DNA from: Neocallimastix sp. 'constans'
Taxonomy: Eukaryota
NCBI GenBank assembly: GCA_050613775.1
Contig: JBODTK010000014.1
Location: 310,001-374,000 of the forward strand
Reading direction: 5' to 3'
DNA length: 64,000 nucleotides
Of the stretch, positions 1 to 64,000 are shown piece after piece. Numbering within the stretch: position 1 is the stretch's first letter; each line of letters opens with the position of its first letter. Under the pieces are notes generated by a model. That model was not told the origin of the DNA. It did not search any database and worked only from the letters and a program-made list of their open reading frames with translations. The translations under genes were made by a program, and so were the position numbers.

Positions 1-75
1 TAATAAAACTACTAAATAAAATATCAAATACTTAATTTTATTCATAAATTTGTATTTGTTATATTTCTATAAAAG

Positions 76-10844
<10,769 letters not shown>

Positions 10845-11025
10845 GGAAAGAACAAAAAAAAAAAAAAAAAAAAGAATAAAAAAAAAATAAAGTTAAACAG
10901 AGTAGTAATGTCAACCTAACGATTAATATTCACAATACATTCTAATAACAATAGCAACAATAATAATAAAAAATAATAGTACCATTTTATTTTTCTTTAA
11001 TATTTATTAAAAAAATACATAATAG

Positions 11026-11073
<48 letters not shown>

Positions 11074-11480
11074 GTTAAATTTTTTATTATAATTTATATT
11101 TTATATTAGATAAGAAAAAATAAATAAATAAATAAATAAATAAATTTTTTTAAAAAAAAAAAAACTATATTATATTATATATATATTAATAAAACCTTTT
11201 TTATTTTTATTTTTATTTTTTTTTTTATTTTTATTATTATTTTATTATTTTACTTTGTTTTAGTTTTTATTATTAATATATATATAAATATATTAATTTC
11301 ATTTTATATACATATATTTTTAATCATTTTAAATAATTATTCTATATACAATTTATTTTTTATTATATTTTATTTTTTTTTTTTTTTTTTTTTTTTAATT
11401 TTTATTATTTTTTTTTTTCTCTTTCCTTTCTTTTCACCATTTCAAATTCATTCAATTACTATTATAATTATAATAAATAA

Positions 11481-11511
<31 letters not shown>

Positions 11512-11729
11512 TAAAAATAAAAATAAAATATATAAATATATATAAAAAATTTTTTTAAAAAAAAAAAAAAAATTTATATTCTGTAGATATTATAGTAGAG
11601 TTCTATAGATAAAAAAAAAAAAAATTTATTTATTATAAATCTATTGATGATTGTTATTGCTGATTGCTGATTGATGATTGTTATTGATTATTTTTCAATT
11701 ATTTAATTATTTTAATTATTATTTTATTA

Positions 11730-12366
11730 CCCTCTTTCTCCTATTTTATTCAATTTGTTTGTTCATTAATAATGTATCACTGGAGGATGGTAATTAAGTA
11801 TGGTGTATATATTTAGAATTTTTAATATTGTTGTGGTGTTGGAACTTTTTGCCGATGGTATTGTTTTAAGTTGCTCCATTCTAAACAAGCTCTTTTAAGA
11901 AAATTTTTGAATAAGGTTCATAAATAAATCTATTAAAAAAAAAAAAAAAAATTGAAATGACTTTTGGAATTAATTATAAGTGTGCTACTCTTATTGTTAA
12001 AATCGATTAACTTTATTAAACCGATAAATTAACAAAGATCTATCTATCTATCTATCTATCTATCTTTATTGGTAATAACAACAAAATTGCACTAAAAAAC
12101 TGAAAACTATAACTCTTTATCTTGGTGAATTCCTTTTGAGGAATCTTTTTATCAATTGAAACCCTATACAATCCAAATTTAACAGGTCATTTAAATGTCA
12201 AATTAAATTCATACTTTTTGGATTTCTTATAAATAAATCTATTCCTCTCCCATTGAAGAAATATATTTTAATTTTCCATTAATCTTATTAGTCTAGTCAG
12301 TCTTGTTTTTAATAGTTATACACCTTTTCTCTTTGGTTCAAATAAGAACAGATGCTCTCTAAAACT

Positions 12367-12412
<46 letters not shown>

Positions 12413-12579
12413 ATTTAACAGAGGAACTTTTATTGAAGTTATGGATTTTTAATTTAAATCTTGTCATTTTTTATGTTAGTTCTCTATGATGAAGATATTA
12501 CTCGTGAATTGAAAAATACCACCTCTTTCAGCTGTCTATGGTGCTATATCTCAATTACGCTGCTTTATTTAGAAAATGG

Positions 12580-12613
<34 letters not shown>

Positions 12614-12883
12614 ATCATGAATTATTAAATCATCTCACTAATACTATTCTTACTATGTCACATTAACTTCATGGACTAAGGAATCAAGAACTTTGGATAA
12701 GAAATGAAATGGTAAAAAAAAAAAAAAAAAAAAAAAAGTGAAATTAAAAAATTAAAAAAAAAAAAAGTGAAATTAAAAAAAAAAAAAAAAAAAGTTTTAT
12801 TGGGAAAGAGATGTAAAGAGATGTCTTCACATCCTCAAAAAGCTATAAAAAAAAAATCAAGAACTTTGGATAAGAAATTAAAT

Positions 12884-12914
<31 letters not shown>

Positions 12915-13730
12915 CAATTATTTACAAAGAGAATGATTTTAGATTTACTTCAAAAATTAAAGACTTAAACATTTCAATATCCTAAGTATCAATTAGGATT
13001 CTTTTAGATTTTCTCGAATTAGGTGTCACTTTAAAATTTGACCTTAGTATTTCCATTAAAAGAAAAAAAATAGTCTTAGAAGATTGCCCTAAAAGTTGCC
13101 CATGTTGTAATGTTTAGTGTACCTAGCTTTTCTCACTGGATCTTTTTCCTATAAAGAATTGGAAAATTTACAGAAATAAATCTTTATCCCTTTTCTAGAA
13201 TGATCTCTTTTTTGAACTTTGCAATGATAATTGAACAAAAATCCTTGGATGTTTCTTTAGATTCAGAAAAAAAAAAAAAAAAAAAAGGATTATAATAATA
13301 ATATTTATTATTTTTATATATATATTGAGTGCTCTCAATATATATATAAAAAAAAAAAAAAAACAATTAAACTTAAAGATGGGAGAACAATGGCAATTAG
13401 TAGACAATATTTTTAAACAGAGTTCAACTTCGTCGACTCTTCCGTATTTTTTAGAAATTGAGGAGTTTTTAACAAACCTGATACCATTAATTTGTCGATC
13501 TTTTTTAGATTGATGATGAAAATGGTATTCCGTTGAATCTATTGAATCTACCGTTGCTAAGAGCGTCGACGTCGAAATGATTAAGGCATGGATATTCACC
13601 TCTCGGTGAAAGATCTGATACAGATTCGGTTGATAATACTAATACTGAAATTATTACTCGCAATAATGCACGTGGTGTTATCATCAATAAATAGGGGAAA
13701 GTTAGAAACTATTGCTTCTAACGCACTTTT
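11730..13730 (+). mobile_element. Degraded non-LTR (LINE) retrotransposon: RT and C-terminal Zn-finger remnant
   Basis: Broken frames give LSPILFNLF (~11732), FAD(D>G)IVL (~11848), EMTFGI..KCATL (~11955), YLG(I)PF (~12118) and DCPKSCPCC..PSFSHWIF (~13082-13145), interrupted by stops, frameshifts and poly-A tracts. Confidence 0.8.
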
Positions 13731-16436
13731 ATAATTATATAATATATAATATTTCATTTTATGTATTTTATTTTTTATTTTTCATTTAAATCATGTTATT
13801 TTATTATTATTATAAATTAAATAAAGTATTCTCTATGTCTAATAAAAAAAAAAAAAAAAGAAAAAAATTATTTCATTATTTAATATTTAATATTTATTAT
13901 TTAATATTTTATTTATTATTTATTATTTATTATTCAATTATTTATTATTCAATTATTTATTATTTAATAGTTAATTATTTATTTATTTATTATTTATTAT
14001 TAAATTATTTATTATTTATTAATTAATATTTATTATTTAATATTTATTTATTTATTATTTATTATTTATTATTTATTATTTAATTATTATAATTTTTTAT
14101 TTATTAATTAATAAATACTCTTTTTATTATTATTTACTAATTATTATTTATTATTCAATTATTTATTATTCAATTATTTATTATTTAATAGTTAATTATT
14201 TATTATTTATTATTCAATTATTTATTATTTATTATTTAATAACATATTTATTTATTATTTAATAACATATTTATTTATTATTTAATAACATATTTATTTA
14301 TTTATTATCAATAATTTCTCTTTTCATTTAATTATAATTCTTCAAATAAAATCAATTTTCAATCACTATTATTTTACTATATATAAATAAATATACAGAA
14401 AAATTATCATAAAGAATAATATTAATATTTAAATTTTTTTTTTTTCCATTTTTTCCATTTTTCCATTTTACCTTTATCTTTTTTATCTTTTTTTTTTTTT
14501 TTTTTTTATCTTTTTCGATGATAAAGAGAAAAATGAATAATCATTATAATTTAATAATTTAATAAATTAATAATAATAATTATTGATATAAAATGAAATA
14601 TTCAAACCTTAATTAATATAAAATTAGTTTTTATTATTCAAACATAAATTAATGTCATAAATCAAATTTAAATCTAATGATTTTACAACAATTTCAATAT
14701 GTGGCTTGATTTCTATATATTAATTATATTTATAATTAATAATAAATTTTATATCATAAAATCAATGTTTTAATTATATTCTTATTATTTTATATTTATT
14801 TATATACAGTTATTAAATATTTCCTTAAATAATAATTATTAATAGTTTATTTTAATCACAAGAACAATTAATTAAATAGTTAATTATAACTAAATATCAT
14901 AAAAATAAAGCATTTCTCTGAATTAAAAGAAATGTCGCTGTCGTAAAGTTGTTTTATTAAGTCTAGTTAAGATTAAAAGTTATATTATGTTTAGTAATGT
15001 TTAGTTAGTTTGTAATTAAAAATATAAGAAAGTTATTAAATAGCCTTTTTAAATATATGTAGTTTTTAAATAAAATTAAATAAATAAATAATAAACTAAT
15101 AAATTTAATAAATAAATCCCAACAAAAGTGCATCGAACTTTTGAGCTGTATATCATTATCCATTCTTTATTATTAATACAATTTTATTTTTTTTTTATAT
15201 TTCATTATTATTATCCTTTATCAAAACATTATGGCACTATCAGCATGTTGCATAATCAACTCTTTTTCCATTTTTACAAATGATTATTTAAAATAATAAA
15301 ATTTATTATATTTCAGTAATTCAAACGAAATGAAACCTAAATCTGTAAAATAAATATAATTTATTATTATTATTATTATCTATTTTATATACAGAAATGA
15401 AAGAAAAAAGAATTTTTTTCTTTATATTTATTTTAGTTATAGAAGGATTTATCCTATAAATGGAAAGTATTATTAGTCACACAAAAAATAATTTATATAC
15501 AATTCATTTTTATATTAAAATACCAAGTAATTTAATTAATTAGTAGATAAATATATAAATAATTTAATAAATAAATTAATGCTTAAATTTTAAATAATGA
15601 AATAATGAAATAAATAAATATTGGTTTTATTAAATAAAAATTGGAAAATAAATTTTAAATAATAATGAAATTAATAAAAGATAATTAAAATATTTCAATA
15701 TTAATTAATTATTAAATAACAAAAAAATAATTTTCTTAATTTAATAATATTAAAAAAATAATAACAAATAGATAATAAATATTATTATAAATTAGATAAT
15801 AATTATAAATTAGATTATTATACAAAAAATATTATATATATATATAATATTAAACTTAATTCTTTATTTTTTTTTTTTTTTTTAAACTTTTTCTCCTTTC
15901 AGCACAGAATATAATTTATAATGGGAATAGAATTTGAAAAGAGATCATAGAAATAGGAATTGGGAATATTCTCTAATTATATGATTTTCATTAAAAAAAA
16001 TTTTTTTTATATTAATTAAATATAATAATATAATAATTTAATATAATAAAAAAGAAAAAAAAAATTTTTTTTTTGTTTTTGTTTTGTTTTAATAAACAAA
16101 AAAAAAAATGAACACAAAGTCATAAAAGCAGAGAAAATTAATTATTTTAAAATGGCAATAAAGTAATGAGTAATAATAAAATTATACAAATTTAATATTA
16201 CTATTCATTTTATTATTATTATTATTAAACTTTTAATTATTATTAATAAAACCTTTTATGTTTATTAATTAACTTTATATTATTATTAATAAACCTTTAA
16301 TTATTATTATCATTATTATTATCATTATTATTATAATTATTATTATAATTATTATTTTTTTATTAATTAATGATATATATAATATTTTTAATCAATCAAA
16401 ATAAATATACTATTTTTTTTTATTTTATTATTCTTT

Positions 16437-16471
<35 letters not shown>

Positions 16472-16866
16472 TTATTTTTCATTACATAATAAATATTAAA
16501 TTGTTCAATAATTAATAATTAATAATAATATCATTAATCTTATTAATCAAATTATGATTTTTTATTATCAAAATATTTCTATTTTATAACTATTTAAAAT
16601 AGTTTAAAAAGATTTCATATCAAATTATTAAAAGTTTAACAATAATATTATTTTTTTTTTATTTTTTTTTTATTTCATTATTTTATTATTTTATTTTCTT
16701 TAATCTTTAATAATATTCACTGTGTAATTATTCATTGAATATTATTTAAAAAAAAAAAATTCCATTACTTTATATAATTATGTTGTATCCCCAATTATTG
16801 TTTTATATTTAAAACATTTAAACTTTTTTTTATTTTTTATTATATATTTGTTATTTGTATTCTCTT

Positions 16867-16903
<37 letters not shown>

Positions 16904-19840
16904 TTTTTTAATTTCTTTTACTGATAGAATGTAAATTCAGATGGTATTTCATTTTATAACAGCAACCAGTTACAGCAACTATAACAAAAAATAATAAAAT
17001 ATTTATTTAATTATTAAAAGAGATTAATTAAACTTAAATACTCTTTTTATTATTCAATTATTCCATTATTCAATTTATTTATTATTGATTATTTAATTAT
17101 TTAATTATTTATTATTCAATATTTAATATTTATTATCTGTTATTCAATTATTCCATTATTGATTCAATTATCTATTTATTCCATTATTAATGTTAATTCA
17201 TCATTTTCATCAATTTATGAGGTTTAAAACTTAAAAAAAAATTTTAATTTGGATTTAATTTAATGAAAAAAAAAAAAAAAATCCAATTTATTATATTTTA
17301 GGGAGTAAAAGCTTATTTACTATTAAAATAAATTTTGTATTTATTTTGTATCTAATTTTTATTTTCCATTTCTTTAATTAAATCTTTTTTTTTTTTTTTT
17401 AATTGTTTGTACTTGTTTGTACTTGTTTATGTTGATTTTATTTATTTTAATTTATTTAGAGATGAAATGAAATCTTTTTTACTTGTTTGTACTTGTTTTT
17501 GTTGATTTTATTGATTTTATTTATTTTAACTTATTTAGAGATGAATAAAATAATAGGATAAAAAGAGCAAAATAAGGAACAATTTAATATTTAAATAATA
17601 ACAGTCATTAATAAAATTTTAGTATTCTTTCTCTCTTTTCATTAAATTATATAATTGTTTTAAATATATTTATATATTTAAATGGTACTTGTGCGGTGTT
17701 AAAAGTCGGTCAAAAATAAAAAAATTTTTTTTTGTTAATATTTTTTGATTCTTTTAAAAAAAAAAATTCATAATTTTACTATAGAATATTAAATTATTAA
17801 TTAGTTTAATTACTAATACAATTTTCAATTAATAAAAATTAGGGGAATTATTAATATGAAATTTTATAATTATGTTATATTATATATTATATATATATAC
17901 ATTATTTAATTATTTCATTATTTACTATTTATTATTTATTATAAATTAATTATTAATAAATACTCTTTTTATTATTATTTAATATTTATTCTTTATTATT
18001 TATATATATATATATAGAATTCAAATGTTTTATAAATTCAATATTTTATAGAAAGAGTAAAAAGGTTTTAAGTCAAGTCAATTTCCCATATTAATCATAG
18101 CAACACATACACTGTATATATGGTTCAATTTAAATTTAAATTGACATGTTTCTATTTAAATAAAAAAAAAAAAACATAATAAATAAATATATATATCATG
18201 TCTTAACTTTTTATTTTTACTTTTTTTTTTTTTTTTTTAATATTTAAAAGGTTTTTCGATTTTCTTTTTTTTTTTTTTTTTTTTTTTTACTTTATTTCCA
18301 TTCATTTCTAATATATTATTCTAATATATTAATAAAAGATGATCTATTATGAATATAATCTAATATATGTAGACTTAATTAATAAAAGTTTTTATATAAT
18401 TTTTATTTAATTATATTAAATTTTGTTTATTTTATGACAAATAAATACTTTTAATAATTTTATAATTCTTTTTTTTTCAATTTATATGCCTTAATAGGAA
18501 TATAGAATACTTTATTTATTTAGATATAACAAATGCATTTATTTAATTCTAATATAATGATTATATTGGAATTATTTAAATTTCATGATATTCATTGATA
18601 TATGTATTTGGTAAATGGCCCATTTGATATATCTTCCAACCAATATAAAAAATAAATTAAAAGTATTGTATTCATTAGTTGACACCTAAAATTTTAATCC
18701 TAAATTTATATTAAATAAAGTTTTTTTTCCATTTTGTTAGAAATAAAGTTTAATGAATGGATATTATTACTGTTGTAAATCAAAAAACCATAAATTAAAA
18801 TACTTTATAAAAATAACATTTTAAGTTAATTAAAAATAATTAAATGGAAAGATTTAATTCAAAGAAAAGAAACATTATTATAAAATTAAAATTAACAAAA
18901 GATTATATAAAAGGAATTCATTTTTTCTTTTTTATAATTCTTTTTTTTTTTTTTTTTTTATAAAAAATTAAAAAGAAAAAAAATTATTATATATAAATAT
19001 ACATATATGTATTTTATTGATAGAAACATATGTATATTTATATATTTAAAAAATATATTTAAAAAATTTTAAATTTTTTTTTTTTTTTTAAAGTATAAAA
19101 TTAAAAATATCAAAATTTGATATTCATAATATTTAATATACTAGAAAAATTAAAGAATATATCTCAATTATATTTATTTTTTATTATTTTTTTTTAATGT
19201 TGAAAAATATTTATTATATTATACTATTTTAAGAATTATTTTATTTATTTATTTATTTTATTATTATTATTATTTTTTTTACGTTTTTCATTGTAAAATA
19301 ATAAAATAGTACTTTATATTTTTTATTTATTTTTTTTTTGAAAAAAAAAATGAATAGTATTGATATATAAATATTTTTTATAAATCAACATAGAAAAGAA
19401 TTTAGTAATTCATATTTTTTAAAATTTCTAATACCGTATTAGTTATTATAATAACAACAAATAATAAAGAAATTTTATAAAATAGTGAATAATATTTATT
19501 TATTTATTAAAAATTCTTTATGTTAAGAAAAAATAATAATAATAATAATAATTAAAGGTTAAACAAAAATTATTGATAAATACTAATAAATATCTACTAA
19601 TTAATTGAAAATAATAATTAATGAATAATACAATATCTGTAATATAGTATATCTAATAGTATCAAGAAAGAAAAAACAAAATATGTAAAAATTTTATATT
19701 ATATTTATTACTTTTTATAATATTATATTTTTTTAATACATATTAAAAATATTATTATAATTTTAAAAAAATTATAATTATTATTAAAAAAAAAAAAAGA
19801 TAAATAATTAATATTTTTAAAATAAATAATAGATAACATT

Positions 19841-22712
19841 ATGGATTATTCAGAAAATAATCAAAATAAAAAAAAATGGAGACTTTCTCACACCATGAAA
19901 ATATACCTTTTAACTTTACTTATAACTTATGGGGTGGTACCATCTATAATTGTCCTGGTTATTAGGTATTGTCTCTGATTATTACTTTATATATATAAAA
20001 TCATTTCATCTTAATATAAAATTTTTATATAATATTTTTTTATTTTTTTATTTTTTTTTTTTTTTATGGTAATAAATATAGTAAAATTATAATAATAAAA
20101 AAATTATAAACATATATATTTTATAATATATATATATATAGAAATTTAGGTAATCTCAAATTTATGCCTCATACTTTTAGAAATAAGCAAAAACCTATCA
20201 GTTTAGAACTTGCTGGAATGATATCTTTATTACTTTTAATCATTTATGTATTTTTTTTGTATATATTTTGGAAAAAAAGAAATCATCCTTTAATAAACTA
20301 TCGTCCTATCTTACTTTGTATAAACACTGGTTTTTGGAGTGGTGTTTATAACGTTTTATTACCTGTAAGTTATTTTGGTAATAATATAAATAATAAATAT
20401 AATATAATACCTTATATAAATTTATTAATTTAATAAATATATATATATATATATATAATTCCTTTGTTTATTTATTATAATTTAAAATTAAAACTATTAA
20501 AATTTTTTGTAATTAATATTAATATATATATACCTATTTATATATATATATTTATATATAAATTTTTTTTAAAAAAAAAATTAAAAAAAAAAAAAAAAAA
20601 AAGATTGTATTAGCAATTACAGAAAAAAGAAAAAAGGAATCTATAGATAATACTAGTCTATGTTTGATTCCTTTAATACTAACTATTCTTCTTGCCCCAA
20701 TGAGTATGATGTCTAATTTATCAAGATATGTAAAGTTATTTTTATTAAATAAAAGAGATGTTAGTAGATTAAAGTTATTTAATGAAAAACAAAATTCCTC
20801 ATTTCCAATTAATAATAATGGCTTTGAACCAAATATGTATGTCAAACGTTTAAATAAATTAGTTAGTCGACAAATTACCATAAGACTCTTCATTATTCCT
20901 TATATTATTTTAATTAGTTTAGGAGGTGTTATCATTTCTTATAAATATTTCTCTGATAAATATAATGATCAATGTCAAGACGTAAATCACTACATCTATC
21001 TTGAAGATGGAAGGAAAATTAAGGATGATAATTCAAATTGTGGTTTATGTAATCAAGGCTTTATATTATATGCTCCAATTTTGTTTTTATCCTTAATCAC
21101 CAGTTTTATCATTCCATATATTTATATTAAACTCTATCATGTACTTAATTTTGTAAATAAACTTGATATCATTTTACACTTACTAGGATTATATGCAGGT
21201 ACTTTTCTTTTTATAAGTACATTATTCTCCATCAGTTATAAGAACGCTATTGTCAATGAAAATTCCGAAAGTAATATAAGATTTTATTTATTATCTCGAA
21301 TGAAAAATAATCAATTATTTTTTATCATTCCTGGATTTGTTTCATTTATTTGTGCGGTGATCATTCCTTTAATTGAAGTTTGGTATTTCGATAAAAAAAT
21401 TAAAGATAAAAAATTACTTACGAAAATGGAATTCACTAAACTTTTAATGAAAAGTAATTACATTGATTCCTTGAAATCTCTTGCTGTTAAATCTTACTGT
21501 GTGGAGGTTATTCTTTTCTGGGATGTTCATATGAAGTTAATGAAGCAAGTCTACAACGAATATATTAAGATTTATGAGGAGAAACAATCTCTTTATAATC
21601 CCGTGAATCCTTCCTATAAATCACCTATTGGTAGAGGAGATAGTGATCCAAGAATTGGTAATTGCAATAACAACCATTACAACAACATCAATAATAATTA
21701 TAATAACAGCAACGATAATTACAACTCTAACTATAACAGCAACGACGGAAACTATTATAATAATGGTAGTAATAAAAATAATAGTTTAACAAAGAAGTCA
21801 GGTAAAACCATTTCTTCTCCTCATCAATCCAATAATGATTTATTATTGAATTTAAATAAAAATATCTTTGGTAGAGATAATGAAAGAATTCTTTATGCTG
21901 GTTGTGGCTCTAATAGCATAAACAGTAATCTTTCTGATTTAATTAATAATATTGTAGATGAAAGCTCGTATCATCAAATTAATTATTATGAAAGTCAAAC
22001 AGAGAGTACCATATTAAGTTCTAGTAGTATTAGTAGAAGTGGTAGTAACCAAAACAGAGAATATAGTTTAGATGATATGGATCATAATCTTCATTATCAG
22101 AGACTACCTAGTAATACTCTATTCGATTCAAGTTTTCCTTACAACTCTAAATCTTATATGAATCAAGGTAATGATAATGGTGGTTATGATGATAATAAAT
22201 GTCTTCATAAAATAAATAGTTTACAGAGTTCCCACAGTACCTTATCTCCATTACCTTATGTAAGTTATTCTGAGGTTATGAATAGTGATAAAGCAGGTCT
22301 TCTTAATCATTCTGAATTTCATAATTTAAATAACATGAACGATTCAACTCATGATATCATAAATGCTTCTAAAAGAAATGGTAGTTTAAATAGAATGACC
22401 AGTTCGTACAATCAAATCAATAGAAAAAATCCAAATTATGATGGTCATACAGATATCTATTATGAACTTTTTAATGTAAATCCAGAAGAGGTTGAATTAC
22501 CTAAAGAATTTTGGAGTGAATTTAATAAAGTCTATCATTCTTTCATATCAGATAAAAGTTTAGCTACTGTTAATCTTGATGATAATATATCCATTAAATT
22601 AGATCAAGCGATTAAATATGAAAGATATACCATTGATATGTTTTTCCCAGCTATAGCAGAAACTGTTAATTTAATTTATCAAAATTTGTATCCAAAAATA
22701 GTTGTTAACTAA
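19841..22712 (+). CDS. 7TM-RGS protein (GPCR-like membrane domain plus regulator of G-protein signalling domain), 3 exons: 19841-19965, 20142-20364, 20604-22712 (~818 aa)
   Basis: The exons join in frame across GT..AG introns. There are 7-8 hydrophobic helices with RNHPLINYRP after TM1. RGS N-half: IDSLKSLAVKSYCVEVILFWD. RGS C-half: VYHSFISDKSLATVNLD..DMFFPAIAETVNLIYQNLYPK. Confidence 0.82.
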
Positions 22713-23187
22713 AATTTATTTAAAAAAAAAAAAATAAAAAAATAAAATAAAAAAAAAAAAAAAAAAAAAAAGGATAAAAAGTTAAATAAAATTTAAATAA
22801 AATTAAAATAGAATATAAATAGAATTAAAATAGAATTAAAATAGAATTAAAATAATCATTATGATAATAATTCTTATAATAATTATATTAATAATAATTA
22901 TGATAATAATAATAATAATAATAATTAATAAAATTAAATAAAATAAAAATAAAATATAATAAAAAATAAAATATAATAAAAAATAAAATATAATAAAAAA
23001 AAAAAAACATTAAATTTAAATATAAGTAGAAATATATAAAAAATATATGTATATATATATAATATTAATGATAATATTAAAAACAAGAAGAAGAAAAAGT
23101 GAGGAAAAATAAATATTAAAAACAAAAAATAGAGTAAAAAAGATTCATAGCTAGTCCTCCTAATACATTTTACACAAATAATAATAA

Positions 23188-26100
23188 TCATTCATTACAC
23201 AACGAATTTAAGGAAATTGAATCTCCTTGATAGCCCTTCTCCTGGTTTAAGGGAGAGTTTAGTTCCATATTTTTAATGTCATTTTCATCAAAATTAATCA
23301 AATATACACTGTTTGAATATTCAGACTTAGATAGCATTGCTTTAAAATCATTAATAGTTCCATTGAAATTCATGATAAAGGAAGCACTTTCTTCTTCACT
23401 AAATTTATTATTGTATTTTTCAAAAAGTTGAGATAATATTTTCCAAACATCGGTGATTTTTTCAGCATTATTGTGCAAATATTTGGGATTAGAAATATCA
23501 TTATAATTATCATAGTATGGTAAAATATTTTTTTTATCGATATTTTTTTTCTTTAAATAATTTCAATGAATTAATTAAATTACTCTCAATATTTTTATCC
23601 GATGATATACTCACGATGCTATCACATGAACTCCCAGAGCTATTTTCCCTTTTTGTTTTTTTGCACAATTCCTAACCTTTGGCACATTTTATAATCATTA
23701 GTTTTTTGAAACTACCTTATTAAGTAATACAAATTCATTATCTAATTGATATAAATGGGCTGCGTTAATTCCAATACCATTTATTGTACCTGGAATATTT
23801 ACTGCAAAAATATGTTCATAAATACCATTACCAACAGTAAACATTAACGTTTTATGTATAAATCTTTAGAATTGTTACTATTTTCTAATGGACGATTTAG
23901 ATAATTCCCAGTAATTTTTCTAAAATTGAAGAATAGAGGTTTCGTATTTTCATTAACAGTATTATTAAAAAATCCGATATAAGGGTGAATATATTTTTCC
24001 TTTAAAAAATGCATTTTTAATGCGTCATTATTAATATTTTCAATGTTTTCATTCTCATACTTACTTAAATCTTTCGTAATAGATAAGTATTGTTCGTTAT
24101 ATTTTAGACATGGGGTAATAGAATTATCAAAATAATTTAGTAAGTCATTAAACTTTCTAAGAACATTATAGGATTGACTAATAGCTCTATTCACACTTTG
24201 AATAATTCTATTTAAGTCATTAGTTACATTATTACTAATTGCATTTACTACATAATTTTTAAATTCATTGTAATAACTTTTATCTAATACATTATTTTTA
24301 TTTGTGAACTCTTTTAGGGTGAAACCTTTTCCTAAACAATTATCTAAAACATATTTTAAATTTTCTCTTATATTAACATCATGTTCATTATCGTATCTGA
24401 ATTTAATATAATCATACTGTGCTCTATAATTAACTGTAATTTTTTTTATATTTTACATTTCCCCCATTTTTTAATGAATTTAGTATTTCAGTGAATATTT
24501 TTCGATTGTTATATGAATTAATAGAAATATCAACTATATTGTACTGTAATATTTTATTAGCCCAACGATTTGGATCTGTAAAATCATGTAATTTCTTTCG
24601 TCCATCATTATTATTATTATTAATGGTTAAATAATTATATAAATTTGCTAATTATTGTGGTAAATTTGTATTTTTTTGATCATCTGACATTACATTAATT
24701 AAATAATCTAATACATCAACCCCCTTTATTGTTTACATCATCTTGCTTTAATATATATTTACAAACCCCATTTTTATTAATTCTATTTAAATCAGCAACA
24801 TTAGTATCAGGATCTTTGTACTGATATCCTTTCATTTTATATTCAGTAATTAATGTCCCTAAATTAATATCATCAGCTTGAGGTATATATATATTTTACC
24901 TTTAAATTTAGGATCCCTGAATACGACTCCTGTTTTTATATTGAATGCTAAAGATTTATCTTCAAAATAACCTTTATTTGAAGGATCGTTAATATGATAA
25001 TTTTTTCTTCCAAAAAATTTATGAATACTTTCCATATTCCTTCTTGTTTCATCATTTGAACAAAAAGACATAGCATATAAATCTTTAAAAATAGTATTTA
25101 AATTGTTACGGTTTGATATTTTTGCTAAAACCTTTTTAACATTTTCGTTAGATCCATTTAAGTGCAAATTCAGTACCAGGATTGGAATTTATATGTCTCT
25201 GTAAATCATTAATAAAATTATCTATTTCAGATGTAGTTAATTTAGAAGACTTAACATTACCCTTTAACATAGTTGATAATTTTGTGATATCTTCAGAATT
25301 TAATGATGGTTTTGTTGAAAACAAATTTTTAATTAAATTAAAATCAAAAATATTATTTTGACGGTTATATTCAGTTTGTTCTGGAATTTAATACCATTTC
25401 TATACTATTATTAATTTCATTATTACTAAATGAAACATTTTGGTTAGGATTACTATTTGATTTTGATATATATAAATCAATTAAATTAGAAGCTATATTA
25501 TTAGCTAATCTTAATTTTTTGTTCAATTGTTAAATCATAATTATTATCGTTTGCATAGGTTTCCAATTTATCAAACATATATTGTTTTAATAAAATATTA
25601 GTAGTATTAATTTGTTCTTTTTCATCAGAACTGAGATTTCTAATAATTGAATTTCCTCTTATTCTATTGCATTCATTTAAATAATCATTAATAATATTAT
25701 TATTACCATGATTACTTGAATCGGTAAATAAATTATTTAAAGAAGTTACATGACTATTTATATTTGTATTAAAAATAGGAAGAATTTTATAAAAATATAC
25801 TTCTTTTGAAGCAAAATCGTTATCCACTTCATATTCATATTTTCCATCACTACTTAAACTTTTTATTACAGTAATTGGATGAGCAGTTGTAATTTTATTA
25901 TAACTATCATTTATTAATAAATGATATCTTTCAATGCCATTAATAATACTTTTGAAAATACTAACAAGGAAAGTCTTAGAACTTGGATGGTTTGTAAAAT
26001 AACTTTTACATATATCGTCATTTTTACATTGTAAAAATATTCCCGATAAATCTTCTTTACTAATATAATCTATGGGTTCATTAATGTAGCTTGTTTCATC

Positions 26101-26318
26101 TAAATGTTCTCTATTACTATAATTTGTATTTCCTTTATTTTCAGGAAAATCATTTCTTGAAGCATCATTTACATATTTCATAATTTCTTTCCAATACTGA
26201 CATAAGTATTTCCCCTTCATTATTCTCAGATAATTATGTTAAAAAATTGTATATTTATCCGAAAAATGGTAATGGTGGTGATTATATTAAAGAAATTAAA
26301 ATTTTCAATTAAGCTCAT
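23188..26318 (-). pseudogene. Large (~1000 codon) frameshifted intronless ORF of unknown function, presumed viral
   Basis: Successive minus-strand ORF pieces (25501-26220, 24859-25167, 23844-24194, MFTVGNGIYEHIFAVNIPG.. at ~23700-23843, 23188-23478) are linked by coding-like sequence with frameshifts and no splice signals. It could be more than one gene. Confidence 0.55.
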
Positions 26319-26534
26319 ATTAAAGTATTTGATATACAATAATTTCGCTTTTTACGAAATATTTTATATTTTGACATATTATAAAAAAAAATTTAATAAT
26401 ATTTCTTTGTCAATTTTAATAATATTTTTTCATTTAAAATTTTTTAAGTTTATATAGTATAGAAATATAAATATTATTTAATTTTTAAAAATGAAATATT
26501 TAAATAATAAGTAATTGTAAAGTTTTATTAAACA

Positions 26535-27420
26535 ATGAATATAGAAAAAGAAAACAATACTGAATTATTTTTTAAAGAATTAAAGAGTAAAACATGTAAC
26601 CCTGAAATATTATATAATCTTTCTTTAAAGGGAATATATTTATATAAACCTTTATATTTATATAAAAGAATAAAATATCATGAGTATGTAGTAGATATAA
26701 GTTTTACCAATCAATATGAGACCATCTATTCTAGATTCTAGCAACACTACGATTCATAATAACGTAACAACATTATATCAACGTGTATTAGATCTCAACT
26801 ACCAATATCAAAATGGAAATTTAATTAAGTCTGTCTATATTGTACGTGCGTATAATTTATACAAGAAAATTTTAGGTATTCGTAGTAAAAACGATTCGGT
26901 TGAGGATGCTAATAGAAATTATATTAAACAGATGTTATCAGGAAAAAATGGTATTTTCCGAAGTATGTGTTTAGCTAAGCGTCAAAATTTTTGTCTTCGA
27001 AGTGTTATCGTGCCAAATATTGATATCCCTTTAGATGTAGTATTAATTCCTAAAGTCTTTACTGATTCCTTAATTCCTTATGGGTATAAAACCAATGACT
27101 TTGTTATCATCAATAGACAACCTACACTTCAAACTACTTCAATCTTAGCCGTTCATTCTCGTCCAAGTAACTGTCGAACCATTCAGATCAATCCACTTAT
27201 TGCTAATGTCTTTCAAGCTGATTTTGACGGTGATGAAATGAACATTTTTTTGGTTACCGGGTGAAGAAGCTAAAGAAGAGTTGGCCACAAAATTAAATAT
27301 TGCAAATAATATCCGGTCATTTAAAAATGCTTCCATTATGATCAAATTTATACAAAATACTTGAACCGGAATTTATAATATGGCACGTAATAAAGAAATT
27401 ATTGATATTGATATTTAAAA
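26535..27420 (+). pseudogene. DNA-directed RNA polymerase largest subunit (RPB1/beta-prime-like), compact, frameshifted and 3'-truncated
   Basis: Motifs in canonical order: LPINMRPS, LSGKNGIFRSMCLAKRQNFCLRSVIVP, VIINRQPTLQ, INPLIANVFQADFDGDEMNIF, then after a frameshift PGEEAKEE..IQNT*TGIYNM (equivalent to QDTLTG). Frameshifts at ~26700 and ~27250. Confidence 0.9.
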
Positions 27421-27439
27421 CTTTGTCTTTATTGTTGAA

Positions 27440-28495
27440 ATATCGAGTATAATAATTACCAAATAATTTATTATAATTTATCTTTATTGGAATGTTAAAG
27501 TGGAGATCGCTTCCGATCATGACCTCATTGTGAAAATTGATATAAAGAAAATATAAATATTTGACTATTATTTTGATCGTTGAATACATATACCATTGTA
27601 CCTCTTGAAATTGGATAGTTTCATTAAAAGTTTTCCATTTATTATATAAATTCATAACGAAAGATGTTCTTATATATATCAAGAGTATAAATTACCTTTT
27701 CTGCTAAAGACATTACATTAATACTTTCATTCGTATATATATTGAAAAATAGATTGTATTTGAGAAGCATCATATCAAATAATTGAAAATTTATACTGAT
27801 AGGGTAGTTAAACGTTACTTTTAAGGGATCACATTCAATAAAAACATCATCAGGAGAAATATTAAAGGAAGATAAGATTTTCAAAACGATATCATGCGAC
27901 TCTTTTACGGTAAAAGTTATTTTACTTTCAGTTATCAATATATTATCATGGCATAATTTTATAAGGATATAATTTTCCTTACTTTCAATACTTTTTAAAA
28001 TTGAATTATCATCATTCATTAGTCCTTGTTCATAAAGATATGTTTTATTGAAATAATCATTATAATAGTGTAAGTAAGTTAACCCTCCAATATTACAAAT
28101 AATATATTGTGCAGTTTCTGATAAATCTAATTTTATCAACTCCTTATAAACTATTTTAAAGCGTTGAATTGGAATATCAATAGTGACGTAAAACAAAGTT
28201 TTATAGTTGTATCATTCAAGTAATATTTATATTTTATACGTTTATTGTTAACAATACTTTCTAATCTATCAATTAACATAAACATTATTTTTTGTTGATA
28301 ATCAATATTACTAATATCTATATCTTTATTATCTATACATTTAATGATATACCTATCTTTTGATAACTGATTACAATCAATGATATTTATACCCTCGAAA
28401 AAATAATAAATTTTACCATTTATATGTATTTCCAATTGTAGAGGAACTGAATGATAATTTACTAAAATACTACGGATAAGATTTATAACATTCAT
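27440..28495 (-). pseudogene. Frameshifted ORF, possible N-terminal part of an NCLDV early transcription factor large subunit (VETF-L/A7-like)
   Basis: Three overlapping minus ORFs (28151-28495, 27642-28196, 27317-27682) join through frameshifts. Segments FNYP..FDMMLLKYNLFFNIYTNES, IIVKYLYFLY and KLFGNYYTR resemble, from memory, VETF-L blocks ending in LF..Y[ST]R.CQ. Not verified by search. Confidence 0.4.
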
Positions 28496-28995
28496 AATTT
28501 TTTATACTCAATATAAAAATATAATTTTTACCTATAAAAAAGATAATAATATTTCTTGTTTTGTTATTTTAAATCGTACTTAGAGTAAATTTTTTATCAT
28601 TTTAAAAATCAACTATGAATTATTATATTTAAATAGATATATAATTATTTTTTTTTTTTTGTTGAATTTTATTATTTTTGATTTTTTTTTATTTCATTAT
28701 TAAATTTGACAAGGCTATTTTTATTTAAGTACTACAAATATTTTAGAAAAATTTTTATAATATTTTTTTTTCTAAAATGAATTTTAAAAAATTTAAAAAT
28801 TTGTTAAAATCTAAATCAAATTTATAACTAAATTTTGGAGAAAAAAAATATTAAGAAATATTCTTTTTAAAAACTTTAAATAGATATAACAAATAAATAA
28901 TAGAAAGTAAATTAATAAATTAAATAAATAAATAAATAAAAATAAATAAATAAAAATAAATAAATTAATTTAAATAGATTAAAGATTAATATAAT

Positions 28996-29247
28996 ATGGA
29001 TAATATTTCGATGAAAGCATTGGATAAATTTTTTAAAGAATCATCCTTATTTAGTGAAGATAGGTTAAGAGAGAAAAATAAATTACCAGTATTAGATGAT
29101 GAAAAAAAGGAAATAAAAAAAAATTCTATATGTTGTAAAAGATGTAATAATAATAAATATATTGAGTTGAGACGTTTATAAATTCGTAGATGTGATGAAG
29201 AGGCCACTATAGTATATTATTGTTCAAACTGTAAAAGAGTTATTTAA
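28996..29247 (+). pseudogene. TFIIS/Rpb9-type C-terminal Zn-ribbon transcription factor (83 codons, one premature stop)
   Basis: Reading through TAA at 29179-29181 gives CKRC-NNNKYIELRRL-(Q>*)IRRCDEEATIVYY-CSNC: a CxxC..QxRxxDE..CxxC ribbon. A CAA>TAA change explains the stop. Confidence 0.8.
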
Positions 29248-29831
29248 AACTTTTATTTAATTTATAATTTTTTAATAATATTTAGATTTAAATAATTTAT
29301 TAATTTTAAATATTTAATAAATATTATTTAAATATAATTCATTAGATATATGTCCAATTAAAAATATGGAATTTTATATTCAATTCAACTTTTATAAAAT
29401 ATTAAAATTATAATTTTGGTTTAAAAAAAAAAAAAATATGAATAATTTTAATGTTCACTTAAATTATTTTTTTTGAAATTATTATACAATATTATAATAT
29501 TACTAATTAATTATAAATATTCGTTTATATGAAATGAAATGAATTTAATATAAGAAAATATGTATATTATAATATAAATTTGTAAATATTTTAATTTTTT
29601 TTTAAAAAATAATAAAATATAATAATAAAATTAATAGTTTATAGTGATTAGGGGTTCATACAAAAAAGAAAAAAATTTGACATAAATAATATATTTTAAC
29701 CATTTCTTAATTTGTTTAAAATGAAAAATTAAATTAAAAATTTAGTAGTAAATTACTCATTAACGTATATAAATTTAATTGAAATTTTTTAAATACAATA
29801 ATTAATGTATTAAAAAGTATTAAAATTTAAA

Positions 29832-30684
29832 ATGCAAAAAAAAGAATTTTAAAAGTTCGGAACAACTTGTCAAGTCGATAAACTCTTCTAATAAATCTAG
29901 TACTTCAAGAATAGATTATTATAATCGTATCTTATCATCATCATGCAGTACAGATATAATATTTCAAAGAATGATATCTACTATAAATTTTAAGGAAGTT
30001 ATACCTTTACCTAAAAATAATAGTATGTTTCGATTTGTTATCAAATGTTTCAATAATACCAATAATGTAATTTTAGGACCTTTAAAAATTAGTTCTGGTA
30101 TTACGTTAACGGATTTACCCTCTTTATCTATTCCAATGTCTCATTACCATCTTAATAAAAACAATTTTGTACAAGATAATTTTATTCATCGAATTTCCGA
30201 AAACGAAACTGAACCAATGAAAAAATTTATTGAACGACTTCGATTTATCGATTCTCGTATGCAAATGCTAATTTCGGATTATATTAGACATATCGATGAA
30301 TCTTCTCCTATTTATAACATGTTAAAAAAGAATAATGTAACATTTAATCAAAATTGGATCTTTACTGGTATTATAAATAAAGGAAATAATAATACCGAAT
30401 ATATTAATATTCGTTACTTTAAAGATTCATTTAAAGGCAAAAAAAAGATTGGTACTAATGTTTATTGTGAAGATGATTATTTGGATGAGATGGCAGATCT
30501 TCTTTCTAGAGACACGTTTTGTTATATTAATGGAAATATTTATCCATTGATAAAAGTAAATTATATTATTATTAATGAACGTATTGTTAATAATATACCA
30601 ATGGTCAATTTTACATGTAAAGCTTACTTTGTAGATATAAACTTTATACCAAATTCAATTCATTGTAGTACTAAAAGATTATAA
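29832..30684 (+). CDS. Intronless viral-like protein, possibly an OB-fold single-stranded DNA-binding protein; 237-aa intact frame from 29971, probable original ATG at 29832 separated by a frameshift
   Basis: Beta-rich C-terminal half (IYPLIKVNYIII..VNFTCKAYFVDINFIP) resembles the pattern of T7 gp2.5-like SSBs of NCLDVs, and it lies in the viral cluster. Function is inference. Confidence 0.35.
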
Positions 30685-31379
30685 ATATATATGTATATAT
30701 ATATATATATTTATATGTTTATAGTAAAAATTTGACAATTTTAATGTTATAATTTCATTGAAATATACTTTAGTAATAACATAATTAAAATTATTAATAA
30801 TAATAATTTTATATTTTTTTTCCTAGTCTAAAAGAAAAAATCAATGTTAAATTATGGTACTTTTTTATAATCCTGTAGGAATGGATTCATTCCACTTCAT
30901 GTTTTTTTTATTTTTCAATTTTTTAATATACTTTTGATATTAATTATCCTTTACACCTTTTTTTTTATAAATATTTTTATTTCTTCACCAATAATTATTA
31001 TATGATAATGTATTTTTAGATTACCTATGTTGGGACGTACTCGATCTTTCCTTATTTTTATAATAAGGTGGTAATTTTGCCTACAAGGGGAATTAACTCT
31101 AAATGTAAAAAAAAAATGATTCCTTTGCACTAGGAAATAGTACATTGGTATTGAAATAATTTAAAAAAAAGAATTTATATTTATATAACTTGTTTTGTAT
31201 AAGGAATTTTTTTGAAAAATTAGAAAACTTGTTTTTTTTTTTTTTTTTTTTAAAGATAATTTTGGATAATAATATATATATAATTTTAAAAAAAAAATAA
31301 TTCTAACTTCTATATAATTATATATATATGTATTTTTATTATTATATGCTAATTATTTAATACATTTTCATAAATTTTT

Positions 31380-31990
31380 ACTTTTAAAGCATAAAGATCT
31401 TAAACTCTCTACTGAAGTTAGCTGGAAATTTTTGTAGAAATTCATTTAAAAAAAAAAAAAACAGAAATAATTTAAACAATTTTCCAAGTCAACGTCTAAT
31501 ATGTTACTTCTTTTTGGAATCAAAATCAACCAATTGGTAACATTTATTTTACCTCAAAATAGATGGCCTGATGCTCGTTCAAAAACTTTCTCTGAACTTA
31601 ATCAATGGTTGAAAAGTCATACTAATAATAACTCTCCTACGGTTCTTGTTGGAGACTTCAATATGCCCTTTGAAAAAAAAAAACTTAAGAAATACATTTT
31701 TCAATACATTTTTTATGACTGGACGATTACAAAGCTAATCTATCTGATGATAATATTACCTTTATGCCAAAGGTTCAAAGTCTTTCATGTTTCATGCATT
31801 GATCACATAATTTATAATAAAAAAAAAACTATAATAGGCTTAATAAAAATTATTTATTTACAATTCATTTAAATTATTCTCAGAACTAATAAAATTCTTT
31901 TCCATATTATTTAAAAAAATAAAAAATAAAAAAAAAAATTAAAGGATTTATTAAATATACTCTTCTACTTTTAGCTCTGACATAAAAAAA
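31380..31990 (+). mobile_element. LINE apurinic-endonuclease (EEP) domain remnant
   Basis: IGNIY/LPQ (frameshifted), TVLVGDFNMP, SCIDHII and SDH (~31975) motifs in order. Confidence 0.72.
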
Positions 31991-32131
31991 AAAAAAAAAA
32001 AAAAAAAAGAAAAAAAAAACTATGATGAATATTCTAATCCTTTAAATTTTTAATTAATAAACAAGAGGCCTATATTATTAATGTGTTGGATTATTTCATT
32101 ATATGAAATAAATAAAAAAAAAGGATTTTTT

Positions 32132-32168
<37 letters not shown>

Positions 32169-33005
32169 ATTTTTACGTTTTAATTCTTACTATGACTTTT
32201 ATAATATCAAGAAAAAGAAAATTAAATTTAGAAATGTTCAACGACTATAATTGATGTTACTTATATTATCTTATTTTAATTAATTATCAAGATTTGTAAT
32301 ATTTATAAATATATATTTATATATACATATATATTCAATTATTATATTCAATATTTTTATTTTAAATGCTTGAAACCAATTAACTTTGTTCCTTCTTTCT
32401 ATGAAAATTTGCACATTGATAATATTTTTAATAGATGGGATCATTCAAACTTTTATAATGGTTTTATTGAAAAAAAAAAAAAAAAAAAAAAAAAAAAGAT
32501 ATTTAAAAAAAGGCATCAAAAATAACTTTTTCACTAATAACTAAAGATAATTGAAAATGTTTTCTATTATAATAAAGGCGATAGTAAAAGACTTATCAAT
32601 AGTAATATATTATATAGCCTAATTTATCTCTAACTTTGATAAAACTACGATGAATCATTTGGGTTAAATTTTCATAATTTTATAATAAATATGATATAGC
32701 TATTTTGATTGTTAATAAAATATTAACTTTAATTAATATTGTGTTATAATTATTATGATAATAATAAATTTTAATTAATAATAAATTATAAATAATAATA
32801 AATTTATTATTTAATAATAAGGACGTAAGATAATATAACTATATATGTTTTACTTTTATGATAAAAAAAAAAGCAAAACATATAACTAATTATATGTTAC
32901 AAATGAATTATTAAATTTTAGTATTTATTGTATTACTAATTCTTTTAACCATTATTAGTATATATTTATATTTTTTTAAAATTTTCACTGTAACTTTATA
33001 TACCT

Positions 33006-33046
<41 letters not shown>

Positions 33047-33969
33047 GATAAAGAAATTTTTAAATGAGCTTTCTAAAAAAAAAATTTTTTTTTATGTGAT
33101 ATTTTTAAAGTTACACAAAAAATAAACAAAAAAAATAAATAATTTAAATCTCCTTTTTTTCCAAGAATAAAATTATAAAAATTTTTCTTATTAAAATTTT
33201 TTTATTAAATCTTAAAAATAAAAAAAAAAAAAAAGAGAAAATTTTGGATTATTTATATAAAAAAAAAAAAAAAAGAATATAAAGTATTCTTCATATATAT
33301 TATAAATATAATGTTTTCTATATTGAATTAATTATTTATATAAATGTAAATATATTATATTTACATTTATCATATATACAATATATTATTTTTATATATT
33401 CTTTAAATTTTTATAATTTTATATTTTTTAAATTTTTTATATAAAAAAATAAATAAATATAAAAAATAAATAAATATAAAAATAAAAAAATTAAATATTA
33501 AAATAAATAAATATAAAAATAAAATAAAATAATTTGTAATAGTAATAATTAATAACATAATAATTAAATAATAATATGAAATTATAATAAATATTTAATA
33601 AATTATAAACTTTTTTTTTTTTTTTTTACTTGTAAAATTTAAAAACAAAAAAAAAAAATTTTTTTTTTCTTTTTTTATTTATGTTAATAAAATTATTTAA
33701 TTCATATTTTAATTGATATCGTTAAATAGATTTATTAATAAATTAATTATTAATAGTTCAATGATAGTATAAAGATTATTGTCATTTTAATACTTCATTG
33801 AAGATTCAAAAGTATAATTAGAGTAAACTATTTTTTAGGAGAGAAAATTAAAGTTTATCTATTTAATGAAAATTGAATTTAAAATTTTATATTTTAAAAG
33901 AAATAAACATTTAATATTATATATTTATAATTTATTATACCAAGTATATTGTAAGTTAAATTAAGAAAT

Positions 33970-33996
<27 letters not shown>

Positions 33997-34000
<4 letters not shown>

Positions 34001-35088
34001 AAGAAGACTTTGAAGAAAAGCAGAAAATATATAAACAAATAAGAAAATTATTAATTCATGGAGTTAATTTAATTGTATTGAAAGAAATCATAGAAAAAAA
34101 TAATATTACACCAAAAGATTTTAGAGATTTTAGTGAACTTCTTGGAATTGCAATTAAATTTAACGCTTCCCTCGATATCATAGAATATTTTATTAACCAT
34201 AGAAAAGGTAAAACATTAAATTTTAATGTAAAAGTTCCTAAAGCGGGAGGTAGATATATAATAATGACCCCTTTAATGATTGCCGTTGCCAATAATAAAT
34301 TCAAAATGGCCAATTTTTTAATTAAAAAGGGTGCTAATATCAACTATGGTATTATAAAAAATGTTAAATATTATTCTATTATTGACATTCTATTTGAATC
34401 AAAGGATCTCAATAAAAAGAATTTAAAATATATATTAAAAAATGGATTTAGTTTGAAACGAATCACCGAAGACTTAATCTTTGAAATCATTCATTCTGAT
34501 AGTTCTTCCCTCTTAAAGATTATATTGGAATACTGGAAATTTGATAATTTTTTTATTTTAAATTTATTAACTTTATATAAAAATGGTGAAAAAGTGTCCA
34601 AAACTCAATTCCAGAATTTAATTGCAAAAGAAGACAATAAAATTCCAATTATTGAGGATATGTATCTGGATGCTATTTATGAAAAAGATATTGATGTTTT
34701 GGAAACCCTTTTCATGAATGACTGTTGTAACAAAGAACGTGTCATAAAAAGAATAATTAAATATAATTTATTGGAAATATCAGTGGCAAGTGCCAACCGT
34801 CACTTCATTTTTAAAATATTACATTTTACCCCATTAACTTACCGAAATGTAAACTATATCAATATTCTCTCGGACCTCATTATTGATACATTTGATGACT
34901 GGAGAAAGGGAAAACAGGATTTTATCAAATATGTTATTCAATTATTTATTTATCGTTCTTCAAGATATGATTCTCATGATCATCACATTGAAACACAAAA
35001 TAGTAGCACTAACGCAATTCTGTATCAAAATAAAAATAATCATTTTAATAAAAACATTAATTTAAATAAAAATAACTGTAAATCTTTA

Positions 35089-35167
<79 letters not shown>

Positions 35168-36729
35168 GCGTTAATAAAAGAAGTCCATGGATGAGAACGT
35201 CCTTACACGGATTCACTTACGATATTCGATATTTAAATTTAATGATAAATATTGCTATAAAAGTTGGTTGTTTTCCAATGATTGAATATTTAATTGATAG
35301 TAAAGATTTTAAATTATCAGTAGAAGATATAAATACTCGTGATATTAACGGGGAACTATTAATCATTTCTGCATTTTATAATGAAAAATTAGAAATATTT
35401 AACTATCTTTTAGATCATGGGGCCGATTCAAATGCTACTAATAAAAATGGTGTCCCATTACTCTCTTTAGCTATTCATAAAAATGATGTTGAAGTTATTA
35501 AATCATTATTAAATAATCATGTAAATATATATAACCTAGATACCAATGGTATATCTCCATTTATGAAAGCTGTCAATAAAAATTATTCTGATATTGTTGA
35601 ATTGTTTACTGCCTATGGAAATAAAAATCATATTAATATATTAATGGATGAAATGAACACTGATTCCTCAACTATACTACAAGAAGATGCTACTCTGAAT
35701 GATATCATGAATAATGATAATAAAATAAATGATCATTCCATCAATGAGGAGAATAGTGATATTACTTTAATTAATAATAACCCACTCCCTCCTAATCCTC
35801 GTAATGTTTTTAATGGAAATTCACCATTGATAAAAGCCATTAAACGTAATAATTTTGAAATGGTATACTCCCTCTTAAAATATTGTAAAAGTAATCATGT
35901 TAATTTAAATATTGTTGATGTTTATGGTAATACCCCTTTAATTATTTGTTATATGAGAGGTTATGAGGAAATCTTTAGAATTTTAGTAGAATATGTAGAT
36001 ATTAATCAAAGAGATATTCAAGGCAATACCATTCTTCATTATGCAGTAGAGAAAAAGGATTTGAAGACAATAAAATGTTTATTAAGTGTCGGGGCCGATG
36101 TCAATGCATTAAATAAATTAGGAGTTACCGTATTAGATCGTGCCATTTCTAAAGGAGAATATAACATCGTAAAATATTTATTGTTAAATGACAGTATTAA
36201 TGTAAATCAAAGAAATAAGAATTGGGAAATTCCATTAATTACCGTGATTAATGATAGTCATTATAGTCAGGTGGAGAAGGAATGTATTGTCGAAAAATTG
36301 ATTGAAAAGGGAACCAATATTAATTTAGTGGATAAAAACAATAAATTCGCTCTATTTTATGCCATTCAAAATAACAATTTTGTAATCGTTAGAATTCTTT
36401 TAGAAAATGGAGCCACTCTCAACATCAAAGATCCATCCACACGTGATCTCATCTGTAATATTCAAAACCAAAATATCGTTAGAATTTTATATAACTATGG
36501 CTTAGAACTCTACAATGCCGATAATATCAATTTTGAAACTTTGAAAAGATTAATTCATCTGAACAATACCCATCTTTTTAAATTAATATTAGATAATAAT
36601 ATCAATATTGATATTAATATGAAAGATAGTAAAAGTGGAAAAACTTTACTTCAGGAAGCCAACAAATATGCACGAATAGAAATTTCCGATTATTTAATAC
36701 AACGAGGAGCTGAAACATCAGTAAATTAA
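33997..36729 (+). CDS. Ankyrin-repeat protein, 910 aa, intronless, with a poly-Asn tract
   Basis: Many ankyrin units (TPLMIAV..LIKKGANIN, GNTILHYAV..LLSVGADVN, GKTLLQEA..LIQRGA); (AAT)n at ~35089-35166 encodes poly-N. Confidence 0.92.
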
Positions 36730-37212
36730 TAATTCAATTGTTTTTTTAAAAAATATATATATATATATATATTTATTTATATATTTGTTTATATATTTAT
36801 TTTACATATTAATTAATTTTATTATTATTATTATTATTTAATTATTTATATATTTATTTTATATATTAATAAAAAAAAAAAATTTTTTTTTCATCCTATT
36901 GTATATATATATATATATTTTTTTTTTCATTTTTTTAATGAATAAGGAAAAAAAAAGCAACAACACCAATATAATAATTATATAATATTTTTTTTTTGTT
37001 TAATAAGAATTCAAAGGATTTCATCATATCAAAAAGAAATAAGAATAAGGGATTTTTTTTTTTTTTTATTCAAAAGATTATTTTATCATTGATCCTTCTT
37101 TATATATAATAACAACAATAATAATTAGAATTTGAAAGATTTCATTTCAAAATCAATATCAAAATATAAACGTTCATAATTATTAATCATATCAATAAGA
37201 AATAGAAATAAG

Positions 37213-37250
<38 letters not shown>

Positions 37251-37917
37251 TTTATTTTTCATTTATTATTTTAATTTTAAAATAACTATCTTTTTTTTGT
37301 TTTCACTTTTTTTTTCATTTTTCATTTTTATATTTATTTTTATTTTTTTTATTTTATTTTTTTTTTTTTTTTTTTATAAATAAAAAAAAAATATAGAGAA
37401 AAAAATTTGTAATTAAGTGGCTAAGTAAAAGTATTTTATTTCATTTCATTTTATTTTATTTTATTTTTTTTTAAAAAAAAATTACAACAAAAGAAAATTT
37501 AAAAAATAAAATTTAAAAAAAAAAACTTAAAAAAATAAAATTTAAAAAATAAATACATATAAACAAAAAAAAAAAAAAATAGTAATAGAAAGTTATTATA
37601 TTTAATAAAGATAAAAAATAAAAAAATTTTTTAAAGTCTTAAATATTATTAATGAAACCCGTAAAGAACAAAATGTTAATGATATGATGATCATCTTTTA
37701 CTGCTGAATGACTTCTCATAAACCAATTGAATTCTTTCCCTCTCCAATGAATATAATAATTCGGTATTTAAATATCCCATATTTATATAATCATATAACA
37801 AGATCTCTATTTTATACAGCATTATCCTTCCTCTTTTCCAGAGAAAAAAAAATTCAAAATAATTTTTATTCATTAATTAATATTAATGAAATAGTATTCA
37901 TAGAAATTCGCATTATA

Positions 37918-37951
<34 letters not shown>

Positions 37952-38807
37952 TTTTTTTGACATTATAAAGTAGGTATAGAAAAAACTATGTTATAATTTC
38001 AATTGATTTCAAGATATTTCAAAATTCCTTTTCCATTCAATAACTATAATATTAAAAATAAGAATAAAAATCTTTTTTTTTTTTTTTTTTTTTTAGTATT
38101 CTTAATAATTATTCCTTCAAAAAAAATTGAAGAGTTATTTATTTTAATTATTATGGATTCATACATTGAATAATTATTATTTTATATATATATTTATTTA
38201 TTTAATTCATAAAGAGAATGAAGATAAAACAAAAACAAATAAAATTTTCTGTAAATATTTTTCTTAAAAAAAAAAAAAAAAGCAAAATATATAACAGTTG
38301 ATTAAAAATATAATAGAAAATATATAGAATGTAATATAAGAAATAAATCCTAATATATTATTGTATATTATTATTATAAGTTGTATATATTATTAACAAA
38401 TTTTTAATTAATTTTAAATTTTTTTTTTTTTTTTTTTTTTTATCAAAAAATGAATTATCAATAATTTAATAATTAATCCTTGATTTATTATTAATATATA
38501 TTATTAATATATATTATTATTATTATTATTATTCATTTTATTACATTTTATTTTTATTTTTATTCCTATTTAAAATAAAAAAAAATTTTTAAAATTTTTA
38601 GAAATTTTGAAATTTTGAAATTTAGAAATTTAGAAATTTCAATTTCTTTTAATAAGAAAAAAAAAAAAAATTAATTCCATTATTTTTTAATTATTTAATT
38701 TATTTATTTTTAAATAATATAATATAAATCTAAGTTCATACAACATATTCATTTACATATACAAAAAAAAAAAAAAAAAAAAGTAAAAAAGTAAAAAAAA
38801 AAAAAAA

Positions 38808-38984
38808 ATGAATAATATATTAAACGCCAACCCAAAAGTCTATGAAGTATCTAAAAAAATAAAGATATCCGACATTGATTTTGATATCAATGAACAAGAT
38901 GAAACGAGAGAACCTATCGATAATGAAGAAATTTTTGGTATATATAATAATATGTCATTATTTATTTATATTTATTTTAATGTC

Positions 38985-39015
<31 letters not shown>

Positions 39016-39045
39016 TTAATAAGATTAATATATATAATAGATTTT

Positions 39046-39084
<39 letters not shown>

Positions 39085-40042
39085 ATAGTACTAAAATGTT
39101 TTTTTTTTTTTTTTTTAATTAATAAAATTTTTAAAATTTAAATACATTTCTCCTCTATAAAAGATTTAATTAGAACTATTAATGATCCCGAACATGTAAA
39201 ATTTCTTATAAACATATATCAACTATCATGAAATAAAAAAAGTTTAATTATTATAATTATATCATTAATTTACTAAATTTCAATTCATTAAAAAAAAAAA
39301 AAAATAGCCATTAACGTTGGAACAATTAAATGTTATTCGTTTAGAAAGTATACATGTTGAAGATAGTAATAACTATATTTCTGTCACTTTCTACCCAACC
39401 ATTCCACATTGTTCTATGGCCACTTTAATTGGTCTCTGTATACGTGTTCGTTTACTTCGTTCCTTACCTTCTCGTTTTAAGGTAAAAAAAAAAAAAAAAA
39501 AAAAACTAGAAAGATAATAATAATAATTAGAAATAATAAATTTAGTAATAATAAATATAAGAATAACAATGAAGATAGTTAAATTATAATTGACCAAAGG
39601 AAAAAAAAAAAAAGGAGAAAGAAATTATTTTAATTTTAAAAATATAAAAGATAAAAAAAATCTATATACTAATTGTTATTTTTCTTTTTTTTTTTGATAA
39701 CCATGTATATATTATATTTTCAATAATTCAATTTTTTTATTATTGTTATATATGTATATATTAAAAAATATTAGATTGATATTTTCGTTGCTGAAGGTAC
39801 CCATCAAACTGATGCTGCTGTTAACAAACAATTAAATGAGTAAGTTTTTCATTTCATATATATAAATTAAACTTTGAAAATTATTATTATTTTATTTTTT
39901 TATTTTATTAGAATATGTCAAATTAAGAATTATTTCGTTAAATTACAATTATTGATTATATTTTTTTTTTTAACTCTATTTTTGATTTTAAAAATATTTT
40001 ATATGTAATAATAATATAATTTTAAATAAATTAATATGTAAA

Positions 40043-40076
<34 letters not shown>

Positions 40077-40186
40077 TATATAGCAAAGAAAGAGTAGCAG
40101 CTGCTTTAGAAAATACACATTTATTGAAGGTGGTTAATCAATGTTTAATTGAAAAAAATTATAATGATGATGATATCACCATTTAG
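38808..40186 (+). CDS. CIA2: Cytosolic Fe-S assembly component CIA2/MIP18 (FAM96B family); exons 38808-38937, 39164-39195, 39308-39481, 39775-39839, 40084-40186
   Basis: Spliced product: [87 protein letters not shown]. All introns are GT-AG and in phase. Confidence 0.95.
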
Positions 40187-40330
40187 TTTTCAAAATATCC
40201 CATCATTTTTTTTTCTCTCGTTTTGTTTTAGAATCAAAATATTTATAAATATATATATATATATACATTATTATAATTTCATTAAATAATACCTTCTTAA
40301 TAATTTTATTATGAATTATTATAATAATTT

Positions 40331-40364
<34 letters not shown>

Positions 40365-40471
40365 GAACAGTCAGTATTATAAATTTTTTTTATAAAAAAG
40401 AAAAATATATTAAATGATACAATATCAAAGTTTAATATATATATATATATATATAGATCAATATTATAAAC

Positions 40472-40508
<37 letters not shown>

Positions 40509-40759
40509 ATATTTAATAATATTCATAATATATAGAGGATCGTCATAGTTAATTTATTTAAAATTAATCATAATATTCATAATAATTAACAAAATAATAA
40601 CAAATTTATATAGAGAAGCTTTATTCATAATAATAAATATAATAAAAAAAAAACAAAAACAAAAATAAAATATTTATAAAAAAAAAAAAAATTTTTTTAT
40701 TTCTATTTCCTTCTTTTGTTTTTTTCCTTTTCCTTTTTATTTTTTTCATAATCTTAACA

Positions 40760-40798
<39 letters not shown>

Positions 40799-40973
40799 AA
40801 AACCTTTTTTTTTTTTTTTTTTTATTTTTTTTAATATATATATATATTCAATTTTATTTTAATATTAATTTTATTTTATAATTTATACTTATAAATTGCT
40901 TTTTATTATATATTACAATATGTATAAAATATAATATAGAAATTTTTGTATTATTTCTTTATTATTATATTTA

Positions 40974-41070
<97 letters not shown>

Positions 41071-41136
41071 TTTTTTTTTATTTTTTTATAAACTATTTTT
41101 TTAAATTTAAAATTTGAAAATTACTTACTTATATCA

Positions 41137-41307
41137 GTCCAATATTCTAGTGGTGATGTTAAAAAGTTTGTTCTTGTTGCAGCTACTGGTGTTGCTAGTA
41201 AGAACTGGGGTCCAAACGGTGTTGGTGATGATTATCCAGCCTATGAAGTTTTCGGACAAGAACTCATAAACAATTTAATTAAGTATAAATTCATCCAATT
41301 CAAATAA
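41137..41307 (+). pseudogene. Isolated gene fragment, possibly from a CE1 (feruloyl/acetyl xylan) esterase
   Basis: GC-richer island translating VQYSSGDVKKFVLVAATGVASKNWGPNG..YEVFGQELINNLI, similar to the F..EL..D+IP helix of CE1 esterases. No start codon or remainder of the gene is visible. Confidence 0.4.
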
Positions 41308-41364
41308 AAGAAAAAAGGTAAGTAACACAGAAATCATGAAATTAAATCATAATATCAATACTCT

Positions 41365-41580
41365 GATTGAACCCTACATTTTCAAAGATATATTCAAATT
41401 AAAAGATAAAAAGGAAATGGTTAACTTCAGTAAAAGAAGAGCTGTACAACATGAAAAAAAAAAAAGTTTATTCAATTGTTAAATAAAGTACCTTCAGGGT
41501 CTAATATCATTTCTTCCAGGTGGGTATTCAAGTATAAAAGGGATTCAAATGGTAAGGTAATCAAAAGAAAAGCAAGAAAG
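41365..41580 (+). mobile_element. Ty1/copia reverse transcriptase N-terminal fragment
   Basis: IEP..(W)LTSVKEEL..VYSIV..VPSGSNIISSRWVFKYKRDSNGKVIKRKAR, the typical start of copia RT. Confidence 0.85.
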
Positions 41581-42214
41581 GAGAAAAAATAATTATGATA
41601 GCTTAAAATGTATAATGAATTTTACATATATATTAAAGCTAAAAAATTACAATGAAATTTATAAAAGAAGACGTAAAGTATTTATGAACTTTTTTTTTTA
41701 TTATCCTAAGGAAAAATAAAGAATAAAATAAAAAGGTATTACAGTAAAATTAAAAATAAATGACATCATCAAAAAGAAGTTATCCAGAAATATGGAAAAA
41801 AAAAAAAAAAAAAAGGGTATTAATTTTGCTTTTCAAAATAAAAAAACCTTCTTATTATATAAATATTAAAACAATAATTATAGTATAGTTCAATAATATA
41901 TATTTTGATATTCAAATACTTTAATAACTTATAATATTTTGATATAAGATATTATTTAAATATATTAATATATAATATTAAAAATTTTCTATATAAAATA
42001 TTATAATTTGACTTTTAATTTATAATATAAAAATTTTTTATATATATTTAACTATTATTTAATTTTATTTTATTTTATTTTATTTTTTTAAATTTCAATT
42101 CATAGATAGATAATGTTTTCACTGAGTATTAATTTTATATTTTTTTTTTTTTATTTATTTTTATATTAATTTTTTTTAATCAATAATAATTGATTTTAAA
42201 TTTATGAACCTTTT

Positions 42215-42258
<44 letters not shown>

Positions 42259-42767
42259 TTTTTTTATTTTAATTTATTATGTATTGCTTTATTTTTTATT
42301 TTATTTCATTTTGTTTTTCTTTATTATTTATATTTTATTTTATTTTTTAAAATTCATAGTTATAGATTTATATAAAGTATTAATATTATTTTTCCTTTCT
42401 TTTTTTTTTTTTACCATATACTATATTTTTTTTTTTTTAATCAATAATAATTGATCTTAAATTGAGGTTATTTTTTTAATATTGATATAAATTCTTTTCT
42501 TTTATTAAATATTGTTAATTATTGATGTTTTTACTTTTATATAAATTTTTTAATTGTATTTTTTTTATTTAAATTTTAATTTTAGTTTATTGCATATTTT
42601 TATTTTGTTTTATTTTTCTTAAAAAATTATGAATTCTTTAATAAAGATTGATTTCTATAATCAATCAAATCTAATGGATAATTAATATATATTTATTTTT
42701 TAGTTTGGATTTTTTTTATAGATAATTATATAATAGTTAAAGTAATATTTTTTTATATTAAATTTAT

Positions 42768-44852
42768 TTATAATATTGATTTTTTCCATTTCATTTTTCC
42801 TGAATCATTATTGCATTTGTCAATACGTGGAGTCATGGAATAGTAAACACATAATTTATTATTATTATTATCGGTAAGATGCTTGCCATTAATATCGTAG
42901 ACATCAATAGAGTCTGATGAATAGCCTCCATACATAAATTTATGTTTGGCATTTTCACAATTGACGATGCTAAGGAAGTTATAACCGTTTGTACTGTGAT
43001 GATTACCTAAATCTAAACAATGACTAGATGGATTTCCAGGATTACCATAAGTACCATCGGATAAATATAAGAGAGATGGTTTAGTTTCAGAAGTAACATG
43101 CCATGTACGATATTTATAACTATCATTACTATTTTTATCATGAATATCGAAATATTCATAATTCTTTAATTCCTTAACACCTAAATAGTAATTTAATGTA
43201 GGATCTAATGTCCCTTTGAATTTAATAGTAACATAATTAGAAATAGTTGGTTCTGATTCATCGTTGTTATTAGAAGTTTCATTAATAGAGAATTTTCCAA
43301 GGTAGTTAGCACCTAAGGATTCATTCCAAATATTTTTGTCATCATTAGCAAATCTGATAGGGAAACCATTTAATCCTTTACTTTTAGTTCCAGTAGCAAT
43401 TCTTAAGTATACTTTGTAATTTCCATTTTTCATGCCATTTGGAAGAATTGCTTTTACTTTGACTGTAGTTTTTTCTTTAGAATTCCAATTATTTGGATTA
43501 CCATTTTCGATAGATTGAATTTCAGATAGGTCATAACGGTTATTGTTATTATCAATTACTAAAAGAGAGAGTGATTTTGGTTTTACAAGATTACCATAAC
43601 CAACATTTTCAATATCAACTTCCATTCTAAATATTCCATTACTTTTAGCTGACTTTGTAAGACGAACACCACGAACAACATATCTATAACCAAGATGGTT
43701 TTCAACATAATTGTAACCAGATATTCCCTTATATCTTTTATCAACACCATTATACTTTTTATTTTTTAAGTTACTAATAGTCACGTTATAATGTCCATTG
43801 TTCAAATAACTTGTATGAGTCAAAAATGCTTCTTTGTCCATATAATCAGCTGTAGGACTTACATTACCCATATCATCGTCTTCATCGATACCTCCAAATT
43901 CACCTCCAAATAATGTATGTTTTGCTTGATTTTTTAACCATTTTATTTCTTGTTCTCTATTTTTGTAAGTACCAAGATCACTTTTTGATGCAAGATATCC
44001 ATCATTGTATATACCTACTCTGTAAGCCTTTTCATTTGGTTTTGTAATTTGACTTGAAATCTTGGATAAATCTATATTAGCCCAATCACTGTATATTTTA
44101 GGAGTTCTTACACTTATAGTAAGTGATTCTGGTAAAAATTCTAACCAATTATTAATAACTTTATTTAAATATTTAGGTTTTTCGCTATCCGAGTAGACAC
44201 TACTTCCATGCATTTCACCCCATTTACCAAATAATCCACATTCAACTGAAGCTATGATATCATCATATTTTTTAAGGACTCGGCTTACCTGTTTTTGATG
44301 ATTTCTTACATTGTCAGAAGAAGGATCCTTACTGACATCACCATTGAAACCAGGATCATATGCAAATCTAATTACGATAGTTTTATGATTTCTTTTTATT
44401 TGTTCTAAATATTTATCTAAGAAGGTGAGAGCTTCCTCATCTATAGAATGTTTTTGATAATCAGAAATATCTACTAAAAGTCGAATTAAATTGGTCTTTG
44501 GAATAGAATGATTCTTACTCTTTCTATTTCTTCTTAAATAAATTACTATTTCTGTATAAAAACCTCTATAAGGATTTTGAACCTCGGAAAGAGATTCTAC
44601 ATAACTAATGTCATTTATAGATTGAAAATTACCATTAGATAATTCATCTCTTTTCATGACAGGATTAAAAGAAGTATTCAAAGAATTATAAGTTTGATTT
44701 TGAGCAAGGACATTCTCTGTAGATAAATCAACCTTATCATCCATTTCAAACGAGTAGTCTAAATTTGTATCAAGAGTTGGCTTTCCATAAACCTTAATAT
44801 CTTTTAATAATAATAAAGATACTACAGTTGTAATAGAAGTAAAAAATTTCAT
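42768..44852 (-). CDS. Secreted DUF4874/DUF4832 glycoside-hydrolase-like protein with C-terminal ricin-B-like module, copy 1
   Basis: Signal peptide; NPYRGFY, IRFAYD, GLFGKWGEMH, RVGIYNDGYLAS..DLGTY, FGGE, HTSYLN, HLGYRYV and ENVGYGN motifs; Cys-paired C-terminus (CLDLG, IVNC, LCV, KC..MKW). Intronless. Confidence 0.8.
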   Translation of the reverse strand: MKFFTSITTVVSLLLLKDIKVYGKPTLDTNLDYSFEMDDKVDLSTENVLAQNQTYNSLNTSFNPVMKRDELSNGNFQSINDISYVESLSEVQNPYRGFYTEIVIYLRRNRKSKNHSIPKTNLIRLLVDISDYQKHSIDEEALTFLDKYLEQIKRNHKTIVIRFAYDPGFNGDVSKDPSSDNVRNHQKQVSRVLKKYDDIIASVECGLFGKWGEMHGSSVYSDSEKPKYLNKVINNWLEFLPESLTISVRTPKIYSDWANIDLSKISSQITKPNEKAYRVGIYNDGYLASKSDLGTYKNREQEIKWLKNQAKHTLFGGEFGGIDEDDDMGNVSPTADYMDKEAFLTHTSYLNNGHYNVTISNLKNKKYNGVDKRYKGISGYNYVENHLGYRYVVRGVRLTKSAKSNGIFRMEVDIENVGYGNLVKPKSLSLLVIDNNNNRYDLSEIQSIENGNPNNWNSKEKTTVKVKAILPNGMKNGNYKVYLRIATGTKSKGLNGFPIRFANDDKNIWNESLGANYLGKFSINETSNNNDESEPTISNYVTIKFKGTLDPTLNYYLGVKELKNYEYFDIHDKNSNDSYKYRTWHVTSETKPSLLYLSDGTYGNPGNPSSHCLDLGNHHSTNGYNFLSIVNCENAKHKFMYGGYSSDSIDVYDINGKHLTDNNNNKLCVYYSMTPRIDKCNNDSGKMKWKKSIL

Positions 44853-45997
44853 TTTTTTTTATTTTTTTTAAATTGTATTATTTTTTAGTTTTGTAATATA
44901 AAAAATATAATTTTATATTTTAAATTTTTATTATTATTTCTTTTTTTATTTTTAAAATTTTGAAAAAAGAAAAGATTAAATAATCTTTTTTATATATAAT
45001 TATTTTATAAAATAATTATATTATTATTTTATTTATTTTAATTTTTTTGAAGAATAAATTAAGAAAAAATTACTTCTATTTATATTTTAATGAAAAAAAA
45101 CATCTAAATGTACAGCTATAATAATATAAATAATAAAAGTAAATGTTTCCATTATTGAATAATTTTAATTAACGAAATAAATTTTATTACGTATAATATT
45201 ACCTTATAATGTAAAATTAAAAATAATAAAAATATATTATATATTATACTATTATTTAATATTATATTATTACTTTATATTATATAATTGTTTAATAATA
45301 ATAACATTAATATATATATATACATTATTACTTTTTTTTTTTTTTTTACATAAATTATTTTCATTTTATTTTATTTTTATTTCTTCCATTTAAATTGAAA
45401 AATATATAAATTAAATTTTTTTTTTTATTTTTTAATTTTTAAATTTATATATATCAAATTTTTTTTATGTTTTTGTTTCAAATTTATAAAAAATATAGAT
45501 TTAATTTTTTATTGGGTGAAAACATTATTGGCAAAATAAAATAAAATTTAGGATTAAATAATTTTTTTTTTAATAATCCTTATAATGCCTATTAAAAATT
45601 TAATATTCGAATAATCGAAATGCTATATTATTATGAGATTTTTAAATAATTAAAATCTAAAATAAAAAAAATAAAATAAATTATAATTATTAATATATAT
45701 AAGTAATAAAATTTTAAGCTACTTTAAATTATCAATTTAATATAGTAAATTATTAATAAAAATAAAGATAAAATTATATCAATAATTATTAATTTTTTTT
45801 TATTCATTATTAGTCATATAATTATTTACTATAATTTTATTTAATATAATATTATCAATTAAATTATTTTATTATTGATTGTTATGTTATAATTACTTTT
45901 GATGAATTATTTCATTTAAAAATTATTTATTTTATTTTAATTTATTTTATTTTATTTTATTTAAATATATACATAAATTAAAAAATATACGTATTAT

Positions 45998-46032
<35 letters not shown>

Positions 46033-46389
46033 GAGATTTAAAATATACCTTCTATTTATTCATTGGTTGAAATATTTAAAAATTTTATTTATAAAAAAAA
46101 ATATTATTAAATTTTTATTTAATTTATTTATTAATTATTTATTATTCATTTATTTAAATTTATATTCATTTATTTAAATATTTATTCATTTAATAAAAGT
46201 TTTATATAATTTAATTAAATATTTATTATCATAATATTTATTTATTTAAATATTTATATATTTATTTACTTATTTATTAATTTTTTTAATTTTTTTTTTA
46301 ATTTCATTTTAAAGATAGAATATTCTAATTTATTTTTTTTTTATTTTTATTTTTTTTTTTTTTGGAAATAAATTTTAAATATTAGAATT

Positions 46390-46760
46390 TAAACTTTAAA
46401 TTTCTTGAAAATGTACAATACCATTGATGTTTAATAAAATTTGGAATAATTTTCTTCGGATAAATAAAGTGAGCAATTTATAGCTCATACAATAGAATTT
46501 TATTTAATTTCAGTGAAATAAATTTAAATAAAATAAAATCAATTTTTGACTTTTTCCATCTGAGGTACTTTTATTCTTATCTTTCTAATTATATTACTAA
46601 AAAAGTTGAAAATAGTAAAATTTATTTAAATTCTAATGATAGAGATAATAAATCTATTTCACTTGATAAACTTTATAAAATAGAGAATAAAAATGACAGG
46701 GTCAGAGAAAATATGGATATCCATTTCTCATTAACTTTCTCTAGGAAAATATAATGATAA
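46390..46760 (+). repeat. Degenerate coding-like repeat of unknown origin; related copies at ~54350-54560 (+) and ~60955-61310 (-)
   Basis: Shared FNKIWNNFL / FSHL.YFYSYL coding-like sequence in three places, with stops and frameshifts. Confidence 0.55.
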
Positions 46761-47089
46761 TTCCACTACTTCATATGATAATAACTACTACTATCCAAGT
46801 TCGGCTGGAAAAGATGTTGATATTTTTATTATCTTTCATTTTTTTTTTTTTTTATGTTTATTTTTTTTTTTTTTTTTTGTACAGTAGTAATTATTTCGAA
46901 TTTTAATCATTATTAATTTATTCATTTATTAATTATATAATTATTTTTTTATTTAAAAAAAAAAAAAAAACACATAAGTAATAAAAAAATAAATATTATT
47001 TTGTCCAATTAGAATATAATTGTAATTAAAATAGTAACGTGAACTAAAAAGTAATATTTAAAAATAAAATGCTTAAATAAATTTTAGAA

Positions 47090-47930
47090 AAAAAGTTCAT
47101 ATGAAACGAACTTTACCTCCATGATTATAAGTTCTTTGCTTAAAATGGAATTCTTATTCTGTATTAGGGTTTGAATTGACTATTTGAAAAGAAATTATGT
47201 ATAATTTCTCTAAAGAAAGTTACAGATCTCATCAAGAATAATCACCGGAAATGATTTGGTTTTTATACTAAAAATTCCATTCAGTTTTAAAATTTAAATT
47301 ATTAATGTCTTTATCTCTTTCACCAAGAAAGAAGAATTATAATCGGTATCACGTCATTATATATTTACAAACTCATTATTCAGAAAATTACTTTAATATT
47401 AACACGATTTTCAACAATTGATCTATTTATTATATTATTCGTAACAATTCTATTATTTTCCCAATTTCTAATATTAATATTCTTATTTTACTATCAATAA
47501 TACTATTATTATTAATGATAATATTTTTATCGTCATTATTAATAATATTATACTTTTATTTATTACTATTTTAATCAGTACTTGATTCTGCATTATTCAT
47601 ATCTGTAAAAGCAATGTTTACATTAATATTTGATATAAAACAATATTTGGAAATCATAAAAAATTTTTTATAAAGAATTTCAATATCTTTAAAATATTTC
47701 ATTCGAAATTCATGGAAAAAAAATAGTATTTAGAAAACAAATGTTCCAATCGAGAATAACTATTTTCTTTATAGCAACAAGGATATGGTTCTGGACAGTC
47801 GTCTTCAATCCTACTGGTGGCTTTGGCAACACAAACATTGAATTTATATCCACAATGTACCCTAACCCAATAGAAGTCTAACTTTTGTAAAAATTATTGG
47901 AATAGAATATGGAAAAAATAACAGAATTTA
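47090..47930 (-). mobile_element. LINE 3' (Zn-finger) remnant, mirrored at ~59780-60620
   Basis: Minus strand reads LDFYWVRVHCGYKFNV..EDDCPEPYPCC..LEHLF, homologous to the GFF..RIRC..EDCPKSCPCC..FSHW segment of the 12990-13150 LINE relic. Confidence 0.7.
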
Positions 47931-48875
47931 TATTTTATAAATGCTTTTTAAAAAAATTAAAAAATTATATTTATATATATTATAAATTAACATATATATA
48001 TATTGAAATAAGTAATTATTTATATATTGTATATTTTATGAATATATTGTAAAAAAATTATTTTTATGTATTTTATGTTTTTTATTTTATTTTATTTTAT
48101 TTTTTTTTTAAAATAAATATTTTATAATTATATTTTATTATTATGTAATTAATATAAAAACGGAATTAAAGTTACATTATATATACAAATATTAAATTAT
48201 TTGATTATTGAAGTAAATTAAAAAAAGAAATGTTATATAAATTAAAAATTAAATAAAATAAAAATTAATAACAAGATTGAACTAAATAAAATAAAAATAT
48301 TAAAATTTATTAATTATATATAGAGGTATCATTTAAATTATTTATTAATTAACTTTATACTTAATTTAATACATGTAATACGTAAAATTTAAGAAAAATA
48401 ACTGACTGGAAAAAAATAGATGATGAGAAAAGAGAAAAAAATAATTATGTTAGTTTAAAATTTATAATTGATCCTATATATATATATATTATATTTAAAA
48501 AATTACTATGAAATTTATATAGAGGACAAAAATTATTTATTAATTTTATTTTTTTTTTTTTTATCCTAAAGGAAAAATAAAGAAAAAAAATAAAATTGTG
48601 TTATAGTAAAATTAAAAATGAATAATATTAACAAAAAGAAGCAATCCAACAAGTATTAAAAAAAAAATTATTAATTTTGACCTTTAAAATAAAAAATTTT
48701 CCTATTGCATTATTTCTTATAAACATTAAAATAATATTTATAACATAATTCAAATATATACTAACGTTTTGATATAAAAATAATTTAATAAAATATAATA
48801 TTTTGTTAAAAGATATTATTTAAATATATTAATATATAGTATTAAAATTTATTTTATAAAATACTATATAGTTTG

Positions 48876-50978
48876 TATTAGAATATGTGAAATGTATGAA
48901 AAATTAACTTTAAATGTATTGAAACATATTGTAATATAAATAATGTATAAACCACAATGTATTAATATAAAAACATTTAATTTAAAATGATTAAGGGTTA
49001 GTAACTCTTTATCATAAAATATATTAATAAAATTGACATAATTATAAACCATAAAATACTAACTCTTAATAGATTAAAAGTCTCATCTGATTCTTAAAAA
49101 TATTCTTAACAAAAGAATCTTTTGCCAGTCACAATTTTATGTCAGAAAAAAAAAATAAATAAAATTTAATTGAATTTTAAATTATGATGAAAGCTGCTCA
49201 TTATGTCAATTTTAGGAAAACTAATAAAACTGATTGCAAAATTGAAGAAACGCTTATAATATAAAATAGTTGATAAAAGGAAGTTACTACAAACTAAATA
49301 AAACTCTAAAAATATTAATATATTATTTAAATTGGGAAAACACACTTAAAGGCTATTAGTAATGTAATATATCTATGTATAAAGGAATCTGCTATGTAGT
49401 AAACTATTTCTACCCTATGAATATACGAAATAAAATTTAAAGATATATATTAATAAGATTTAAACAATCATATATTAATTAATGATTCTTTTTAAACAAC
49501 AAAACACATTATTGAAAGTATAGTTATTTTAACGCGTATTTATACATATCAACACGTATATATAAATATAAACTACATTAATGGAAGAGTTCATATATTA
49601 GAGACTTCATATAAAAATAACTAAAATAAAATATTACAAATATTAAAGGGGAATACAATAGAATGGTTCCTATGGTACATTCTAATAATAATAGTATTAT
49701 TTAACCTAGTGCGAAATAGGTTTAGATAATAACAAATTCAATATAATTATAGTGCAAACCTTCGTGATGAAGGGTATAATAAAATAATAAATATAATTAT
49801 GATTTATGTATAAATGGATGATATTTATCCATTTACAAATTATACTTATTGATTGAAAAATATTTTAAATTTATTAAATTTCTATAATTAATATTTTAAT
49901 GATGAGAAAATTCAAATATATAAAATCCTTTTTAGAAATTTAGATTTTAGGGGGAAGTAGGAAAAATAAAATAAAAATTATAAAATATTAAAGAAAAGTC
50001 ATTGAACTGATTCTTTGAACTGATTCTTTGAACTGATTCTTTGAATTGATTATTTAAAATAATATTTACCTTGGAAATGAATAAAATAGCCTAATAGTGA
50101 ATATTTAACAAAAATTAACTTTCAAGAAAAAAAAATAACTGAAAAATTTAATATTAATCAATTATGAAACAATTTATATTAATTACTAATAAATTTAATT
50201 GACCAGAATAATATAATTAATAATAAATACTATCAATTTTAATAACCCAAGATTATGATATATCAAGTACACCGATATATAATTAATAATTTATTTTAAT
50301 AGTAATCGCTAAAACTACAAAGCGAAAATATATAAAAGTTAGCGCTATTCTATAAAGCGAATTATAATTGAAAGTGATGTAAAATCAAATATATAATAGG
50401 TATTCACACAAATTGAAATGGTATAATATCACCCTTCAAGAGAAAGATTTCCCTCATATAAATGTTAATATATAAACCTTATATTATAAGAGATATTTAA
50501 GATACATCTAATATTAATGATGTAATAATATTAAATAATAAGTTTTAGAGGAAAATTATTAGATTATATATATATTTAAGAAATTATTTTAGCAATATTT
50601 AAATTGAATTAAATAATAAATATGATGTAAAAAATATTTTATTCATGTTAAAGGTTAATTTTGAATAGAAATAAATAATAGTTTAATAATATCAAGTTAA
50701 TATTATATATAAAATAGGATAATTTTATATTCAAATATTCACCAGTAAATTAATTTATTCATATAGAATAACTAGGTTTAAGGGAAAATGTTAGAATATG
50801 TGAATATATGAAAAATAATATTCAAATATATTAAAACATAATATAAATAATGTATAAGCCCTAATCTATTAATATAAATGCATTTAATTTAGAATAATTA
50901 AGTTCTAGTAACTCTATTTTATATAATATATTAATAAAATTTACATAATTATAAACCATAAAATCCTAATTCTTAACA
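48876..50978 (+). mobile_element. Degraded copia-type LTR retrotransposon with 5-bp TSD
   Basis: Diverged ~190-bp direct repeats at 48876-49071 and 50789-50978 (TGTTAG...TTAACA). Polypurine tract TTTAAGGGAAAA precedes the 3' LTR. TSD GTTTG at 48871-48875 and 50979-50983. Internal region decayed. Confidence 0.8.
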
Positions 50979-51706
50979 GTTTGGCATTTAATTTATAATA
51001 AAAATTTTTTTTTTATTTATATATTTTATTTATATATTTTATTTTTATTATTTATTTTTATTTTTTATTTTTATTTTAAATTTTTATTCATAGATACATG
51101 TTTACATTAATTATTTATTTTATATATTCTTTTTTTTTATTGTATTAATTTTTATTAATTAATAATAATTGATTTTAAATTTATAATCATTTTATTTTAT
51201 TTTTTTTAATTTTTTTTATATATAAAGTATTGTTTTATTGTTTATTTTATTTTATTTTATTTTTATTTTTATTTTTATTTTTTAAATTTTAATTTATAGT
51301 TATAGAGAGATAAAATATTGATATTTTTTTTTATTATTATAGTATAAATTTTTTTTATTAATCAATAATAATTGATTTTAAATTGATAATATTTTTTTTA
51401 ATATTGATATAATTTTTTTCTTTTATTAAATATTGTTAATTATTGATGATTTTACTTTTATATAAATTTTTTAATTTTATTTTTTTATTTAAATTTTTAT
51501 TTTAGTTTATTGCATATTTTTATTTTGTTTTATTTTTATTTTTTTTGTTTTTTTAAAAAATTATGAATTCTTAAATAATGATTGATTTTTATAATCAATC
51601 AAATTTAATGGATTATTATTAATATATATTTATTTTTTAGTTTGGATTTTTTTTTTTATAGATAATTATATTTTAATTAAAGTAATATTTTTTATATTAA
51701 ATTTAT

Positions 51707-53791
51707 TTATAATATTGATTTTTTCCATTTCATTTTTCCTGAATCATTATTGCATTTGTCAATACGTGGAGTCATGGAATAGTAAACACACAATTTATTA
51801 TTATTATTATCGGTAAGATGCTTGCCATTAATATCGTAGACATCAATAGAGTCTGATGAATAGCCTCCATACATAAATTTATGTTTGGCATTTTCACAAT
51901 TGACGATGCTAAGGAAGTTATAACCGTTTGTACTGTGATGATTACCTAAATCTAAACAATGACTAGATGGATTTCCAGGATTACCATAAGTACCATCGGA
52001 TAAATATAAGAGAGATGGTTTAGTTTCAGAAGTAACATGCCATGTACGATATTTATAACTATCATTACTATTTTCATCATGAATATCGAAATATTCATAA
52101 TTCTTTAATTCTTTAACACCTAAATAGTAATTTAAGGTAGGATCTAATGTTCCTTTGAATTTAATAGTAACATAATTAGAAATAGTTGGTTCTGATTCAT
52201 CGTTGTTATTAGAAGTTCCATTAATAGAGAATTTTCCAAGGTAGTTGGCACCTAAGGATTCATTCCAAATATTTTTGTCATCATTAGCAAATCTGATAGG
52301 GAAACCATTTAATCCTTTACTTTTAGTTCCAGTAGCAATTCTTAAGTATACTTTGTAGTTTCCATTTTTCATGCCATTTGGAAGAATCGCTTTTACTTTG
52401 ACTGTAGTTTTTTCTTTAGAATTCCAATTATTTGGATTACCATTTTCGATAGATTGAATTTCAGATAGGTCATAACGGTTATTGTTATTATCAATTACTA
52501 AAAGAGAGAGTGATTTTGGTTTTACAAGATTACCATAACCAACATTTTCAATATCAACTTCCATTCTAAATATTCCATTACTTTTAGCTGACTTTGTAAG
52601 ACGAACACCACGAACAACATATCTATAACCAAGATGGTTTTCAACATAATTGTAACCAGATATTCCCTTATATCTTTTATCAACACCATTATACTTTTTA
52701 TTTTTTAAGTTACTAATAGTCACGTTATAATGTCCATTGTTCAAATAACTTGTATGAGTCAAAAATGCTTCTTTGTCCATATAATCAGCTGTAGGACTTA
52801 CATTACCCATATCATCGTCTTCATCGATACCTCCAAATTCACCTCCAAATAATGTATGTTTTGCTTGATTTTTTAACCATTTTATTTCTTGTTCTCTATT
52901 TTTGTAAGTACCAAGATCACTTTTTGATGCAAGATATCCATCATTGTATATACCTACTCTGTAAGCCTTTTCATTTGGTTTTGTAATTTGACTTGAAATC
53001 TTAGATAAATCTATATTAGCCCAATCACTGTATATTTTAGGAGTTCTTACACTTATAGTAAGTGATTCTGGTAAAAATTCTAACCAATTATTAATAACTT
53101 TATTTAAATATTTAGGTTTTTCGCTATCCGAGTAGACACTACTTCCATGCATTTCACCCCATTTACCAAATAATCCACATTCCACTGAAGCTATGATATC
53201 ATCATATTTTTTAAGGACTCGGCTTACCTGTTTTTGATGATTTCTTACATTGTCAGAAGAAGGATCCTTACTGACATCACCATTGAAACCAGGATCATAT
53301 GCAAATCTAATTACGATAGTTTTATGATTTCTTTTTATTTGTTCTAAATATTTATCTAAGAAGGTGAGAGCTTCCTCATCTATAGAATGTTTTTGATAAT
53401 CAGAAATATCTACTAAAAGTCGAATTAAATTGGTCTTTGGAATAGAATGATTCTTACTCTTTCCATTTCTTCTTAAATAAATTACTATTTCTGTATAAAA
53501 ACCTCTATAAGGATTTTGAACCTCGGAAAGAGATTCTACATAACTAATGTCATTTATAGATTGAAAATTACCATTAGATAATTCATCTCTTTTCATGACA
53601 GGATTAAAAGAAGTATTCAAAGAATTATAAGTTTGATTTTGAGCAAGGACATTCTCTGTAGATAAATCAACCTTATCATCCATTTCAAACGAGTAGTCTA
53701 AATTGGTATCAAGAGTTGGCTTTCCATAAACCTTAATATCTTTTAATAATAATAAAGATACTACTGTTGTAATAGAAGTAAAGAATTTCAT
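51707..53791 (-). CDS. Secreted DUF4874/DUF4832 glycoside-hydrolase-like protein, copy 2
   Basis: 694 aa; differs from copy 1 at 3 residues. Confidence 0.8.
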   Translation of the reverse strand: MKFFTSITTVVSLLLLKDIKVYGKPTLDTNLDYSFEMDDKVDLSTENVLAQNQTYNSLNTSFNPVMKRDELSNGNFQSINDISYVESLSEVQNPYRGFYTEIVIYLRRNGKSKNHSIPKTNLIRLLVDISDYQKHSIDEEALTFLDKYLEQIKRNHKTIVIRFAYDPGFNGDVSKDPSSDNVRNHQKQVSRVLKKYDDIIASVECGLFGKWGEMHGSSVYSDSEKPKYLNKVINNWLEFLPESLTISVRTPKIYSDWANIDLSKISSQITKPNEKAYRVGIYNDGYLASKSDLGTYKNREQEIKWLKNQAKHTLFGGEFGGIDEDDDMGNVSPTADYMDKEAFLTHTSYLNNGHYNVTISNLKNKKYNGVDKRYKGISGYNYVENHLGYRYVVRGVRLTKSAKSNGIFRMEVDIENVGYGNLVKPKSLSLLVIDNNNNRYDLSEIQSIENGNPNNWNSKEKTTVKVKAILPNGMKNGNYKVYLRIATGTKSKGLNGFPIRFANDDKNIWNESLGANYLGKFSINGTSNNNDESEPTISNYVTIKFKGTLDPTLNYYLGVKELKNYEYFDIHDENSNDSYKYRTWHVTSETKPSLLYLSDGTYGNPGNPSSHCLDLGNHHSTNGYNFLSIVNCENAKHKFMYGGYSSDSIDVYDINGKHLTDNNNNKLCVYYSMTPRIDKCNNDSGKMKWKKSIL

Positions 53792-56359
53792 TTTTTTTTA
53801 TTTTTTTTTTGAATTGTATTACTTTTTAGTTTGTAATATAAAAAATATAATTTTATATTTTTAAATTTTTATTATTATTTTTTTTTTATTTTTAAAATTT
53901 TGAAAAAAGAAAAGATTAAATAATCTTTTTTATATATAATTATTTTATAAAATAATTATATTATTATTTTTATTTATTTTAATTTTTTTTTGAAGAATAA
54001 ATTAAGAAAAAATTACTTCTATTTATACTTTAATGAAAAAACGATCTAAATGTACAACTATAATAATATAAATAATAAAAGTAAATGTTTCTATTATTGA
54101 AAAATTTTAATTAACGAAATAATTTTTATTATGTATAATATAAAATTTATTCAATTAAAAAAGTTTGATATAATTTAATTAAATATATTATAATAATATT
54201 TATTTACTTAAATATATATTTATTTACTTACTTATTAATTTTTTTAATTTCATTTTAAAGATAGAATATTCTAATTTATTTTTTTATTATTTTTAATTTT
54301 TTTTTTTTGGAAATAAAATTTTAAATATTAGAATTTAAACTTTAAATTTCTTGAAAATGAAGAACACCAATGAAGTTTAATAAAATTTGGAATAATTTTC
54401 TTCTGAAAATGAAGCGAGAAATTTATACCTCATACGAATTTTATTTAAATTTAAGTGAAATAAATTTATACCAGTCAGGTTTTGGCTTTTCTCACTTGAA
54501 GTACTTTTATTCTTATCTTTTAAATTGTATTCCAGAAAAGGTTGAAGAAATACCAATAACCCTAACCCAGATATCATTTATGACATAAGTAAAGCAGCAA
54601 GAAAAACCAAAGACACTAGAAAATCTCCTACTTAATATATCACAACCATTAGTGATGTTCCTATCAGTTGGTGCTCAAGTTAATGTAGATAAAAAAATTT
54701 ATTAAAACATCATCTCTATTAAATAAATAGTATTTAACAAAAATAAACAAATTTTAAAATTAACAATACTTTTCTAAAAAAAAAAAAAAAAAAAAAAATT
54801 AAAATATTCCATCTTTAAAATGAAATTAATAAAAAAAAGTTAAGTTAAATAAAAAAGTAAATAAATATATACATATTTAAATAAATAAATTAATAAATAT
54901 TTAATTAAATGAATAATTATTTCAATAAATGAATATAAATTTAAATAAATGAATAATAATTAATAAATAAATTTAATAAAAATTTAATATTTCTTTTTTT
55001 TTTTTTTTTTATAAAATAAAATTTTAAAATGTTCCAACCAATGAATAAATAGAAGGTATATTTTAAATCTCCAAAAAAAAAAATTTTATAATTAAAATTT
55101 TAATTATCTGAAAATAAAAAAAATTAATAAATATTTAATACGTATATTTTTTAATTTATTTTTAAATAAAATAAAATAAATAACTTTTAAAATGAAACAA
55201 TTTATTAAAAATAATTATAATAGTTAATAATAAAATAATATAGTATATAATATTAAATATAATTATAATAAATAATAATATGACTAATTATAAAAAATAA
55301 TGATATATTATTAATGATATAACAATTTTATCTTTATTTTTATTAATAGGATATTATATTTTTTTTATAATTTAAAGATGTATATTTTTAATAATCCATT
55401 TTAATAATTATTATTTATTTTTTCTTTTTTATTTTTTATTATTGAAATATTCAATAAAAAAAAATTTTCGATTATTCGAATAATAAATTTTTAATAGGCA
55501 TTGCATTCTATTTAATAATAATATATATTATATATATATATATATTTTTGTATATTAATTTATTTATATAATTCAAAATATTTTATTATTATTTAATTTA
55601 TAATCAATTTATTAATTTAAAAGTTAATAATAAAATATATAGTACTATTATATAGTTTATAAAAAAAATTAATTAATTGTAATTATTAATTTATTTTGCC
55701 TAAAAAAAAATTAAATCTATATTTTTCATAACTTTGAAATAAAAAAAATAAAAAAAATATATATATATATAAAACTTTATAATAATATCAAAAAAAAATA
55801 AATTTTAATTTATATTTTTTTTCAATTTAAATGGAAGAAATAAACATAAAATAAAATGAAAATAATTTATGTAAAAAAAAAAAAAAGCAATAATATATAT
55901 TAATGTTATTATTAAATAATTATATAATATAAAGTAATAATATAATATTAAATAAAAGTATAATATATTATATATTTTTATTATTTTTAATTTTACATTA
56001 TAAGGTAATATTATACGTAATAAAATTTATTTTGTTAATAAAATTGATTTAATAAAGAAAATATCTATTTTAATTATTTATATTATTATAGTTGTACATT
56101 TAGATCGTTTATTCATTAAAGTATAAAAAGAAGCAATTTTTTCTTAATTTATTCTTCAAAAAAAAATTAAAATAAATAAAAATAATAATATAATTATTTT
56201 ATAAAATAATTATATATAAAAAAGATTATTTAATCCTTTCTTTTTTCAAAATTTTAAAAATAAAAAAAAAATAATAATAAAAATTTAAAAATATAAAATT
56301 ATATTTTTTATATTACAAAACTAAAAAAATAATACAATTTAAAAAAAAATAAAAAAAAA

Positions 56360-58444
56360 ATGAAATTCTTTACTTCTATTACAACAGTAGTATCTTTATT
56401 ATTATTAAAAGATATTAAGGTTTATGGAAAGCCAACTCTTGATACCAATTTAGACTACTCGTTTGAAATGGATGATAAGGTTGATTTATCTACAGAGAAT
56501 GTCCTTGCTCAAAATCAAACTTATAATTCTTTGAATACTTCTTTTAATCCTGTCATGAAAAGAGATGAATTATCTAATGGTAATTTTCAATCTATAAATG
56601 ACATTAGTTATGTAGAATCTCTTTCCGAGGTTCAAAATCCTTATAGAGGTTTTTATACAGAAATAGTAATTTATTTAAGAAGAAATGGAAAGAGTAAGAA
56701 TCATTCTATTCCAAAGACCAATTTAATTCGACTTTTAGTAGATATTTCTGATTATCAAAAACATTCTATAGATGAGGAAGCTCTCACCTTCTTAGATAAA
56801 TATTTAGAACAAATAAAAAGAAATCATAAAACTATCGTAATTAGATTTGCATATGATCCTGGTTTCAATGGTGATGTCAGTAAGGATCCTTCTTCTGACA
56901 ATGTAAGAAATCATCAAAAACAGGTAAGCCGAGTCCTTAAAAAATATGATGATATCATAGCTTCAGTGGAATGTGGATTATTTGGTAAATGGGGTGAAAT
57001 GCATGGAAGTAGTGTCTACTCGGATAGCGAAAAACCTAAATATTTAAATAAAGTTATTAATAATTGGTTAGAATTTTTACCAGAATCACTTACTATAAGT
57101 GTAAGAACTCCTAAAATATACAGTGATTGGGCTAACATAGATTTATCAAAGATTTCAAGTCAAATTACAAAACCAAATGAAAAGGCTTACAGAGTAGGTA
57201 TATACAATGATGGATATCTTGCATCAAAAAGTGATCTTGGTACTTACAAAAATAGAGAACAAGAAATAAAATGGTTAAAAAATCAAGCAAAACATACATT
57301 ATTTGGAGGTGAATTTGGAGGTATCGATGAAGACGATGATATGGGTAATGTAAGTCCTACAGCTGATTATATGGACAAAGAAGCATTTTTGACTCATACA
57401 AGTTATTTGAACAATGGACATTATAACGTGACTATTAGTAACTTAAAAAATAAAAAGTATAATGGTGTTGATAAAAGATATAAGGGAATATCTGGTTACA
57501 ATTATGTTGAAAACCATCTTGGTTATAGATATGTTGTTCGTGGTGTTCGTCTTACAAAGTCAGCTAAAAGTAATGGAATATTTAGAATGGAAGTTGATAT
57601 TGAAAATGTTGGTTATGGTAATCTTGTAAAACCAAAATCACTCTCTCTTTTAGTAATTGATAATAACAATAACCGTTATGACCTATCTGAAATTCAATCT
57701 ATCGAAAATGGTAATCCAAATAATTGGAATTCTAAAGAAAAAACTACAGTCAAAGTAAAAGCGATTCTTCCAAATGGCATGAAAAATGGAAATTACAAAG
57801 TATACTTAAGAATTGCTACTGGAACTAAAAGCAAAGGATTAAATGGTTTCCCTATCAGATTTGCTAATGATGACAAAAATATTTGGAATGAATCCTTAGG
57901 TGCTAACTACCTTGGAAAATTCTCTATTAATGGAACTTCTAATAACAACGATGAATCAGAACCAACTATTTCTAATTATGTTACTATTAAATTCAAAGGA
58001 ACATTAGATCCTACCTTAAATTACTATTTAGGTGTTAAGGAATTAAAGAATTATGAATATTTCGATATTCATGATGAAAATAGTAATGATAGTTATAAAT
58101 ATCGTACATGGCATGTTACTTCTGAAACTAAACCATCTCTCTTATATTTATCCGATGGTACTTATGGTAATCCTGGAAATCCATCTAGTCATTGTTTAGA
58201 TTTAGGTAATCATCACAGTACAAACGGTTATAACTTCCTTAGCATCGTCAATTGTGAAAATGCCAAACATAAATTTATGTATGGAGGCTATTCATCAGAC
58301 TCTATTGATGTCTACGATATTAATGGCAAGCATCTTACCGATAATAATAATAATAAATTATGTGTTTACTATTCCATGACTCCACGTATTGACAAATGCA
58401 ATAATGATTCAGGAAAAATGAAATGGAAAAAATCAATATTATAA
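56360..58444 (+). CDS. Secreted DUF4874/DUF4832 glycoside-hydrolase-like protein, copy 3
   Basis: 694 aa; protein identical to copy 2, divergently oriented. Confidence 0.8.
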   Translation: MKFFTSITTVVSLLLLKDIKVYGKPTLDTNLDYSFEMDDKVDLSTENVLAQNQTYNSLNTSFNPVMKRDELSNGNFQSINDISYVESLSEVQNPYRGFYTEIVIYLRRNGKSKNHSIPKTNLIRLLVDISDYQKHSIDEEALTFLDKYLEQIKRNHKTIVIRFAYDPGFNGDVSKDPSSDNVRNHQKQVSRVLKKYDDIIASVECGLFGKWGEMHGSSVYSDSEKPKYLNKVINNWLEFLPESLTISVRTPKIYSDWANIDLSKISSQITKPNEKAYRVGIYNDGYLASKSDLGTYKNREQEIKWLKNQAKHTLFGGEFGGIDEDDDMGNVSPTADYMDKEAFLTHTSYLNNGHYNVTISNLKNKKYNGVDKRYKGISGYNYVENHLGYRYVVRGVRLTKSAKSNGIFRMEVDIENVGYGNLVKPKSLSLLVIDNNNNRYDLSEIQSIENGNPNNWNSKEKTTVKVKAILPNGMKNGNYKVYLRIATGTKSKGLNGFPIRFANDDKNIWNESLGANYLGKFSINGTSNNNDESEPTISNYVTIKFKGTLDPTLNYYLGVKELKNYEYFDIHDENSNDSYKYRTWHVTSETKPSLLYLSDGTYGNPGNPSSHCLDLGNHHSTNGYNFLSIVNCENAKHKFMYGGYSSDSIDVYDINGKHLTDNNNNKLCVYYSMTPRIDKCNNDSGKMKWKKSIL

Positions 58445-59067
58445 ATAAATTTAATATAAAAAAATATTACTTTAACTATTATATAATTATCTATAAAAAA
58501 ATTTCATGTCTAAAAAATAAATATATATTAATAATAATCCTTTAAATTTGATTGATTATAGAAATCAATCTTTATTTAAGAATTCATAATTTTTTAAAAA
58601 AAAAAAAAAAAAATGAAACAAAATAAAAATATGCAATAAATTAAAATTAAAATTTAAATAAAAAAATAAAATTAAAAACTTTATATAAAAGTAAAATCAT
58701 CAATAATTAACAATATTTAATAAAAGAAAAGAAATTATATCAATATTAAAAAAAAATAACATCAATTTAAAATCAATTATTATTGATTAATAAAAAAAAT
58801 TTTACTATAATAATATAAAAAATATCAATATTTTATCTCTATATAACTATAAATTAAAATTTAAAAAATAAAAATAAAAATAAAATAAAATAAAATAAAC
58901 AATAAAACAATACTTTATAAATAAAAAAAATTAAAAAAAAAAAAATAAAATGATTATAAATTTAAAATCAATTATTATTAATTAAAAAAAATTAATACAA
59001 TAAAAAAAAGTAATATATAAAATAAATAATTAATGTAAACATGTATCTATGAATAAAAATTTAAAAT

Positions 59068-59098
<31 letters not shown>

Positions 59099-59147
59099 TA
59101 AAATATATAAATAAAAAAAATTTTTTATTATAAATTAAATGTCAAAC

Positions 59148-59627
59148 TGTTAAGAATTAGGATTTTATGGTTTATAATTATGTAAATTTTATTAATATAT
59201 TATATAATATAGAGTTACTAGAACTCAATTATTCTAAATTAAATGCCTTTATATTAATAGATTAGGGCTTATAAATTATTTATATTATGTTTTAATATAT
59301 TTGAATCTTATTTTTCATACATTTCACATATTCTAACATTCTCCCTTAAACCTAGTTATTTTATATGAATAAATTGATTTACTGGTGAATATGTGAATAT
59401 AAAATTATCCTATTTTATATATAATATTAACTTGATATTATTAAACTATTATTTATTTCTATTCAAAATTAATCTTTAATATATTTTATGATAAAGAGTT
59501 ACTATCATATAATTATTTTAAATTAAGTGTTTTTATATTAATAAACTGTGGTTTATACATTATTTATATTACAATATGTTTTGATATATTTGAAGCTTAT
59601 TTTTCATTCATTTCACATATTCTAACA
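59148..59627 (-). mobile_element. Internally deleted mirror copy of the copia LTR element
   Basis: Reverse complement of the 3' LTR (59148-59338), the PPT, a short internal piece and part of the 5' LTR (to 59627). Flanked by CAAAC at 59143-59147 and 59628-59632. Confidence 0.75.
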
Positions 59628-59779
59628 CAAACTATATAGTATTTTATAAAATAAATTTTAATACTATATATTAATATATTTAAATAATATCTTTTAACAA
59701 AATATTATATTTTTTTAAATTATTTTTATATCAAAACGTTAGTATATATTTAAATTATGTTATAAAAAGCATTTATAAA

Positions 59780-60620
59780 ATATAAATTCTGTTATTTTCC
59801 ATATTCTATTCTAATAAATTTTACAAATGTTAGACTTCTATTGGGTTAGGGTACATTGTGGATATAAATTCAATGTTCGTGTTGCCAAAGCTACCAATAG
59901 GATTGAAGACGACTATCCAGAACCATATCCTTGTTACTATAAAAAAAAATAGTTATTATCGATTTGAACATTGGATTTCTAAATACTTTTTTTTTCCATG
60001 AATTTCGAATGAAATATTTTAAAGATATTGAAATTCTTTATAAAAAATTTTATATAATTTCCAAACATTGTTCGATATCAAATATAAATGTAAACACTGT
60101 TTTTACAGATATGAATAATGTAGAATCAAATACTGATTAAAATAGTAATAAATAAAAGTATAATATTATTAATAATGACGATAGATATTATTGCTAATAA
60201 TAATAGTATTATTGATAGTAAACATAAGAATATTAATATTAGAAATTGGGAAAATAATAAAATTATTACTAATATGATGAATAAATCAATTGTTGAAAAT
60301 CGTATTAATATTAAAGTAATTTTCTGAATAATGAGTTTGTAAATATATAATGACGTGATACCGATTATAATTCTTCTTTCTTGGTGAAAGAGATGAAGAC
60401 ATTAATAATTTAAATTTTAAAACTGAATGGAATTTTCAGTATAAAAACCAAATCATTTCCGTTGATTATTCTTGATGAGATCTGTGACTTTCTAGAAATT
60501 ATGCGTAATTTCTTTTCAGATAGTCAATTCAAACCCTTATACAGAATAAGAATTCCTTTTTAAGCAAAGAACTTATAATCATGGAGATAAGATTCGTTAT
60601 ATATGAACATTTTTTCTGAA
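59780..60620 (+). mobile_element. LINE 3' remnant (mirror of 47090-47930)
   Basis: Reverse complement of the left-arm LINE relic with scattered substitutions. Confidence 0.7.
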
Positions 60621-62814
60621 TTTATTTAAACATTTTATTTTTAAATATTACTTTTTATTTTACGTTTCTATTTTAATTACAATTATATTCTAATTGGACA
60701 AAATAATATTTATTTTTTTATTAATTATATTTATATATATATATTTTTTTTTAAAAAATAAAAAAATAATTAATAAATTAATAAATTAATAAATTAATAA
60801 ATTGATAAAGATTAAAATTCGAAATAATTACGACTGTACAAAAAAAAAAAAAAAAATAAAAATAAAAATAAAAAAATGAATAGATAATAAAAATATCAAC
60901 ATCCTTTCCAGCCGAAATTGGATAGTAGTAGTTATTATCATATGAAGTAGTGGAATTACCATCATATTTTCCTAGAGAAAGTTAATGAAAGATGGATATC
61001 CGTATGTTCTCTGACCCTGTCATTTTTATTCTCTATTTTATATAATTTATCAAGTGAAATATCTTTATTATCTCTATCATTAGAATATAAATAAATTTTA
61101 CTATCTTCAACCTTTTCAATAATATAAATAGAAAGATAGGAATAAAAATATCTCAAATGGAAAAAGCCAAAAACTGATTTTATTTAAATTTATTTTAATG
61201 AAATTAAATAAAATTCTATATTATGAGTTATAGAATGGCTAACTTCATTTATCCAAAGAAAATTATTCCAAATTTTATTAAACATCAATGGTTTTCTTCA
61301 TTTTCAAGAATTTTAAAGTTTAAATTCTAATATTTAAAATTTTATTTCCAAAAAAAAAAAATAAAAATAAAAAAAAAATAAATTAGAATATTCTATCTTT
61401 AAAATGAAATTAAAAAAAAATATTAATAAATAAGTAAATAAATATATAAATATTTAAATAAATAAATATTATGATAATAAATATTTAATTAAATTATATA
61501 AAACTTTTATTAAATGAATAAATATTTAAATAAATGAATATAAATTTAAATAAATGAATAATAAATAATTAATAAATAAATTAAATAAAAATTTAATAAT
61601 ATTTTTTTTTATAAATAAATTTTTTTAATATTTCAACCAATTAATAAATAGAAGGTATATTTTAAATCTCCAAAAAAAAAAAAAAAAAAAAATAAAAATA
61701 AAAAAAAATTATTAATACGTATATTTTTTAATTTATGTTTATATTTATATAATATAAAATAAAATGAATAATTTTTAAATAATTCATCAAATGTAATTAT
61801 AACAATATATAATAAAATAATTTAATAGATAATATTATATTAAATAAACTAATAATAAATAATAAAAAAGAAAAAAATTAATAATTATTTATATAATTTT
61901 ATCTTTATTTTTATTAATAAGTTACAATATTAAATTGATAATTTAAATTAGCTTAAAACTTTTTTATTATATATATTAATAATTATAATTTATTTTTTTT
62001 TTTTTTTTAAATTTTAATTATTTAAATATCTCATAACAATAAAACATTTCGATTATTCGAATAATAAATTTTTAATAGGCATTATAAGTATTATTAAAAA
62101 AATTTATTTAATCCTAAATATTATTTTATTTTGCCAATGCTTTCACCCAATAAAAAAATTAAATCTATATTTTTTATAAATTTGAAACAAAAACATAAAA
62201 AAAAAATTTAATATATATAAATCTAAAAATTAAAAAATAAAAAAAAATAAAATTTAATTTATATATTTTTCAATTTAAATGGAAGAAATAAACATAAAAT
62301 AAAATGAAAATAATTTATGTAAAAAAAAAAAAAAAAAGCAATAATATATATATTAATATTATTATTATTAAATAACTTAATAATGTAAATAAATAATATT
62401 AAATAATAGTATAATATATAATATATTTTTAATATTTTTAATTTTACACAAAAAGGTAATATTATACGTAATAAAATTTATTTTGTTAATAAAATTAATT
62501 CAATAAAGGAAATATTTATTTTAATTATTTATATTATTATAGTTGTACATTTAGATCTTTTATTTCATTAAAGTATAAAAAGAAGCAATTCTTTTTTAAT
62601 TTATTCTTCAAAAAAAATTAAAATAATTAAAAATAATAATATAATTATTTTATAAAATAATTATATATAAAAAAAATTATTTAATCTTTTCTTTTTTCAA
62701 AATTTTAAAAATAAAAAAAAGAAATAATAATAAAAATTTAATAATATAAAATTATATTTTTTATATTACAAAACTAAAAAGTAATACAATTCAAAAAAAA
62801 AATAAAAAAAAAAA

Positions 62815-64000
62815 ATGAAATTTTTTACTTCTATTACAACAGTAGTATCTTTATTATTATTAAAAGATATTAAGGTTTATGGAAAGCCAACTCTTGATAC
62901 CAATTTAGACTACTCGTTTGAAATGGATGATAAGGTTGATTTATCTACAGAGAATGTCCTTGCTCAAAATCAAACTTATAATTCTTTGAATACTTCTTTT
63001 AATCCTGTCATGAAAAGAGATGAATTATCTAATGGTAATTTTCAATCTATAAATGACATTAGTTATGTAGAATCTCTTTCCGAGGTTCAAAATCCTTATA
63101 GAGGTTTTTATACAGAAATAGTAATTTATTTAAGAAGAAATGGAAAGAGTAAGAATCATTCTATTCCAAAGACCAATTTAATTCGACTTTTAGTAGATAT
63201 TTCTGATTATCAAAAACATTCTATAGATGAGGAAGCTCTCACCTTCTTAGATAAATATTTAGAACAAATAAAAAGAAATCATAAAACTATCGTAATTAGA
63301 TTTGCATATGATCCTGGTTTCAATGGTGATGTCAGTAAGGATCCTTCTTCTGACAATGTAAGAAATCATCAAAAACAGGTAAGCCGAGTCCTTAAAAAAT
63401 ATGATGATATCATAGCTTCAGTGGAATGTGGATTATTTGGTAAATGGGGTGAAATGCATGGAAGTAGTGTCTACTCGGATAGCGAAAAACCTAAATATTT
63501 AAATAAAGTTATTAATAACTGGTTAGAATTTTTACCAGAATCACTTACTATAAGTGTAAGAACTCCTAAAATATACAGTGATTGGGCTAACATAGATTTA
63601 TCTAAGATTTCAAGTCAAATTACAAAACCAAATGAAAAGGCTTACAGAGTAGGTATATATAATGATGGATATCTTGCATCAAAAAGTGATCTTGGTACTT
63701 ACAAAAATAGAGAACAAGAAATAAAATGGTTAAAAAATCAAGCAAAACATACATTATTTGGAGGTGAATTTGGAGGTATCGATGAAGACGATGATATGGG
63801 TAATGTAAGTCCTACAGCTGATTATATGGACAAAGAAGCATTTTTGACTCATACAAGTTATTTGAACAATGGACATTATAACGTGACTATTAGTAACTTA
63901 AAAAATAAAAAGTATAATGGTGTTGATAAAAGATATAAGGGAATATCTGGTTACAATTATGTTGAAAACCATCTTGGTTATAGATATGTTGTTCGTGGTG
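62815..64000 (+). CDS. Secreted DUF4874/DUF4832 glycoside-hydrolase-like protein, copy 4 (runs off window end; not in the ORF track)
   Basis: ATG at 62815, MKFFTSITT.. open to the end of the window (..HLGYRYVVRG), matching the other copies. Confidence 0.85.
   Translation, partial: MKFFTSITTVVSLLLLKDIKVYGKPTLDTNLDYSFEMDDKVDLSTENVLAQNQTYNSLNTSFNPVMKRDELSNGNFQSINDISYVESLSEVQNPYRGFYTEIVIYLRRNGKSKNHSIPKTNLIRLLVDISDYQKHSIDEEALTFLDKYLEQIKRNHKTIVIRFAYDPGFNGDVSKDPSSDNVRNHQKQVSRVLKKYDDIIASVECGLFGKWGEMHGSSVYSDSEKPKYLNKVINNWLEFLPESLTISVRTPKIYSDWANIDLSKISSQITKPNEKAYRVGIYNDGYLASKSDLGTYKNREQEIKWLKNQAKHTLFGGEFGGIDEDDDMGNVSPTADYMDKEAFLTHTSYLNNGHYNVTISNLKNKKYNGVDKRYKGISGYNYVENHLGYRYVVRG

Follow-up and report, generated by a model that had tools for sequence, protein, structure and literature searches.

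The window analysed here is a stretch of 64,000 nucleotides from the anaerobic fungus Neocallimastix sp. 'constans', in which a segment of decayed virus-like genes lies across positions 23190-30690. Six coding pieces account for 6,177 of 7,591 bp (81%), and comparison with intact homologs shows them to be intron-free. The first-pass annotation had described a tightly packed, intronless and frameshift-riddled run of ORFs encoding an RNA polymerase (RNAP) subunit, a TFIIS-type ribbon, an early transcription factor (ETF) and a single-stranded DNA-binding protein (SSB). Its coordinates and content proved correct: all four gene types are supported, introns are absent, and frameshifts, stops or an out-of-frame start break each of the five genes identified. 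The packing is tight as regards the coding share, but not at three AT-rich spacers of 0.24-0.58 kb each between the coding pieces. The GC content (0.23-0.31) shows no difference from that of host genes (0.25-0.26).

About 3.1 kb, or 40% of the segment, belongs to a gene outside the transcription module, referred to as cargo. Its decayed middle (23191..26220, minus strand, about aa 177-1152) was recognised by tblastn with P0186, P0187 and P0194 (52-91%); it contains at least five frame changes plus stops and has lost both ends. A small inversion at 26190..26297 places aa 146-181 on the plus strand (frame +3, 36/36 aa identical to P0186), the remainder being on the minus strand. The homologs are 1,620-1,756 aa long with a hydrophobic, signal-peptide-like N-terminus, and Pfam gave no family above cut-off for this protein. 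An intact cargo gene, P0193 (KAG4084023), lies three accessions from an intact RPB1 N-half (KAG4084026) on a 239,886-bp contig. To the right of the cargo, a 55-codon gene start (MNIEKENN..., 26535..26700, plus strand) without a Pfam match abuts the RPB1 fragment and is not part of the intact protein P0001.

The RNAP gene is an internal fragment of an RPB1 N-half (26700..27415, plus strand), with one frameshift and one stop. Its assignment as a catalytic subunit is supported by the DFDGD motif and a Pfam Rpb1_2 match at 26701-27261 (E 2e-20), but the fragment covers merely aa 180-417 of 719. It shares 98.2% nucleotide identity with the intact copy L081. The intact 719-aa protein P0001 contains only Rpb1 domains, domains 1-5, and ends early in domain 5. 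Similarity to yeast Rpb1 is patchy, the protein is split and lacks a CTD, and the alignment shows no counterpart of the dock region (yeast Rpb1 375-437); the loop at this site has 38 aa, against 92-155 aa in 80 of the 81 viral RPB1s surveyed. The full-length Rpb1 with dock (and CTD for Pol II) of host Pol I/II/III is thus not what is found here. In the gene model P0129 a helicase C domain is fused to RPB1-N, and the methyltransferase P0098 clusters with P0001. At 27415..27416 a deletion junction joins mid-RPB1 to the middle of the ETF gene. Contigs from four runs begin or end exactly at this point, where loose contig ends in runs X1 and X3 run on into intact genes.

The piece beyond the junction (27416..28501, minus strand, two frameshifts) is predicted to be the 5' half of a VETF-L-like ETF large subunit. 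It has 13 homologs of about 680 aa, the named ones from Piromyces. When the model of one homolog was compared with BFVD by Foldseek, proteins annotated as VETF-large-like took ranks 1, 2 and 4 (E 3e-5 to 1.6e-4; Marseillevirus, Tunisvirus and Pithovirus), at a mean pLDDT of 47 and TM-scores of 0.18-0.26. Pfam, BLASTP and phmmer were all negative for this identity, as was a profile of the 13 sequences against the DUF5757 protein of the viral contig L001. The ETF named in the first-pass annotation is therefore backed by a low-confidence fold model, with negative sequence tests.

Two further genes complete the segment. A TFIIS/RPB9-type C-terminal zinc ribbon of 83 codons (28996..29247, plus strand) carries the acidic hairpin RCDEE and one in-frame stop; over 28996-29244 it is 98.8% identical to the intact homolog P0210, which matches PF01096 above cut-off (E 1.8e-6). 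P0209, near-identical to P0210, is present on 30 contigs. The last piece (29832..30684, plus strand) is a long open frame with 275 of 283 aa identical to the intact homolog P0211, in which the start codon used by intact copies lies out of frame. It is predicted to encode an NCLDV-type (gp2.5/Enc34-like) SSB: its AlphaFold (AF2) model (pLDDT 85) has six PDB matches at E<=0.001, namely ASFV CP312R and the phage Enc34 SSB, and T7 gp2.5 is also among the fold matches in PDB. In BFVD, 107 matches reached E<=0.001, and the named ones among the best 50 of the 107 are all NCLDV; the fold matches include pithoviruses and ranavirus p31K.

To the left, the segment is bordered by a host gene for a membrane protein (20562..22712, plus strand) with a weak C-terminal RGS domain (Pfam E 0.016, below cut-off), which is spliced in RNA contigs (record 9 of X15 joins 20364 to 20613). 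To the right lies an ankyrin-repeat gene (33955..36729, plus strand; Ank_2, E 1.7e-54), and between it and the segment a LINE-type endonuclease remnant (31471-31872; Exo_endo_phos E 0.006, below cut-off). Large host duplications are present in the window. The proposed endogenous state is supported by the spliced left-hand gene and by P0185 and P0188, gene models of two other Neocallimastix assemblies (contigs of 437,659 and 1,540,403 bp) that carry the same chimeric N- and C-ends as this cargo copy; because of these common ends, the integration looks real. The segment showed neither an integrase nor terminal repeats or a target-site duplication, and the repeat search of 22700-31600 returned AT-rich low-complexity repeats only, the ends of the copy being lost. 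Of the 16 ORFs scanned within the segment and next to it, none matched MCP, and none of those inside it matched the A32 packaging ATPase; this internally deleted copy also contains no PolB, D5, SNF2 helicase, methyltransferase, RPB2 or RPB1-C.

Gong et al. 2020 (PMC7017919) described fundsalphaviruses, pithovirus-related NCLDV elements in five Neocallimastigomycota genomes, with a gene set of PolB, D5, RPB2, RPB1-C, SNF2 helicase, UDG and methyltransferase. Their PolB is of NCLDV type and placed next to Pithovirus; N. californiae has 26 PolB copies. Homologs of the RPB1, SSB and ETF of the window lie on contigs of 68,043, 127,315, 168,386, 246,453 and 119,790 bp, which equal fundsalphavirus scaffolds reported there, as judged from length and species rather than from sequence. 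The first four of these scaffolds appear in the RPB1 tree of that paper, where the family is listed apart from Pol I/II/III, and PolB is listed on scaffolds matched in the same way. In our quick trees, from which P0024 and P0062 were left out for lack of the motif, the window fragment falls inside a 12-row clade (SH-aLRT 100) with P0012, P0016 and P0017, which come from contigs length-matched to scaffolds of that RPB1 tree. The segment is almost certainly a decayed, NCLDV-derived fundsalphavirus copy, as the first-pass annotation held with regard to viral origin and fungal host. The lineage it called possibly undescribed is, according to the available text of Gong et al., a described one, of which the segment is a new member.

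Searches of IMG/VR with the window RPB1 fragment, P0001 and the RPB1 and SSB alignments yielded no family member among the matches listed. The nearest relative among them, L001, carries MutS and dUTPase and resembles a fragment of a larger virus; in about 32 of its 40 kb, inspected by eye, no ORF was recognisable as a capsid gene, and the contig may itself be a fragment. A metagenome scan gave three short contigs with RPB1 only, a scan of prokaryote genomes gave 80 loci, all titled archaeal, and PLSDB gave rpoC-like matches only, below 60%. A phage match (GPD) in Atlas with 120-126 shared features was rejected as likely due to chance, and the query P0240 returned nothing there.

The family as a whole is more than a fossil, judging from its sequences. 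Full-length 719-aa RPB1 is present under at least 25 accessions in two Neocallimastix genomes. In a cluster of 75, 13 among the 15 members listed are full-length, and 12 of these, representing 25 accessions, are identical to P0001 at 700-717 of 719 positions (97-99.7%). Between L081 and L082, dN/dS is 0.29 over 719 codons, consistent with purifying selection. Several diverged subfamilies exist, each with intact members. Single-contig depth in run X3, presumed to be DNA, was 4,871-5,139 for core genes, 954 for cargo and 36.8 for a host gene, an about 135-fold difference between core and host that is not equal to copy number. Depths from X1 (core 14,800-21,000 in most bins, host about 5) were set aside as sums of up to 55 overlapping contigs. 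RNA libraries contain contigs of intact copies, where DNA carry-over is possible. The term fossil, used in the first-pass annotation and also by Gong et al. (PMC7017919), is thus not borne out at the level of the family.

Gene order gives a clue to how such copies may arise. Accessions for RPB1-N and SSB are two apart in at least five pairs, the order RPB1, SSB, TFIIS occurs once, and the Piromyces locus tags are 14683 (RPB1), 14687 (SSB) and 14688 (ETF). RPB1 lies beyond SSB in intact copies but beyond ETF in the window, a difference that a circle or tandem array explains. Fig S2 of Gong et al. (PMC7017919), in machine-read figure text without arrows and for a sister subfamily, gives MCOG01000572 and MCOG01000618 orders that are circular permutations of each other; MCOG01000331 has a different order.

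The reading that we favour, with a probability of roughly 0.55, is that of a nuclear fundsalphavirus copy that is dead and has suffered internal deletion, from a family whose intact members are predicted to carry out their own replication and transcription and likely spread with no conventional capsid. Such an element would possess its own RNAP (split RPB1, RPB2 and TFIIS-type ribbon) without the TFIIB-binding dock, recruited by a VETF-like factor made of the large subunit and the SNF2 helicase. Its genome, circular or in tandem, would be replicated by PolB, D5 and SSB and would re-insert into chromosomes. The window copy would have opened between SSB and RPB1, and a single deletion at 27415/27416 would then have removed the whole replication block before the copy decayed. 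For this capsid-less, circle-derived mechanism the odds appear about even. In a broader and tentative reading, the family would be living, capsid-less and descended from pithovirus-like giant viruses: an element measuring a few tens of kb that passes through a circular phase, reaches more than 100 copies in gut fungi and has a dock-less, TFIIB-independent RNAP and large secreted cargo. L001, P0030 (on recurring 24.7-24.9-kb contigs) and P0031/P0033 would then point, together with it, to a larger group of giant-virus derivatives in the course of shrinking, paralleling or linked to the yeast killer-plasmid transcription system.

It is possible, but on balance unlikely, that the family is a pithovirus-related virus which does form virions, from a capsid that has escaped recognition, the many intact copies being recent proviruses; the identity of the segment would be the same. 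RNAP, a VETF-like factor and a methyltransferase, all present in the family, are typical of viruses that package their own transcription system. The extreme divergence of RPB1 (a family stem of 1.2-3.0 substitutions per site) and the larger-virus appearance of L001 are also in keeping with it, as is the placement near pithoviruses by Gong et al. (PMC7017919). However, the MCP and A32 trees of that paper (Figs S9-S10) include none of the 14 species that host fundsalphaviruses, and the available text of Myers et al. 2026 (PMC13533422), covering 141 genomes and 2,543 MycoCosm genomes, names no Neocallimastigomycota as MCP-positive. The lack of a close relative among the IMG/VR matches listed argues in the same direction, and variable large secreted-type cargo together with high copy number suits a genomic parasite. 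The absence of a capsid rests on these published homology screens, so a very divergent one would be missed; the SSB and ETF of this family likewise escape Pfam. To our knowledge, pithoviruses also lack A32.

An ancient inert viral fossil, multiplied passively via host retrotransposons or segmental duplication, is improbable. The retroelements that neighbour fundsalphavirus insertions in Gong et al. (PMC7017919), the LINE remnant about 0.8 kb right of the segment and the host duplications would favour passive spread, but full-length open frames in many copies, the dN/dS of 0.29, the diverged subfamilies with intact members and, subject to DNA carry-over, the contigs in RNA libraries are against it. 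Still less probable is an integrated cytoplasmic linear plasmid of yeast type (VLE, pGKL2-like), which had also been proposed. The fused beta-beta' RNAPs P0031 and P0033 (961-1,013 aa) have the dock deletion in common and join the same clade in the quick tree, with a warning of long-branch attraction at that join, and the secreted cargo is reminiscent of killer plasmids. However, the RPB1 of this family is encoded as an N-half of its own, 719 aa long and comprising Rpb1 domains 1-5, whereas K2ORF6p is a fused chain of 974 aa, and the NCLDV-type PolB reported by Gong et al. (PMC7017919) differs from the Polisuviricotina-like DNA polymerases of VLEs. That the segment consists of fragments of a host polymerase paralogue, or is a chimera of the assembly, is scarcely credible: the best PDB sequence matches of RPB1 are fungal Rpb1, our trees contained no eukaryotic Pol II row and no run contig mapped over 19500-29500 spans the junctions, but the patchy, dock-less and split RPB1 without CTD, its NCLDV-type SSB and VETF neighbours, its separation from Pol I/II/III in the tree of Gong et al. 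(PMC7017919) and the chimeric ends repeated in P0185 and P0188 all speak against it.

On its own, the window copy is an ordinary decayed insertion. If the intact copies are active and capsid-less, they would amount to a giant virus that has become a plasmid or transposon, in hosts that can be cultured. They would then make it possible to test directly how the transcription machinery of NCLDVs is passed on to elements without a capsid, and may offer genes for secreted proteins a route into the genomes of gut fungi. Should there be a hidden capsid after all, rumen fungi would have a DNA virus that can be cultured.

Among known systems, the fundsalphaviruses of Gong et al. (PMC7017919) share with the window the hosts, the split RPB1 and, on length-matched scaffolds, homologs of three window genes. 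The window copy differs in being without PolB and other shared genes, so that a PolB screen would miss it. The available text of that paper makes no mention of the SSB, the VETF-large subunit, the cargo of 1,620 aa, the missing dock, the intact state of copies or their high number. Mycodnaviridae (Myers et al. 2026, PMC13533422) are likewise integrated giant-virus DNA in zoosporic fungi; however, they reach 350 kb, are defined by MCP and related to Imitervirales/Algavirales, and gut fungi are absent from the main text. The segment has no MCP, and its fold matches and the published placement of the family point to pitho-, marseille- and irido-like viruses. The NCLDV-like inserts of Physcomitrella patens fall within fundsalphaviruses and contain RP1n, RP1c, RPB2, TFIIS, UDG and PolB; they reside in a plant and are likened to the window by gene content, not sequence. 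Pimascovirales (pithovirus-like viruses, Marseilleviridae and Iridoviridae) provide the best ETF fold matches and also SSB fold matches, but differ from this family in the RPB1 loop described above. They also encode capsids, and their genomes are far larger. Finally, the yeast virus-like elements pGKL1/2 resemble the family as proposed here in being capsid-less, with their own NCLDV-derived RNAP and secreted cargo, and differ in their fused beta-beta' RNAP, their Polisuviricotina-like polymerase and their form as cytosolic linear plasmids of 9-13 kb.

A spliced host gene, weakly matching an RGS domain, and an ankyrin gene flank the segment at 23190-30690. Of its 7,591 bp, 6,177 are coding, in six pieces. 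Its closest named homologs belong to Neocallimastix, very likely the host genus. Measured against intact homologs, all five coding pieces with an assigned identity are damaged. The minus strand of 23191-26220 carries residues 177-1152 of a large signal-peptide-like protein (the cargo), which spans 1,620-1,756 residues in its intact homologs; its N-terminus is hydrophobic, and a search of the protein for a known domain found none. A 108-bp inversion within the cargo region (26190-26297) and a gene start (26535-26700) are followed by residues 180-417 of the 719-aa N-terminal half of RPB1 (26700-27415), with 98.2% DNA identity to the intact copy L081. At the sharp deletion junction 27415/27416, contigs of four sequencing runs begin or end, and their loose ends continue into intact genes. 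Beyond it lie the 5' half of a ∼680-aa gene (28501 to 27416), a TFIIS-type ribbon with one stop (28996-29247) and a single-stranded DNA-binding protein (SSB; 29832-30684). Immediately to the right of the element is a LINE-type endonuclease remnant (31471-31872; Pfam E 0.006, below the cut-off), and to its left a 270-bp AT-rich stretch (22710-22982) has an inverted match to 46112-46377 at 70%, probably as low-complexity sequence. Elsewhere in the window, an (AAT)n array of ∼400 bp (4925-5341) interrupts a host gene at 2142-8080 that is split by introns and encodes an RSE1/DDB1/CPSF1 propeller. In the region 42253-64000, a bacterial-type gene that lacks introns and encodes a secreted-type DUF4874+DUF4832 protein is present as three full copies (42768-44858 and 51707-53797, minus strand; 56333-58444, plus strand) and a partial fourth, within direct and inverted 3-4-kb duplications of 93-96% identity.

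The first-pass annotation had proposed a possibly undescribed virus lineage. This family had already been described by Gong et al. 2020 (PMC7017919) as the fundsalphaviruses; the part of that paper available to us reports them in 14 fungi, notes 26 copies of PolB in N. californiae and a split RPB1, and gives an RPB1 tree that sets the group apart from Pol I/II/III. Homologs of the window RPB1, SSB and 27416-28501 gene lie on contigs of 68,043, 127,315, 168,386, 246,453 and 119,790 bp, the sizes of fundsalphavirus scaffolds listed there for the same species (matched by size, not by sequence), and the first four appear in its RPB1 tree. In our 69-row RPB1 tree, the fragment from the window falls within a clade of 12 rows that also holds these proteins. 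The window copy is a new, dead member of this family. Among the matches listed in searches of the open literature, none was follow-up work on gut-fungal fundsalphaviruses, and the term occurs in one of the papers covered; moss inserts have been classed as pithovirus-like in the consulted part of PMC5294986.

Sequence methods gave no identity for the 27416-28501 fragment. The model of its homolog P0240 has a mean pLDDT of 47, with 74-87 across most blocks of residues 41-150, and retrieved eight BFVD matches at E<=0.001; ranks 1, 2 and 4 are Marseillevirus, Tunisvirus and Pithovirus proteins, each the large subunit of an early transcription factor. The gene is thus predicted, from this model, to encode such a subunit (ETF). 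The SSB model (pLDDT 85) gave 107 matches in BFVD. In the PDB, its six matches at E<=0.001 were to ASFV CP312R and phage Enc34 SSB; T7 gp2.5 ranked tenth.

Residues 303 and 310 of P0001, the intact RPB1 N-half, align with yeast Rpb1 374 and 438, skipping a stretch that corresponds to the dock domain. Of the 29 fungal sequences surveyed, 21 allowed the spacing to be measured, and in every one it is 38 aa. It is 92-155 aa in all but one of 81 viral loci, and 91-98 aa in the 71 of 80 archaeal loci where it was measurable. It is also shortened in L001, the nearest IMG/VR relative (48), and in the metagenome/JGI relatives P0030 (40), P0031 and P0033 (both 30), and intermediate in P0032 (80). Dock-shortened RPB1s form one group (SH-aLRT 98; 97 under a mixture model without P0031 and P0033), in both cases with long-branch warnings. 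According to the consulted part of PMC10881513, the dock domain binds TFIIB B-ribbons, thereby recruiting polymerase. Since it is missing from this RPB1, we infer that initiation in the family would be independent of TFIIB and would depend on the predicted VETF-like factor (ETF).

Among these relatives, L001 (with L165 and L166) belongs to a compact NCLDV-like contig (IMGVR_UViG_3300036715_003133, 7657-40098) with, by Pfam, dock-shortened RPB1-N, D5, a DUF2738 protein, a capping enzyme and a DUF5757 protein; RPB1-C, PolB, flap nuclease-like, MutS, dUTPase and globin-like ORFs were named by eye. P0031 and P0033 are fused beta-beta' RNAPs (1,013 and 961 aa) of VLE-like architecture (VLE, yeast virus-like element) on metagenome contigs of 9.5-30 kb. 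A dock-less 540-aa RPB1 N-half recurs in Logan/JGI contigs of 24,739, 24,754 and 24,857 bp (P0030, P0143, P0144), which may span an entire 25-kb element encoding its own RNAP; P0030 was not found among the IMG/VR matches listed. An RPB1-N (P0010) and an SSB (P0169), on 30 and 47 Logan contigs, have a common longest contig of 42,490 bp, a candidate for a complete or near-complete family unit.

The earlier description of a fossil holds for the window copy and not for the family, which is not inert. Of the P0001 cluster's 75 members, 15 are listed; 13 of them are full length, and 12 of these 13 cover 25 accessions from two genomes, with identities to P0001 of 700-717/719. One 82-aa ribbon sequence occurs on 30 contigs, and dN/dS is 0.29 for one pair of intact copies (L081 vs L082). 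In sequencing run X3, only guessed to be DNA, though with flat depth over opposite-strand genes and a spacer, single-contig depth was 4,871 and 5,139 for core genes, 954 for cargo and 36.8 for a host gene; these ratios (∼135-fold and ∼26-fold) do not equal copy number. Cargo depth in run X1 was 8-14 vs 5 for the host, indicating that cargo varies among strains. RPB1 and ETF contigs in two RNA libraries, one extending beyond the deletion junction, hint at transcription of intact copies, with DNA carry-over possible. An actively amplifying, capsid-less giant-virus derivative is a tentative reading of the family, to which we assign a probability of roughly 0.3. MycoCosm includes gut fungi. Within the available parts of the sources, no gut fungus is named among the MCP-positive genomes of Myers et al. 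2026 (PMC13533422), whose screen covered MycoCosm genomes, and none of the 14 host species is present in the MCP and A32 trees of PMC7017919. On the other hand, SSB and ETF of the family escaped Pfam, so a capsid could likewise be hidden.

Intact copies include at least five pairs in which the RPB1-N and SSB accessions are two apart, one of them with the ribbon next, and Piromyces locus tags are 14683 (RPB1), 14687 (SSB) and 14688 (ETF). RPB1 is oriented toward the helicase (fusion gene model P0129), after which come RPB1-C, PolB, D5, RPB2, UDG and methyltransferase in the consulted part of PMC7017919. In the window copy, RPB1 lies on the opposite side and is fused to mid-ETF. If the progenitor was a circle or tandem, opening it between SSB and RPB1 and then losing the replication block would give this order in a single deletion. 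Gene orders are permuted on two scaffolds in the machine-read figure text, without arrows, of PMC7017919, and a third does not fit; other rearrangements may also have produced the window order. Over 19500-29500, no contig among the four sequencing runs compared crosses a junction of the segment. Two cargo gene models, P0185 on a 437,659-bp contig of N. lanati and P0188 on a 1,540,403-bp contig of N. 'constans', share the chimeric sequence of the window copy at their starts and ends, and the intact homolog P0186 differs at both ends. That independent assemblies have this damaged copy in common, as judged from gene-model ends, argues against an assembly chimera. Because only 13 of 723 columns have diverged from an intact copy, the insertion is, by this sequence measure, young.

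The yeast-type linear plasmid, also raised in the first-pass annotation, is contradicted by the family's RNAP architecture and polymerase type, as set against the parts of PMC6211774 and PMC13348850 consulted. By the same sources, the family may nevertheless work like yeast VLEs, as a putatively capsid-less element with its own RNAP and a secreted cargo.

Follow-up and report, generated by a model that had tools for sequence, protein, structure and literature searches.

The window analysed here, a stretch of 64,000 nucleotides of the gut fungus Neocallimastix sp. 'constans' (contig JBODTK010000014.1, positions 310,001 to 374,000), has a GC content of 11-27% in 2-kb bins and its closest relatives in Neocallimastigomycota genomes. 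At 26700..27415 on the plus strand, it harbors a 716-bp piece of a gene for the N-terminal half of the largest RNA polymerase subunit (RPB1), which comprises the end of the clamp core, switch 2, a dock-less double-psi barrel and a QADFDGD loop, and which scored 73.9 bits against PF00623. The piece is internal and corresponds to codons ~180-417 of a 719-aa RPB1 N-half: the tblastn match of the protein P0001 (719 aa) is confined to residues 180-417, and the DNA alignment with the intact locus L081 (its positions 567-1288) revealed 98% identity (98.2% over 26700-27420) with sharp edges at 26700 and 27415. Contigs from public runs diverge from the window at 26700-26703 and at 27415, continuing as intact RPB1 sequence. 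Five silent changes and one replacement distinguish 26701-27243 from L081; one additional base within the T run 27245-27251 disrupts the reading frame, and an in-frame stop stands at 27362-27364. A relative from Piromyces sp. E2 (P0017, on a 68,043-bp contig) shares 72% identity with the piece. Taken alone, the copy in the window is a broken fragment of an ordinary kind, and the region is with high confidence assigned as a broken internal fragment of the RP1n gene of a fundsalphavirus.

On its left, positions 26535..26704 (plus strand) hold the 5' part of an unrelated gene, which family comparison places in the family P0278/P0277 (247 or 100 aa). It overlaps the RPB1 piece by ~5 bases, likely a microhomology join, and a contig from an RNA library spans 26519-26704 and then departs from the window. 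A second, distant member of the P0278 family (30% identity) was observed at 40779-41114 on the plus strand. An earlier note on this DNA had read one miniature gene from 26535, encoding a polymerase devoid of both clamp and dock. The letters do run so across one frame change, an ATG at 26535 being followed by 55 codons free of Zn motifs up to the frame change at 26700, and a clamp-less, dock-less design does occur in the fused relatives P0031 and P0033; the anatomy is nevertheless wrong, because the 55 upstream codons belong to the other family and the intact gene carries a clamp, so that this reading, refuted by the loci L081 and L082, can hardly be entertained any longer.

On its right, the RPB1 piece adjoins the 5' half (aa 1-361 of 736) of a P0088-family gene at 27416..28495 on the minus strand, which contains two frameshifts. 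Further along, a TFIIS-like zinc-ribbon gene (28996..29247, plus strand; 83 aa when intact) is interrupted by an internal stop at 29179-29181; the intact P0265 scored 28.1 bits against PF01096, and the window copy matches at 98.8% over 83 codons. The next gene (29832..30684, plus strand), frameshifted near its start, is nucleocytovirus DUF2738/DUF5871-like, its protein being assigned to Nucleocytoviricota clusters with an Atlas score of 0.95 and 211 shared features. Its intact copies P0266-P0273 measure 283 aa, and the product is presumably a single-stranded DNA-binding protein (SSB). In one pairwise test, P0088 was aligned with a DUF5757 protein (E 0.028, 298 collinear columns), with which it shares the columns LF..Y.R..P..A..Y..G..C; five other tests for a DUF5757/A7-like protein gave no match, and local profiles from two sequences, like pairwise BLAST, detected neither P0088 nor the SSB-like gene. 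If DUF5757 is, as we assume, a mark of the viral early transcription factor, P0088 may tentatively be regarded as the large subunit of that factor. A candidate assignment of the P0088 fragment as phage tail GPD (Atlas 0.92) was rejected, there being only 120-126 shared features. Neither a double jelly-roll capsid gene nor an A32 gene was found in the window, and the repeats listed within 22000-33500 are all of low complexity. Close to where the viral piece ends on the right, 31471-31872 (plus strand) displayed weak endonuclease/exonuclease/phosphatase matches (E 0.006), a fragment that is perhaps derived from a non-LTR retroelement.

In the intact genes, both Zn motifs of the clamp (CxxC..CxGH and CPxC..CC) are present in all 14 aligned full-length proteins and in 49 of 49 rows of at least 690 aa, many of which are near-copies, and the ligands C41, C44, C50, H53, C80, C83, C96 and C97 show at least 90% conservation across 146 aligned rows, archaeal A' included. 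The LPxxxRPS motif is preceded by 165-225 residues in the intact homologues and starts at residue 166-226, mostly 177-183, versus ~247 in Schizosaccharomyces pombe Rpb1; judged from these alignments, the clamp of the gut-fungal family is shortened. The dock tells a different story from the clamp: the retention of both regions in intact homologues had been set beforehand as the test of the earlier note, and the clamp was found to be kept, which removes the claimed clamp loss, while the dock was found to be absent, so that the claimed dock loss stands and the dock deletion, not the clamp deletion, is shared by the intact homologues for which a search had been proposed.

The dock spacer was counted from the R of RSVIVP to the N of NRQP in 264 of 299 rows, the other 35 being unmeasurable. 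It amounts to 38 in all 26 measured rows of the gut-fungal family, to 91-98 in 66 of 66 measured archaeal rows and to 92-155 in 123 of 124 viral rows, the exception being L001 with 48; a value of 53 for the archaeal P0056 probably reflects a mis-anchored pattern. The dock insert of ~57 residues in S. pombe Rpb1 has no counterpart in the family, and the loop of only ~10 residues noticed earlier between VLIPKVFTDSL and DFVIINRQP in the window is accurately described. Comparison of L081 with L082 gave a dN/dS of 0.103/0.354, and on these sequences the intact dock-less genes are under purifying selection. Since the loss is fixed in intact genes with such a ratio, it is not decay, in agreement with the earlier proposal of an in-frame loss.

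The catalytic loop QADFDGDEMN in place of NADFDGD, likewise read correctly before, is typical of the family: QADFDGD occurs in 66 of 71 rows (the remainder being one QGDFDGD, one QAGFDGD, one QASFERD and two unreadable), versus NADFDGD in 111 of 111 further relatives. The N of NADFDGD is presumably N458, and the R of NRQP presumably Arg425. In the part of the literature consulted, Arg425 is the main sugar selector and the substitution N458S costs less than 5-fold (PMC7862312). Because the main ribose-selecting arginine, in NRQP, is kept, the change from N to Q is predicted to be tolerated. The marks by which an RNA polymerase largest subunit is recognised, namely a DFDGD loop in a double-psi barrel and the NRQP motif, are both present, and P0001 ends ~50 aa after the bridge helix, as archaeal A' does. 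A structure predicted from a deep alignment (pLDDT 86) shows helix 297-306 leading directly into strand 313-318; an earlier model from 15 close sequences (pLDDT 49) was set aside. The fold matches archaeal Rpo1N (8cro_A, the top Foldseek match among solved structures) and Pol II, and the best match among the 50 viral models listed is a 905-aa subunit of Pithovirus LCPAC104; baculovirus LEF-9 is absent among these 50.

A profile search, of which the best 120 matches were listed, disclosed 111 new relatives, mostly of 526-750 aa and on contigs of up to 97 kb. Their dock spacers, measurable in 104 and unmeasurable in 7, are 36-52 in 14, 73-82 in 78 and 92-141 in 12. The gut-fungal family and the short forms constitute one clade (support 97, starred, and 99/97, starred, in separate trees), which a mixture-model tree recovered with 96, starred, together with the fused clamp-less P0031 and P0033. 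The stem of the gut-fungal family is long (1.3-1.6), for which reason an attraction artefact is possible, and the link of the clade to the group containing iridoviruses (L056 of which we take to be IIV-3, with an ORF of 1378 versus 1377 aa) is unstarred (82/87, 86). P0030 and P0149, each with a spacer of 40, nest among forms with a partial dock, which makes repeated loss of the dock likely. The trees omit near-duplicates and some long rows as well as P0062, which has no motif; P0083, P0038, P0082, P0087 and L065 were dropped from the later trees, P0031 and P0033 are included in two, and all were built without poxvirus, yeast virus-like element (VLE) or certain eukaryotic rows.

Several of these relatives merit separate mention. 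P0031 and P0033, on contigs of 9.5-30 kb, are fused RPB2-RPB1 proteins of ~1,000 aa that lack the Zn clamp of RPB1 and have a spacer of 30; both trees that include them place them in this clade. In the P0030 cluster, the RPB1 N-half measures 540 aa and lacks the dock; its contigs of 24,739, 24,754 and 24,857 bp are nearly equal in size, which suggests a complete element of ~24.8 kb. Two relatives' contigs, covered over 32 of 40 kb and 40 of 52 kb, harbor PolB, D5, a separate RPB1 C-half, DUF5757, FEN1 and MutS; one of them has RPB2, TFIIS and UDG besides, the other a capping enzyme. One IMG/VR contig of a dock-short nucleocytovirus (L237, L236 and L001) also carries genes for a truncated globin, a MYND finger protein, a dUTPase and a MutS with HNH. 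Close members of the gut-fungal family gave 0 matches in an exact motif scan of IMG/VR and none in two protein scans of it that covered 18 and 19 of 64 parts; in the 5 of 64 parts of the prokaryotic genomes that were scanned, the matches were archaeal and included no close family member, and PHROGs yielded nothing useful.

On the basis of PolB, Gong, Zhang and Han in 2020 defined the fundsalphaviruses in 14 fungi, of which five are gut fungi, and placed them near Pithovirus (PMC7017919, consulted in part, as throughout). Their reported genes include RP1n, RP1c, RPB2, RPB5, D5, a D6/D11 helicase and a SAM methyltransferase; the published RNA polymerase trees separate them from cells, and they were treated as fossils near retrotransposons. 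Some fungal MCP and A32 hits are reported to group with NCLDVs (PMC7017919), which counts against the reading favoured below. The present family resembles them in the same five gut-fungal hosts, the split RP1n/RP1c, the linked D6/D11 helicase and SAM methyltransferase, and the affinity to Pithovirus. The split RPB1 is seen here as separate C-halves on relatives' contigs, the gut-fungal RP1c being known from the published map only, and the helicase/methyltransferase linkage is found as well. Moreover, the Piromyces sp. E2 contig of P0017 has the same 68,043 bp as KZ151082.1, for which the published gene map shows POL and RP1n (PMC7017919), so that, judged by length, at least one contig is shared with that map.

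A viral origin, as the earlier note proposed, is supported by these data. Its suggestion of a new viral RNA polymerase clade holds insofar as a distinct clade of reduced polymerases exists, but fundsalphaviruses with a split RP1n/RP1c were already published from these fungi in 2020. In the gut-fungal rows available from PMC7017919, no TFIIS-like, SSB-like or P0088 genes are listed and no tandem order is mentioned, and the word 'dock' occurs 0 times in the portion of its supplement consulted. Dock loss, the Q loop and high depth are undescribed in that portion and in the open literature consulted, although subscription papers or the rest of the supplement may hold them; the same sources yielded no description of a tandem or circular order or of a wide clade of short split RPB1s. 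Further background was provided by parts of PMC11071308, 10.64898/2026.06.19.733378, 10.1101/2024.03.23.586382 and PMC13768754. The virus group is published, while the polymerase architecture and the signs of a high-copy, capsid-less persistence appear to be undescribed.

Among known polymerases, the top viral fold matches are found in the group of Pithovirus LCPAC104 and IIV-3, which we take to be the order Pimascovirales, where split N-halves occur and which falls in the same broad, unstarred branch; this sister group differs in its normal or longer dock spacers (79-152), its NADFDGD loop and its far larger genomes. Archaeal Rpo1N (A') shares the split point and is the top fold match among solved structures, but it keeps the dock and is 160-190 residues longer. 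The yeast VLE pGKL2 (ORF6/ORF7) is also fungal, with a reduced RNA polymerase split at the archaeal position, a helicase, a capping enzyme and poxvirus-early-like promoters, whereas its ORF6 fuses beta and beta-prime without most of the clamp and its replication is protein-primed (PMC6211774). In the gut-fungal family, by contrast, the clamp is retained and the subunits are separate, and the available part of the published map shows PolB of the conventional kind together with D5 (PMC7017919); the fused, clamp-less beta-beta-prime architecture is found in P0031 and P0033 instead. Mycodnaviridae are another large-DNA-virus lineage in early-diverging fungi, but, as far as the consulted portion of their description extends, they possess capsid and TFIIB genes, are kin to Imitervirales/Algavirales and occupy other hosts; 'RNA polymerase' and 'Neocallimastigo' appear 0 times in its main text (PMC13533422).

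The gene set of the element is pieced together from accession order and from the published map of conserved domains near POL, same-contig placement being deduced from adjacent accession numbers and equal contig sizes. In named Neocallimastix assemblies, the intact order is P0088-like, TFIIS-like, SSB-like, one more gene and RPB1, as exemplified by KAL6588566, 568 and 570 on a 37,527-bp contig and by KAL6588328-332; the linkage of P0088 to RPB1 likewise follows from accession order. The set recurs after 16-18 gene numbers, as in RPB1 KAL6590372 and KAL6590388 with SSB KAL6590386, or SSB KAL6592795, RPB1 KAL6592797 and SSB KAL6592813. The gene model P0315 joins RPB1 to the helicase downstream, and the cap methyltransferase P0104 (37% to the L001 capping enzyme) is linked only via its odd place in the RPB1 cluster. 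On this accession order and the published map, no capsid or TFIIB gene was seen in the gut-fungal sets. Yeast killer toxins have a chitin-binding subunit; a ChtBD1 chitin-binding gene also adjoins RP1n in several gut-fungal copies, according to the portion of the supplement consulted (PMC7017919). The same source gives permuted orders of one gene set on the N. californiae contigs MCOG01000572.1 and MCOG01000618.1. Such arrangements suggest a tandem or circular gene order, and the window order of RPB1 piece, P0088 piece, TFIIS-like and SSB-like gene fits one deletion on a head-to-tail or circular template.

Read depth was taken from assembled contigs in 4 of the 24 listed runs. The single-contig depth of RPB1 versus the flanking host gene was 4871 versus 37 in DNA run X3 and 3384 versus 28 in X9, that is, 120-130-fold; in X1 the binned depth sums reach ~15,000-20,000 versus 5-7, and none of these contig-based figures, the sums across overlapping contigs included, gives a copy number. 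At 27245, the depth without the intact allele was 44 (X3) and 79 (X9), near single-copy, and ~6,400 of 9,235 in X1. RNA run X15 covers the viral genes with the intact allele at about host-gene depth, a coverage that could come from DNA carry-over of a high-copy element. Present-day extrachromosomal replication of the element is conceivable on these grounds, though we lean slightly against it. Elsewhere in the window, 23191-26220 (minus strand) is a broken copy of the 863-aa orphan gene P0282, whose relatives P0319, P0321 and P0322 have signal-peptide-like starts; its single-contig depth is ~950-1020 in X3 and X9 (26-37 times the flank) and ~9-14 in X1 (2 times the flank), and this sequence marks a second multicopy element, varying in depth independently of the viral one. 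Four ORFs of up to ~700 aa, at 42771-44858 and 51710-53797 (minus strand) and at 56333-58441 and 62806-64000 (plus strand), have the N-terminal 80 residues in common, with a signal-peptide-like start.

We consider it probable that the intact gene encodes a dock-less, clamp-bearing RP1n of a fundsalphavirus, likely starting transcription without a TFIIB zinc ribbon, of which the window retains a broken fragment. The element would be a unit of ~16-24 gene models kept as head-to-tail or circular copies and comprising PolB, D5, RPB2, RP1n, RP1c, the D6/D11 helicase, a cap methyltransferase and UDG according to the available part of the published map (PMC7017919), to which the TFIIS-like, SSB-like and P0088 genes would be added from the present analysis. 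It would transcribe itself in the manner of poxvirus early genes, with the early transcription factor and the helicase recruiting the polymerase, and the loss of late (capsid) genes would have rendered TFIIB and the dock dispensable. As far as the source was available, the dock binds the B-ribbon of TFIIB and is the recruitment surface in archaeal, eukaryotic and solved viral polymerases, and the TFIIB of ASFV is thought to serve late genes (PMC10881513), on which grounds both could be dispensed with in a unit without late genes. With the dock absent, the zinc ribbon of TFIIB is likely unneeded, and initiation independent of TFIIB is, by a small margin of judgement, the expectation that we favour. 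Early-type systems need not be dock-free, since in vaccinia the B-ribbon of Rap94 sits on the dock (PMC10881513, in part), and a partial dock (spacer 73-82) persists in 78 of the 104 clade members measured, which speaks against the dock-free model. The window copy itself would have arisen by one deletion joining mid-RPB1 to mid-P0088 across the rest of the tandem or circular template, and by a second join to the unrelated repeat on its left.

The most serious alternative holds that the intact-looking copies are inert chromosomal repeats, spread recently by host duplication or with the aid of retrotransposons, and that the enzyme was used only in the ancestral virus. Copies do lie on contigs of 425-997 kb, decayed ones exist (the window; P0024 with QASFERD; P0100 and P0302), and the view of fossils near retrotransposons is that of the part of PMC7017919 consulted; yet dozens of stop-free, full-length 719-aa variants (a cluster of 75), a TFIIS-like protein of 82 aa that recurs unchanged on 30 contigs, and a depth ratio that varies greatly by run (~120-130 in X3 and X9, sums of ~15,000-20,000 versus 5-7 in X1) render it unlikely, albeit not negligible. 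Still less probable is that the virus forms virions like an ordinary nucleocytovirus, with its capsid and late genes situated beyond the mapped unit or diverged past detection, and with a divergent initiation factor bound to a substitute surface. Among the IMG/VR relatives, contigs of up to 97 kb harbor MutS, dUTPase, UDG, FEN1 and further genes of large viruses, but no capsid, A32 or TFIIB gene was matched in 51 ORFs from the two contigs above (32 of 40 kb and 40 of 52 kb) or is present in the fundsalphavirus rows consulted of the PMC7017919 map, and a capsid-gene survey of 2,543 fungal genomes, in its available part, lists no Neocallimastigomycota (PMC13533422). Finally, a decayed paralogue of the host Pol I, II or III largest subunit is scarcely credible: cellular subunits are the best sequence matches among solved structures, but introns and a CTD are absent, the gene is split, its neighbors are of nucleocytovirus type, and it groups with viral contigs in trees without certain eukaryotic RPB1, being separated from cells in the published trees as well (PMC7017919, in part).

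Starting from the dock-less, clamp-bearing RP1n, a bolder proposal may be advanced as a speculation that is more likely wrong than right. The gut-fungal fundsalphaviruses would be living, capsid-less, self-replicating elements of ~30 kb, present in hundreds of copies per genome and served by a minimal, TFIIB-independent RNA polymerase, and the reduction series within one clade, from a dock spacer of 73-82 through its loss (36-52) to the fused, clamp-less P0031 and P0033, would trace how the polymerase of yeast killer plasmids descended from that of Pithovirus-like viruses.

A selected dock-less enzyme in culturable fungi offers a direct test of dock-independent initiation by a multisubunit polymerase, which is informative because the dock is the surface recruiting TFIIB-like factors in archaeal, eukaryotic and solved viral polymerases. 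If the element replicates at high copy number with its own transcription system, it would be a candidate for orthogonal gene expression in anaerobic fungi, and it may also clarify the origin of the yeast linear-plasmid polymerases.
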